Shown: piece after piece, positions 1-64,000 of the stretch | How positions within the stretch are numbered: the stretch's first letter is position 1 | Layout: each line of letters begins with the position of its first letter | Origin: Rhodosorus marinus CCMP1338 | Lineage: Eukaryota > Plantae > Rhodophyta | Direction of reading: 5' to 3' | NCBI GenBank assembly: GCA_029953675.1 | Contig: JAMWBK010000002.1 | Coordinates: 372,001 to 436,000 of the forward strand | Length of the DNA stretch: 64,000 nucleotides | The notes under the pieces: generated by a model | What the model saw: only the letters and a program-made list of their open reading frames with translations | Database searches by the model: none | Told to the model about the DNA's origin: nothing | Translations under genes and position numbers: made by a program

Positions 1-3000
1 GCAGTTTTTAGAACCGATTTACAATCAGAGCAAGCAAATACTTACGGAAGACTCTGACAGCGGAGACTCTGTTCATAAAGCACATGGTCGAAATAATCTT
101 TTCTTACCCGGTGAAAGCTTCACCCCGATTCATCTCAGCCAGGCTTTTGTCGGTATCAATAAGGCTAAGTCTACCAGCCAGTGATGGGGTGAAAGCGATC
201 CACAGAACGTTGTTCGAGATGGATTTCACAAACCCCAATACCTTCTTCCCAGTCTCGATTCCTTTCCAGAACAGATCAGGGTTGTTTGTGGGCGAATCCT
301 TCCTCATGGACAACTCTACCACGTGCGCGTCTTCGTTACGAATTGACACAACCCTGGCAGACAGCATAGTGCCCACAGTTAGGCCTTTGAGAGGGGATTC
401 ATTCGAGGTTCCCGAGCTTCCCTGCTGGAGCGCTTCCGTGATATGAATTCTCCCGACTCCCGCCTTTCCAAATGCGAGATTCACCTGCAAAGGGTGGGCG
501 CCGCTTATCTTGCCGGATACTTGAGCTCCGAGCGCAAGTTCCTGCACTGGCCCGTCCGCACGGGCGCGGTTCTTCTCCGAAAGTGGCAGCTTCTCAATGT
601 CCATTATATGGTACAAACCACGAAGGCTCCCGCACGCCGTGGCCGACACTAGCATCCCAGGTCGTAGACGCGAGTGTCTCATCTCTGTCTCATTTAGATC
701 CCGGGACAAAGCGTGTGCGATCTGGTGCCCCATCTTGGGAACACTCAAAACTGCTATGTCTTCCTTCACCAGTTCGACGACAGCTTGGTAGACTTGCGAC
801 TTCTCCATAGTCCTCGGCCCTGCGTTTCCGGCGTCAACCAGCTGCGGTTTAAGGGAAACATCTGCAATCCCTCGTCCGATGTCATGATCCAGAACGACTA
901 GAGAAGCAGGGGTGCCTACTTGAACATCGCGATCACCAACCTGGGCTTGAACGGCGAAGACGACAACTGGTGATTCATCCGCAGCGGACGGAAACTCGAA
1001 GAACACCCCGCTGGTGGACTTGCTCTGGACCTTCGCTTCTACAACCGAGCCGACCATCAGCTTTTCATTGGACTGCGCCTTGGAGGCTGAATCAAGAGAC
1101 TTCGTGCTGGCCTCAACCTCCTGAACGTGTTCATACCGGCCGAAAAACTGTTGTACACGAATATTAACCCTGTCATTGGGAACTTCCATGTCGCTTTTCC
1201 TCATAGTTAGGCTAAGCCTATTTTCAGCAACGTTTAGTTCTTCCACCCGAACGTAGACTGTTTGACCGATGTATAAAAACTTCTGCATCTCTGGTACAAA
1301 CTCGTCCGAGAGACGGCTCTTTCGCACGAACCCAGTGGCCCCACCAGCGAACGCGACGATGGCGGCGTTAGGTGCCATTCTTATGACATAGCCGACCAGC
1401 TGCTCCGCCTTTAACGATTTAACATCAGCCAGAGACTGAGGCAAAACTTTGTCAGACCAGGCGGATATCAAGGACGGTTTCATTGTCAGGGTGGGAACGT
1501 CACTGCTTTCGCCTGTCTGTATGACCATCGCTCCTGCAACGAAAGAAACTCGTTTCTGAGCGCCTTGCGCAGAATTTACCATGACTTTAGGGCGTAGACG
1601 CCTACCTTCGAGCACCCCTGGTTCAGACTCGTCCTCCGGCTGCATAGATTTATAGTGCTCGAATAGGCGCTTCGAAAGGCTTTGCGTGTCCGCAAGATGC
1701 TCCAGGGGCAGCCAGCAATCCACTGACTCCTCTGAATTCGGAGTTTTGGCTGATATCGTCATGCCCTGCTCTGTAACCTCAGCTACTCGTCCAGTGACTA
1801 TCTGCCCAACAGACAATCGTGCAGAGCTCGCACTTGGGCTCGCGGAGTCGCTCGAAGTCTTTTTGAGGCTGAGAAGTAGACGCTTTTCACTTGGCACGCA
1901 ATTCTGAACTCGGGCTTTTAGGGTTCTTCCATCCGGAAACTGATCTTCGAGCTGGGAACTAGGACGTCGCGAGAAGAAACAAGGTTAGACTCTGACAAAG
2001 GTTGCCTCGTCAATTTGAGACACACTACCGTGCGCTTACGCTTTCTTAACCGGCTTTATTCCCAGCTCAGCGCTCGGTATCAGCCCTCTCACTTGGTTAC
2101 CAAAGCCAACGAGCACCCCGTTGGCGGGTGTCCTCGCGATTACGAAGCCAACGCAGTACTGCGAAATGTTAGACTTTGCCTGCTCATAGCTTGTGGGGAA
2201 CGGCAGCTCAGCCCGCACAATTGACCTGGAAAGTAGTGCAAAAGGGAAGATGACTTATGATAAGAGTTTGAAGAAGGGTAGGGAGGTCTGTCCGGAAGAA
2301 AAACGACTGACTTTTTTGCGGTCAGCGACACTCTCCGCCTGGACGGGTCCACCGAAATGATCCGGCACGGAATCTTAGCACCCGGAGCGAACTTCTCTTT
2401 GGCCCTTTTTACCATACGGACGTCAGACAAATGCTCTGGAGATATTAGCCCATCAAAAGCATCGTCGATTCGAACAAGACATCCCTCGCTGTTTGCATCC
2501 AAAACAAAGAGAAGCACAGTGAACATGTAAACAGTGAGACTAAGCGAGCGCGGCAGTGGGCAAGAAAACTCGTCAGGTTCGTATTGTACCTGGTCAACTT
2601 TACCACGACGGCTGTGGTTATGGCTCCCGAGCCAATGTCTTCATATCGGAGGGCGACTCGCTTCAGAACGCTTTCCTGGAGACTCACATTCACAACCCCA
2701 TCGACTGTTGCATGTCCCAGCACCCGACAACGAGCTGTCTGGCCTACTCTATACAGCTTCGCAATGTTTTCCACTCTGGCATCGGACACACGCGAAATAT
2801 GCGCGAAGAGCAACATCTCTGGAGCGCTACTTCTCTGCAAAACCAGCGGCAGGTAACTAGACTTAGTTATTGGATACGTGTAGCCATGGAATAACAGCAA
2901 CTTGAACCTAATTTCTGGGAGAAAAAGCACAACAACGTACCACTAAATAGAGCCCGTGGTCGGGTATAACTCTTTGAACAATCGCGTCCTCAAATATTGA

Positions 3001-4435
3001 CCCTACTGCAAAACTCTCATCGATAAATGGTGGCGACAATGTGCTCACGAGAGACTCGTCAAGCGATAGCGCGACTCTTTTCAGGCTGACATCAACGTAA
3101 ATCACCCTAGCCTGCACCTTCTTGCCGACCTTGAGCTCGCTCTTATCGATACTTGGACTGAAATGAACCCCATCGACGCTTCCGTTGAATATGGACATGA
3201 AAGACATCGCCAAGCCATCGCTCTTACATTTCGTGATAGATCCTTTGACCAGAGCGCCTGCTCGAATGTTGGAAAGGGCCATCCCTTCGTGAACATCTGT
3301 GAGCGCATTGATGGTCGCTTCTTTCAACGCGGATACGCGAACTGAGCGCTTTCTCTTTCCGGAGGGAATGCTCTCATCGACAATGCACCAGAGGGGGGCG
3401 CCAATATGCAGTTTGTCTCCATTTTCGCACTTTTCGAACGCTAGGAAGGCAGTGAACGGTACGTGACCTCCAAGACTAACCACGTACCTGTGACATGGCA
3501 GAAATCCTTCAGTTAGATACTGCGAACAACGCTTACGAAGGGAAGACACGGTGAGACAGAGACAAGTCCGCTCTCAAGAAAAAGTCGATACGATCGATAC
3601 GTCCAGCAATGCAATGAGAGAAGATGCGCACCCATGCTCCTCCTTGCTCTTGACACATCCAAATAGTTGAAATCCTCTTGTTAGTTGAGGCCAGGAGAGG
3701 CCCCTGTTCAAAACTTTCAGATCTAGCGTGAGCTCAGTTCGTTTTCTCCCTGTTTTCGATTTGCCGATGTTTGCTACTGCAACTGGAATGACATCTCCAA
3801 CAGACAGGACACCAGCTAGCGGTCTAGTACCGACCTCTCCTACTCGACAACAGATTAAAGAGGTCATCAATGAGCGGCTAGCATCAAGGCCGATGTTTCC
3901 TCTGGGCGAAGGATCAGTGTTAAGCCTACCGGGGTCAGGCAAATCGATCAGTGAGTCTGAGGGGAAGCCTTCGTCTTCAATCATGAGGTCATCAGATTTC
4001 AGGTATCCAACAAGGTTGAACGGAAGCGACACTTCAATCGAATTGCGTCGAACAGACTTTACAACTCCAAGCATCAGCACCCCTTCTGAGAGTTGGGATA
4101 TTGTTCCTCTGAAAATCCTTCCCCTGGAAATGTCGTCAGCTTCGTCCTCTGCTGAAGATTTTCTCTTCTTTTTGGTCGATTTCTTCTGGTTTCCAGCTCG
4201 ATCGCTTTCCTTTCGTTTCCTGGCACGTCGTGAAGCAATCGTCGAACAAATTCGAAGATCAGAAATGAAGGCACAAACGCGCAGGTAGCACCAGAGGGGA
4301 GCCTCACCTTGTATCACTGAATATATTCTCGTCTCTCCCTCGCCTCTTTTTAACCGCGCTCCCACCGCGAGCCAAAGCTCCATGGTCACTTCCGCCACGC
4401 GGCAGAAGACCAACCGCTGAATCCTCCTTCCCCAT
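1..4435 (-). CDS. RRP5: rRNA biogenesis protein RRP5 (tandem S1 domains), multi-exon, 3' end runs off the left edge
   Basis: ATG at 4435 gives MGKEDSAVGLLPRGG (RRP5 N-terminal (F/L)PRGG motif). ORFs 3574-4413, 2908-3549, 2445-2930, 2140-2526, 2036-2218 and 104-1897 hold successive S1-like repeats (e.g. LVGYVIRMAPNAAIVAFAGGATGFVRKSRLSDEF, GKKVLGFVKSISNNVLWIAF), separated by short GT-AG introns. The C-terminal HAT repeats are not in the window. Confidence 0.9.
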
Positions 4436-5404
4436 TTTCTTCACGTAGTACCTCTCAGTATTCAAGCTTCTGCACCATGATTAACGATTACTCGAAAATT
4501 TCTGTCTCCAAAGAAGCTCTCAATACGACAGAAACTTTCCCAAACAAGTCATCGAACTCTGCCACTCTTCTTCCCGTTGGTTCTTCACCCCAAACTCAAA
4601 CGCGGCTGGATGACTCTTACAAGTCAATTTCGGTACTGGACATTCCCCCGAAAATACCTATTATTTAATTTTTAGTACTTTTTCTGACGTCAAGTGAATC
4701 CGTAAAATACGTTTACACGTCTCCCCTCTCCGTTCCCACGGTCCACGGCAATCCATTCCGGTCGTTGATTGGTCAACGAGAAAACCTTTTGGATTGAAAT
4801 CTAGGGTTTTTGATTGATGAGTATAGGTAAATGGAAGCAATAAAATTGTGTAATACAGTAATTAACGGTATAAATGCTTCAAATAAATTTAATTCTTTGC
4901 TTAAATATATTGAATACGTTCAAAATACTTAACGCGTGGATCGAGCTTGAGGAGATTGAGTAGACACTCCGCTCGGACCCACTTTCGGTGCGGTCGGAGG
5001 GTTGGGCTACTCCCCTGAATTCCAAACCTTACTGGTCTATGATACTTGGCTAGTTGAGCCATCTGATCTCGAAACCCGCTGACCTGCTCATCAGTACAGC
5101 TTTCAGCTACAGAGAAGCTTGCTTCCTAGACGACCCTCTTTGGGCATCTGTTCAAGCTCAAGAGGACTTTTGAATCTCTTGCGTCTTAACCTGGAGCAGT
5201 CTAGACGATGGTGAGCTTCTGGGTCTTTGTCCAAAGGTCCTGGTCGTTTACTCTACAAGAAGTTCAAGGCACTGAGCGTGATGTCAGGGATTTATGAACT
5301 GCCTAATCTGAACATGTTGATGGTTGCATGTTTGCATTTAAATAAGAAAGTGAAAAGGTCGCCCATTGAGCTCCGCCTCCATGGTCGGTCCATTAATTAT
5401 TCGC

Positions 5405-7327
5405 TCAGGGAGTCTTGTTCAGGGGCTTGTATTTCCTCCGAGCTTGGACGCTTATGGTCTGATTCTCCGGAAGGATCAAAGCAGTCAGCCAACCACCGTG
5501 TACGCATGCTGAATCCAAGCCAATCGCGTTCTTGTGCCTATTGTGTGTTTCATTGCCGAAAGGCTTGAGACTCCGTTCATGCAAGCAACACGTTTCGTGG
5601 ACTGGAGAAAGTCTTGCGTTCCCTACCTTTGTAACCCGCGGGACGCGTCGTGGCCAAATATAACAGTTTCTGGTCCCTCCCATGACTTGGCCCAACTCTC
5701 CAGCCCTTTCCGAGTCGTTGGTCTCCCGTTGCCGGAGAGGGAACGCATGTTCATAAGCATGAACGGCCGTTGACGCGAAAGAGCTAGTCCTGATTCAATT
5801 CCTAGAAAGAGCAATTTATGACCTTAGTGAAATCTTCTACAGTCGTGAGGAGTGCCGAGATTAGGAGCAATTGCGCAGCTAACCGGCATGAACAAATATC
5901 ATTTTCATGTCCGGGTACGTGATCAACCACGGATTCCCAACCAGCCATTTGTAGTCAGCCTCCGGCATTGACTCAGCGATCTTCTGGTGCTCCGGCGGAA
6001 TATCCTCAGCAGCCCGCACCCCTTGCGCGGCTGCTGATCGCCACGAAATGACTGCGCATTGAATGAAACCCGGAACTTTTTAAAGGGTTGTCTGGCACAC
6101 GGGGACACAGGAGCAATCTCCTGCCCATCTCGAGTCGCAATAAATACCTTTGTGATCGTGGTTTCCCCGGCATGACTTAGCCTTAATTTCTCTAGCCAAC
6201 TGTACTACTTCCAATGAAGCTGGACCCTTCGCCACGAGGTCCCCTAAAAAAATAACTTGATCTCCAGGAGCATAATTTACATTCCTCAGAAGTCGTTCTA
6301 GTTCGTCAATACAACCTTTTTGCCGCAGACGAAGCAGGTAGCACTTCATACGTTAGGCACGAAATAGTATGATGGGTACAAGCGCAATCTCCCTACCATG
6401 AACATCGCCTATGACGATAACTCGACTTCGATGTTCGGGGCGACTCGAGAAGGAACTAATTAGTTTCTGATCCGATTCGTTAGTGTTCAAAATTCTACGC
6501 CAGGGAAATAATGCAAATTTCAGCTCATGATGGAAATTACTAGGCTAGAAGCTCTATGTGGTAACAGTACCTCCACTTCTTGCTGGTTTCAATCCATTCT
6601 GCGAGCTTTCCCGTAGTGCGTGGATCGCAACAGTGTTTCGCGGTTGGGGTGTCCGGTCGTACAGTAAAGAACCTGGATGGGTCAGATGAGACGGAGGGTC
6701 AGTCAGCAGTTCATTCGCCCTCTCCGATTCCCGTCAAAGTCTTTCCCCTGACGAACCTGAGTTCCGCAGCTGCAATTGGAGGATCCCCCTTCCAGCCACG
6801 CCTTCCAAGGTAGAGGTGCTTCGTCTTCGGCTGAACAACGAACTGTGAATTGACCGAGCAAACGCTGCTGTTCAGGACCAAATGTCGGTGTACACAATAT
6901 TCATAGGAACACATAGGCTCAGCTTTTTCTCAACAACCAAGAATGGACTTACAGATTTGAGCGCTCTGGGCTGCATCAGAGCGGCTGCGAGTACACTTGC
7001 GGAATTTGCGCCAGAGTCATCCCGTGTTCGCCGCTCCTCACTATTCCGCGGTCGCTCTAGTTTATCAAGTACTACGAACAAATCCGGCGTTACATCTCGA
7101 TCGGGATTCAAATCCGCGTCGTTCGCCTTAGCACCAATTTTACCATTCCCAACAGCTGCATTCCCATCGCCGTCAGCCCATATCCGTCTCTTCCTACCCC
7201 TCCAAAAAACCACCCCCTTCGGCACCGCGATCCTCATCCGCCGAGGCCGGCGGCCACCCCTCCCTCTACCTTTCAACCCATTCGCACGACAAGAGACAGC
7301 AGCGAAGGCAGACAATCCCACCTCCAT
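5405..7327 (-). CDS. Calcineurin-like metallophosphoesterase (ApaH / yeast Ppn2-like) with long N-terminal extension; 5' exon structure uncertain
   Basis: Exons carry the family motifs in order: RVIVIGDVHG (~6400), VIFLGDLVAKGP and RGNHD (ORF 6080-6349), IFVHAG (~5885), VIFGHDASRGLQ (5623-5814), and AIGLDSACVHGGWLTAL ending at stop 5405. Putative first exon from ATG 7327 (MEVGLSAFAAVSCRANG..., basic, transit-like). The join of 6550-6950 was not resolved. Confidence 0.8.
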
Positions 7328-7879
7328 CAAACTCCCCTTCCCCCTCCCAAAAAAACAGCACACCACCCCCTCAAATACCTCCACCCCAACACCAACCCTC
7401 CAAGCCAACCATTAAACCCACTCCTCCCCCTCCTTCTAAACACATTCAACCCTTTAAATAAATACAATCCCAAAAACACCTTCCTACCCTCCCTCCTACA
7501 AAACCTAAAACCTGCCACAAACTCTCCCTCACCGTTATATACCTTCCTCCTCCTCCTCCCGCCCAAACATCAAACAGCAAAACCCCACTCCAGATACAAT
7601 CCCAGATATAATATGTCCATTCGAAACGCTCTCCTTCCTCAAAAACCTCTGAAACCGGCCTCAAATTTCAGACATCAATCCGTCCTCTTTCCTCCTCCGT
7701 CCCGTTCGATACAAAAAAATAAAACAAAAGGGGGAAAACCCATGCAATCGACATATAATTTGGAGTAAAAAAATTGATCGCCGGGATTGTACTAATATTT
7801 AGTACAGATACTAAAAGGATTTTTGGGTTTTTTTTATTTTTATGGTTGGTACCACTCTTGAGCGGGAGGCGTACCGGAA

Positions 7880-8870
7880 GAGGGTTGGGTCAACCCAGTC
7901 GGTTAGAGGCCTGATCGAGTGGTACGAGGAGCAGTTCGACACAATCGAGGAGGTATAAGGTGTGTTGTTGGGAGATGGCGAGAAGGTTGGAATCCTCAGG
8001 TCGGGGATAGGAGCTCAGAGTTCACGTCTGTAGGACTCTGAGCGAGAACCCAGACCTGAGAACGAGGGACCTGACCACGGATATCATGAACTACGATGAG
8101 ATGTCCGGAACAGCCGAAAAAGTTTCGGATCAGCTGTCGCAGCTCGAAGGAACAACGAAAGTCCCAGCGGAAGCCGGAAAGCAAGACCCTTCGAAACTGA
8201 ACGTGCGACCGGCAACACGACGGACACGACCACAAGGATTGCCCGAAAAAGGAGACCTGTCTGAATTTTCAAGCAGGAAGGGCACCTGATCAAAGACTGA
8301 AGGGACAGAGAAGTGCTGGAGAGGAGGAGACGAAATACAGCGCGGCAGTGAGGAGGTCAACAGTGGATGACACCCTCGTTATGGACTCGGGGCCATCAAA
8401 GCATATGGTTCTCGACATTAACTACTTTGAGACGCTGGAGGAACCGGACCCGGTACGCTCACGTTTGCTAACGGGAACTCGGCAGTCGCGACGCAGAGGG
8501 GGGAGCTGGTGACGGTGCCACCGGATGGGCAGGAGATAGCTTCGGAGAAGTTCACCATCTAAAGTCCTCGGAGATGAACCTGATTTCCATGCGAAAAGTC
8601 TTAGGAATGAGTATAGTTTGATCGGAAATCACCAAAAGCTAGCTTTCGGTACAGAGAACGAAGACTTACAGAGGCAGCAAAAGAAAGGTGTGGATTTTGA
8701 AGGCGAGGCGTGCACTTCAGGGAAAATGAGAAGAGGATCCCTCACAGGTCATCAAAGGAAAAGCACGACACCGTGTGAGATATGTCCTTCAGATGTATGT
8801 GGACCCTTGCCCGCCGGGTTGAATCAGGAACGGTTCATCGCCTCATTCATGGAAGAGTCGCGTTCATAAT
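7880..8870 (+). mobile_element. Decayed Ty1/copia LTR retrotransposon fragment (gag-protease-integrase; no RT seen)
   Basis: Protease motif VMDSGPSKHMV (GAC at 8384) followed by TFANG. Decayed zinc knuckle (KQEGHLIKD) near 8270-8300. Pre-integrase (E)ACTSGKMRR and integrase DVCGPLP at ~8700-8830. Order gag-PR-INT is copia-type. Multiple stops and frameshifts. Confidence 0.8.
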
Positions 8871-9867
8871 CCACTCCGTCCTTTCGTAACCTCTGCTGTG
8901 CCTTTTAACCTGGTGCACGAGGAGCTTGTGTGCTGCGAACTCCTGTATGGCATTCACGACACAATCCCTTGGTAGCGTCTCAGACACTATGACCTTCACG
9001 TTTAGCTAGGACATTGAGTCCTTCACGTATGCCGTGAATTTCTCGTGCTCTGGAACGAGCCTCGAGAAGCCCACCGGTGAAGAAGTTCCTCTTCTCTTCT
9101 GTGCCCTAGGCTCGCGATGCGCATCGATATAATGAATTTCCTTTGAATAATCCACTCTTTTTTTTCCAAGCACGGCGTATTTTTATTCATAATACGAATA
9201 GAGTTCGGTATCCTCAATTTTAGTTATAATAAATGCTCAAGCATTTCACGACATTGGATACTTTTGTCATAAAAAGTCTGAAAAAAACCGTCAACAGTAT
9301 ATGGAATAGATGAAGTATTTTCACGTATACTCCACAGAAAATATTTTAAAAACATGTCTGATTATCGGTTGTTTATAAGACAGATTTTTCAAAGAGTTTC
9401 ATTCAGATACCCCTTCAATTTATTTGTTTATTCTATATATATGTCGTACTAATATTTGTACAAAAACACACTTTATTGGACGAAACATGACAACCCTACT
9501 TTGAATAGCGATGATGCCATATCTGCCAAACCGCCGCAACGCCCCATATCGCCGCATTTCATGTGCTTCAGAATTGAGGAGCACCTCCCCTTAGTTTTTT
9601 TTCAAATATTGAATTGGGCCATATCATCAGAACACTAAGAGCTATTGTCTTGGTACCATGTTAATTGAGCTTGAATTCATGTTTTTTTGGTTTGGGAATC
9701 TTTAAAAGAGACGGTTTGCAGGGAAAGGGTTGCGGCGGGAAGGGGCATGTGGGGCGGATGCCGCAAGGTTGGGTGAGCAGGTGGCTGATGAGGAGAGTTG
9801 AGGGAATTTAAGCGGGCGAAGGAGGGGACTGGTTCCCGTTGCTGAGGAGGAATTGTTTGCAGAATCA

Positions 9868-10397
9868 ATGAAGGTCAGTCACGAGGTATGGGATCAATTT
9901 GATGTGTCCTGGGTTGAGGACAAACACAAGAAGAAGAGGAGGGTCGCGCGATGTTGGACTTGTTCCTACAAGGAAGCGAAGCCGGACAGGCTGAGGAAAC
10001 ACCTCAAAACGTGTCAAGGACGTAGGACCACTGAGGGGTCTGGCAGCATGACTGCTGGAACAAGCGCCATCGTGAAGGATTCTGGGACTCCGAAACCATC
10101 CAAAACCACTCAGTCTGGCGATAAGATCACGAACTATTCACGGCCAAGGCTTACGGAGGCGAAGCGGAGAGAGTTTGACCAACACTTCGTTCGCTTCCTG
10201 ATTGAAACGTTTTCATCCGTTAGAGCGGGTGAGAACGTACACTTGCGCTGGTAGGAGCGCGAGCATTCATATCGTTGCTTGAGTTTACATCCTGCTAATA
10301 CATATCGTTCACTATCCCTAGGATTCTCAATCAAGGCGGCTACACCCCGCCATCTAGAGAACGAATCCAGGAGTTGATAGAGGAGGAGTACAAATGA
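9868..10397 (+). mobile_element. Truncated hAT-family transposase (BED zinc finger plus N-terminal region), with one intron
   Basis: MKVSHEVWDQF...ARCWTC...LRKHLKTC fits zf-BED. GT-AG intron 10251-10321 restores LRW-ILNQGGYTPPSRERIQELIEEEYK, the hAT GY.PPsR motif. Stop at 10397 comes before any DDE catalytic domain. Confidence 0.75.
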
Positions 10398-11159
10398 TTC
10401 AAGTATACAACACAGCAACTAAAACGAGGCTAGTACGAAATAGTTGCTTGCGGCGTCTAGTACAATGTACTAAAATTGCTGCCTAATCTGATGAGATTAG
10501 TCCGAAGCTACTTCCACCGGCTTTGGGACCTGTGTACTAGTATTTGTACTGCGTAGTAAGAGTACTAGGACAATTTACCCCCGAAAAATAGTATTGGCAT
10601 TCATATAGTGTAAGCGAATGGTAGATCGACACATGAGAATATACCGTATGAAAAGCAATCAAGTATTGACACGTGGGTATCTTATTTTCCCTTCCTTTAT
10701 TGGCCAACGATCTTCAGTGCAGGCGTGGAGTTTTTTTTCGTTCCTACGTGAAAACGGAGTTCAGCTGAAACGGTGCTGGATGGTTTGATTGTCATCTAGG
10801 GCCATAATATTATCAATCATTAAAGATGGTAGGATCATAATTTGGTACTTGCAGTTCTAATAAATATTATTATGGAAATAAATATCGCGAAGTTGGCATT
10901 AATTACATGAGAATATTGATTGAGTCGTATTGGGGGTTAGCTTTTTGATGGTGACAAGTAATGAAATGTCAGAAGGTGAGGTTTGGCCTCGGCTTCGGCT
11001 TCAGCAGGGTATGTTAATGGGTTGGGGTTGTTGGGTTGGGATTGATGAAAGGCATGGACGTTGGTAGACTTTGCTTTGCTAGCGGCAAACGAATTTTGGT
11101 TTTAGGAAGCTTTTGACTGAAGATCAGTTGGTTGATATTGTAGTTCTGGTAGAGGAGCG

Positions 11160-12003
11160 ATGGCTTTCGTTTCTGGTTTTAGTTTGGGCACTGGACTCGG
11201 CAGCGCACGGCTGAGCAAGCACGTGTGTGAGCGACCAGTTCGCTGGGGGCGCTGCGCGGTGTCGATGGCGACGTAAGTAATTCTCTTCCCTGGAATCCTT
11301 TGCGGAGGATGTTGTTGGAGGCGAGGATCCTGACGTCCTTTGGCTCCGCGTTCATCTTCGTTTCTTCACCAGGTCCAAGTTTCAACCAGGTAAAATGCCT
11401 AAGGAGAAGGTCAAGCTCGACCCGGAAGAAGTGTTCGTGGACGTTGCCCCAACGCCGTTCGAAATTTTGATTCCGTTCCTATCCCTCCCGACGATTATTG
11501 GGATAATTCCATTCATTGCCGCAGTCGCAAGGCAGCTCTGGGTCCGTTACAAGATAACGTCTAGGAGAATCTCGGTTTCCAGTGGTTTCCAGGTATGTGA
11601 AGACAGCACTATCCTTGTTGGAATGTGCTCACTTACAAAGCGGATTGAGCCGACTGATGAACTTTGCTCGTGCTTCGATACCGAAACAGGGTCAGAACAC
11701 AGTGGAAATAGTTTATGCTGACGTTGATAGGGTTCGCTATGTGCGAAGACTGCTTGGAGAGAGCGGTGACATGGTTTTGGAACTCCGCGATGGTGCAAAA
11801 CTGGAGATGCGGGTAAGTAGAATTGAGCTTTTTAAGCCATGTCGGCTGTCTCCTGTTTCCTGAGACCCATTGTGCTGATACTCCTGCAACCTTGTGAACA
11901 CTTTCAGGCGGTTCCCGAATTCCAAAGAATCTATGATTACATCATGTCCAAGGTTGACGCGGATACCCGCGAAAGGAGTGGGTTTGGTAAGGGCAAGGAA
12001 TAG
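11160..12003 (+). CDS. Plastid-targeted cyanobacterial-type PH domain protein (bPH_2/DUF304-like)
   Basis: ATG 11160 gives transit peptide MAFVSGFSLGTGLGS..., intron from 11274. Spliced core: ...VARQLWVRYKITSRRISVSSGFQGQNTVEIVYADV...GDMVLELRDGAKLEMRAVPEFQRIYDYI, resembling the cyanobacterial PH-domain family. Stop 12001-12003. Confidence 0.8.
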
Positions 12004-12332
12004 TAAGTTATTCCTTGTGATTTTGGATTCGTCGCAAAGCAGTTGCTGATCTGCCGTACGTCGGGATTCTTGTAAGATAATCTTTCAAAAACTTGAAAAC
12101 TAAAGGGTTGAGAAACAAAAGGAAGAATAACACACCGGGAATATCGGACTAAGCCACTTGGTTCAAGACGGAATTCAGCAAGTACAATTGTCAGCCTGAG
12201 CCACGGTCACGATCGGTTTACGCCTATTGGGTGAGAGTTCTACACCTACTTCAGAACTTGCAAAGTTTGAATAGAACTGGTCATTTAGCCTACACAGCTT
12301 ACACCAAACCACGAACTCAAATTTTTGTGTCT

Positions 12333-13809
12333 CTAAGGATTTATCTCATCCAATTTCACCCATCGATTCTCAGCAAGCGCCTTTCCAGCCGCCATTGCTA
12401 TCCTCAATGCTTCGGCTCCGTCAGACCCGGTTGCAGGTACTGGAAGGTCCTGAGAGACGGCCTTGCAGAATTCAATAGTTTCGTTCTTGTACGCTTCCAT
12501 GTACCTGATAATATGAAATTAGCCTCCGAACTTAGCACTCACCTTCGGAGTCCAGTTTCACCAGAGTGGCTTTACCTCGTCATGAAAAAGCTGTACGGAA
12601 GGTCCGTTTCCACTCCCTCCGCGGTCAATTTCTTCACAGTATTGGGGAAGTTATTCTCCGATGCGACCATGCCTTTGTCCCCGAAGACCTCAATCCGCTG
12701 ATCGTACCCGTACGGAGCCTGTCTGCAGTTGTCAATCAAACCGGTCACTCCGTTCTTAAACTTGATCATGGTGAGCGCAGTATCAATGGCCTCGGGTCCT
12801 TCGCAGCTTGACAAGTCAGAAACCATCATGGATCCCGTCACGAACACCTGAGTGGTGTCAAACAAAGAGGAATGAGGCCGTTCCCACGGTCAGGCGTACG
12901 GGTTTCTGCATGGGTTTTCCCAAGCTACTGAGGAGAGTAAAGTTCTGGGCGAAACTCGGTTTCTAGGCTTTCACGCACCGAGTCCGCCTCGGAATCAGCC
13001 ATCCACCTGCAGATGTCGATATCGTGAATGGCCATATCCTTGAATAAGCCGCCACCGCCTTTGACGTACTCTAACGGTGGGGGAGCGGGGTCCCTGGATA
13101 CGGTCTTGACGAAGATTGGCTTGCCAACTATGCGCGCGAAACGATGGACAGCTGCTCAGGATGCAAATCAGGAGAACGAATACGATGAGTTGATGGACCT
13201 CTCACCTTCACCGCCTTGTACTGCATTCTTGACCTTCATGAAGTTGGGATCGAACCGGCGCTGGAACGCGGTCATGAGTTTCACGCCCTTGGATTTTGCG
13301 AATTCAACGGCCTCCAGTGTCCCCTTCAGATCCGTTGCAATTGGCTTTTCGCAGAAAATATGCTTCCCATGCGAGGCTGCCATCTTGATTTGATCCGCAT
13401 GAAACTGGCTCGGCGTGCAGATCCAAACTGCGTCGACATCCTTGGATGAGATCAGCTCCTCGTCGTTTAGGGTATATCTAGACGAGAAAGCATTAAGAGA
13501 ACGCATTTAGCTTAAAGTTCCTCTTTTCCAGAGCGCTCCCGGATGAATCAACATCCGCTTCACGATTTATCCGTACTTTTCCACGCCGTACTTCTCAACG
13601 GCAGACTTCGCGGCACTTTCAAACGCGTCCATAACCATCACCGGATTGGCCTCTGGCACATTGTAGCACAACGTCTCCAAATGTACCTGTCCAATTCGAC
13701 CACATCCCAGCACTCCGACGTTCAAGTTTCTCGACTGTCCAACAGACGAACTCAATCCGCGCGATCTCGCAAGAGACCCAAACAGTCGACCACCAATCCT
13801 CGACGCCAT
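12333..13809 (-). CDS. iolG: myo-inositol 2-dehydrogenase-like Gfo/Idh/MocA oxidoreductase with mitochondrial-type presequence
   Basis: Rossmann motif VGVLGCGRIGQVH, HIFCEKPIA, AFQRRFDPNF, SRDP, FKDMAIHDID, GYDQRIEVFG, RYMEAY: the bacterial IolG/Idh pattern. N-terminus MASRIGGRLFGSLARSRGLSSS. Stop at 12333. Confidence 0.85.
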
Positions 13810-15184
13810 CTTCACTCCTTTCAACCTTCAAACACCGAAAACGCAACAGTTCTCAAAATCAAAAGCTCTCACGTCCTCGGCCTCATCCAAACCCGATACC
13901 CAAATCCACCCACCTCCCCGACCTTCCCCTCTCTACTCAAAAGGCACCATCCCCGATCTCCAATCGCCCACTAAGAAAACTGATCCACACGAAGAAAAAA
14001 AGCCCTCAAAAACAACCAAAAAATAATTGAACGGCCCGACAGAAGAAGAAAAGAGACACCGATCCACTTCCTTCACAAATACACCAAAACAAAGGATCTC
14101 GATCCTTAACACCTAACTGGATCGACTTAATCTATTTATTACCAGAAAACATATAGATATCGCGATCCTCCAATAAACGAATGGGTTTCTCGGGAGGCTC
14201 CTTATATCCAATCATGATTCGCTGGATATCTGAACCGTCATGATATTCATCCAATGGGCGTGGGAGAGAGGAGATGAGGACTGCAGAATTAGGAGATATT
14301 TGTGAAAGTGCACGGTTTAGCGTATAGTATTGTTCTGACACGTGTCGCACTCTGTTTCGGTAAAGAAGATAGTGGTTGGGTGCGGAAGGTGTGGGACTGG
14401 AGGCTTTGGGGGGTTTGATCATCAGAGCAGTCCTCCGGCTTTTTGGGGGGGTGGCTGTAGATAATTTAGTAATGATAGTTTTTGATGCGTCACATTTCTG
14501 CGATGTTGAACAGTGTTGAGATATTCCTGATCAACTCGTTCGCTTCGGCATCCTGGAAGAAATCGCTTTAGCTCTGCCCCTTTCCCGGCGGGGTTCGGTC
14601 TGGAGGTGGTCATTCGCTTTGTCCCTATAGCCTACGCGCCGGAAGTGGAATGAGGAATATGGGAATGCTATGATCTAGACCGGACCAGGAGAGATAGCCT
14701 GTTAAAGTATTTCGTTTTCACATAGCTGGGAAATCAACCGTATCCCAAAAGAAAGGAGCAGAAAAGGTTTCAATGACCCAACAGAGTGTTTTCGTGTGCT
14801 AATCATTTATTTAAAAATACGGCTGTTACGGCTGTTTATCAGCTAACAAAGTCCTCAAGCCACCCCAAGCTATAGCCTCGTCAACAGTCTCAAAACTCAC
14901 TCGCCTCATAGAAAGTTAGTACAATTGTACACGACATATGTACAAGACAGTGTATGGATGTTCGGATTCCGTTGGAACCTTTCGTGGAACCTGGAGCACA
15001 TTTCAATGTGGCACTCCGGCGGGGGGGGCCGTCGGAGTACAGGCGGGGACAACTGCACGCAGAAAAGGAAACACTTAGCCTGTACATAGGAAGGTGACCT
15101 GAGCCTGAGAAGAATAGGGTGGCGAGGATCAGGAGATGTCTTGTTTGGCAGGTTGGGATTGAGTGCAGCTTGCTTCGTGGAGCG

Positions 15185-17045
15185 ATGACAACCCAGCGTC
15201 TAGCCAGGCTGCGGCTTAGTGGATTCCGCGAATTGTCGTACAGTGCTCACCCAGAAACACGTGCTTTGTTGAAGGAGGTGGATTCCCTGTTGCTCGCACT
15301 GAAACCCGTTGAAGGGATCCCATTTCCAAGGCCGCATCTGGTGAATAAGGGAAACGAAGCGTTTCGGCTTGCAAGTCTGGCTGCGGAGAGGGGAAGTGAA
15401 GAAGCGAAGGCTCGTGTGGCTGAATGCACTCTGTGGGGATTCGGCCGGAAATCTTGCCCAAGAGAGGCATTTCGCAGCCTGAAAGATGTCTGTTACAATG
15501 GCGTCCCAGCGGCGTTTGCTCTCAGGGCACAGATCCTTTGGATGCAAGTCGAGGATGACTATATCCTTCCATCCCACGCTACACGCGAGCGCAAATCTGT
15601 GGGAGAAGGTAATCAAGTGAAGCTTGTGGAAGTCGAAGTGGACAACCATGGAGATCTCATCAAAGACCCAGAGAAGAAGAAAATCAAGCAACTAAGAGTT
15701 GAAAACATGAACCGCGCCGCAGCTGGAAATCCACTCACACCGGATGTGGCTAAGGAGGAGTTGGAAACGAAAGAGAATGAACGAAAAGGTAACATTGTAG
15801 CATGCTACGAGGCGGCAGCTGATCTTGGGTATGTGAAGGCCGAGGTAGAACTTGGAAAATACTTTTTGCAGTCGAGAAACGATAGTCAAAATGCGTACAA
15901 ATGGTTCCAGCAAGCGTCCGCGAAGAAGTTCCCTGCAGGGTACTATCACCTGGGAGCCGTAAGTTCTACCTGTAATAGCCGTGGGCGATTGCCTCGGGAA
16001 TATCGAAGATAGATGCTGATCCCTACGGTAATATGTTCTGTCACGTAATAGATGCAGCAGAATGGGTACAGTGACGTCAAACCTGACCTTTCCGCTGCCT
16101 TGAAGAGCTTCGGAATGGCAGCTAGCCTGGGACATTCTCAGTCCCTGTTGCATATGGGAGTCTGCTCCATACATGGTACCCTTGGAGTTGAGAAGAACCC
16201 GGTAGGCAGATCTTAAACGCGGGTGGTGGCAATTAATCCTCTTTTTCTTCTCATGGAAGCCCTTTGATTTCATCCACCTTTCAACAATACAGAAAGCCGG
16301 TTTGGACATGGTTACGAAAGCCGTTGAAAACGATTATCCAGCGGCTGTTCACTATTTGGCGTTAATGTATCACAATGGAATTGACCCGGTTCAAGAAAGC
16401 GATCGAAGGTTTATAATGCTGCTAGAGTCAGCGGCAGATCTCGGCAGTCCAGACGCAATGTACCTGTTGGGAGATGTCTACTATAAAGGTGACTGCGGTT
16501 TAGAATCAAACCTCCGCCGCGCCTTCGAGTACGTCCAAGCTGCGCAGAATCCTCTCTGTTCTGCGTAAACAAAAAACCATGCCTGTGAGTCCGATTCTCG
16601 CTTCTAACTGAGCTTGTTTCACCCCATGCGAATTTACTTGTGTTGATCAGATTATTTGTGGAGGCTACACAATTCCAGCATAAAGAAGCTCAGTACGCCG
16701 CGGGGCTCATGTGTCTCTACGGTCTTGGGACTAAGAAAGACCTGACTCAAGCATCTGAGTTAATTGGAAGCGCTGCGGGGCAAGAGTATCTCCCCGCAAT
16801 GCGAAGCCTCGGCGAATTGTACATCAACGGCGATTTTGGTATCAAAATGGATGCACTCGGGAAGTAAGTCAATCTCCAATTGGATTTTGTATATTTAGAC
16901 CCCACATATTGCCTCTGTTGCAAGCACGTAATCTAACGCCCGGAGTTCCCCGTTTAGGGCCTGGCTGGAGCGGGCTGATGCCACCGAACGAGAAAACAAA
17001 AGTTATGACGTAGGAGTACAGGTTATTGACTCAACAGAATTGTAG
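15185..17045 (+). CDS. Sel1-like repeat protein, probably mitochondrial
   Basis: Repeated SLR motifs (YEAAADLGYVKAEVELG, WFQQASAKKFPAGYYHLG, AVHYLALMYHNG, AMYLLGDVYYKG, AQYAAGLMCLYGLG) across exons. Arg-rich N-terminus MTTQRLARLRLSGFR. Last exon ends TAG 17045. Confidence 0.8.
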
Positions 17046-18534
17046 AGAATTTCCCTAAAAACTGTAAAGATTGTTATATAGAAATGCTTTAGGTACAAGA
17101 AAGGTCTATCTACGGTCTGGCCTTCTACCTCCCACCTCAAAGAAAGGGAGGCATGCGAGCGCATCGTTTAGAGCCTACTCTCCTTTTTTGGCCTGTGAAT
17201 ATTTCCTCTCCAGAACATTGAAGCCTCATTTTGCCATGAGAAAAAAAATAAATCAAAAACCAAAATATAGGTTCCTTCCATCCCCTGACTGAACCTCTTG
17301 ATTCTATTAAATCCTATTATTAGAAATCGCGTGCAAAATTGAAATAGAAGGAATATACTTTTGTTTTTATAAATATGAAACACAGATGTCATGTCAGGAC
17401 GTCACAAAAGCCTTAAGCCATTAAACAGGCTGTCCTCTGTCACCAACTATTTTTGGGTGATGTTCCTAGATTTTGGATTTGGGAGCGGTGGAAACTCGGC
17501 CCTCGAATTCGGCTTTCGCAGGGCAAGCGATTTGGTCTCCGTTCGAGTTCTGGGGTTCATTCTATGTACTGTATAGCACGCTGGTCCGCTCACAAGCATC
17601 CAGAGCAAGAGAGCGAGAGGGAGTAGAAGAGTGGGAGCGTGTGCAGAAGAAACAAAACTCCCAGACGATTGGATTCCGAACTTGAATCCTTACGTAGAGA
17701 GAGGCCTCCCCTTTTGATGCATCGAAATCAATAGTCAAGCGGGCTGGAAAGGTGTTGAGCGCCCCCTGCCCCCTCCCGCGGGGGGCGCAAACCCCACAAC
17801 TCTTTTTAACCTAACCTAACATCGGCCAAACCATCTGGGCCAAATAGAAACTTGGAAAAAAAAATTAAAAATTACACAGGATACACTTCACAAAAGCCTA
17901 TCTCGGAATCCTTTCAGCATTGCAAACCCACTTACCCCCACCCCCTTTTCACTCAACAACTCTTCAATCAAGATCTACCATCTCATCGTTCGTGATACTC
18001 AAATGTATTTCTTCAATACATAATATCTTCGATCTTACCGAATATTGATTGATCTATAAAATATCTGTATTCGGATTAGGCTTTTTCACTGGGGGTTCGA
18101 TGAAATGGATACTGGGATTTATAAGAGTTTTCTTTAGGCTTTTGAAAGTACATGTCATAGCTGGGAAACACCCCAAAAAACAAACAAATAGAGAGAGAAG
18201 GAATAAAAAATATATATATATGCCCAAAAAGGGGTCAAAATCGGCCGGTTTGAGGGGGGGGAAGGGGGACATGACCATTGGAATTAGGATTTGGAAGAGG
18301 TGTATTTAGTTTATAAAGGCCGGTTTGGTGCGGTGCTGGACGATGGGGCGGGCAAGGAGTGGGAATGGTTTTGGGTTCCGGGATTGGCTTTGGGCTGGAC
18401 TGAATCGAGTAGTTTAGGATGTGTTTGAGCTCTCGATCGAGGGTTTGAAGGCTGAGATTTTGTTGGGAAATCCTGAGTCTCTACGGAGTTTGTGTTTAAT
18501 CCGTGGGGTGGTTTTGAGTGGTTTTGGTCAGACC

Positions 18535-20030
18535 ATGATAGCAAAGCTGTTGGAGTTGCCGGATGAGATCTTGTTGCGGATTTTGGAGAAGCTGCCTGTT
18601 CGTCAGCTGATTTGCGTCCATCGATGGCAGTTTTTCCCGTGTGAGGAGTGCAGGCAGGATGGTGGATGTTCAGTGCCCGCCACCTGCCGAGCGTTCCAGC
18701 GATTTGCCCAGCACGATAGTGTGTGGAGGGGCCTGGTCGGCGCATATTTTGGCTCAAAGCTAGTCCTGAAACAAGGTGATGGGGACGGGGACATGATGGA
18801 TCTGGGAGAGGATGGGGAGAACATTTGCTTCACGGATTGGCACGAGCAGCACGGGACCATCTCTTTGGAGGAAGCGAGGGATCTCCTGGATGTACAGCTT
18901 CCTCATGTAGAGGGGTATGACTTGGACTGGAAAGAAGTCTTCCGAAGATTTGCGAATAGCTCGTTCCCCTCGATTCTTGACCACTTCGCAAGCACTGACG
19001 CATTCCCAGGGTGGGAGGTGAGGGCCGATGAAGGAATTATTTCGTGGGAGGATGAAGCTCCCCTAGGGTATGAACCAGCACCATCCTAAGAGTCTTTGCG
19101 TCCTTGTTGTCTTCTTCAGAATCTGAATGACTGCTTCGGTTGCAATAGGCGTGATAGGGCTGTCCGGAGTTCTGTTCCGTTCAGACTGGATGAGATGCAG
19201 TCTCCTACGGGAGCTCCTCGTCGTATTTCCAGCACACGGAGTGCCCTGAGGAGCCCGCCTTCAGGCGCTCTTTGCCTTCGCCCTGATATGGGCACTGGGT
19301 CAAAGAGGCTCAAGGTAGTAAAAACGAATGTGTATTACTACGAGGTAACTGTCCTTGGCCCTACGAATGCGCTCGCTGCTGATGAGGTGAGAACTGTTTC
19401 GTTCGCGAGTGGATAGCTTTTTGCACGGAGCATGGACGGGAGCTAATGGGCTTTTCTCTTCTGCATTTTTGCGATTAGTCTGTCCTGCCGTGTATTTGCG
19501 TTGGGATAACAAGAAACAGGAACGAAATGGAGATGCAACCTGGATGGACAAGCTGCAGCTTCGGAATTCACAGCGACGACGGAAACATTTTCCACGGGAC
19601 TTTGTCAGAAAACTACGTCGATGCGAAGTTTGACGTCGGCGATACAATTGGATGTGGTATCCGGTTTGAACCTGGAGAGGGGTCTCTGGGAAGGTTCCAA
19701 GTGTTTTTCACGAAGAACGGAAAGTTCTTGTGCGTGCCGTTTCCTCGTTCTGTGTAAGTGATACGGATAAGTCGACTGTCGGCTTTTCTAGAAGGCGTAT
19801 TCCCAGAGATATGATTGGGATGTGCTAATTGATTACTGTGTTGTTCCATATGCAGGCACATGCGGATGCAATCGATCCACTACAATTCCTGCTTCTATCC
19901 TGTTGTCGGAATTGATGCACATAGGATCGCGTTCAAGGCAAACTTTGGAAAATCTCCGTTCAGATATAACCCTGACCTCGTGGAACGTGACATGATCCCG
20001 TTTTATCATCGGGTGAAATCCGGCCTGTAG
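18535..20030 (+). CDS. F-box plus SPRY (RanBP9/Ssh4-like) domain protein
   Basis: F-box LLELPDEILLRILEKLPVRQL at the start. SPRY motifs YYYEVTV, FDVGDTIGCGI, VFFTKNGKFL, FYPVVG, KANFGKSPFRY in downstream exons. Stop 20030. Confidence 0.85.
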
Positions 20031-23000
20031 TGAATTCCAGTTCCGCTCGTAGCCGCTCTTTATTGATCCCTAACGTGCATGAGCACCTACAATTAAGTAC
20101 TCGATCGGGTAGTCGACGGTCGCGTACTACGAGGACGAAAGACCGCGAAGTTCTTGCTCATCACGGAGTACATAAGAGCCGATAAGCATGTTGGGAAGAA
20201 CATGCTGCTTTAGGGCTGGCTGAGAAAACCAATGGTATCCCAAAGGGAGTGAAGTACCCACTATTTTATACTTGCGGAAAGACGCGGAGGAGGGAGCGAA
20301 TCAGCACATAGAGTTTAACTGGCCCACAGTCCAGAAAGTTAGAAATGGTCATTTGTCCAGAGTATTATAGTCGTGGGATTGTTCAAAATGAGGAAGAGCA
20401 GCCTTAGTTGTAAATACATATATTAAAAGAAACTCATTTTTCCGGGACCGGTGTTTGATTTCGTTTAACAGCTCGTAATTGAACCACCACTCTTTCGAAA
20501 GGACAAGGCAGAAAGTCCATCACCAACCCCTGCCTTCTCGCTTCCCCGCAGTGGCTGAGGCCCAGTAATTGATGAAATGAGTCTCCAAAGTGAAACTCTA
20601 AACTCAGGCGTGACGTTAAAAGACGGAATAGTAGCGTCAACAGGGGTCGAAGCACTGAAAATCCTCAAAGTCAGGCTGCGGTCGATACTATTAAGATTAA
20701 AACATGTTTTGACGATTGGAGTATCCACAGCCGCCTAAATTGAAGGATGCGTTAAGCACCGTGGTTTCGTAATTGGCGGCCAGCGGAAGGGGGGACGTAC
20801 GCGAAATGCCGGCCCGTCAAAATTGGCTGACGGAGAGCTGAGAGCTACATCCCTAAAATGTCGTTCCTAGCGAAACCACTGTATCCCGCAATGCTTCGCC
20901 TGTCCAATTCATTTCTCATGTTGGTTCTGCATCGGCCGCTGTGTGTGGTGGGCGGAGGTGGAGGACCTATAATGCTTTTCAGGCGTTCGCTGCGATTATG
21001 ATTCAGTCTTCAACGTCGCACCTGAGTCCAGTTGATCTAACATCATTTGTGTACTCCTCAGACTCGTATCCAGTCATGTTAGTGGCTTGGCGTAGTCCTT
21101 GCTGTCGCTGAGCAAACCCCAAGCAATCTTATATCACTCAAACTGCGCAATTTCCTTGCCCAAATCATTGAAAACATTTACACTTCGGGTCTCAAAATGG
21201 AGTTCCTCTTTTCCAGCACGACCGTCTTCTGTTCAAACGAACCATCTGATCTTGATTTCGAGCATGCAGTGAGTGAAAACGTTCATCACTAGTTTGCCCT
21301 AACAATCGAAAAGGTGGCGGTCGAATGAGCAAATTCCCGCCATCGTGTTCGCCAGCTTATCTTTCACGGGTTGATCTTCGCTGCCTAAGCACGCCCAGAG
21401 TTTCAGGTCATTGCAATTGATCAACAGAGTCTCAGACTCGTTCAGCTACATAAGCGTCCAATTTCACGAAGAATCCTGGGTGATAGGAACTTGGAACCGT
21501 AACCTAGCATGTTCATATGCGTCTTGGTGACCTCGTCGCCAACACGCCTTTCAACATGAGCTCGTCAGAACTGACAAGTCCGCACAGCTTCACAAACAAA
21601 CGACTATTCAGTCAAGTTTGTCTCATCAGTCAATATCATGCTTAGTCAGTCCATTTCATGCTTAATCAGTCAATTTAGTGAATGGATGAAGAACTGTTGC
21701 CAAGTTTTCTTTTTTAGTAGTTTCTTTGAAACGTCGTCGTTTCAAAGGCAGTTTTTTAACTAATAAATAGGCCACAGAAATGTAAAATTTTGAAACGGAG
21801 CTTCATGATTAAGGACAGTTTGGTGGTCGTGGATCCTTTTTTTTCTAACTGGACTTTGCGTGGGGAAGTTCTACATGTGGAATCAGCAGATTTCTTGACA
21901 TGCATTGGCTTGACGGTAGAGCTGGGATTTTCTGTAGTTACGGAAGAGCATACATTTATTTTGTGAGATCCCCGGCATGTACATGAAGATCAACGAAAAC
22001 CGAACTTCGGATTCTGAGGCGGTGATCGTCTTATGCTTCGGTTGTGAGAACGAAAGAAAACTAGAGAGATCCTGAAAAAAAAGTGAGCTTTCTGATGTCT
22101 CAGAGGGTATGGCTCGCGTTGTCAGCTGCTAAACGACCAAGATGAGCAGCAAAACGGATACCTGTGACGTAAGAAATGCCACAGCACAGTTGGAAAGCCT
22201 GAAGGACAGAGAAACACGCAGGAGAAAAAAAAAGCCGAGCGATACCTGATCATCAAAGATCTTCATGATCCTTGCGAGTGAATACTACTCATTCTAACCT
22301 CCCCAAGGCGCTTCCGAATACATGGACCGCCCGCACCAAAAGGCCAGACCGAAGCACCCTTCCAGATCAACTCAAATTTGATCCATCTTACCTTACATTA
22401 AGAACGTCCCCCTAAAATGAAAGTTCCATTTTTAAAAAGGCGCGTTTCCCAAATGAAGGGCCCAATGTTCTTCAAGAAACGGACCCTTTATTAGATTTGT
22501 TTTTATTTTTTGTTGGCCATCGAACTGAAAAGTTAAGAAAATTAGGGCCAAAAAAACAGAGACCAAAAAAACAAACTGAAAGGACTATTTCTGGAGATTT
22601 TTGTATAAAAGTCCGAGTTTTGGAAAGCTATTCAGGTGGGGAAGCAAGGAAGGACGGGAAGGAGGGAGTGGGGATGGGGAAGGTTGGAGAGGTGTTAGGA
22701 TCATTTGGTCTTTTATTATCTGATAGATGTCTATTGTTGATTTTCTGAGATCTGCTTTTTTTATTTTGCCTCGTATTTTGAGGAAGAACGAGTTGGGACA
22801 AGTGCGTGGGACAAGGAGTCGGGTGGGGAAGGGGGGCGGTCTTGAAGAATCTGGTTTTAGTTGAAGCTCTGGAAACTTGTTTTGCGTTTTCTCCGAGTTT
22901 GACCTGTTTATGTGTGTTCTGTTAAGTAGTCAGAGTGGCTTTGTGTTTCGTAGAAGAGGAATTGGTATTGCGCTTTTGCTTGGCTGCTGGGGCTCTAGCT

Positions 23001-23310
23001 TTGTGGGCTTAAAGAGTCGTCTTGGCCTGGAGCCGAGCTCCTTGGTTCCCGTGTTGGATTGTTTTTTATAGAGAGTTACGAGAAGCGAAAGACGAGCTTT
23101 AGCTCTCTTTGGCTGTAGTGATTACGCTTGTTTTTAAAAGTCGGCGTTCGACAAGGCCTACGTGTTGACATGTCTTGAAGCTCGGAAGTTTATTGTTTTC
23201 GTGTAGCTGGACTTTTTAGAAGCGCTGGGGCGAGTGTGAGTTCGTGTGTGTTCCGCTTTGGGCGTGGTGATTATTAGAAGAAGGATTAATTTCCATTGAA
23301 TTGAGTCGAG

Positions 23311-23988
23311 ATGCCAGTGAAAACTTGGGCTCGAAACGAGATTGTGCAGCTCAATGTTGGGGGCCAGAAGTTTTCTACCACTGTGGATACTCTCACAAAA
23401 GAAACGGACTCTATGTTAGGGGTTTGGTTTAGTGGCCGTCACGATATCCGGTTGGACTCAGAAGGGAGGGTCTTCATTGATCGAGACGGGTTTAGGTTTC
23501 GACACATTCTGAATTTCTTGAGAAACGGGAGTGTGCATATTGCAGGGGATATCGTAACTTACCAGGAGATATTGGAGGAAGCCCGGTACTTTGGTAGGTT
23601 CATGCCTTCCCTTCGCGTTCATTGATTGCGTGCGTGCTCTTGGATGTGTTTTTTTTGTAGCATTGCTGACACCTGGTCCTTTCGCACAGGGATTGTCTCA
23701 TTGGCAAAAAGACTTATAGAGGAGATTCAGAAGTTGGAAGCCTTGGGACACGAGGACAACATGGATAACATCATGACCTCTCAAACCTCGAATAGTAGCG
23801 GCGTTAACCCAGAGAACGCGAACCCCGCTTTGCTGCTAACAGGATCCTGGCTTCTGCAGAAGAATCAAGCTCAAGCAGCGAAGTCGAGCCAAGCTCCAGA
23901 GACCGCGGAGGGTGGAGACGACTCGACCTCAGTTTTAACACAATCCCACCAAACGGAGTACCGATTCAGCCTCGATGAAGATTTCTAG
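23311..23988 (+). CDS. KCTD-type BTB/POZ domain protein (2 exons)
   Basis: IVQLNVGGQKFSTTVDTL...SMLGVWFSG...VFIDRDGFRFRHILNFLR...EEARYFG is a canonical T1/KCTD BTB. Intron ~23595-23690, then a helical/low-complexity tail ending YRFSLDEDF*. Confidence 0.9.
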
Positions 23989-24401
23989 TTTTGGGCGGTG
24001 TGTTGATTCGCCGTCTTCTCGAGAGGGCTTTCTCTATTTACTATTAACAGTTTTCCTTTTAATCCCAATCTGCGCGGCCGAAGCTCGAAGTGAACGGGCT
24101 TGTACAGTTATTGTTCTTGGGCTGCTTTGCGGCTGGCCATACGCGAATGCATTACAAGCAAAAGAAGAAAAACGCGTTTTCCGTAACGCTTCGTTTTAGT
24201 CGTGTTTTGTTTTCTCGACTTTTAGCCCGTTCAATGATTTTTTGGATATCAACAAGTTAGAATGGTTGGGTGTTCCAGCTTGATGCTATGTCAGGCTACA
24301 GGAACAGCATACATAAGCCATTCCTGTCTTTCGACAGCAGTTGCCGGACTGGATAAATGATAGGCCGGATAGCTTGATTTGAATCCCTTGTGCATGGGTA
24401 T

Positions 24402-28270
<3,869 letters not shown>

Positions 28271-28743
28271 TCAAATCTCCGATCCACCCCCCCAAGAAAA
28301 AGCACTACCTCAAATCAAACTCCTCATCCAGTTTCCAAATCCCCTACATTCCCCTCCTTCCGCACAGCATAACGCCTCTGACTACTACACATCTCCATCT
28401 ACCCCCGTCGAAGCCATGCGCCCAGACGACCTCTTTTATCATCATCTTCTCCGAACGAGAGGTGACAAATAGACTTCGATCCCGATAGAACCACCGCTCA
28501 GATTTATTTCTGCTTATTATGATAAACTATTTCAAATAAAATAATATACACCCCATTCTTATGTGACAGTAAAATGTATTTAAGCATCCTCCTCGATTTC
28601 TCGCCACATCATGGACGTTGACCTTAATTTTATTTCCTAAAAACGAAACAACTCCCTCGAGGATCCGTTGGATCATCAAAAATGAGATTCTTCTTTGTCC
28701 CTCGAGGTTGAATGTAGAAATGCGTTATTTTTGGACCGGTATT

Positions 28744-28823
28744 TGGAACATCGGCCATCTCGAGCCTTTTGTTTTGGCCAATAGGTGGAACATCAGCCAT
28801 CTTGAGCCTTTTGCTTTGGCCAA
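28744..28823. repeat. Two-copy tandem repeat, 42-bp period
   Basis: tggaacatcggccatctcgagccttttgttttggccaa (28744-28781) and tggaacatcagccatcttgagccttttgctttggccaa (28786-28823). Confidence 0.9.
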
Positions 28824-30993
28824 GCGATATTTAGTGATTTTCTTGGGGATGGTGAAGGGTTGCTGAATGCGAATACATGAATTTCGTCTTAGTTGCCGGG
28901 AGGCTTGGGAGGCTCTACAGGATCATCATTTAGTATATCTTAACGACTATTTTTGAAGGAAGAGCTTCACATTTTCAAAGCAGCCCGCGGGGCTGAAAAG
29001 ATCGTAGAGCTTTCTCTCGGTAAGGACCTATAGGGAATAGTCTTTCGTGGCCTACCGCACGCAGGACGTATCTGGGAAGAAACACCCAAAACCATATCTC
29101 AAGGTGAGCGGGTTCGACTGCACGAGTGCTGGTGGATGCGTGTTCAAGACAAGTATCGTCTGAGGGTTTCAAACAAGACTCTTCCCGCCTGCTTCACACA
29201 ATGAAGTTGCTCGTCAACCTTCGTATCTTGCCTTCTCTCTCTGCCTGGCTCCGCCCGCACGAGGCCTGATGCACTGTTTTGAGAAGAGCGTGTTCTGAGT
29301 TGACGTTGGGGTTATCGGGGTCTGCGGACTGGAGAGGGATCTCTCCCGGGCGACTGCTGTGTCTTGCCTTTGTCGTGAGGTATTGAATGGTTCTGCTGAG
29401 CGTTTGGCTTGACTGCAAGGGCGCTATAGGATATTCGTACGCCGTGGCTTTTTAAGGTCCGGGTGTCAATGGTGAGAGATGGTTTGACAGCGGGAGGGTG
29501 AATGTGCACGAGGAGCACGAACCTGAAGTCCCACGTCTTGCAGAGCTTTTTCAGGTGAAGAAGTATCTAGTGCCATCAAGCACGGTTGTGGAAGGAAAGG
29601 GATGGTTGCCTTGTACTTGCCAAGAAGTATTTAGTTCCTTATTTGCTTCTGGGTGAGTGTGAGTGTACTGCGGATGAATGTGTCCGTTTCTTGAGATGAA
29701 AGACTAAAGCGTTCATCTACCCGAGAGCCCTGCTAGGGTGACATGAGGCGGGAGGTAAGGGAGATTCAGTACAGGTCTTGCCTAACATTGAGGCTGCTAT
29801 TTTCGAGTTGCCGTGCCAGACTATGGATGTTGTGGGAAAAATTAAAACTTTGGGGAGTTCGGTAGGGTTGAATGAGGTGGACGGGGGTGCGAGGAGCTTA
29901 GGTGGGATAATCGTCCGCTGAGTATTGAGGAACATGCTAGATTGGGAATCGGAGAAGGTTCGTCTGTAGGATTGTTGGGGTTGTACAAAGTGTTGACAGT
30001 TCTGGTTACGATCAAAGACGTGCTTGAAAGACTGTGAAGGTTCCTTCTTTTCTCCGTTTTCCTTTTAGAAAGTTGAATTGTGAGGGCTCTCCGGTTTCGG
30101 TTTCTGCGGGTTGATGAGCACGCTGCAACGGTTCCCCTTCCATTAATTGTGCAGTTCACTGTCCTTGGCTCGTTTGGCTTTGCGTTGCACGGGGTTGCAT
30201 TCGTTAGGAGTTGGATAGCGGCGGAGCTGGTTTCCACCATAGGCCTTGTTTGCTGGAAACCACTAACGCCTTTGATAGGTTCGTGGTCGTGCGGTAGATC
30301 GCAATAGTCGATGTAGAAACTTTATCGTGCAGAAGCCGTTTATCCACTAAAAATAACGACAAAATCGGGGAGTCCAGAACTTGCGGTAGAAACCCTCTGC
30401 CGTACAGCAGACCAATCCGTCCAGCCGCGCAACCCGCCACCGATCACATCCCCCAACGGACCAGAAAGTCAGTCAACTCCTCATTAATCAATCAAAATAC
30501 GTCCAACTGAAAAAATGTTTGATGTCCCCGGATGCAGATCTACCAATACAAACGATATATAATTTGTTATTTGAAAATTTTGTTTATGGGTTATCTTGTT
30601 TATTATTGTTTAATCTGTATGCAGGATTTCGACCTCGAACAAATTTTCTTTTTCAGGATTGGATCGGCTCTCTGTCGTGTTTTTTTTTTGTTTTTTTGGG
30701 AGGGGGGTAGGAGCATCGATGAGGAAATGGCAATGGCGATGAGTATTGGGAGAATGGTAGAGAGATGGGGTTTTGTGTGTATGGCAAATGAAGGAGGTGG
30801 TGAATGGGATTCTGAATCGTTGGGGCTGTAGAGCCCTGTAGGAAAATCTTCTTGTGGTTTGATTTGTTTTTGTTTTTTTCACAGTTGTGGGTTTGGGTGG
30901 TTAATGGGTTGAGGCTTGGTATGTGGTTGCGAAGGTAGTAGGTGGTGGGTGGTGGTTTCTGTTCTTCGGGTGGTTATTGAGGTGTCTGAGAAT

Positions 30994-33900
30994 ATGGAGG
31001 AAGATTGGCAGGATCGAGGGGAACCCAGCGGCCGTCAGTCTCCCAAGCATTGGGCTTTGGGTCTAGGTAGGGGGATTAGGAAGAGGCTGTTGGGAGATCC
31101 TTCGGGGATCTCGTATGGAGCGGCGGACTTTCCGTATTCCGCGACTCAGACGCTGAGTTCGCTACACTCGAGACAGGAGCAGACGGTAGGCTCATTGTCG
31201 TTGAAATAGATTTGTTAGGTCCCTGGATAGCTCTTGTTCGGAATTCTGAAAGACCAAAATTGTCCACAAAACCCACGCAACTAACAGTACGATGCAGATC
31301 GCGCGATGAGGATCCACCGAACGGCGTCATCGGCGCACACAAGAGCATATTCTCGCACTGATTCAATCATGCTCAATGCTCGGGATAGACTCCATACTCA
31401 AACGAAAGAACGGGGAGCCAACCAGGCCGGCGACTTTCGAGTCATCGACACCATCAACGAAACAAGCCGATACTTGGAGCGTGAAAACAACGAGTTTATA
31501 AGCATGAGGGAACAGATCGCGGTGATGTACACCGTCTTGACAGTCACAGGCCTGTGTACAGGGGTGATTGGTGCACTTCTAGATGACGCGGTGGAATATT
31601 TAACGTCCTTGCGAACTGGAATATGCACCAGCTCGTTCTTCTTAACCAGACATCTGTGTTGCCTGTCCACTGGCGAAGGCTCTTGCCCTGATTTTCTCTT
31701 GTGGGGAGGCCAATCCGATACCAAAAGCTACATGGCAAATCTCAGTCTTGCCGTCATCTACGGCTTCTTCTCGGCCTTCTTGGTCAAGCGGTTCGCTCCT
31801 TATGCAGCCGGATCCGGTATCCCCGAGATCAAAGCCGTTCTGAACGGGTGCGTCATGAGAGGATACCTCAGCGGATGGACTCTGGTTGTCAAGATCCTTG
31901 GGCTGACCCTATCCGTCGCAGCCGGATTAAATCTCGGCAAGGAAGGACCTGTAGTTCACCTAGCATGTTGTGTCGCTTTCTTGACCGCCAACTATTTCAA
32001 GCTCTTTCGATATAACGAAACATCAATCAGGTAATGTTTTGCTCGCCTCTGAGGAACTAAGTTCGCAGCGTGCCCACCTTCTCACGCAACTCGTTTCCAT
32101 TATGAACAGGGATGTTCTGTCCTGTGCGTGCGCGGCGGGTGTGGCTACCGCGTTTGGAGCTCCCGTCGGAGGAATTCTGTTTGCTTACGAGGAGGCGTCT
32201 ACGTATTTTCCAAACCATGTGCTGTGGAGAGCCTTCTTCTGTGCCACCGTTGCTGCGATTGTACTGAGGTGGTCGAATCCCTTCTTTGATGGTAGTCTGG
32301 TCATGTTTCGTGTCAAGGACAATGTCGAATGGTACTGGTTTGAGCTGTTGCCAATCGCAGTCGTTGGCATCCTCGGCGGATTCATCGGCCACCTGTGGAT
32401 CAAGCTCAACCTTCAATGGATGAAGATCAAAATGAGAAACAGTTGGTTCAGGCGTAGCCCGATCATAGAAACGATATGTCTGGTGTTCCTTACGGTATCT
32501 GCCAACTGGGTCTTTCCGTTTCTCAGGCAGACGAACAGTAGTATACTAAGCACGTACGAAGTCTCTAGACTAGTGTATTCCTGATGGTCTTGCGTTCTTG
32601 CCCTAATCTCATTTCTTGGTGCTGTCTGACAGGCTGTTTACGGGATGCAGCTCGGAGGATATGACAACCAGCTCAGCATGGAGCGATCTCCTCTGTCACC
32701 ATACCCGGAAGCCAGAACTCATCATAATCTTAGCGTATGGCGTAATCCAAAAATTTCTACTCTCTGCCCTAACATTTGGCTCAAGAGTACCTGCGGGTGT
32801 GCAAAGGTCCAATTCAAAGTTGTGGAACCGATTTCCGTGATCATGAACTCAATGGACCTTCTTCACAGGCTTGTTCATTCCGTCCTTAACAGTCGGATCA
32901 ATGTTCGGAACGTTGGTAGGGATGGGTGTGCACACTATAGCCCGCAGCTACCCAGAGTTTTTCCTGTTCCGTGACTGCACGAGCAGCACATACTGCGCAA
33001 CTGGATCAGTCTACGCGATTGTTGGTGCGGCATCGGTTCGTATCCCCTGGAGACCTCTGCGCTAGTTCGGCAACCTCTACACCGTGTGAACGTTTCTGAA
33101 TCTTGTGATCGGCCTTAGGTTCTGGCTGGCGTCACCCAAGTGTCAGTCTCACTGGCCGTTATCATGTTGGAACTGACAGACCAGCTGAATCTGCTGCTGC
33201 CATTGATGATCACGATTCTGCTGGCGAAGATGGTGACGAACTTCTTCGGAACTCCGTCAATCTATGACAGCTACGTTCATATGAAGAGATATCCCTACCT
33301 TGAACCGGGAGCTATTATAGAAAACGAGCTAGCTGACGCCAGGCGGATAATGTCGAAGAAGGTGGGCTACTTCCAAAGCACAGGATCTATCCATGGGTTC
33401 TGATTTTTTGAAGTAGTTCTGCGTCCGATGTCACATGTTGCTGCTGATGCTGAGTTTGCTCCTTGGATATGTCTAGGTCATATGTATACCAGCAACAGGA
33501 ACAACGATCGGCCATTTGGAGGAGTTGTACAAGGCAACAAAAACATTTGGCTTTCCGATCGTAGAAGACTTGGAAAAGAAGCGGCTCGTGGGGTATTTAG
33601 CGAGGATAGAACTGAAAGTGGCTCTACAAACAGCGAGTCGACACCCGGGAGTTAATGCAAATACGCTGTGCGCATGAGAGAACAACAACACTAATCGCTC
33701 ACCCCTCCGCGATGTTTGAGGTTTTCTGAACAAGCGCCCGTCCTCTGCGACGTGTTAACTTGCTTTTCTCAATGGACAGGGTTGAGTTTCCGAAGGACTA
33801 TGACATCACGAGCTCTTTCGTAGACTTTGAAGGCAACGTGAACTTTGGAAAATACTGTGACCTGTTCGTAGCTCAGGTGTTTCCAGATTCACCGCTTTCG

Positions 33901-34145
33901 AAGGTAGGATTTTACATCTCCACTTCGCGTGCGAAGACTTCAGCACATTTGCCCTGACCCCGCAGCTCAACCTCTTTTGCATCTGTACAAATCCTGTTTT
34001 GAAGGTTTACGCTCTGATGCAGGGGACCGGTTCCCAGCATACGGTTGTGGTTGATGGAGGAAATGTGGTAGGTATTATTTCGAAGAAGGACCTGATCTCG
34101 TTCATAGATCATTCTGAAGATATACCGAGGAAGTACTTCCTGTAA
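30994..34145 (+). CDS. CLC: CLC family chloride/proton antiporter (CLC-3/4/5 / Gef1-like) with CBS domains
   Basis: GSGIPE, GKEGP (gating Glu), AFGAPVGGILFAYEE (proton Glu), GLFIPSL, YDSY. C-terminal CBS (VVGIISKKDL). Stop 34145. Confidence 0.95.
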
Positions 34146-34429
34146 AGTTATGTAGTTCGTTGTCGGATGCACAATCTAAAATGAGAAAGTCACAAGTAGA
34201 ACTGATCCCTTAATTGTTATACAAGTATTTCAGCACTTTTTTGCTTTACGGTCCTGAGCGAATCTCTTATTACTTTGTGACGAGGAGCCAACTTCGTTTC
34301 ACCTAGTATTAGCCTGGTGCCCTCTTGCACCCCGAAAGACAGACTAGCCCAGTGAATCCGTTATCAACTGCGAGATGATGAGGAGAACCGGCAAGGTCCA
34401 AGTAAAGAGCATAACACAGGAGGTGCTGC

Positions 34430-36314
34430 CTACTTCTTTGCTTTTCCACCGCTCGCAACATTGTGCTTAAAGAAGATAATATCTCCATCATGGACCTCGT
34501 ACGTCTTTCCTTGCTGTTTGTACTTGCCAGCCGCCTTGACAGCGTTCTCTGTTTTCAGCTCCTTGAAGTCCTCGAAGGCCATGATCTCTGCGCATATAAA
34601 TCCCTGTTTCGAAAACGGTATATTGTTAGGATTCCAAAGTCTTTGGGGGTATCAACAACTCGGACGGCTTTGAACGCACTTTCTCGAAATCCGTATGAAT
34701 TGTTCCTGCGGCCTGCGGCGCCAGAGTTCCCTTCCTAATTGTCCAACATTTGACCTCATCCGACCCGGCAGTAAAAAAGTAGATGAGCTGAAGAGTTGTA
34801 AACCCAAGCTTAATGATTCTGGTTAGCATGCTTTGAGCCTGACGACGAGACGCACGAAAGATTTCATTCACTCAGCTCACCTGAGTTCAGGACCTCACGG
34901 AAATCTCCTCATATCCTGTAGAAGAAGGGATCAGCCCTACCTTATTGTCTTCGCAGTACTTAGTCACCGCCTCAACTCCTTCGTTGACTTCTATATCCAC
35001 CAGCTTTGCCTGCAAGCCAGCAAGAGATGAGGACCAGTTGCTTAGACGCACAACCCAAAAGTGGCTTTGAACCCACTGTGGACAAGCTTTACATACCTCT
35101 TGGGAAGCACTAAAGGGGATGATCGGTTCCCCGTTTGCATACTCATCAACCCATTCCTTAATCTTGGGAAGCCACTTGTTCTTCCTCCTGGCAAAGTCTT
35201 TCTCAGATAAATTTACCAAATAGATTCCCGGCTTCGCGGTAAGAAACAGATGCTTGTTCAAGACCTCGATTTCTGCTCCAGTCCAGTCCACGCAACGGAC
35301 CGGTTTCTTATCCTCGTCCAGCACCTTTTTAACCTGTTCGTGTTGAAAGCAGGACAGGTAGAGGAAACAAAAAGGATAAGAGACCTTAGAACAAGCCTTA
35401 GTCGTCCTAAACTATGACCCGCAAGCGCTGAACACTTTCCAAGGTAGTTGTGTATCATCTTTTCGTATGTGACTAAGAGCATGGACGGGAATTTCTGTTC
35501 CAATTTCGCATCTCTCATCAGACAGTTGCTTGAATGGCCTAATTCACCCACCTTAGTTAAGACCTCCTCTTCCTTCTTTAGCTCCTTTGGACATCCGTGT
35601 CCTAGCCTCGCGATCTTCTGCTGAAGATCCGGAAGGACGAAATCGACTTTTTGAAGATCCTTGAGAATCAGCTCTGACGAAATAATCTCCAGGTCGCGCA
35701 CGGGGTTGACTGAGCCCTCGACGTGAATCACCTCCTCATCATCGAAGACCCTACATACATGGAAAAGCCCATCGACAGCGTTGATGTTGCTCAGAAATTC
35801 GCTTCCGAGGCCGTGGCCTTCCGATGCCCCCTTCACAAGACCTTTCTCAAAATGAAACCCCAGGTTTCGATTTCAGTTCCCAAGTCTACAAAAAGGACTC
35901 TGATCCATGCTTTCATTATCTTCTACTTACCGGCAATATCCCAAACTTCTAAATAGGCTGGGACCTAAGAGAAAACCAAGCAAATCCATACGGATTCAGC
36001 CCACGTGATCGCTTGGAAGATGTCGTGAACACTGGATCGAAGAGGAACTATTCTGTGCTCTTTACCTTGCTAGCAGGCTTGTGAACATCACATAGGTAGT
36101 TGAATCGATCGTCAGGAAGAGTAACCCTCGCCTCGTTGGGCTCGATTGTACAAAATGGATAGTTCTCAGCAGGAATGTTGAGCTTTGTCAGCGTATTGAA
36201 AAACGTTGATTTCCCAACATTAGGAAGTCCCACAATCCCCATCTTCAGGCTGTTCTTGAATCTTCCCAGCAGAGGCTTCTGTTTCGGACCCTCATCCTTC
36301 TTCCTCGGAGGCAT
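34430..36314 (-). CDS. OLA1: Obg-like ATPase OLA1/YchF
   Basis: [26 protein letters not shown], mini-exon [62 protein letters not shown]. Stop 34430. Confidence 0.97.
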
Positions 36315-37256
36315 TCTCTACTTCACTTCCTCCCTCCCCAAAACTAACAAAAAAACAAAAAAAGACTCTGAAAACGACCAAGAAATTTCACAGCAGATCA
36401 AATCAGCCTTGTCACGATTCTCAGCTATAAGATAACTACAAGTGATACCCTTAAAACCAGATCAAAAGAGTCAAATACCAAATTTCTTCAAACGTCCTAC
36501 CCGATTGTCACACCCTCCTCAGCAACTTTTCATCTTTGGCAATGCCGACGTCCACGGTGGAGAATTTCATCCAATAGATAGTCATTTCTAAACTTATTAT
36601 CCAATAAAACACCCCTTCGATAAAATTAAGGACGCGTGGGGTTTTATTATTGGAATAATTCTCGTAGCTTACAGTTGTCAGGTTCTGCGAGTATTGAAGT
36701 GTTCGGACTCGTCCTGGAAGCATTAGCAGGTCTTGGGAGTCAAGCCCTCTGCATCAACAGTTTCATTAGAGGCTTCTAGCCTGTGTTGATAACCCAAGAA
36801 ACTGAGACTTGTGATTCCCATACGTTTTGATCGGCTCTATTGTCTGGAATACGGGTTGCCCTGGCATCGGGGTGCTCGAGCATGGGTGGCCCTGGTTATA
36901 TGTTTCTTAGTACGACTAACAATTGTTCGAAGCATTCGCTATATACCGTTTTAATCAAGGTATATGTAAGCGCTTGTGCATTTATAAGTTTACCCGGGTC
37001 GATGGTGTCTCCCCCGCTGAATAGTTCAATATTGACCTTTAGATAGGAGAAAGATTCTTTGGTACCGTCTGGCTTAATTGCAAAAACTGCTACGACTTTG
37101 TAATTGAAGTCAGTAAAACTCCGCCAACCACTTCAAGCAAAATCGAGTTTTGCAAAATCGAGTAGCAGACTGAATTGTTCGCCAGCATTCGAGACATTGT
37201 TCAAGCTGCACCACATTTGCAGCAATGTACTTGGAAGAAAAAAAATTCGGGAATCA

Positions 37257-37976
37257 CTAGTAGTTCACGGGAATCTTTCCGAATCTGGCGATCGTAATGA
37301 AAAGCAGAGCGCAAAACAGCGCAGTCCAGTACAGATTGCCACCCACAGCAGTCCCGATAGAGGCCGACACCCAAACCGACGCTGCTGTCATGATTCCCTT
37401 TGCTCTTACGGCAACCCCCTTTTTCGCCTCGTGCATTTTCTTGAAGATTATGGCAGAAGCAAGAAACGTTATTCCCGCGGGGACTTGCGCAGCTGATCGA
37501 GATGCGTCATACTTCATGGAGCCGGACTCGAAAGCAAAGGTTGAGCAGATCGTGTAGCAGCATGCTCCGACAGCGACGCACGCGTTTGTGCGCAATCCTG
37601 CAGGATGATTTCCCTTTCTTCTCTCAGTACCTACTAACGCGCCGAGGGCCAGGGCAATAAAAAGTCGTCGCCCTAAGGTCGCCTCAAGCTCGGTCAGTCC
37701 AAGCAGGGACAATCGCCTCACACGAGAGCATAGCACATCACCAGCGAGTGGGTTGAGAAAAGGGTTCCCCTTAAGAACAGTTCCAATCTCGCATTCGCCG
37801 CTCAGATACGGTTCAAGGAAGCATACACAGGTTAGCACCATCCCGACCAGAGCTACCACCGCATAGATCGCGCCATCTCTTTTCGGGTTGCTGCGAAAGT
37901 TTGTCGAGTACTTCAGCCATCCTTGCACCGCGATCGTCCTCCTGGTCGACAAATCATCTCTGCCTGTACGCTCCAT
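37257..37976 (-). CDS. MgtC/SapB family membrane protein, apparently single-exon
   Basis: LGALVGTERR...AGLRTN, DASRSAAQVPAGITFLAS, GIMTAASVWVSASIGTAVG match the MgtC signature. The 239-aa ORF ends at tandem TAG TGA. Confidence 0.85.
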   Translation of the reverse strand: MERTGRDDLSTRRTIAVQGWLKYSTNFRSNPKRDGAIYAVVALVGMVLTCVCFLEPYLSGECEIGTVLKGNPFLNPLAGDVLCSRVRRLSLLGLTELEATLGRRLFIALALGALVGTERRKGNHPAGLRTNACVAVGACCYTICSTFAFESGSMKYDASRSAAQVPAGITFLASAIIFKKMHEAKKGVAVRAKGIMTAASVWVSASIGTAVGGNLYWTALFCALLFITIARFGKIPVNY

Positions 37977-38455
37977 TATTTGTATCGAAAGCAGTTCCCG
38001 ACCACCCCCTTCTCAACACACCAAAAGCGATCATAGCTTCGGCTTCCCCAAAACCCAGGCAAATCTGCTTTTAAATCGGACCAGAATCCGTTAAGTCTCA
38101 CAGATTCCGGTCCGTTGCAAATCTTTCTGGCCAATCAGCTTCTATAATAGCGCTTAGCTAGACTTGTTAACCAATAATAGATATCCAACTCCTCTAAAAC
38201 AAATACTAGCCAATGCAGAAGCTTAAAACTGTACTAGCTCGTTATCAAGAGACATCATTGGATATAACATATTTGTTTTTAGAAGATTTTCAGATGTGCT
38301 TTTACCTGTGTTCAATCGATTTGAGACTACTCACTCTTAAAACTATTCTCTTTTGCTACTCAGTACGCGTTTAGCGTGTACTATTTTTGTCATCTGCTGG
38401 TGAAGGGGAAGAAAATTATCCACGCTGTGCTGTGTGGTGGTACAAATTATGCTTT

Positions 38456-39350
38456 TCAGTCAACGAAGCGGTTTCCGCCTTGGACCCTGGTTTCAACACC
38501 GAACCCTGCGAGCATGACCTTGGAGAGCTCCTCGTCGGGCTCCTCCGGCCTTTCGTAGTTGACGATCTGTCTGAGACGAGTATCTGAGTTGGCGAGCTGG
38601 ATGGAGTCAACGCTGACGAGCTTCGTGTACTTGGTCGTAAGGATGAGCTTTCTCTCTTCGGTATTAAATTTGAACGAGCCTGGTACTGGTCTTCGCTCTG
38701 CACAAGACCCACATCAAACAAGGAAGCAGTAAGCACAGGCGCGATGAGCTCTGTGTGCACATACCATACCTTCGTATGCGTAATCTCTAAGGTACATTCC
38801 TGACAGGACGTTGTTCCTGCTTTCCTCGGGTATGAAAACAAGGTTGGTGAACGACTTGACCAGTCCTTTGCTCTCCATCATAGTCTTGAAGCTTACTCGG
38901 AAACCTTCGCAAGATGCCACTCCTTCCTCATCCAGGAATTTGTCATAAATCTCGATAACCTTTCCGAACAAGAATATCAGGGACGAAGAAGAATGCTCCT
39001 TAGCTCACAAGCAACAAGATCTTGATCTCCATCTCCGACCAGAGTTTGAACTTCGCCCCTACCTCCCTCTTATCGTCGTTTCCGAGCCGTTCAACATCGA
39101 ACGTCATTCTAGAATTCTCAGTTGACGCCTCCTCATCCTCACCCTCCATATAATGATAATTCCTCTCCGTATTCCACGATCCGGAAGCCTGTGTGAAGAA
39201 CTCATGAAAGCCCCTGAGCTCCTTCACATCCCTAACTAGATCAGGGACGCTCGGCGCCACCATCGACAACACCCGACTCCGCCTTCTATTACATAACAGC
39301 TTACCCTCCGAACCCCTCCCAAGTCCCAAACCAGAAACAAACGCAGCCAT
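38456..39350 (-). CDS. Nuclear-encoded phycobiliprotein lyase, CpcS/CpeS/CpcU (S/U) family, plastid-targeted (3 exons)
   Basis: Transit peptide MAAFVSGLGLG..., FFTQASGSWNTERNYHY, YLRDYAYEE, LILTTKY...DSIQLANSDTRLRQI, AGFGVE resemble S/U-type bilin lyase motifs. Stop 38456. Confidence 0.75.
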
Positions 39351-40116
39351 CGCGACAACCAACCTCAAGCGACAATCCACTCCAAAAACTACCCTGGAGA
39401 TCAAACCTACCCGCAAACAAAAACAATAGTTCAGTCTTTCTGTAGCTAGACAGAATCTCCTTCCTTCTCAAGAAACTTTCCCTTAACCTCCCTTTAACCT
39501 CAAAACTACCACCCTACCCAAATCCCCTAGCTCGCTCCCCAACTCTCACCGCATCTTCACTTACCTGACATGGAAAACCAGCATGACGGTTGATCTCGTC
39601 GAGATTCCGTCGCTTCGCAAAATATCTACGGAAATATCCAAAACTAGGTAGTATTCGTTTTCAAATATGGGCCATAATTTCAAAAATTTAAGAAGATAGA
39701 GACTTTATGACTGATATTTTCTAAAATAGGATGATTCGTATTATTTTAGACATTACAAAAGCTGTTACGGAGGAGTGTGTGTTGTTGACAATGACTGTCC
39801 GATGGAAACTAAGAAAGGTCCGAAGACAGGCAAACAAAATACGAGAAGGGCTATCGAAAGCGAAAATTTCGCGTCTCCAACATCAGGACACCATTTAGAT
39901 GGCACAACAGAAGTGAGAGGATGTGTTCACGATGTGTTGAGTTGAACGGTGTCGTTTTGGTTGGGGCTACTCTTATCGTTATTTTTATATGTTCAGGCTA
40001 TTTTTTTTTTTTTGGGGGGGGGGGTTCTGAATTAGAGTTGAACATGACAGAAGGAGCGACGGAGGGGCTGATCGAGTGCTCGCTCTGTGGCTTTTTCTGG
40101 TTCGTTTGGGAAGCGT

Positions 40117-42311
40117 TTAGAACTTGAGGTCCTTGGCTCTCTTTGCTCTCTTGTCCTTCTCGCGTTCTAACTCCTTCCGCTTCCTAGCAAGTCCTTCTGC
40201 GACGATGTCACTGACATCGTCACCTTTTCTTTTGACTTCCTCCTCCGCCTTCTTCTGGTCGTGCTTTCTCCTAAGCACCTCGGAATCTAGTCCGCGTTCA
40301 AAATCCTCTGGATTGAGGGTTACCTCCACCCCATCCCCAGTCTTCTTCTTTCCACCGAGATCGTAGACGTGTGATGTTCCTACCCAGAGCCCAAAAATAC
40401 CGAGGTTTTAGAGACTAAAGAAGCTTCCACGGAGCCGCTCAATGTTAGTACTGTACCTAACAGACTGCCTCCAACAGAGGCCTTCTTTTCCTCAACGACC
40501 GTGTACAACTGAGCGGGTTTCGCTGGCACGCCTTTACGCAATTCGATAGCATCAGCGGGTGTCTGTGCACCACCGGGTAGAATGCTGGTAGAAGTCTCGA
40601 TCCCGGAGCCGAGCTCAGCGTTGTTTCCAGCAGCGCTAAGATTTGCAGCTTCGGGTGCTTCTTCGGCCTCTTCCTCCTCTTCTTCTGATTCTTCTGATTC
40701 TTCTTCTCCAAAGCCGGCCCAGAGGCTAATGTTCCATTACGCAGGCGACGGATTGGGCCAGAGTCAGTTCCTCTACAGCCACGGTATGGTAGTCTGCATA
40801 GGGGTTGTAGTTGTGATTACTCAACTTACGTGGCTTTCTCACTAGGCTGAAGAGCTATTTCTGCGTCGCGCTCATCTACGGCCCATCCCATGCCAAATAC
40901 GTCCCCGTAAAGTGGACGATTCATTGCGTCAACTGGAGGACGACCCCACCCACCAGGAAAGTACCCGTATGCCGCTCCGGCTGGGATTGGAGCGTTGAAC
41001 CCTGGAATCTTGAGGTACGGGTAGGACGGAGGAGGAGGAAACCTACCACCGAAAAAAGCATTTTCAACGTTTCTCAGCAATATGCAAACTATCGTAAAAC
41101 AGCTTCTAGCTGAGGTTTCTACTAAGCGATAACACAGTACCTTTGCATGTTGTAGAGCCACGGGGGAGGTTCGTTTTGATCCGCCACACCAAGCGCCGTC
41201 CGCAGCCCCTCCGATAAAATCCCGGGGCGGAAATTCTTCTTTTGGACCTCATGCTCTTTCAGTTCATAGTACAAGTCACCATGGCCCGTAAGAATGGGCT
41301 TTGTCTGAAACTTGAAAAACGCATCGTGCAGAACCTGAAGATGCGTTGAGCGGAGCATTAGAACTGTACCTATTACGGTTCCTGCTGTGAAGTTATGTTT
41401 CCCCGTACCTGGTAATCAATGTCCGCCTTCCCCATCTTTGGTCGTGTCTTTTCTCTTTGCTTCTGCTTCAAGGATTTGTCACCCTCAGCGTCTGCATATG
41501 CATCCCTCATCTTCTGTATGCCTGTTTCCGCAATGAATGCAGGTAGCTGGAACGGGGCTTTATGCATTCCACGTTTGTTCTGCAAGTATTTCCTCTTTTG
41601 TCGCCAATGGACAGGTACGGCCACGGAATGACGATACGATTTAAGGTTCACTAAAAGCCTGGGATCGGAAGCTGTCACATCCCATTGATCTACGACCTCC
41701 GGATTGCTGACCTAACGTTGTGGGAGGACCGAAGTGAGTATTAGCACATGGAAATCAATCAAACGAATCTTTGCGAGCGCAAAGTCAACTACCTCTTGCT
41801 TTAGTTTAGCTACGGAGAGTCGCTCCAGTATTTTTCTCTGCCTTCGGGTCAGCTTTTTTTGCTTGTCCTCTTCATCATCCTCGCCATCTGCCGCATCTCC
41901 TCCAGCTTCGGCGTCAGCATCATTCTGAACGTCCTCAGCGCCTTCAGTAACTACATTCCCCGCCTCATAAGCACCTAGGGCACCCATACTCTGAAATTTC
42001 TCGAAGATCTCTTTAAACTCATCCAATTCCTGTCCATGATCCTCCACATCCGGAGCGATCTTCTCCGCCGCGACGTACACCACCTCCACTTTCTCGCCAT
42101 CATCGGCAGCGCCATTCTCCCCATCCTCATCACCTTCACCCAGATCACTCTGAAACTGAACCCTAGCAGCATTCCTTCTCTTCTTCTTCTTCTTCTTCTT
42201 CTTATTCTTGCTATTCATCACGCCGCCCTCTCCCTCTCCAGATACCCCTTCCACCAACGACGCCAACGCCGCCAGCTTCGCTCTTTCAAGCTCATCCTTC
42301 TCCTCTCCCAT
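40117..42311 (-). CDS. SF3B2: Splicing factor 3B subunit 2 (SAP145/Cus1)
   Basis: LSVAKLKQEV, DPRLLVNLKSYRHSVAVPVHWRQKRKYLQNKRG, DAFFKFQTKP, GDLYYE, PSP domain PPWLYNMQRYG/YLKIPGFNAPIP/GGWGRPPVD, C-terminal KDLKF. Confidence 0.95.
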
Positions 42312-43116
42312 AGTGCAACCCGTCCTCGAAACACCCTATCCCTCCTCGCTCCGATCTACCCAAACCCCCTCAGAAATACCTCCTCCTCACCCACCATTAA
42401 CCTCGAATATACAAATATCCCACACACACACCGCTCCTCCTCTAAGCTCTCGCAACAAGTTCATATCCGCTCTACCCCTCCCTACCCCACCCCAAACCCC
42501 TTACCCCCTACTAACTTAGCGTCCCTCCCCCCTCCCCACCACCTTCTCAAACCCCATCCAGAATACCATTTCTCCACATTCTCCCCTGAACTCAAAAAAA
42601 TTGTACATTTGTACAACGTCCCAAAAAAGAGTCCTCTTTCTTCGTTCCCTCTCACGGGCATCAGGATGGGTAAAACCACTTTTTCTTGGCCAAGAATAAA
42701 CATCCGAAAAACTAATTCTTAAAGTATTATCAGCCATAGCAGGACAATCCATGAGGTAGAACACTAGAACGGGAGGGAGACGGGGAGGGGTAGTTGTTCA
42801 AATACGTAGAATGGAAATCGATGTGCTTTTTTTGAAGGGGTGGGGTAAAGTAGGAAGCTATTGAAATCATAAGAAGTTTAGCAGGTTTTTGAATTTTTGG
42901 AAGGGACTGCTTGATGTTTACTTGTTTGAGATCGGGCTTGTAGGGTAGGGGGGTATGAGGGTTTAGGAATTTTGGGATTGATGTGGCGACGCGGAGGGTA
43001 AATAGGGGATGATTACGGCTTCTGAGAAAGCTTGGGACGGGTTTGGTTAGGGTTGGTAGGTTGGGTGAATCGGGTGTATTGATTAGTAGATTGAGGTAAA
43101 GGTGGTATGCTTGAGG

Positions 43117-44268
43117 ATGCAACATTTTTCTGGAGCAAAGCTTGACCTTGATTGGGCTGGTTATTCGAGACTTGGGAGACTTCATGCGGACTGGGGCGAT
43201 CCGAATCAGGACTGCTACGGGGTTGAGTCTGTAGAAAGTGCAGGTGCAGTGGTGCTTGGGGTGTTTGATGGGCATGGAAAGGATGGTAGGCTGCGCTGTG
43301 CTTCTTAAAAACCCTGGTTCTGCTCTCGAATTGATTAGATGGATTGTTGTGCTCTGCTGTGTGTTTTACGCCAGGAGAGAAAATTTCTCAATTTGCAAGG
43401 ACTGAGATTCTTGAGCGGTGCAAGAGAGAACTGGAAAGTGGAAAGGGCGCATCGGAAACGCTCTCTGTGGTTTTCGGAGAGGTATCACAGTTGATCGATG
43501 GGGACGACGATTCAACCGAAAGCGGATCGACAGCAACTGTAAGGGCTTCCCACAGTTCTCTGTTTCGATTCTTCAGCTGCCTTACCCGCGTTATTGCTTC
43601 TCAGGTTTTGATTGTTCAGGACCATAGAATAGTCTCCGGATTCCTGGGAGACTCCAGCGCAAGCTTTTGTAACTTGGATGCGCAGTCTCAGGTTCTCGAC
43701 TCTGGTTTCTTCTTTGAACCCCACCGAACTTCAAATCGAAAAGAAGCGAGGCGGATTCTGGAATTTGGGTGTATAATTGAAGAGGGTTACGTGGTTGATC
43801 CAGAAAACAAGGACAACGTAAGCTTCTCGGACTGGAACTTCAAAGAGACGATCGCTCTGGGTTGCTCAGTATTGTCCTTCATGTCTGTAGGCGATATCAA
43901 TAACTAGGACTTTTGGAGACAGAAGCATGCGAGGGTGCGGTGTGAATAGCGAGGCTGAAATTTCGGAACCCCGGAGCTTTGATCAGAACAGCATAGCTCT
44001 AGTAATTGCAACGGACGGTTTATGGGACCTTCCTAAAGTAACAGCTGAGGGAGTTTCTGCAACCCTTTCGAGGTAGAGATTGTTCGCCGCTCAGAAAAAC
44101 GACAGACAGCTGCTCAAAGTGCTGACCACGTAATGAAACTTTCTCAGGATGCTGCGGAGCGGAAGTGACCTCGTAGAAATCGTGGAGCAATTCTCCAGCT
44201 TCAATGGCTACGTCCCCACTGACGACTGCACAGTTTTGATCGCGACAGTCACCGCTAAGACCCCATAG
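43117..44268 (+). CDS. Protein phosphatase 2C family protein
   Basis: NQD, GVFDGHG, SGSTA, GFLGDSSA, AISITRTFGD (after intron 43818-43890), VIATDGLWD, TDDCTVLI. Stop 44268. Confidence 0.9.
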
Positions 44269-44726
44269 AAGCAATGTAACAGTCACTGTGTGTTTGAAGT
44301 CAACTAAAAGGTAATTGTGTTTTGGACGCGATCGAAAATTTCCAACACAGAAGATATGGGACTTTCTCCAGAATGGAAGGACTAAGCACGAAATGGAAAG
44401 TGGCCTGCGGCATCCTGACAACTGGGGGTTGTGATTGTCAACTACTAGCATCAACGTTTTGTTCTGATGCACATGGCACCACTTGGGGAAAAGCTTCCAG
44501 TCGTTCATGAGGCTTTCAAGCAAATGCACTCTATTTACCAGCAAAAGCTATTAACTTTCAGCTAATAATGGCGTCCCAGCTCAACCTCTCGAGAGGGTTA
44601 AGCGTTGGAGCCTCACGAAACTATCAAAACGTACTTTCGAATGGTAAACGTAAGTCATTTGAATTGAGCTTTGTCTGCGGAAGCTCAACGGAAACGCAAT
44701 TCTATATACATACTAAGCCAGTGTGT

Positions 44727-47700
44727 TCAGCTATCGTCAATGATTGCGTCGATGTCAAACCCAAAGTTTTGCATTGCAAACTCTTCCGAAATGTCAGCGG
44801 TCGAATCTTCCATCACTGGAGCTGTTCGTAGTGGATTCACTTCTACAGCCGGCTCCGGACCGCTCGCTGAAATGAGGGGACGCTCACGAACCACTTTTGC
44901 GGGGACCTCAAAAGGCGGCAGCTTGTGTTCGCGTAGTCCTAGATACGACATATGAAATTGATGATACAGCGTTCAGAATTATGCGAAAGCTGACCAACCG
45001 GAAAAAGTGGGAAAGGCTTGGAGCATTACCTAGATCCGCCAAATGAGACGCTGGGAAGTAACCGTTATGGACGGGATATTCAATCTCATGGGTCCCTTTA
45101 GTACCCTCTCGTATGGCCGAGTCATCCATATCCATTCCCTTCAATGTTCGCTTCTTGACTCGAGCCAGCCACTCCAGGTTTGTCGAGTTTCTCTCGTTGC
45201 CGCACCGAGAACAGGCTACCAAGGTCCCACCCTTCCATAGGTAGTAATGAGTGCAGACCGCAGTCTCCGAGCTGTTGTTATCAGAACTACAGCACGAAGC
45301 AGGCATGGTTCGTTTAGAAACGTTCAAAGCGCGGGCTAGGAAAAAACCTTGGGTGGTGTTCCTCACATTCCATCCTCAAACACGTTCTGGTTGTCTTCCA
45401 AGGGAACCTCCCCTTGCTCCTCAGATGGCGCGTCCTGAGTATCCTCTTCAACCTCATCTCGATTACGTGCCTCGATCGCAGCTTTCATCGCCGCAGCCTG
45501 TGCCTCCGCTTCCGCCAATTCCTTGGCTTGTTCCTCGAGCTGAATTCGAGCTAGACTAGACTTGGCGTCCTCCAGAGCAATTATTCCCCGTCCGAGGTCA
45601 AACAACTGCTTTGAGGCTTCGGTGATTTCCCCAACGTTGAACGCTTTGCTATAGGCCTCGATCGCCGAGGCGATGCTTCTTGGCTCTTCCGTGCTAACGG
45701 CGGAGCCAATGAGGTCTGCGCCAGCGGCTCCAAGTTCCCTCGCAAGCTTTTCGGCATCAGCGACGAGCTCGGCTGAGGAATCAAACTGGCGCCCACGCTT
45801 GATCAGGTCCAGCAGTCTCCTACCATCGGGCCAAGTGGATTCCCTGTCAAACACAGAGGCGACTTGTCAGATTCTATACTTCAACGGGTTGAATTTCGAA
45901 TGTCATACCCTCCTCGCATGTCTTCAAGAACCTGTTTGTTGGAGTCAACAGCAATCTTCAACTGGTTTTTTGCTCTTTCTTCTTTCTGGATGGTGTCAAC
46001 CGCCGCTCTCACCCGCTCAGCATCATCAAGCATTCCAAGTTCTTCTAGACGAACCTTTATGCGTTGTAGAGCTGTGAGATCGTGCGCATCCACTGCCGAT
46101 TCCATTTCAGAGAGCACAAGCTCACGCTCCTCCAGCCGGAGGAGGGCAGTCTCTGCCGCAGCAACGTCTGTAACGATTATACAAAAAATCCTAGTTAGCA
46201 CTCGGCAGAACAGGACATCAACTTCTTCCGCGCAAACGGAGAGCATTATTTGGCAAGACAAACCTGATTTCAGAGCCCGAAGATTCATCTCAAGAGCTTG
46301 CTGGTGCGCATTCTTGATTGTCTCACGGTCTTCTGTTGCACAAGCTTGCCTTAACTTTTTCCTTTCGTTTTTAACCAGCTTCTGAAAGCTCTTTTTGATT
46401 CCGTTCACGGAAGCTCGTACTTCAGTATTCTTCGACGAGAAATCGACAAGCTCGAGAAGGCACCTCTCAATATCCGCTGGACTACCAGTCTTTGACGCTT
46501 TTTCCAATCTGTGTTTTAGCGAATGCACATGTTTAGTTTTCAAGTCCGCGACAGAGATACCGATCTCCGCATTTCCGATTCTGCTTGAACGTAAACCGTC
46601 ATCTTGGCACGCACCTTGCGAGAACTTCTCGTTCAGCTCGTCTTTGTTGTTCTTCAGCAGCTTTAGCAGCTTCAATCTCGTTCCTCAAGATTGTCGCTCG
46701 CTCTTTCGCATCCGTGATTCTGGACTTGTACTCGCCGTTCAACGCTTTGGAAAGAGCCCGAGTGCTCTCTTCCTCCTCATGCCACAGCGTCTCGTTTTCC
46801 AGGTCACTTACTGCTTCCACGATCTGATCCAGTTGACTCTGTTCACCATAAGAACGTTGGGGTCGCGTTGACGGAGACGGGATTCAGTACGAAGACAAGT
46901 CTAGACCTGTTTGAATTCTGTTGCGAACCTCAGCTAGGGCTGTGCTCAATTTCCGGTCTATCTCCTGACTTCGAGAGATGCGCAGAAGGAGTTCCTTCGC
47001 CAGTCTGATGCATTCATCGCTTTCATCGAGAACGTTATGAGCCTTCTTCATGGACCTTTGCAAAATACGAGGATCAGACCCTCCTTTCACCAAGTCGAGC
47101 GCATCCCGAATGAGTTTTCTAGCGTTCTCTCGTCTTAAGTTGGCCGCATCAGCATCCCTGGAAATGCTTCCAGTTTGTCAGCATGATTCTCCCATTCCGA
47201 AAACAAAAGTACCTGGGGGTGTACCTCTTCTCCTTTTTCTTCCTCTCCAAAAGTTGTTCTTCGGCCAAAACTCTTCGATTCTTCTCCAGTTCATTGCTGA
47301 GGGAGACGCTGATGGTCTGCAGAGCATGTTGCACGCTCGAATCAGCAGGTGACTGAAGGTCGTCGTCGACAGCCCCCGCACCAGCAGCCATGTGAAGCAG
47401 AACTTTGTTTGCGAACGCAATCGCTTCTTTCATCTTCGAAATCTGGTTTCAAGTTCATAGGATGCTCTCAGCTGCAGTTTCATACCGAGTGAGCAGCACT
47501 ACGTACAACTTACAGATCGGTGTTTCATAGCCTCCTCCAGCCTTTCCTTGGCCTCGTTGGCTTCCAATTCCCATTTCTTAAGGTCCCTACTTCGATGAGA
47601 ATCCCGATCATCGTCTCGCAACTCTCTGGTCCTTCTCTTCGATTCAACAGTGTAGCTGGTCGCTATGGATTCGACACTATATGAGACATCACCCGCAACG

Positions 47701-50700
47701 CCGTTGAGGACGCCTTGAAGTCCCTGGACTTTCTGCTCTTGCAACCTTTGAATCAAGAGCCTGACAATCTCCTTGTTCCCGGAATGCGCCGCGTGCTGTA
47801 CAAGAGTCCATGATCCTCTTCCAATCACCTTTTGGCGTCCAAAGGGGAAGGCGGCGCTTCAGATGCCTCGCTAAGAAAATCCAGGCGCGTCCTCTGATAA
47901 AGCTTACCTTTGGTCCTTCATCCACTATCGCTCCGTAAAATATCAGCGCGCTAGCACTCGTGACATGACCGTTTAAAACAGCGAAGTCAAGCGCTGACCA
48001 ACCTTTGCTGCTTCTTTCGTCCACATCCACGCCTCGTTCTAAAAGCAGTTCTACAACACCGTCGTGACCTAGAGTGAAAAACCGGCAACTATTCGTCAAC
48101 AACGGGAACAACCTTTGGCGCATTTAGGGGAGTCATCCAACCTTTGGATGCAGCGAGATGAAGCGGTGAAAGGGAATCCATCATCTCGTAGTCTTTGTTA
48201 ATCAAAACTTTGATGTTAGCGCGACAAGTCAGCTCAGTGTTCGCATCTAGGAGAGCCTTTACGCATTCTACGTCTCCTTCATCTGCGGCTATAAACAGCA
48301 ACGGGCTGCTTCCGGGTACGGAGAGTTTCGCTCCTCCGTGTATAAGCAGACGGACGCACCTGATCGGCGGGTATTGTAGTAGAAAAATTCAGGCTTCCAC
48401 TGAAGTAGATCTGTGATCAGATTGAGGGCATGCGTAATGCGACATTACCTGGCGTGTCTTCTCTGCACAGCATAGCATATGGGGGTAGTTCCAGTGACAT
48501 TTTCAGCATTAGCATCAGCACCCGCATCAATCAACACGCTCACCACCGCATCGTGACCATTCAGTGCAGCCAGGTGCAGAGGTGTCAACTTCTGCTCATC
48601 TTCATGCATGGTACGTGCCCCTATTGAACAGAACGACCAACAATCACCCGCCATTGGCTTAGAAACAAAGCACTTGATGATGATGCGAACAGAAGAATTA
48701 ACCTACCCTCACGCAGAAGAAGCCGAACAACATTTGCGTGGCCTCTCTGGGACGCAAGACACAACGGCGTTTGTCTCTTCGATGACGGTACATCAATTAG
48801 ACACCCCTGGTCGATAAGGAACTTGCACACCGCCACGGATCCTGTGCTCGCAGCAAGATGTAGGGCAGTCACCAGATCCGCACACTTGGTGTTCACGGAA
48901 GCCCCATTTTCACGCAGAATCTTGCAGCATCTGAGGTTGCCCTTGTGCGCTGCCCATGCCAACGCAGTTAACCTGTGAATCACATCCATCAATCGCCATT
49001 TGTTGTCAAACTTCTGCAAGGGGTTTTCTGACGGCATTCTTGATTCCGAACCTTTTCTTGCCATAGACCATGTCGAGGTCCGGCTGGCACCTCCTCACAA
49101 TAAGTTCAAGACAATCCGCCTTCCCTCCTTGCGCCGCAAGCACAAAAGCAGGCAATGAGCTAGTTAAGGCTGCTTCCGGTGGAAGCAGATTAGAGTATAC
49201 ACCAGACGGAGCCTACGATAAACACGACAAGCGTCTGTTCAGAAAATGTTCGATAGGTCTTTGCGATGAAAACCCGTACCTGAATAGCCGATACTCTTTG
49301 GCTCCACGTCATTCTCGAAAGCAGAACAGCGAGGCAGTGCCTGTGTCCAAGTCTCACGGCCCTCCCAGTTTTGATAGAAAGTACAGTTCTGGTTTTCCCG
49401 ACTATATCATTTGCACCGCAGCATTCACACATATCGAGGTCGCTTGCATCTTTGCCACTCTAAGACCACGAGATCAACATGCTAGCTAGTGTGAGAATAC
49501 TGCGTCGAACTGTTTAATGGGTTGCCGCTGTACATTAAGCAATACCTCTTCCCGCGGGTTCTTTGGGCTCCTCTTGTCCGGCAATTTTGACAAGTCAGAG
49601 CACGCAGAACAGCTGCACTTTTCCACAGCAGAAATATTTAAATCGAATAGTGAGTCATCGTCGTCCTCCTCATCCTCTTCTCCAAGGTCTGTGTCAGCAG
49701 AAGAGGAGCTCTCTCCGGAAGGCGAAGAAATTGACAAGATATGGTGCTGGCCCAACTCGCTTTCGATACTCTCAGCACCGAAGAAAGACGTGAGCAACGC
49801 CCTGGCCCTCATCCGAATATCAAAATTTGAGTTATGTGTTAATGCCTCAACCCTCTCCACACCATAAGAATTCACGACAACCGCAGCGTATTTGTTCAGC
49901 CTGGAAAGCGGACAAAATTTGCAAAAAGCCCCAGGTCAACAAGAACTTCTGTGGATGTCCGGACCTAGCCGAAATGTTCTCGAGCAATAGGAAGGGACTT
50001 CGAACCTCCGCCCAGTTTGATGAGCTACAAACTCTCCTACAGCTAACACATTCCGCAAGCCCTTCAATGCTACTTCGGCTATGGTCCCACAGCCTTTCCA
50101 ATTCACGTCGAGTTCTTTCGTACAGCTGAGCAGACTGCACAACGCCCTAACACAACCTGAGGCGGAAAAAGCGAGTTGCTTTTAATTCACCTCCAGGAAA
50201 GACGATAATCGTTCAGGTGCGTACCTTGTTCTGCTAGGTAGTCAATCTGCTTTTCATCGCGATTTGCGGTTACGTTGTAAAGGACCCAAGTAGCGTCCTC
50301 TCGACAAGCAGCATCCTGGGACTCGAGAAGTCTAACCAGAGTTGGGAGCGAATTTGACGCGCGGTTTAGCTCGCTTTCACCGACCATTGACGCTTACTGG
50401 CTGTGAGGGAGAGGTACCTCAAGAGATACGGAAGAATTCCTGCGTCGATGACGTCTTGAACCTGATGAGCAGATTCTGAAATATTTGATATTATCCAACA
50501 GCATTCCTTCCTAATGCTTCGTTCGTCGCAGGTCAATAGGGCGCGTAGACTTGGGAGAACGTTGCAGTCAATGATCACCTACAGCAAGATGCTCAGGTGA
50601 GATGTCGTCACGCGCGAGCCCAAAGGCAACTGAGAGTCTTCCTTTCAGACTGGGAATACCTGAGTCTGTCTATCGTCGCCGCAAGCAATATTTCCAATAA

Positions 50701-51172
50701 CCTGTAAGGCAGCACTCTGTACGGAAACAGGTACCCGGAACTCGAACACTCCATTCCTCTTTTCAACAGGCTCAAGTAAATGGACGAGCTTTGGCACGAC
50801 CGCAGCCTCCAGAATCGACTGAATTCTATCATTCTGTATCCCCTCACCGAATAGTTGGCATAGATCCAAGCACGACTCCTTCAGAATCTGCTCATCTTTG
50901 TGTTCATCCAACAGGCTCGCCAATGCCTTGGCCTTCGCTCGAACCTAGCACGCTCGATAATCCCGTACGTTAGCATCCTACAATCAACGACCAATATTAT
51001 TTCCTGACATAGTCCGATTTCGAATCAGGTGCATTTGATTTAGGGAACTCACCTGTTGGAGTGGAACACCAGGGACTGACGCGGCGTGCGCTACAGCAGC
51101 AGCCGCCTCGGCAACTGAAACCTTCTCCTCGGCCGAGGAGACATCACTGCTTTTAGAAGCTTGTTGGCGCAT
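44727..51172 (-). CDS. Large multi-exon protein: importin-alpha-like ARM repeats + Cys-rich linker + ankyrin repeats + coiled coil + C-terminal Cys/His motif
   Basis: ARM exons (QSAALQVIGNIACGDDRQTQ, IRKECCWIISNI, REDATWVLYN, NKYA...VERVEAL) join in frame to ankyrin exons (LTALAWAAHKG, TALHLAASTG, TPLCLASQRGH, TPLHLAALNGH, SPLHLAASKG) via GT-AG introns 49545-49460, 49279-49213 and 49051-48973. The terminal exon ends at 44727. Some internal junctions were not checked. Confidence 0.8.
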
Positions 51173-53111
51173 GAAACGTGTCCAACCCCGTCAGGAGTAA
51201 AGAAGAGACGCTCCTGAGGCGATCCTTCTCCACTTCCCGAGCTTAAATTCCCGGCCTTCTTATCCACCTGTACCCAGCATCAAAACCCTCCCCAATCTTT
51301 ACAGAAACAGCAACCAAGAAGACTAAAAGGTAGTGATAACCTTTAACCTCCTTCCAACCGGTGAAACTGCCGAGATCCCGAAGTCCTGCATCTTCAAACT
51401 CCGATATCTCAGAAACGGCGGCCTCTGTAAACCGCAGCCAAGCGAAAACAAAGTGTTAGATAGAAACTGGACATCAGTTTCATCATTTCGTATTTCTCGA
51501 AGACGATTAAAAATGAAAGGCAAAGAGGCCGCGATAAACCAACGCCAACGAACAATAGAATCTCAGACAGTCTACTTACTCCCATAATCCGGAACCGCTC
51601 ACTCCCTCCGCACGGGGAATTTCCAAACGTGACAGCATCAATAGCCACCCGAACACAACTTGTAGAGGTTCAGGCACCGCGGGACCAAAAAAAAAAAAAA
51701 AAATAGCTACGGCTTTGCTTTTCACTAAACCCGTTCCCAAAAAGGCTACAAACCGAATTCTAAACAACCCCAAATCGATACCGGTCGTTTACTACCCGTC
51801 CCAGACCTCTTCCCTCGTCCGCGGTCCCCTTCTCCCCACCCCCCCCTTGTAGCCCTCCCTTTGTCACCTTGCTCCAACCCTTTCGAGCATCAAAAATTCG
51901 TCAAGCGCAGGACAAGAAAATCTAATTATGCGAATCACCAAAAAAAAAATTAGGTCAAGATCAAAGATCCTCAAATTTTGACCCCATCAACGTAAAAAAC
52001 CCAATTAATACGGAAAAACGGTATCCCGTTGTTGCACCTCCCTCGCGCCTTCAATTCCACGAAATTTTCCCGTTGAAACCCCCGGCCCCCCCCCCCAACT
52101 ACCTGAGAGTGACGTCAACAGGTAACATATGTCCGAATGCTAGAACTTCTTTAGGTGTTATTAGACCAACATTTTGCTGGGGCAAGCCCACCCCCTCCCT
52201 TTTGTCTTCCGGGACATCTGAACATGCTTGTAAAAATATCAATAAGTCGTAATTAAGACTGGGACAAGAGCGTACCACCCAAAGATCAGGAATTCGTTCT
52301 ATTTCTTATCTAGAATATCCCAGATCTAGCATATTTAAGTATCTCTTAAATTAAGATTGATTCGGCAAAATGTCGTTTCCATTAGGGAATCGTTGGTCAA
52401 AAGTTCAGTACGTCTTTCTTTTTCTGGTCGATTTACTTGTCTATTCGTAGTGGGACAAAGATCTGGAAAGAAGAGACACTATTTTGGGAATTGAGAAGCC
52501 AAAGTTTTTGGCAGAATTCTAACACGGACAAGGGCTGTCCCTAAAAATCCGGAGAAAATTGGGGCCCCTGCCGGTTAGAGGGCAAAACATTCCTAATTCA
52601 ACTTCGTCTTCAGGTTTTCCATCAATTTTAGAGCTCGGGGGTATTTTTGTTTTTCTTTTCTATGTGAACATTTGACTGTATTACAAATGTTTTTTAGACG
52701 CTAATATATAGTTAATATTCCTATGTATTTGGATGTGGCAGGAAAACTTATGAGAATTTCAAAGATGTTTGTGGAATGGCTCAAGAATATTGAGTCAATG
52801 GTGAAATCATTTAGCAGCTTTGATTGTAAATTAGAGGATCCATGCCCAGGATCCGTCCTTCCGGGTCGTCAGTGGCCGTTTATGGTCACAGATCTGGTTC
52901 TGGACTACCAAACAGAAGAAAAAAGAAGAAGAAATGGGTTCTATACCTGAGCTGTTATCAAAATACGCTTTACCGTGAATTAACAGATGAGACTGCATGA
53001 CTGCAGCTGTTTTCAGGATACTGTATCACCGCATCCATATTGATCGCCTCTGATGCGGCTCTCGTCATCATTTCGGCAACTCGCACTTGATCATTTAAAC
53101 ATTTTGTCTGT

Positions 53112-53184
53112 ACGAATTCCATGATAAGCTAGCTACCACACTCCAGCCACGAATTCCATGATAAGCTAGCTTCTCCAGCCACGA
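53112..53184. repeat. Short tandem duplication (37-bp period)
   Basis: acgaattccatgataagctagct at 53112-53134 and 53149-53171, each followed (after 6 nt and 1 nt) by ctccagccacga. Confidence 0.85.
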
Positions 53185-54020
53185 CCTGATCGTGGCTGCA
53201 CTTGAATTTCTCCACGGGGTACGCTTCAGGCCTCAGCCCGGTCGGTCGGGGTGATGCTTCATTGAGGGCGAACGTCTTCTGTGTTGAGTCAAGCACTGCT
53301 CTCCTCAGCCTTGACCCATGAATCCCCTCTACATGGCTCAGCGATGCCGCTTCTGCTACGGCGAACACTTTGAAGCTATACAAGTGTTTTCATGTCGACA
53401 GCTCCCCATTGAGGAACCCCCTCTCACTGTCCAACACGTGCGAGACATCCGCTATCACGTACCATGACAATACATCTGCGGCAGGCCACAAAAACGTACC
53501 TGAAGGCCTCCACGTTCGGAGACAAGGAAACCTTCGCCGCATAGGCCGCTCGCCGCACCGATGGAATCTCCCACCCATTAAGCTCTCTGACTCCCTGAGA
53601 TGATCCACGTAGGCAGAGCATATCCGGAGGGCATCTGTAAGGGAGGACTGTCCCGAGCCACAATACTCGTCGTGGTGACTAATTAAAAAAAAACAAGAAA
53701 CTACAACGAAAAGCAATGATTCGATCAAAAACATGAAATCCAATAATATTTTAAGAGTTCAGAATTTTATTAAACGATTATTGGGTAATATACGTTTACA
53801 AGGTGAGTTGTCAATCTATTATTGGTTGAAGTAGATTTCAAGAGGAAGGTGGGTTTTTTGTCGTTAACGGATCAGAAGTTTTGCACTTTTTGGGTGAGGT
53901 TTTCAGTAATCCTGTATTTTACACGCAGTAGAGAATTCAGGTTGGTAGTGAGGGAGAGGGACTGCTGCGCTCCATGACAGAGCACGACGCGTTATGAGAA
54001 GTACTCTGAAGAAAGGAACG

Positions 54021-55866
54021 ATGAAAAAATTTAACAAAATCGCTGACCAAGCGAAGAAACAATTTCAAGCTGATCATAGCAACGAAAAAAGGTAGGAACA
54101 TGTGCCGCTATGCTTTTTTGTCCTGGACAACTCACTCTCTTTCAGGTTTTCGCTGAACTAGTCCATGAGCTCACGCCCTCCGTTTGGTCTCTAGGGGTGC
54201 TGTCTACTATGAACCAGACACGGAGCTTAGAAGTATAAAGGACCAGGATGTTCCAGGAGGCTTGAAGCTCGAAGTCATGTTAGAGGCCACCCGATTGGCC
54301 AACTTTTGTTATCTGGAAAAGTCGGGATGCTACTGGAAATCCAGCAAACGGGAGAAAAAGGACTTTGCCGCTATAAAGCCCGAGCACCTGTCGATTGGTC
54401 TCATGGTTGCCATGGGCAGGTTTCCAGATCTCTCAACCGGAATGAATTTGAAGCTTATCAGTAATGAGCATGACCAAGAGTTCGACGAAGGAAAGGGCCA
54501 TCTCTATTCAGGAATTATCAAAGAATGGAGGACCGACACGGATTTGGTGATTCTCCACAACCCGGATGAAAAAATTATTGCAATAGCGTGGCGTGGGACG
54601 GAGTCTGGATCTGATGTGCGAGTCGACCTGAACGCGCTGTCCGCGGAGTGGCCGTACACTTCGGGTCCAAAGCTACACGTATCAACTGGGTTCAAGAGTG
54701 CGCATGATTCTGTTATTGAGCCTATAAAACAAACGCTGAAGGCCATGTGGAAGTCAGGGTCCTACGAGCGGATACTGGTTTGCGGGCATAGTCTTGGCGG
54801 TGCGCTAGCTCATTTGCATGCACACGCATTGTCATACATTCTCGAGGAGGAACTTAGGAAGTCTCCCCTGCCTCCAGAGGAAAGGCTCATGTGCTACACC
54901 ATTGGAGCTCCGAAAGCTGGGAATGCGGAGTTCTTGAAGGACTACACTACGCGGGTTGGGCACTCGTACAGACTCGTCAATGATCACGATATTGTTCCGC
55001 GGCTACCAGTGCCGAGGAGGAATCACGTTGGTGTTCCTATTATCGCAAACGAAGAGCATTTCTATATAAACCCGTCCTTTGAGACGAAGAGAAGATTTGA
55101 GTCGGAGAGCCAGCAATCCGAACGCATCTCGGATCACATGCCGCCAAACTATCTTAAGGTCGTTCTAAGCCACTACGCCAGGCAGCAGATGACGGAGCTT
55201 GCTGATAGGTTGATACTGGACGCGTGGACTGCTTTCGTAACTTGCACAGATGTAACGAAGACGACAGCTTTGGAAGTACAAAAACCCCGTGGCGACGATC
55301 CAAAGCTTATGTCTGTAAAACCAGTTACTGTTCGCGAGCCTCACCAAGATAGCATGAAGAAGATCCTCGTTGAAGCTTTTGGATCAGAACTGGCGAATCA
55401 GGACGTGCTCGACCACTTGCTGTTGTACGCAAGGAAGTGCCTCGAGATCAATATCTTTCGTCCGTGGGAAAAGCCCTTTGATGAAGACGTTGTTGACCTG
55501 AGCGCATTCCGTATCGCAGTTTTCGATCTTATTGGAAATCCAGACAGTCTGGGAAGGCTAAGGGCTCTCGAAACCGCGCGCCTCCGTGACATGTTCGACC
55601 TCATCGACACTGATGGGGACGGCTTGATTTCTGCAGAAGAGTATGTCCAGGCGCATAGGAAGATACAGCCAGAGTCTGCGCCCGAAATTGAAGCGAAAGG
55701 AGCTGTGAAAATGCTTCATGACCAGTACAAAATGGCGTACAATGAGTACAACCTCGAATATTCGGAGGAGTTTGCCCCGACTGATATTAGCTTCGAGGAG
55801 TTCAAAATGGCTCCCCAGGTGCGGAATGGGGACGCTTTGAACATCATCCAGAAACTTAAAGCGTAG
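54021..55866 (+). CDS. Class 3 lipase with C-terminal EF-hand
   Basis: AWRGT, nucleophile elbow ILVCGHSLGG, YTIGAPKAGN, RLVNDHDIVPRLP, SDHMPPNY, and EF-hand DLIDTDGDGLISAEEY. First exon from ATG 54021 joins through phase-2 intron 54092-54194. Confidence 0.9.
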
Positions 55867-56290
55867 AGACTTTGTTCGTTGAAGACAGTCTTTATCAAAT
55901 AAAGGCAGAGTTTTCGTCCCAATAGTCGCCTCATTCGATTTGGGAGCATTCACGAGTTGGGTATCGCTCAGAAGGAGAACCGTTCAGCGAATCCTATATG
56001 GAACCCCTAGTGCGTCTTCATTCTTCAAGACTAAATGAAACAACAGCGGGGTTATACGACGAGGGCAAAGAAGCGACTGGAGGATGAAGCTCACGATTGT
56101 TGTGGTTGGTAGGGCGGCTACTCCTCAAGGCGAACGCCTTCAGGCGTTCAAGCGGCCAGCAGAAAGTCGAAGATCAATGCTACCTTCAAAGTTTTCGAAG
56201 TTGTATGTCCGGTGGAGAAAGCGTCGCTGAGGTAAATAGGCCAAGCAGCAGCCAGGCCAATGGTATCGGGTTCACGGCGACACAGACGGG

Positions 56291-56486
56291 GACAATGGTA
56301 TTAACGATAAACCGGGCCAATGGATCGCTCCTCGAATGTTCCTCTTAAGGCAATCTGCGCGTCGAAAGCACCAACTGCCGTAAGCTGTCCAGACAATGGT
56401 ATTATCGATAAACCGGGACAATGGATCGCTCCTCGAATGTTCCTCTTAAGGCAATCTGCCCGTCGAAATTGCCGTAAACTGTCCAG
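56291..56486. repeat. Two-copy tandem repeat, ~101-bp period
   Basis: gacaatggtatta.cgataaaccggg.caatggatcgctcctcgaatgttcctcttaaggcaatctgc.cgtcgaaa...gccgtaa.ctgtccag starts at 56291 and at 56392. Confidence 0.9.
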
Positions 56487-56717
56487 TTATCGGGTCAAGC
56501 AGTCCTCAAAGGCCAAAGCTCTCTGGTCGATTGGCCAATCATTCCTCCGGAGACTTGGAATTTGAGACGGGTTCTCCGTACCAGGCTCCTGCTGGATTGC
56601 TACTTTACCTGAGCACCAACACAAGGCATCAAAATCACCTTCTCCGCGGGCCAGAACGACTTTGATGCCCAATGTTCCTCAAAACCTGGCTTTGCAGGCA
56701 AAAAGCACTGCACTCAT

Positions 56718-57081
56718 TTGGGCCAACTAATCTTGTAAGCCAATGTTCTCTTCCCAACGGGCCAGACTGAACATCGAAGACCAACGCTCTCCAGTAAGCG
56801 GGCCTGACTTAATATCGAAGACCAATGTTCTCCGATAAACGGGCCAGACTGAATATCGAAGACCAATGTTACTAATGAAAACCCTGCCCTAATTTTCGCC
56901 CCACTCTATTTGGCCAACCGTAAGCCAATGTTCTCAATAGGACTGCAACAGTTTCTAGCCCCCAATTTTCTTTAGTCAACGGGCCAGACTTACTTTGAGG
57001 ACCAATGTTTTCCGCTCAACGGGCCAGACTGACTGTAGAATACCAATGTTACCTATGAAAGCCTCTGCCCCTATTTTCGCT
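56718..57081. repeat. Degenerate ~41-bp minisatellite with higher-order duplication
   Basis: Five units (a)acgggcc(a/t)gact-N10-(g/t)accaa(t/c)g at ~56756, 56797, 56838, 56978 and 57018. Two blocks each begin ggccaac...taagccaatgttctc and end atgaaa...ctgccc...attttcgc. Confidence 0.85.
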
Positions 57082-57439
57082 CGATGAAACGATTGCTCCG
57101 GTCAATGAAATCCGATGTGGCAATGAGAGCTTGAAACTGGTGACACACATATATTGGAGAAAGACAGCATCCAAGGATGCTTGACAGGAGTCTAGTTTTG
57201 TTTTAAAAGGGGCTGGATAACTTTCTGAACAACCTTGGACCCAGGTTCCTGTCACAGACGATTGTTCCTCTTGAAGAAAGCGCCCGTGTGGGTGAGGGAA
57301 AGCTTTACCTTGTCTTCTTCGACAGAGTCGAGCCAGAAGAGGAAGGGTTTTGAGGCAAGCGTGATAGAGAGGGAGGTTTTTCGGGGGCAGGGTTTAAGCC
57401 TGGACTTGTAAGTTGGTGTTGTAGTTTTTTTGAGGCGAC

Positions 57440-59921
57440 ATGTCGTCTCTCATTCAATTGATAGACTTTGAAGAGCATTTCAATGATGATGTTGAAGCGT
57501 TTCTGGAGACCAGCAATGTGCTGGAAAGGCGAGACAAGTTTCATGTGGTGTCCATCATTGGACCTCAGAGCAGTGGCAAGTCAACGCTTCTCAACATCCT
57601 CTTCAATTTGAACTTTCAGACGATGGACGCAGGGAGTGGTAGATATCAGGTTTGGCAACGCCTTACTGAATGAAAGTGAGGGCGATGACTCAGCCATGCT
57701 GACTACTTTATTCCGATTTCCTCGCTAGGTAACTCAAGGGGTCTGGATGGGCTACGATCAAGAGTCGCATACCGTTGTTCTGGACTTGGAGGGTACAGAT
57801 TCGCGAGAACGGGGTGAATTTGCAGGAGCGTACGAGCGAAAATCGGCTCTGTTCGCACTGGCATTGAGTGAAATTCTCATGGTTAACATATGGTATGAAT
57901 TTAACGGAGATCAAATTCTTTTGGACCTCTGCTTAGGCGATACGACCGTCTAAAATCATATCTGCTATTGTACCTCATGTAATAGGACTCAGGACATAGG
58001 TCGTCTAAACGCGTCGAATCTTCTACTGTTGAAAAATATTCTGGAACTCCATGTTCAGCTGTTCATCACTGCGCAGAAGTCGAGTGAGAAGATTCCGTTC
58101 AAGACGAAACTCATGTTCATCCTTCGAGACCATGTCAGTTCGCCTCTATCAAAACTGACAGAAGTCCTGACGAATGACGTTAAGAAGGTCTGGGGCAGCA
58201 TCGAGAAGCCAGAGGAAATGAAGAATTCGTTACTAGAGGAATTTTTTGACTTGGACTTCTATTCTTTGCCGCACAAGAACCTCAAACCGGAGGAATTTGC
58301 GGAAGCGGCTTCAGAAATGCAAGCAAAGTTCAGGTCTGGGGCGTTTTTGGATTGTGATGTTTACAACAGGAAGGTCGAAGCGGATGAGCTGGCTCTGTAC
58401 GGGGAGAACATTTGGAATACAATCGCTTCCAACAGGGAACTTGATCTGCCATCACAGCGAGAGATGGTCTCAATAGTACGCTGTGACCAGGCTTTGGATG
58501 AGGTCGGCCAAACATTAGCAGCTGAGCTTTCTGCTCTGGAACAAGAGTTAAAGCCAATCCAGGCGCTTGATGAACGCAGTTCGGATTTGATGCAAAGGGC
58601 GAAGACCATATTCCGCGAGAAGACAACTCGACAAATACAGAGCGTGGTTCTCCGCAAGGAGGCGAGTCTTGCGGAAAATCTTAGCCAGGTCCTCACAAAG
58701 CTGATGCGGGACCAGATGGAAACTGTCAACAAAACAGAGCTTAACAAGTTCCGAGAAAAACTAGACGTGCTTGGTAGCGCTGAAACTCCGTGGACTGCGT
58801 TTGAAAGCCAGACAGTTGAGGCCTTTCGTCTCGCATCATCTGAGTTTGATAAATGGTGCCGGGCTCCTGACGCGATCCCTCAAATATCCGAAGGGGTAAG
58901 CACGAAGCGGGCCGATCTTTTGAACGATCTCGAGAACGAAGTAGAGATTACTCGACAGGAGGTGGTGGAGAAGGGTCGGGATGCCCTTCTGCAAACTTTT
59001 CAACAAATCGTGCGAAAGAAAGTTGTTCCTGTTATTGACTTGGGGTTGAACGCTGAGTGTTGGCCCGGAGCTTTGGAGGAGGTGAAGCATGCGATCGCCA
59101 CAGTAGACGATCAGTGCACGATGATGCTGGGGTCCGACGGCGTTGGACTTCATGGGGATGAGCTCGAGCTTGCCAGGGTTAGGGTGCGAGAAGCTTGCTT
59201 GTCATGGCTTTTTGGGGACCTGCATAAACTGATTGGTGGGTCTGAAGGGGTCTTACGGAGAATGAAACAACGCTTCAACCAACTTTTCCGGTTCGACGAG
59301 AGCGGCAACCCTCGCGTGTGGGCCCCGAGGGACGACGTTACCACCATATTCGATGCTGCACAGAAAGGGGCTTCCGATATGGGCGATATGTTGGCGACCA
59401 TCTCCCTAGGCGAATATGGGTCTCAGAATGTAGTCGACAACAACTCTCTGCGTGAGTTGAAGCAGCAGTTAGACAGCGATGCAGCCGTTGCATTTGTAGA
59501 CGCAAGGCACGCTCAGGAAATGGCACGAATGAAAACCAAGGTTCCGATGTGGGCGGTCGTGCTTGTTGGTGTCCTTGGTTTTGATGAGGCCAAGATGGTT
59601 TTGAAGAGACCAGCACTAATTTTCTTGTTCCTAATCGCATTTGTGCTAATATACTTTGCCTACCTCATCCGCGTACATGAGATGGTTTGGGAACCTCTTC
59701 GCGACTGGGCTGCTCCTTACCTCCAGATATTGAAAGCAAGACTCGAGGAGTGGATTGAGACTAATGAGAACAACGGCAACACCATCTACAGCGGCACACC
59801 TGCGAAGGCAAGCGAGCGTACTGACTCCGTTCTAACCGGAGCTTCGGTTGTCGAATCCTCCGCGGTCCTCGAGACGTCAAGCGAGAAGCAATCTCTTGCA
59901 TCGAACAAGAAGGAAGATTAA
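57440..59921 (+). CDS. SEY1: SEY1/RHD3 atlastin-like ER fusion GTPase
   Basis: [65 protein letters not shown]-terminal TM hairpin [16 protein letters not shown]. Confidence 0.95.
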
Positions 59922-62003
59922 CAAGCAATCCACCTGCGCTTTGCGTGTGTAGTTATACCGAAAGCTTACGGGATGTTTTGACCTTCCACGACGAATGCCG
60001 TTGGGGCGGGGGGGCGCAGCCGAGCATTGGAACTCCGTATATCAAATGTTCTCTTCAGTTGCTAAGCAAAGAGTACTCCGGGGATCGGTGATTACGATGA
60101 AGCGCTTGTAACCCAGATCAATTTTGAATATGTAAGTAAACACAAGCCTCACGGCGCTTTAGTTATCTGAGACCGGAAAGTTTGGTCTAAGGCATTCCCA
60201 GCTTCCTTGCTTCCCGCGCGAGCTCAATCGGGCGAAATATCCAGCCATGAGCTTGCTTTTGCCTTCTACGATATTCTTTGTTTTTCTTCCGAAATATTTT
60301 CATCTCTTAAAACAGTATTGGCTGATGCCGTGCAATGCATCCAATTATGCATCAATAATTGGGTAAATATTAAATTAATTTTACTATTTTTATGAGACTT
60401 ACATAATTTTCGGCCAAGCAATTCAGCAAGAACTGCTTCAGCTCGCGAACGGGGAAAACATCGATTCAAATATTAAGTAATTATTTTATCATTTTAAGAC
60501 AAGAGTTCAGGGACTTAGTACCCCTTCCACAAGCTCACCTTTGTCAAAAATATGTATATTTATTTTTATTAATAGATTAAATTAGGGCGAGTTTTCCGTA
60601 CTAGAGCTTCCCTGGAGCAAATTAATATTACATATTTGACTATTATTTAATATTCAATAAATAATAGGCCAATGACAACTCGAGCGTTGCAAGTAAAAGC
60701 GGCCTGGATTGGGTCCTCTGTTGGGGAAGCTTCGGGAGCGCAGCTGGCAATGATAGAACTCCAGGCGCAAAGACGGAAATACATGGCAGGCAGAGCCTCG
60801 ATTGTGAAAGCGTATCTGCGCTTCAGTTCCAATTGCAGCTGTAGTTCAACAGCTTTTTCGAAACGTACGACAGCCATTTTTTTGCACCGAAGAGAAAAAG
60901 AACACACCTCCCTCATCGCGCATGATCTTCCCATTCCGTCCATGCTGAAGTTTGACGCAGGATCTACGGCCAGCTTGGACAATGTAACTTGTGAGGCTGT
61001 TCGCTGAACTTCTCAGCCATTAGCTGCAGCAATCCCCGAAAATGAATGCTCAACGAGAATGGATGTCAGCAACTCCGAAAGTTTTCTTGCAAAAGTCATC
61101 GAAGACAAGCCTATCCCGGTGCACATCTGCCCTCGTCCAGTGCCCCACCAGCTAACAAGCTACACTCGATTGCCAAGGCTGCGCTATAAAAGGCAAAACC
61201 ATTGCAAAAGGAGCCTTCTAACAAGCGACAGTTGGATGTGGGCAAGGACGATGCGATATTCCTCAGTTCACTCTGAAGATCATATCCAGAGACCATGACT
61301 AGTTCCGTGGCCAGTAAACAAAAAAATTCCCCCCATCAAACACCATCCTTTCGCTTCCAATCGGCGACAGCGCTCTTCATTCAAGCATCAATGCCCCCTT
61401 CCTTAACGAATAGAAATAAAACATTAAAAAACATTATGTCTAAAAAAAAAATTGAGTCGACGGGGAACTCCCTTCATATTTGCCCCCAGACGTACAGATT
61501 GGTGGACAAGGATTAAGTTCTAATATCCATCTAGGAAAAACTGCCAGACTAGAACTCACACGTACACTTAATTTAGATGAAATCTCTGATCTACGGTCAC
61601 TCTCAGAATCAAATATTTTGTAATTTATATTCATTATTTTCGAATAATATGTAGTGACTGTTAAGTATTGTTTTGTCGTAATTTAGTGACAATTATTAGA
61701 CTATATTTAAAAGGTGGTTCTTAATATGGTTCCCCGAACCGAGTAAGTTTTCATTTTTTTTGGCCGTGGGGGATGGTGGGGGTGGAGGCGAAATGGAAAG
61801 ATGGGTTTGGTTGGTGAAAATTGAGATCCTTGATGTTTGAGGAATTGAAATCGTTCTTTTTGGGGGTATGGACGGGAGATTTAGTTTTCTGTTAGTGTGG
61901 AGGTGAAAGGGATGGGTGTGGGGGGTATAAAGAGGTAGGGTAGAAGTTTCTTATTGCACAGACGGAGGGGCGGCTGGAACGGCATCCTGGGTAGAATATT
62001 GTG

Positions 62004-64000
62004 ATGCTTAGGAGGTTGTTTGGAACAAGGATGATTGGATTCGTATCTGGAGGAGGTTTGGGGCTGAAGAGGGCCGGTCCTTCGGTGAGGGTGCGTGGGT
62101 TCCTTGGATCCAGCGTGCGGGCAAGTCATGGAGCTGCGCGTGGAGTGAGATGGTTTGCTACTCCACCTGTGGGAGCAACAAGCGCGGCTGAGGTTAAGAT
62201 GGTGGCGACTGCCCCGCAGGTGGTAAGTATACTCCCCTTGGCAGTGACCGTGGCTGCGGTTGTTCTGGGTTGGTTTGCGACAACGCTCAGCTCTGAACCT
62301 CCTTGGTGCTTCGTTTGATATCGCCATTTTTTTTTTTTGGAAAGATTCCGCGCAAGATTGGCGATGTTGTTGAGGACTTTGAACTCGTCCGGGAGGAATT
62401 CGTCTCGGAGTATGCATCGCAGGCGAGACTGTGGAAGCACAAGAAGACCGGCACGGAGCTGCTCTCTGTTCTCAATGGCGATGAGAACAAAACATTCGGA
62501 ATCGTGTTCCGTACCCCGCCGAAGGATTCAACCGGTGTCCCGCACATTTTGGAACATTCCGTAAGCTTTGATTTCTGAGACTCAAGAATCCTGCTGGGAC
62601 GCCTTTCTCACGTCTTCGTCTCCTCTAGGTGCTTTGCGGATCAAGGAAGTACCCGGTGAAGGAGCCGTTTGTGGAGCTGATCAAGTCGTCCCTGAACACG
62701 TTCCTTAACGCTTTTACGTTCCCGGACAAGACCTGCTATCCGGTTGCTAGTTGCAATGAGCAGGACTTTTACAATCTTGTCGACGTGTACATGGATGCCG
62801 TCCTGCATCCCGCGATGACTCCAGATACCCTGAGGCAGGAGGGGCATCACTTTGAGCTCGACGATGTTGATGGCAAGATGACGATCAAGGGAGTCGTGTA
62901 CAACGAGATGAAGGGAGCCTACTCCGATCCAGAGAGGGTACTTGCCGAGTACTCTCAGGAAGCAATTTTTCCGGACATCACTTATGGTGTTGAATCCGGG
63001 GGTCATCCGCGGGACATTCCCGATCTCACCTGGGAGCAGTTCAAGGGATTCCATGACAAGTAAGTCTGAAAGAGTCTATAATAAAATGGGATAGGACCTG
63101 CTGTCGTAGTAATGAGACTAACAAGCCTGGAAAATGACTTCTTGTGTATTCAGCTACTACCACCCGTCAAACGCTCGTGTCTGGTTCTATGGTGATGATG
63201 ACGAGAGTAGACGCCTGAAGAAGGTCAACGAATTCCTACAGGAATTCGAGAAGATTGACATATCGTCATCGGCGGTACCTCTCCAGGAAAGGTGGACTGA
63301 GCCCCGTACAGTTGAGCATACTTACGACTGTGGCTCAGAGGGTGATTCGAGCAACAAATACATGACCACGTTAAACTGGATGCTTACGCCTATGGATCAG
63401 ACGGAGCCGGCGAAGATTCTCGCTCTGACTGTTCTTAGCCAGCTGCTGCTGTCCACCTCGGCGTCACCGCTCCGCAAGGCTCTGACTGATTCAGGCCTTG
63501 GCGAAGACATTGTCGGCGGAGGCTTGGAGACGGACTTGAGGCAGATGTCTTTCTCCGTTGGAATGAAGGGCCTTACGGAAGAGAACGTGGCAAAGGTCCA
63601 GGAGCTCATTGAGGAGACCTTGACTCAGCTCTCCAAAGAGGGAGTTCCTCAAACCCTGATGGAGTCCTGTCTGAACACCCTAGAGTTCCGTTTAAGGGAG
63701 AATAATACGGGGAGGTTCCCGCGTGGATTGAGTTTAATGATTGCGTCCCTCAGCACTTGGCTGCATGAGTCCGACCCCTTGGTGCCGTTACGGTTCGAAG
63801 AGCCCCTGATGAAACTGAAGGAGAGACTAGCTGCTGGTGAGAACGTGTTCGAGGATTTGATCAAGGAAAACTTCTTAACGAACCCACACAAAGCGGCTGT
63901 CACAATGATCCCTGATCCCAAGTATGCTGAGAAGGAGGAAGCAATAGAGCAGGAGAGAATCGATAAAGTGGCTAAGGCTGCTTCTCGAGAGGATCTCGAG
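62004..64000 (+). CDS. PREP: Presequence protease (pitrilysin/M16C), partial, runs off the right edge
   Basis: KHKKTGTELLS, DENKTFGIVFRTPP, inverted zinc motif HILEHS, VLCGSRKYPVKEPF, FLNAFTFPDKTCYPVAS, GVVYNEMKG, YYHPSN. Confidence 0.95.

What the first reader, a model, noticed from the sequence alone, without database searches (positions are those of the whole stretch)
23965..23988. BTB protein ends in FSLDEDF-COOH, an apparent mimic of the ribonucleotide reductase R2 docking peptide
Seen: the KCTD-type BTB gene ends ...TEYRFSLDEDF* after a low-complexity linker. Established: class Ia RNR small subunits bind the large subunit through a C-terminal heptapeptide (mammalian FTLDADF, yeast Rnr2 FTFNEDF), and such peptides inhibit RNR. 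KCTD BTB domains oligomerise and many recruit Cullin-3. Inference: this could be an oligomeric R1-binding regulator, either a competitive RNR inhibitor or a Cul3 adaptor that captures R1 by R2 mimicry. I know of no described system like this. A match in both sequence and terminal position is hard to attribute to chance.
Basis: partly seen in the sequence, partly recalled or inferred. Interest (0 to 1): 0.82.

Follow-up and report, generated by a model that had tools for sequence, protein, structure and literature searches.

The report
BTB protein carrying an RNR R2 tail

Summary
Window 23311-23988 (+) is a two-exon Rhodosorus marinus gene (193 aa, identical to KAJ8907334.1) with a KCTD-type BTB_2 domain, a helix, a predicted disordered ~65-aa linker and the C-terminus FSLDEDF. 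A cDNA contig confirms the splice and the stop codon.

The tail is not chance:
- Two relatives keep the last 14 residues unchanged despite many synonymous changes, while the linker diverges.
- At least 17 distinct single-BTB_2 proteins from three red-algal classes, Picozoa, a dictyochophyte, a cercozoan and metagenomes end in [FL]-x-[LIM]-D-x-[DE]-F.
- In a sampled metagenome census, 114 of 120 ORFs ending F-x-L-D-E-D-F-stop are genuine RNR R2 subunits.
- The conserved tail positions (1, 3, 4, 6, 7 and the free carboxylate) are the published R1-contact positions.
- A separate thioredoxin-like family (32 of 32 full-length members) carries the same tail, so the tail is a portable module.

Best reading: an oligomeric R2-tail decoy that docks on R1. 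Whether it acts as an inhibitor or as a Cul3 adaptor is unresolved. R1 binding was not shown, and the alga's own R2 could not be retrieved. I found no published precedent.

The parts
22818..23310 (+). 5'UTR, minimum extent supported by cDNA
   Evidence: cDNA contig L003 nt 1-824 aligns to window 22818-23594. The ATG is at 23311.
23311..23593 (+). CDS exon 1 (aa 1-94 plus the first base of Gly95)
   Evidence: ORF and donor CTTTG|GTAGGT. The junction is confirmed by cDNA.
23594..23689 (+). Intron, 96 nt, GT..AG, phase 1
   Evidence: Absent from cDNA L003. The orthologue L001 has an intron at the same position and phase.
23690..23988 (+). CDS exon 2 (aa 95-193) including the TAG stop at 23986-23988
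   Evidence: The product is identical to KAJ8907334.1.
23344..23703 (+). BTB_2 (KCTD/T1-type) domain, aa 12-99, interrupted by the intron
   Evidence: Pfam PF02214 E=4.7e-19. Best PDB match is KCTD7 8i79, E=2.7e-19. AF2 pLDDT is above 90.
23695..23772 (+). Helix following the BTB domain, aa 97-122
   Evidence: AF2 helix H97-126, confident to about aa 115. Equivalent charged helices are present in the relatives.
23773..23964 (+). Predicted disordered, fast-evolving linker, aa 123-186
   Evidence: pLDDT below 50. 29 of 62 aligned residues differ and there are 6 gap positions against orthologue L001.
23818..23859 (+). Conserved hydrophobic island ANPALLLTGSWLLQ (aa 138-151) within the linker; function unknown
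   Evidence: Identical in the 58%-identical orthologue although the flanks diverged. Not seen in more distant family members.
23944..23985 (+). Conserved C-terminal block SHQTEYRFSLDEDF (aa 180-193)
   Evidence: 14 of 14 residues identical to L001 with 9 of 14 codons changed synonymously. There are 4 synonymous and 0 amino-acid changes against the second strain.
23965..23985 (+). R2-type docking heptapeptide FSLDEDF with a free C-terminal carboxylate
   Evidence: It is the same heptapeptide that ends most of the 114 sampled R2 ORFs and 23 of 120 R2 fragments. Its contact positions match the published R1-peptide structure.
23989..24401 (+). 3'UTR/intergenic stretch up to the stop codon of the convergent AlaRS gene
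   Evidence: The cDNA is collinear from the exon 2 start to 24538, so there is no splice after the stop. The AlaRS stop at 24402-24404 (-) was read from the sequence.

Best explanation
The gene encodes a small KCTD-type BTB_2 protein. Its folded, self-associating N-terminal module displays the authentic C-terminal docking heptapeptide of the class Ia ribonucleotide reductase small subunit (R2) on a long disordered linker. The most likely mechanism is that the tail inserts into the R2-tail pocket of the large subunit R1. F187 and L189 would occupy the hydrophobic subsite, and D192, F193 and the terminal carboxylate the basic subsite. Because BTB_2 domains form tetramers or pentamers, the protein would present several tails and bind R1 dimers or hexamers with avidity. 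It would then occupy the site that R2 needs, acting as a catalytically dead R2 decoy and a negative regulator of dNTP synthesis. It may additionally hand R1 to Cullin-3.

Shown here: the gene model, the domain, the disorder prediction, that the tail is the same as real R2 tails, purifying selection on the tail, family-wide conservation, and a second non-R2 family with the same tail.

Inferred: oligomeric state, physical R1 binding, and the inhibitory outcome.
For: 1. The tail is real and expressed.
2. FSLDEDF is a genuine R2 tail. 114 of 120 sampled metagenomic ORFs ending F-x-L-D-E-D-F-stop are R2, classified with a tail-less R2 query. In another R2 sample, FSLDEDF is the second most common tail, 23 of 120. 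Human and mouse R2 and p53R2 end FTLDADF.
3. Purifying selection acts on the tail. The last 14 aa are identical to a 58%-identical orthologue with 9 synonymous codon changes, while the linker is about 47% diverged with indels. Against a second strain there are 27 synonymous and 6 non-synonymous codon changes, and none of the amino-acid changes is in the tail.
4. Family conservation. 17 of 81 single-BTB_2 proteins retrieved end in the motif or a close variant. They include Galdieria FRLDEDF, Porphyridium LVLDEDF, Picozoa FAADAEF, Octactis FTMDEEF and Mataza FTIDADF. About 0.01 would be expected by chance in the set, and about 0.4 even across all 19,164 BTB hits. Their BTB domains cluster together: the nearest neighbour is tail-bearing for 11 of 17, against 5 of 64 for the others.
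5. The tail logos of the BTB, R2 and thioredoxin-like families are nearly identical. Positions 1, 3, 4, 6 and 7 are fixed and positions 2 and 5 vary. This matches the published contacts of the peptide on yeast R1 (PMC3483043).
6. The heptapeptide alone binds R1, inhibits RNR and was used to purify R1, and its pocket is highly conserved among eukaryotic R1s (PMC3483043 and PMC9221315).
7. Independent support comes from a thioredoxin-like family, the protein class that reduces R1. It carries the same tail in 32 of 32 full-length members.
8. The architecture of a folded core, a disordered linker (pLDDT below 50) and a terminal motif mirrors R2 itself.
Against: There is no binding, structural or genetic evidence, and everything about R1 is inferred. 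Rhodosorus' own R1 and R2 could not be retrieved, so identity with the species' own R2 tail is untested. Some family members, the Picozoa-like group, have degenerate tails (FSADAEF, FAADAEF, FANADF, FGSIDF, FNREDF). Ala at position 3 or shortened spacing was not seen among 117 sampled R2 tails, which could mean weaker binding, a co-evolved pocket or another receptor. The window's tail also fits generic acidic-aromatic C-terminal motif classes (CAP-Gly EEY/F-type and class III PDZ ligands; regexes recalled from memory). The profile used included tail columns, which inflates the fraction of tail-bearing proteins in the top 150, although it does not affect the chance calculation.
Confidence: 0.7

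Rival explanations
1. Cul3 substrate adaptor. This uses the same R2-tail docking on R1, but the main role of the BTB domain is to recruit Cullin-3, so that R1 (or R1-bound proteins) is ubiquitinated and degraded or otherwise modified. It is a variant of the best explanation that differs in the downstream outcome.
For: The BTB domain is KCTD-type. The best PDB matches include Cul3 adaptors: KCTD7, KCTD10 and KCTD13 (named 'adapter for CUL3-mediated RhoA degradation'), SHKBP1, KCTD9, and KCTD5/17. All the tail evidence listed for the best explanation applies equally.
Against: The next-best PDB matches (KCTD1, KCTD15, KCTD16) are, from my own knowledge, KCTDs that do not bind Cul3, so sequence similarity does not discriminate. 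No Cul3-contact residues were tested. The presence of Cul3 in Rhodosorus was not checked. Substrate capture by a terminal short motif on the adaptor, rather than by a folded domain, is unusual.
Confidence: 0.25
2. A positive or neutral R1 partner. The tail docks on R1, but the protein acts as a holding factor, localisation anchor or scaffold. For example, it could protect the R2 pocket of free R1, or tether R1 to another partner bound by the conserved ANPALLLTGSWLLQ island, rather than inhibit it.
For: The thioredoxin-like family shows that the same tail is used to deliver a helper protein to R1, not only to block it. A second conserved island in the linker suggests another binding function.
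Against: The island is lineage-specific and absent from most family members. A BTB domain has no known catalytic or helper function for RNR. Occupying the R2 pocket is intrinsically competitive with R2.
Confidence: 0.1
3. The tail is a functional C-terminal motif for a receptor other than R1. Candidates are a CAP-Gly domain (EEY/F-type ligand), a class III PDZ domain, or an unknown factor that also recognises R2 tails, such as a shared degradation or transport receptor.
For: DEDF-COOH is acidic-aromatic like the EEY/F motifs (own knowledge). Degenerate tails in the Picozoa-like subgroup depart from typical R2 tails.
Against: Family members FTIDADF, FTLDCDF, FQLDAEF and FSADAEF lack the three acidic residues or the position -2 acid that those motif classes need, yet they keep the R1-contact positions F1, L3, D4, [DE]6 and F7. 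95% of sampled proteins with this ending are R2. The only other family found with it is a redoxin, a known R1 partner class.
Confidence: 0.08
4. Chance resemblance or annotation artefact: the ending has no function, or the true transcript ends elsewhere.
For: None was found. A priori, short acidic C-termini are common.
Against: cDNA confirms the end. There is purifying selection on the tail. The motif recurs in at least 17 distinct proteins from six named lineages, against a chance expectation below 1.
Confidence: 0.01

Closest known systems
C-terminal tail of class Ia RNR small subunit R2 (mammalian FTLDADF, yeast Rnr2 FTFNEDF, and FSLDEDF, the commonest tail in the metagenome sample)
   Same: It has the same heptapeptide, at the extreme C-terminus with a free carboxylate and preceded by a disordered linker on an oligomeric core. 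The logo is identical at the R1-contact positions.
   Different: There is no ferritin-like di-iron/tyrosyl-radical domain, and Pfam finds only BTB_2. The protein therefore cannot support catalysis. The linker is about 65 aa, against roughly 8-15 aa between the conserved NFFEKRV...GV block and the tail in the sampled R2s.
Synthetic R2 C-terminal peptides and peptidomimetics (Ac-FTLDADF 'P7', P6; HSV YAGAVVNDL)
   Same: The principle is the same: an R2-tail sequence without R2 occupies the R1 pocket and competitively inhibits holoenzyme formation (PMC3483043, PMC9221315).
   Different: Those are laboratory compounds and monovalent. This is a natural, genetically encoded, presumably multivalent protein that is conserved in several eukaryotic lineages.
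Protein inhibitors and regulators of RNR: Sml1, Hug1 and Dif1 (budding yeast), Spd1 (fission yeast), IRBIT (mammals)
   Same: They are small, largely disordered proteins that bind RNR subunits and restrain dNTP synthesis. This is the proposed physiological role (own knowledge; reviews listed).
   Different: They are unrelated in sequence, and only BTB_2/BTB_3 were hit in Pfam. To my knowledge none of them works by carrying the R2 C-terminal heptapeptide, and none has an oligomerising BTB domain. That is recalled knowledge, not tested here.
KCTD family BTB proteins (KCTD7, KCTD10/13, KCTD1, KCTD5 and others)
   Same: It has a BTB_2 domain with E=1e-19 to 1e-11 against KCTD structures that are deposited as 4-5-chain oligomers, followed by a helix.
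   Different: There is no folded C-terminal substrate-binding domain. Instead there is a disordered linker ending in another enzyme's subunit-docking peptide. Cul3 binding is unknown.
Redoxins dedicated to RNR (NrdH; glutaredoxin domain fused to NrdB) - relevant to the thioredoxin-like family noticed in passing
   Same: The idea is the same: a thiol reductant is brought physically to RNR (own knowledge).
   Different: Here the targeting device would be the R2 tail appended to a Thioredoxin_8-type protein. It is neither a fusion to R2 nor a separate NrdH-type specificity.

Membership tests
KCTD/T1-type BTB proteins (Pfam BTB_2, PF02214) | BTB_2 domain scoring above the Pfam gathering threshold | tested here: met
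   69 bits against a cut-off of 21.4, aa 12-99. KCTD7 and other KCTD structures match at E=1e-19 to 1e-11, much better than Kv4 T1 at about 1e-9. The AF2 BTB fold has pLDDT above 90.
KCTD/T1-type BTB proteins (Pfam BTB_2, PF02214) | Homo-oligomerisation (tetramer or pentamer) | not testable with these tools
   Only single-chain prediction was available. The matching PDB entries hold 4-5 chains, which is suggestive only.
Cul3-RING ligase substrate adaptors (the KCTD subset) | Direct binding of the BTB domain to the Cullin-3 N-terminal domain | not testable with these tools
   The closest PDB relatives include both Cul3 binders and KCTDs that, from my own knowledge, do not bind Cul3. No diagnostic sequence motif was evaluated.
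Class Ia RNR small subunit R2 (ferritin-like, Ribonuc_red_sm) | Ferritin-like di-iron/tyrosyl radical domain | tested here: not met
   The Pfam scan finds only BTB_2 and a weak BTB_3 hit. A tail-less R2 query does not match BTB proteins. The protein is not an R2.
R2-type C-terminal R1-docking motif ([FLI]-x-[LFIM]-[DNE]-x-[DE]-F-COOH) | The heptapeptide lies at the extreme C-terminus and matches the natural R2 tail repertoire | tested here: met
   FSLDEDF plus stop. The same string ends most of the 114 sampled R2 ORFs and 23 of 120 R2 fragments.
R2-type C-terminal R1-docking motif ([FLI]-x-[LFIM]-[DNE]-x-[DE]-F-COOH) | The R1-contact residues (F1, L3, D4, D6, F7, carboxylate) are conserved and positions 2 and 5 are free | tested here: met
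   Logos compared with the structural contacts in PMC3483043. Purifying selection is shown.
R2-type C-terminal R1-docking motif ([FLI]-x-[LFIM]-[DNE]-x-[DE]-F-COOH) | The motif is presented on a flexible, disordered segment | tested here: met
   pLDDT is below 50 for aa 123-193. The linker is variable in length and sequence across the family.
R2-type C-terminal R1-docking motif ([FLI]-x-[LFIM]-[DNE]-x-[DE]-F-COOH) | Physical binding to the R1 peptide pocket | not testable with these tools
   No multimer modelling or experiment was possible, and Rhodosorus R1 was not retrieved.
R2-type C-terminal R1-docking motif ([FLI]-x-[LFIM]-[DNE]-x-[DE]-F-COOH) | Match to the same organism's own R2 tail | not tested
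   There is no R2 gene in the window. The word search lists only the best 120 hits.
Sml1/Spd1/Hug1/Dif1-type RNR inhibitors | Sequence relationship to these families | tested here: not met
   The Pfam-A scan at E<=0.1 returned only BTB_2 and BTB_3. The protein may work like them (negative regulation of RNR) but it is not a member.
CAP-Gly EEY/F-type C-terminal ligands | Three acidic residues closely preceding a terminal aromatic residue, conserved across the family | tested here: not met
   The window tail DEDF would fit. Family members FTIDADF, FTLDCDF, FQLDAEF and FSADAEF do not. The motif definition is recalled from memory.

The most novel reading that the evidence does not exclude
The R2 C-terminal heptapeptide is a portable 'address label' for the RNR large subunit that eukaryotic microbes have attached to unrelated proteins. 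One is a BTB_2 oligomer that couples R1 to Cullin-3 ubiquitination or sequesters it. That would be the first natural regulator, and possibly the first E3 adaptor, to capture its target by impersonating the target's partner subunit. The other is a thioredoxin-like protein that acts as a tail-docked, dedicated RNR reductant. Together they would define a previously unrecognised layer of dNTP-pool control in red algae, Picozoa and some SAR lineages.
Probability: 0.3. Interest if true: 0.9.

Novelty: new variant of a known kind. Interest (0 to 1): 0.82.

Why it matters
RNR is the bottleneck of DNA-precursor synthesis, and its control is a classic problem. The known protein inhibitors (Sml1, Spd1, IRBIT) are lineage-restricted, and none is known for algae. 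A natural multivalent R2-tail decoy would be a new regulatory principle: subunit mimicry by a short terminal motif on an oligomerising scaffold. It would also be nature's version of a strategy that pharmacologists have pursued for decades with R2-derived peptides.

The parallel thioredoxin-like family suggests that the tail is a general R1-targeting module. That gives a simple sequence rule for finding RNR partners in any eukaryotic proteome. Both ideas can be tested directly with a few recombinant proteins, because the R1 pocket is conserved from yeast to mammals.

Tried and rejected
1. Looking for the alga's own R2.
- tblastn of human R2 against the window found nothing.
- The collection-wide DNA scan for the tail needed 14 fully specified bases (error). 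I therefore fixed Leu to CTN and the stop to TAR, choosing from codon usage.
When rerun, it returned only anonymous short R2 fragments, with listing capped at 120.
- So neither the own-species comparison nor the tail covariation test (Mataza, Octactis, Porphyridium, Galdieria, Picozoa) could be done.

2. Looking up the contig of the Mataza protein: not on record.

3. Literature searches for a precedent found none. The terms were FSLDEDF/FTLDADF/FTFNEDF; KCTD + cullin + RNR; tail mimic; thioredoxin docking; and Sml1/Spd1/IRBIT. Two further calls failed on term length. The library lacks most subscription journals, so absence there is weak evidence.

4. KEN, D-box and PIP-box motifs in the linkers: the only D-box-like hits common to the family lie inside the BTB fold, so I rejected them as meaningless.

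5. CAP-Gly, PDZ class III, AP2 FxDxF, FFAT and LIR readings of the tail: I considered them and rejected them because they are not conserved across the family (motif definitions from memory).

6. The four very short 'other' ORFs of the census (L085, L089, L104, L113) have no R2, BTB or Trx similarity nearby and were treated as chance or unresolved.
Full report
**1. The observation**

Window 23965-23988 reads TTC AGC CTC GAT GAA GAT TTC TAG, which is FSLDEDF plus stop. It ends a two-exon gene on the + strand: exon 1 23311-23593, a 96-nt GT..AG phase-1 intron 23594-23689, and exon 2 23690-23988. The 193-aa product has one Pfam domain, BTB_2 (aa 12-99, E=4.7e-19, 69 bits against a cut-off of 21.4).

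The spliced product is identical to NCBI KAJ8907334.1, 'hypothetical protein NDN08_007448' of the red alga Rhodosorus marinus. A 97%-identical complete ORF exists in MMETSP transcriptomes. Its cDNA contig (IMG 3300016967, L003) aligns to the window with the intron removed exactly as modelled. It is collinear through the stop codon and the 3'UTR until it merges with the convergent alanyl-tRNA synthetase transcript.

AlphaFold2, run on a six-sequence alignment, gives pLDDT above 90 for the BTB fold (aa ~10-95), a helix from aa 97 to about 122, and pLDDT below 50 for aa 123-193. The layout is a folded module, a helix, a disordered linker and a terminal motif.

**2. Is the tail selected?**

A 58%-identical orthologue lies on Logan contig SRR22824290_10644 (L001). 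Its intron is at the same position and phase. That intron is 144 nt, in frame and free of stops, so the automatic gene call read through it.

| Region | Identical residues | Notes |
|---|---|---|
| BTB domain | 86 of 99 | |
| Linker | 33 of 62 | plus 6 gap positions |
| Last 14 residues (SHQTEYRFSLDEDF) | 14 of 14 | 9 of 14 codons changed synonymously |

Against the second Rhodosorus strain the CDS has 27 synonymous and 6 non-synonymous codon differences. Four synonymous changes and no amino-acid change fall in the last eight codons. The tail is under purifying selection.

**3. Is it a family feature?**

Among the 61 word-search hits, other short single-BTB_2 proteins end in FSADAEF, FSLTEDF, FTIDADF and FGSIDF. 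An exhaustive profile search of 1.84 billion representatives found 19,164 BTB hits. Its top 150 added proteins ending FRLDEDF, FTMDEEF, LVLDEDF, LKLDEDF, FTLDCDF, FQLDAEF, FAADAEF, FANADF, FNREDF, FDAEDF and FSLNDSF.

The named sources are:

| Organism | Lineage | Tail |
|---|---|---|
| Rhodosorus marinus | red alga (the window) | FSLDEDF |
| Galdieria yellowstonensis | red alga | FRLDEDF |
| Porphyridium purpureum (annotated 'KCTD21') | red alga | LVLDEDF |
| Picozoa sp. COSAG01 | Picozoa | FAADAEF |
| Octactis speculum | dictyochophyte | FTMDEEF |
| Mataza sp. D1 | cercozoan | FTIDADF |

All those scanned contain BTB_2 and nothing else.

The strict motif [FL]x[LIMFA][DNT]x[DE]F is C-terminal in 12 of 204 retrieved proteins, against 2 of 65,216 internal positions. 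The expected number is about 0.01. Even if all 19,164 BTB hits are taken as the pool, chance predicts only about 0.4. One caveat is that the profile contained the tail columns. That enriches tail-bearing proteins in the top list but cannot create them.

Counting looser variants, 17 of 81 single-BTB proteins carry the tail. Their BTB domains are each other's nearest neighbours in 11 of 17 cases, against 5 of 64 for proteins without the tail. This is a coherent family with a red-algal subgroup, a Picozoa-like subgroup and a mixed subgroup.

**4. Is it really an R2 tail?**

I scanned the metagenome collection for DNA encoding F-[S/T/..]-L-D-E-D-F-stop. The pattern had to be narrowed to CTN-Leu and TAR stops. 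I classified the ORF ending at each match with tail-less queries. Of the 120, 114 are R2 subunits, 53-76% identical to human R2, with the typical ...NFFEKRVGxYQKxGV-(8-15 aa)-FSLDEDF ending. None are BTB, and six are 'other'.

A second sample of 120 R2 C-terminal fragments gave FTLDADF 26, FSLDEDF 23, FKLDEDF 6, FSLDADF 6 and FTLDEDF 5. It also held rarer variants such as FTIDADF, FNLDCDF, FSLDEEF and L-x-F-[DN]-x-D-F. PDB sequences confirm FTLDADF for human RRM2, mouse R2 and p53R2. A paper reports QIx[FL]DEDF for Plasmodium R2_e2 (PMC3824934).

The position-by-position logos of the BTB tails, the R2 tails and the thioredoxin-like tails (section 5) are nearly identical: F(L) / S,T,x / L / D / E,A / D(E) / F. 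According to the structural review PMC3483043:
- F1 and L3 fill a hydrophobic subsite on R1.
- D6, F7 and the terminal carboxylate bind a basic subsite.
- D4 pairs with a lysine.
- Positions 2 and 5 make few contacts.

This is exactly the conservation pattern seen in the BTB family. The free heptapeptide is sufficient to bind R1, was used to purify R1, and inhibits mouse and yeast RNR at micromolar concentration. Its pocket is described as highly conserved among eukaryotic R1s (PMC3483043, PMC9221315).

**5. An unexpected second family**

Two of the six non-R2 ORFs in the census (L116, L034) are homologous thioredoxin-fold proteins. Pfam matches Thioredoxin_8, AhpC-TSA and Redoxin, and the active site reads WTTKCVKCP. 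Both end in FTLDEDF, and L034 is split by an intron on a 63% GC contig.

A search with L116 found 39 relatives. All 32 full-length ones (153-221 aa, down to 44% identity) end in an R2-type heptapeptide after a variable Ala/Pro/Thr/Ser-rich linker: FTLDEDF 15, FSLDEDF 7, LVLDEDF 4, FVLDEDF 2 and four singletons. The seven without it are truncated fragments. One copy lies in a compact, gene-dense eukaryotic genome next to kinesin and GRASP genes.

Thioredoxin-type proteins are the physiological reductants of R1 (established knowledge). The simplest reading is that the tail docks this redoxin on R1. This shows independently that the R2 heptapeptide works as a portable module outside R2, and on a protein whose client is R1.

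**6. Mechanism**

Shown here:
- The gene model and its expression.
- A KCTD-type BTB domain (best PDB matches KCTD7, Plasmodium K13 BTB, KCTD10/13, KCTD1, KCTD16, SHKBP1, KCTD9, KCTD5/17; Kv4 T1 much weaker).
- The disorder of the linker.
- That the tail is the same as genuine R2 tails, and selection on it.
- Family-wide conservation.

Inferred:
- The BTB module oligomerises, as KCTD domains do.
- The tails bind the R2 pocket of R1.

On that basis the protein is a catalytically dead, multivalent R2 decoy. I commit to R1 docking at 0.7. For the outcome, I favour competitive inhibition or sequestration of R1 as a negative regulator of dNTP synthesis. A Cul3-adaptor role is the main variant at 0.25, because PDB similarity includes both Cul3-binding KCTDs and ones that, from my own knowledge, do not bind Cul3, and so does not discriminate. 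A helper or anchoring role is at about 0.1, a different receptor at about 0.08, and chance at about 0.01.

Points against the best explanation:
- There is no binding evidence.
- The species' own R2 and R1 were not obtained.
- The Picozoa-like subgroup has degenerate tails (Ala at position 3, or a six-residue spacing) that were not seen among 117 sampled R2 tails.

**7. Comparison with what is known**

The protein is a member of the BTB_2/KCTD superfamily (tested, met). It is not an R2, because it has no ferritin-like domain (tested, not met). It is not related to Sml1, Spd1, Hug1 or Dif1 (Pfam scan, not met). It would work like the synthetic R2-peptide inhibitors in using the same pocket, and like Sml1-type proteins in restraining RNR.

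I found no paper describing a natural protein that carries an R2 tail, or a KCTD-RNR link. The searchable library is incomplete, so this is weak negative evidence.

I rate it a new variant of a known kind: known parts and a known inhibitory principle, in a combination not previously described as a natural system. The more radical reading is given under the novel case.

**8. Limits**

The own-species R2 comparison, multimer modelling and any Cul3 test could not be run. All functional statements about R1 are inference from sequence and from the literature.

Noticed in passing
L116:620-1087 (-), L034:~4101-4666 (-), L124:2694-3170; proteins P0349-P0380: A thioredoxin-like family (Pfam Thioredoxin_8/Redoxin/AhpC-TSA, active site W-[HT]-x-K-C-V-[KR]-C) from unidentified microbial eukaryotes. 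All 32 full-length members end in an R2-type heptapeptide (FTLDEDF 15, FSLDEDF 7, LVLDEDF 4 and others) after a variable Ala/Pro/Thr-rich linker. It is a candidate tail-docked, RNR-dedicated reductant, and I found no published description.
   Followed up: partly
window 23818-23859: A hydrophobic island, ANPALLLTGSWLLQ, sits inside the otherwise fast-evolving disordered linker. It is identical in the 58%-identical orthologue but absent from more distant family members. It may be a second binding motif or a short amphipathic helix; function unknown.
   Followed up: partly
window 24402-28022 (-): A convergent, multi-intron alanyl-tRNA synthetase gene ends (stop 24402-24404) only 413 nt from the BTB stop codon. 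The transcriptome assembly joins both genes into one contig, which suggests that the 3' ends of the two transcripts overlap or abut.
   Followed up: partly
window 22818-23310: The 5'UTR is at least ~490 nt long according to the cDNA alignment. It contains purine-rich GGGAAGG-type tracts just upstream and at its start (about 22640-22700 and 22800-22835) and an upstream ORF (22877-23071 in the ORF list). Possible translational control; not analysed.
   Followed up: no
L001:448-1395: The public gene call for the orthologue (P0002, 315 aa) is a mis-model. It reads through a 144-nt in-frame, stop-free intron and starts 70 codons upstream of the conserved ATG. The spliced product is 197 aa.
   Followed up: yes
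proteins P0067-P0128: The top of the exhaustive BTB_2 profile search is dominated by proteins with 2-8 tandem BTB_2 domains (for example P0067, 953 aa, 8 matched stretches) from unidentified sources. Among the 204 proteins analysed, 123 have more than one BTB_2 domain.
   Followed up: no
window 18421-19089 (+): An ORF fragment contains an F-box-like sequence (LLELPDEILLRILEKLPVRQL), so another ubiquitin-ligase adaptor type gene lies about 4 kb upstream. It has no evident link to the finding.
   Followed up: no
L085, L089, L104, L113: Four metagenome loci encode F-x-L-D-E-D-F-stop at the end of very short ORFs (7-17 aa), with no R2, BTB or thioredoxin similarity detected anywhere on the locus. 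They may be chance matches or terminal micro-exons of unknown genes.
   Followed up: partly

Follow-up and report, generated by a model that had tools for sequence, protein, structure and literature searches.

The minus strand of the window, by which is meant the whole stretch of 64,000 nucleotides that was analysed, carries between 51172 and 44727 the coding region of Rhodosorus marinus NDN08_007456, a single gene of 21 exons with a product of 1590 aa (Table 1). All of its 20 introns are of the GT-AG type and 65-108 nt in length, and the spliced model of 4773 nt has a sole stop, the terminal one (44729-44727). The start ATG at 51172 is preceded by an in-frame TGA (51193-51191) 18 nt upstream, and both ends of the gene had been placed correctly in the preliminary description. 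The model presented here contains 27 residues more than the deposited protein NDN08_007456 and is otherwise identical to it, including across the junction of the armadillo (ARM) and ankyrin (ANK) halves. The extra residues are encoded by an in-frame GT..AG segment that is present in the MMETSP transcript of a relative and in the family consensus; its removal in the deposited model is probably a false intron, and the segment was retained as coding. On the plus strand downstream (43100-44100), a neighbour considered as a PP2C phosphatase received no support from Pfam on its short ORFs.

Table 1. Coordinates of the exons and features of NDN08_007456 within the window
Feature	Residues (aa)	Positions	Strand	Basis or remark
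Exons 1-7		51172-51053, 50944-50660, 50578-50418, 50331-50225, 50156-50006, 49900-49546, 49459-49280	-	
Exons 8-14		49212-49052, 48972-48707, 48620-48449, 48359-48142, 48068-47908, 47828-47514, 47442-47225	-	
Exons 15-21		47157-46929, 46838-46615, 46508-46264, 46167-45909, 45843-45367, 45286-45030, 44938-44727	-	
Exon 1: start and variable disordered N-terminus, not IBB	1-40	51053..51172	-	pLDDT <50 for residues 1-34
Importin-alpha-type ARM repeats 5-10	41-320	49765..50944	-	Exons 2-6; phmmer, Pfam, AF2, Foldseek
Minor-site NLS ladder codons		50274..50692	-	Align to ARM6-8 of importin-alpha-5
Single ladder codons	N125; W163; N167; W204; N208	50692-50690; 50497-50495; 50485-50483; 50288-50286; 50276-50274	-	
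Disordered Ser/Asp/Glu-rich acidic linker	322-365	49630..49761	-	pLDDT 25-36
First Cys cluster, CxCxxCxDxSxL	368-381	49582..49623	-	Last conserved element before intron 6
Intron 6, ARM/ANK junction		49460..49545	-	86 nt, GTATTG...TTAG; holds in-frame TAG 49488-49486
Second Cys cluster, CECC	404-407	49418..49429	-	CxFC in most homologues
Ankyrin solenoid, 11 helix-pair repeats	412-815	47721..49405	-	Pfam, AF2, Foldseek
Charged Pro/Gly-poor region, probably helical	845-1400	45471..47633	-	Composition, periodicity, conserved columns
Contested in-frame GT..AG segment, 81 nt		45929..46009	-	27 aa, RAAVDTIQKEERAKNQLKIAVDSNKQV; coding here, intron in deposited model
CxH...CxxC mini-domain and helix ending RVKKRT	1445-1490	45121..45258	-	Putative zinc-binding module
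Acidic-aromatic C-terminal peptide ISEEFAMQNFGFDIDAIIDDS	1570-1590	44730..44792	-	Ends ...NFGFDIDAI; conserved

The ORFs from which a joined ARM-ankyrin gene had been proposed all exist on the minus strand, the one at 49486..49875 carrying the acidic linker as well as the last part of the ARM domain, and those at 49190..49432, 49006..49155 and 48621..49064 the first ankyrin exons. The three introns suggested to connect them (49545-49460, 49279-49213 and 49051-48973) begin with GT, end with AG and preserve the frame; their lengths of 86, 67 and 79 nt lie inside the range of the gene's 20 introns, and the predicted joins were reproduced exactly (...PKNPREE/SGKDASDLDMCECCG..., ...SAIQ/APSG... and ...YGKKR/LTALAW...). 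The MMETSP transcript ORF of the relative, which clusters at 90% with a transcript of Bangiopsis sp., is complete and colinear with the R. marinus protein from the first Met through the last residue. In Cyanidioschyzon merolae, the orthologue CMP188C is a single uninterrupted, intronless ORF of 2406 codons covering both ARM and ANK. As the deposited protein, the transcript ORF of the relative and the C. merolae ORF all agree, the ARM-ANK join is not due to chance.

Little conservation is seen across the family in the N-terminal 40 residues, and the relative's transcript begins at the same Met as exon 1 of R. marinus. The ARM region that follows matches importin-alpha chains in phmmer with E ~1e-58, aligning to residues 196-443 of human alpha-5 (6wx9_A, 163 bits) and to residues 237-499 of the rice importin-alpha chain 4b8j_A (528 aa), and both alignment and superposition extend to the end of ARM10. 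Pfam reports Arm three times in the R. marinus protein, in which Arm_3, the atypical ARM10, scores 24-25 bits, under the cut-off of 28.8; in 19 of the 22 homologues scanned Arm_3 is found at E<=0.01 (best 5.7e-11). AF2 models ARM5-10 with pLDDT ~90, and Foldseek superposes the region on importin-alpha structures at an rmsd of 2.2-2.5 Å over ~283 columns with 34-36% identity. When the ARM part alone was compared with a word-indexed protein database, only three fragments were retrieved.

That the ARM part begins halfway along importin-alpha, as had been stated, is borne out by its start at ARM5, and so is the lack of an IBB and of the major-site repeats: the alignment to importin-alpha starts at about ARM5, and Pfam finds no IBB in the R. 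marinus protein or in any of the 22 homologues. Further ARM-coding sequence, which might have supplied an IBB and ARM1-4 from an upstream exon, is absent, the family ARM profile, run with filters off over all six frames of the window, matching only the five exons at 50944-49489. With neither IBB nor ARM1-4, both the importin-beta-binding domain and the major NLS site of the classical import adaptor are missing, and the missing IBB argues against importin-beta binding.

The minor-site groove of importin-alpha is known to hold the 'KR' of ligands, including the N-terminus of Nup50/Nup2, TPX2 and NLSs of the KRx[W/F/Y] type. In R. marinus, the W/N ladder recognised previously was located in KECCWIISNI (residues 159-168) and REDATWVLYN (residues 199-208). 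The ladder residues N125, W163, N167, W204 and N208 correspond to N319, W357, N361, W399 and N403 of mouse importin-alpha, and G129, D131, T134, E160, S166 and D201, which sit among them, to G323, D325, T328, E354, S360 and E396, all of which are minor-site contacts (PMC3946659). Across 22 homologues, K159, E160, W163, S166, N167, E200, D201, W204 and N208 are invariant, and N125, G129, D131 and T134 are at least 90% conserved; from Cyanidiales to Florideophyceae, the groove residues are either invariant or conservatively replaced. These conserved residues are the P1'/P2' contacts given in PMC3946659, a paper that describes binding of Nup50 and Nup2 at the minor site as well as along the side of Arm9-10, and of TPX2 at the minor site via KRKH. 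The full W/N pair occurs in just two of the six repeats kept, ARM7 and ARM8, with ARM6 having the Asn only, as in importin-alpha, and the conservation of the ladder might in part be due to the fold and not to ligand binding. In this fragment the minor site stands apart from the other portions of the adaptor, so that the fragment provides a natural test of the minor site alone.

Behind the ARM repeats, the acidic linker ranges from ~45 to ~250 aa among homologues, with the acidic core ...SDSDPEDDDSDSD... retained. In the first Cys cluster, where pLDDT climbs to ~75, C370 and C372 are at least 90% conserved; the cluster is alignable in non-cyanidialean homologues, and the region is divergent in three Cyanidiales-like sequences. 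In the second, on the other side of intron 6, C404 is invariant and C407 at least 90% conserved. The ankyrin solenoid, whose N-cap (GRAVRLGHRHCLAVLLSRM) is degenerate and which has a beta-hairpin inserted at aa 700-716, is recognised by Pfam Ank/Ank_2 with E 1e-46 to 1e-55 (Ank/Ank_2/Ank_4 overall, 1e-35 to 1e-55). It is modelled by AF2 with pLDDT 85-97, and matches 12-repeat pieces of ankyrin-B and ankyrin-1 in Foldseek at an rmsd of 4.2 Å over ~385 columns. RAVRLGHxHC had been entertained as a zinc motif and was rejected, given that in the model it forms the helix pair of the degenerate first ankyrin repeat.

For residues 1-815, AF2 gives a mean pLDDT of 81 and a pTM of 0.73, with disorder confined to the N-terminus and the linker. 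Residues 381-400, containing a basic motif (DKRSPK in R. marinus, RRPRGK in seaweeds), have pLDDT 40-53. The idea that this motif acts as an IBB-like cis ligand was dropped as the main hypothesis because the motif is missing in the relative's transcript (DKLPSG) and the model is of low confidence here; placed without confidence by AF2, it gives no sign of a cis ligand.

A coiled coil had also been assigned to the gene, and this claim stands in part. Residues 845-1400 contain little Pro or Gly and 35-54% charged residues, with conserved blocks such as ...KNERKKLRQA... and ...WPDGRRL.DL..., but their heptad periodicity is patchy, a 3.5-residue hydrophobic signal of z 2-3 occurring only at 1121-1200 and 1345-1400, so that a coiled coil is possible and dimerisation of the region is an assumption. 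Profile-profile comparison of the two halves of the helical region gave only 15% probability, and no internal repeat is claimed. Pfam yielded no credible match on the non-repeat parts of the protein, namely the linker with the first Cys cluster, the helical region and the C-terminus.

In the CxH...CxxC module near the C-terminus, no variation is seen in the C, H, C and C or in the R of the basic patch, and AF2 predicts three strands and a helix (beta-beta-beta-alpha) with pLDDT 94-96. In the PDB, this fold has no significant match, the best being BED fingers and ribosomal zinc ribbons, all with E>1. A 48-column alignment of the module returned zero matches from the word-indexed database, the family itself included, which shows how poorly the index handles short queries and is no sign that the motif is absent. 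As RVKKRT lies on a predicted helix, it fits poorly with an extended NLS-type ligand. The C-terminal peptide, modelled as two short helices with pLDDT 73-76, has the same F, F-G-F and I in each of 21 sequences, and the NFGFDIDAI-type tail is found from Cyanidiales to Florideophyceae. The conserved C-terminal modules, together with the phylum-wide conservation of the family, had been overlooked in the earlier reading.

When a profile of the junction was searched against 1.84 billion representative proteins, ~11 clusters were found to span it, and all named ones are from red algae; no match was to a named organism outside this group. Named members come from Pyropia, Gracilaria, Bangiopsis, Galdieria, Cyanidioschyzon, Cyanidiococcus, Chondrus and Agarophyton. 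The order of ARM5-10, Cys-cluster linker, ANK, helix, CxH...CxxC module and NFGFDIDAI tail is shared with ~40 homologues over the full length, every family motif is found in the R. marinus protein, and the Arm plus Ank architecture, for which a search in red algal proteomes had been suggested, is present in 22 of 22 scanned. It appears that an ARM5-10-ANK protein is present in each red-algal class sampled and nowhere else. The literature yielded no mention of CMP188C, and no description of an importin-alpha half combined with ankyrin repeats was found in the literature and databases searched; the domains are individually ordinary, and it is their combination that is unusual. The unnamed red-algal family is uncharacterised and lineage-specific. 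The Cyanidiales are much reduced, and the Cyanidioschyzon genome is among the smallest of free-living eukaryotes, yet the range of the family extends from Cyanidioschyzon to the seaweeds Pyropia, Chondrus and Gracilaria. Being large, long-kept and confined to one phylum, the protein probably has a central role in red-algal cell biology. C. merolae is amenable to genetic manipulation.

The structure of the locus could be read in two other ways. If it held two adjacent genes, an ARM-only gene would end at TAG 49486 and an ankyrin/helical gene would start from ATG 49432. Read-through of the donor at 49545 does stay open to the stop at 49486, the ATG lies 53 bp on (the gap between the ARM-ORF stop at 49488-49486 and the ATG had been estimated at ~54 bp), and an ORF caller has divided the locus into ARM and ANK products in another red-algal assembly. 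Those split models, however, share order and strand, as ORF calling on an intron-bearing gene predicts. Moreover, 53 bp are too short for a 3' end and a promoter, intron 6 resembles the remaining 19 introns, and in the family alignment conserved motifs abut it closely on both sides. Since, in addition, the C. merolae orthologue is uninterrupted and complete transcript ORFs of relatives cover both halves, a division into two genes is close to refuted and highly improbable. It is hardly credible, too, that the gene encodes a full importin-alpha, the IBB and ARM1-4 exons of which were missed further upstream. For this there is the general possibility, along with the poor conservation of the N-terminal 40 residues, and against it stand the in-frame stop 18 nt 5' of the ATG, the lack of any ARM segment at 50945-64000 on either strand (family profile, all filters off), and the next gene upstream, which is a lipase at 54169 on the opposite strand. 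Furthermore, the start at ARM5 and the lack of an IBB are common to 22 of 22 homologues, among them complete transcripts and the C. merolae gene, which has no introns. It is almost certain that 51172..44727 is one gene and the local member of a red-algal family. For annotation, the deposited model is confirmed in its one-gene form, with one intron removed that is probably false, and the splitting of the locus by some pipelines is explained.

With regard to function, a mechanism can be proposed in which the ARM half would still bind a short extended basic peptide of the KR type and the ankyrin solenoid would bind a second partner. The helical region would act as a spacer, probably dimerising the protein, and the two Cys/His clusters, to judge from their Cys/His pattern, may bind zinc. 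The protein would then be a large scaffold or tether, independent of importin-beta, that couples a KR-motif protein to the ankyrin-bound partner. Such a peptide-binding scaffold is conceivable, with somewhat less than an even chance of being right, and the one-gene and family structure together with this mechanism, taken jointly, are judged rather probable. A more tentative extension is that red algae keep an importin-beta-independent, importin-alpha-derived receptor, the minor-site groove of which may read KR motifs for a purpose other than transport. As part of the same doubtful reading, these motifs might be Nup50/Nup2-like, TPX2-like or basic patches of the protein itself, and, with equal reserve, the purpose might be, for example, to anchor the giant ANK/helical scaffold at the nuclear pore, the envelope or the spindle pole. 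If true, this reading would be a natural co-option of the NLS-binding groove into a structural protein, in a phylum not known to have centrioles or flagella.

Three further views of the ARM groove bear on the peptide-binding scaffold. One makes the protein, more specifically, a scaffold of the nuclear pore, nuclear envelope or spindle pole that would dock on a Nup50/Nup2-like or TPX2-like KR motif. In importin-alpha, the Nup50/Nup2 N-terminus is bound by precisely the repeats retained here, ARM5-10, TPX2 uses KRKH at the minor site (PMC3946659), and the minor-site residues are invariant in the family; size and the long helical region are like those of basket or tether proteins. The argument is purely inferential, and this version is unlikely. 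It has less in its favour, and is a rather unlikely case, that the ARM half is a structural solenoid which has lost peptide binding and keeps the ladder for stability, function residing in the ANK and C-terminal modules. ARM repeats are common as structural scaffolds, no ligand is known, and the protein's own basic motifs lack confident docking in the AF2 model. However, the ladder consists of surface groove residues that are invariant family-wide along with their acidic partners E160 and D201, a pattern that points to selection on a binding site and not on a hydrophobic core. The preliminary description had raised the possibility that the protein, by IκB-like logic, masks NLSs or retains other proteins in the cytoplasm; the ARM groove would hold the NLS of a nuclear protein and the ANK/helical body would bar nuclear entry until release. 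The minor-site groove is conserved, an NLS bound by a protein without IBB could not be transferred to importin-beta, and the protein is large, with a long helical region that could anchor it. On the other hand, nothing specific to IκB was seen except the ankyrin repeats themselves, and conservation in all red algae, including Cyanidiales, suits a core structural role at least equally. IκB and inhibitors of the NF-κB p105 type offer a functional analogy, as ankyrin proteins that govern access to an NLS, but there the ankyrin repeats mask the NLS of the Rel protein, whereas the candidate NLS-binding surface of the red-algal protein is the ARM groove, and only generic repeats are common to both. 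Masking is regarded as improbable.

Among known systems, importin-alpha (KPNA1-7, Srp1/Kap60, rice Imp-alpha1a) shares with the red-algal protein the homology from ARM5 to ARM10, the minor-site residues and an acidic stretch after ARM10. It has an IBB, ARM1-4 and a major NLS site, all three of which the red-algal protein is without, and it lacks the ~1270 residues (ANK, helix and C-terminal modules) that the latter carries after the ARM module. Several animal proteins, such as UACA, RAI14 and ANKRD24/26, combine ankyrin repeats with coiled coils. ANKRD35, a weak match via its repeats, likewise has an ankyrin block followed by a long helical/coiled-coil region; the homology of the animal ankyrin/coiled-coil proteins is generic to ankyrin, and they are without the ARM module, the CxH...CxxC module and the NFGFDIDAI tail. 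A natural ankyrin and armadillo protein, the uncharacterised ANKAR, exists in vertebrates, with the ankyrin repeats before an ARM part that is not known to be importin-alpha-like. It was not among the matches of the homologue and junction-profile searches, and the literature search gave incidental mentions only. For the N-terminal 815 residues, the best match in both sequence and fold is 6sa8_A, one of the designed DARPin-Armadillo fusions (PDB 6sa8, 6sa7), which likewise hold an ankyrin binder and a peptide-binding armadillo in one chain. These fusions are synthetic, rigid crystallisation scaffolds of consensus repeats, whereas in the natural protein of R. marinus a disordered acidic linker and a Cys cluster connect the two solenoids.

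The importin-alpha-like armadillo (ARM) half and the ankyrin (ANK) half belong to one gene, as the preliminary description had claimed, because four independent lines of evidence agree. The deposited protein P0001, annotated as 'hypothetical protein NDN08_007456 [Rhodosorus marinus]' and 1563 aa long, starts, joins ARM to ANK and ends just as our model does, differing from it solely in leaving out 27 residues. A complete ORF from the MMETSP transcriptome of a relative (P0002), whose 90% cluster also includes a Bangiopsis sp. CCMP1999 transcript, is 64% identical to the R. marinus product and colinear with it from MR.QA... through ...FGFDIDAI.DS. In Cyanidioschyzon merolae, the orthologue CMP188C (AP006498.2) is one unbroken ORF of 2406 codons with both Arm and Ank parts. 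Moreover, the junction intron, intron 6, is flanked by conserved family motifs, CxCxxCxDxSxL on the 5' side and CxFC on the 3' side, the latter followed by a degenerate first ankyrin repeat, (G)RAVRLGHxHCLxxLLSRMxW.

The window is eukaryotic in character, with short introns and ~48% G+C. The gene model was hand-built from a three-frame translation of the minus strand and then refined against database proteins, giving 21 exons, 20 GT...AG introns of 65-108 nt, and a CDS of 4773 nt with a single terminal stop that encodes 1590 aa; an in-frame TGA lies six codons 5' of the ATG at 51172. The three introns proposed earlier recur base-exact, with the same peptide joins. Retaining intron 6 would end the frame at 49488-49486, 53 bp short of the next ATG. 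An 81-nt in-frame GT..AG segment, taken out as an intron in the deposited model, accounts for the 27 residues, which both P0002 and the family consensus match colinearly; this segment is therefore probably coding and the deposited protein correspondingly short.

Coordinates of the gene, its parts and its surroundings (window positions unless a contig is named)
Feature	Coordinates	Strand	Remarks
Gene under study	51172-44727	-	
Exons matched by ARM profile	50944-49489	-	five exons
Residues 1-815	51172-47721	-	ARM-linker-ANK part
Intron 6	49545-49460	-	ARM/ANK junction
Further intron proposed earlier	49279-49213	-	
Further intron proposed earlier	49051-48973	-	
Helical region	47633-45471	-	residues 845-1400
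Segment missing from deposited protein	46009-45929	-	81 nt
CxH...CxxC motif	45258-45121	-	module of three strands and a helix (AF2)
T run	51715-51690	-	~16 T, ~520 bp 5' of start codon
Class-3 lipase with EF-hand	54169-55863	+	Pfam; next gene upstream
RHD3/Sey1 GTPase	57954-59918	+	Pfam
M16 peptidase C-domain	63122-64000	+	Pfam
Rrp5-like S1/OB domains	107-1984	-	Pfam
MgtC	37260-38012	-	Pfam
CLC chloride channel	31285-32031	+	Pfam
ORFs just 3' of gene	43100-44550	both	
Orthologous locus L002	598-7858		GCA_016292395.1, contig JADWZK010031854.1; separate products, one strand
L002 ARM product	1671-2411		
L002 ANK product	2861-5002		
L002 tail product	4954-7032		
L002 tail product	7010-7858		

At the orthologous locus of another red-algal assembly (L002), the ARM, ANK and tail pieces are annotated as separate products. 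Because these pieces retain their order and strand, the split looks like an annotation artefact of ORF calling across introns or frameshifts, and such splitting accounts for database fragments that carry ARM alone or ANK alone.

The ARM half begins in the middle of importin-alpha. In a PDB sequence search, residues 34-322 aligned to importin-alpha chains from about chain residue 196-240 to the end of ARM10, including human alpha-5 (6wx9_A, over 196-443, 163 bits) and rice importin-alpha (4b8j_A, over 237-499 of 528), so that by alignment the retained part corresponds to ARM5-ARM10. Residues 1-34 are disordered in the AF2 model. Among 22 homologues, Pfam detected Arm and Ank in all, Arm_3 in 19 and the IBB in none. 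When all stop-to-stop segments of the window were searched with a profile HMM built from the ARM region of the family, every filter disabled, the five ARM exons alone matched, and no ARM-coding sequence was found between 50945 and 64000. The lack of an IBB and of N-terminal ARM repeats noticed earlier is thus borne out, and no upstream exons supply the IBB or ARM1-4. On these sequence grounds, the ARM half, although homologous to importin-alpha, lacks two of its defining features, the IBB and ARM1-4 (major site included), and the R. marinus protein is not classed as an importin-alpha.

The minor-site W/N ladder, in turn, is kept, as had been noted. In the alignment to importin-alpha-5, ALQVIGNIACGDDRQTQ pairs with ALRAVGNIVTGDDIQTQ, IRKECCWIISNISES with IKKEACWTISNITAG, and CREDATWVLYNVTAN with TRKEAAWAITNATSG. 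The minor-site contacts of mouse importin-alpha comprise N403, W399 and E396 in Arm8, W357, N361, S360 and E354 in Arm7, and further G323, D325, T328 and V321 (PMC3946659). Their R. marinus equivalents are N208, W204, D201, W163, N167, S166, E160, G129, D131, T134 and A127, identical except for A127 in place of V and D201 in place of E, both conservative; the correspondence between human alpha-5 and mouse residues was drawn via shared motifs rather than direct alignment of the mouse chain, and the 1ejl_I coordinates are consistent with it. The 22 homologues represent four red-algal classes; among them, K159, E160, W163, S166, N167, E200, D201, W204 and N208 are invariant, and conservation is 90% or higher at N125, G129, D131 and T134. 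Judged from these residues, the groove that binds KR of minor-site ligands in importin-alpha is intact here.

The AF2 model of residues 1-815, computed from the alignment of the 22 sequences, has a mean pLDDT of 81 and a pTM of 0.73. In the model, an ARM domain (pLDDT ~90) is followed by an acidic Ser/Asp/Glu linker at 322-365 (pLDDT 25-36), a first Cys cluster where pLDDT climbs to ~75, and eleven ankyrin helix pairs at 412-815 (pLDDT 85-97), among which a beta-hairpin is inserted at 700-716. By Foldseek on the model, the ARM part superposes on importin-alpha structures, rice minor-site NLS complexes among them, at 2.2-2.5 Å rmsd; for the ANK part, superposition on ankyrin-B and ankyrin-1 pieces of 12 repeats gives ~4.2 Å. 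The best PDB match by both sequence and fold was a synthetic 'ring-like DARPin-Armadillo fusion' (6sa8_A); the pairing of ankyrin and armadillo repeats, engineered in such fusions, is natural in red algae. In homologues from Florideophyceae and Bangiophyceae (P0010, P0023, P0028, P0195), the linker is extended to 150-250 residues, of low complexity and rich in His, Pro or Ala, and retains a core, ...SSTDSDPEDDDSDSDL(I/L)PPPPAPCxCxLCxDxSPLxxRRPR. In Rhodosorus this core has reduced poly-Pro and RRPR stretches.

Residues 845-1400 are almost without Pro and Gly and 35-54% charged. This composition fits the coiled coil proposed in the preliminary description, but heptad periodicity is patchy, and a coiled coil is therefore plausible only. 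Blocks of the form 'D...L..A(I/L)..A...L' recur in this region; profile-profile comparison of its two halves gave an internal repeat 15% probability only. The last two exons encode an invariant CxH...CxxC motif, predicted by AF2 as three strands and one helix (pLDDT 94-96), and 3' of it lie a basic RVK(K/R)R patch and a conserved tail, ...EEFA..NFGFDIDAI(V/I)DD. No Pfam family matched the linker, helical region or C-terminal parts, and no significant PDB fold matched the C-terminal model, whose CxH...CxxC module may be an undescribed small putative zinc-binding domain.

A full-length protein search returned ~40 proteins of 1183-2510 aa that share the Arm+Ank layout; those with a named source come from Galdieria, C. 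merolae, Cyanidiococcus, Chondrus and Agarophyton. Because this search relies on shared words, a profile of the junction (A2: ARM10, linker and first two ankyrin repeats) was run against the full set of 1.84 billion representatives. Strong matches came from eleven clusters (E 5e-124 to 3e-49), and weaker matches covered the ankyrin end or the ARM10 end alone. Cluster look-ups added Pyropia/Neopyropia yezoensis (3056 aa), Gracilaria changii, G. domingensis and Bangiopsis. All named members are red algae (Cyanidiophyceae, Stylonematophyceae, Bangiophyceae and Florideophyceae), and on these a family confined to red algae is well supported. The R. marinus protein is thus a member of an unnamed family combining known repeat types with two small modules of unassigned family. 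Database entries label such proteins 'hypothetical protein' or 'ankyrin repeat protein', and the family has never been described. It is conserved across the whole phylum and open to direct experiment in C. merolae, which is available as a laboratory strain capable of homologous recombination; our literature search found no paper on CMP188C.

With one gene, ARM5-10 only and the minor-site groove kept, the structural interpretation of the preliminary description is supported. With neither an IBB nor the major site, the protein lacks what qualifies importin-alpha as a classical import adaptor. An acidic, flexible linker connects the intact groove to a solenoid of 11 ankyrin repeats and the long helical region. 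From these features we propose that the protein may be a large scaffold or tether independent of importin-beta, in which the ARM groove would hold a KR-motif protein and the ankyrin repeats a second partner. The helical region would then serve to space or dimerise the protein, and zinc would stabilise the modules formed by the two Cys/His clusters. Nup50/Nup2 bind the importin-alpha minor site and the side of Arm9-10, and TPX2 places KRKH at the minor site (PMC3946659); since the retained fragment spans exactly the repeats bound by these proteins, a role at the pore, envelope or spindle is as plausible as the NLS-masking or cytoplasmic-retention role, with IκB-like logic, first suggested as a possibility.

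The Pfam-identified neighbours have no obvious link to the gene. Just 3' of it, a PP2C phosphatase was considered on the plus strand (motifs GVFDGHG and ATDGLWD) and left unconfirmed, Pfam giving no match to these ORFs on either strand. The lipase gene lies upstream on the opposite strand, and the T run sits in the 3-kb divergent intergenic region common to both genes.
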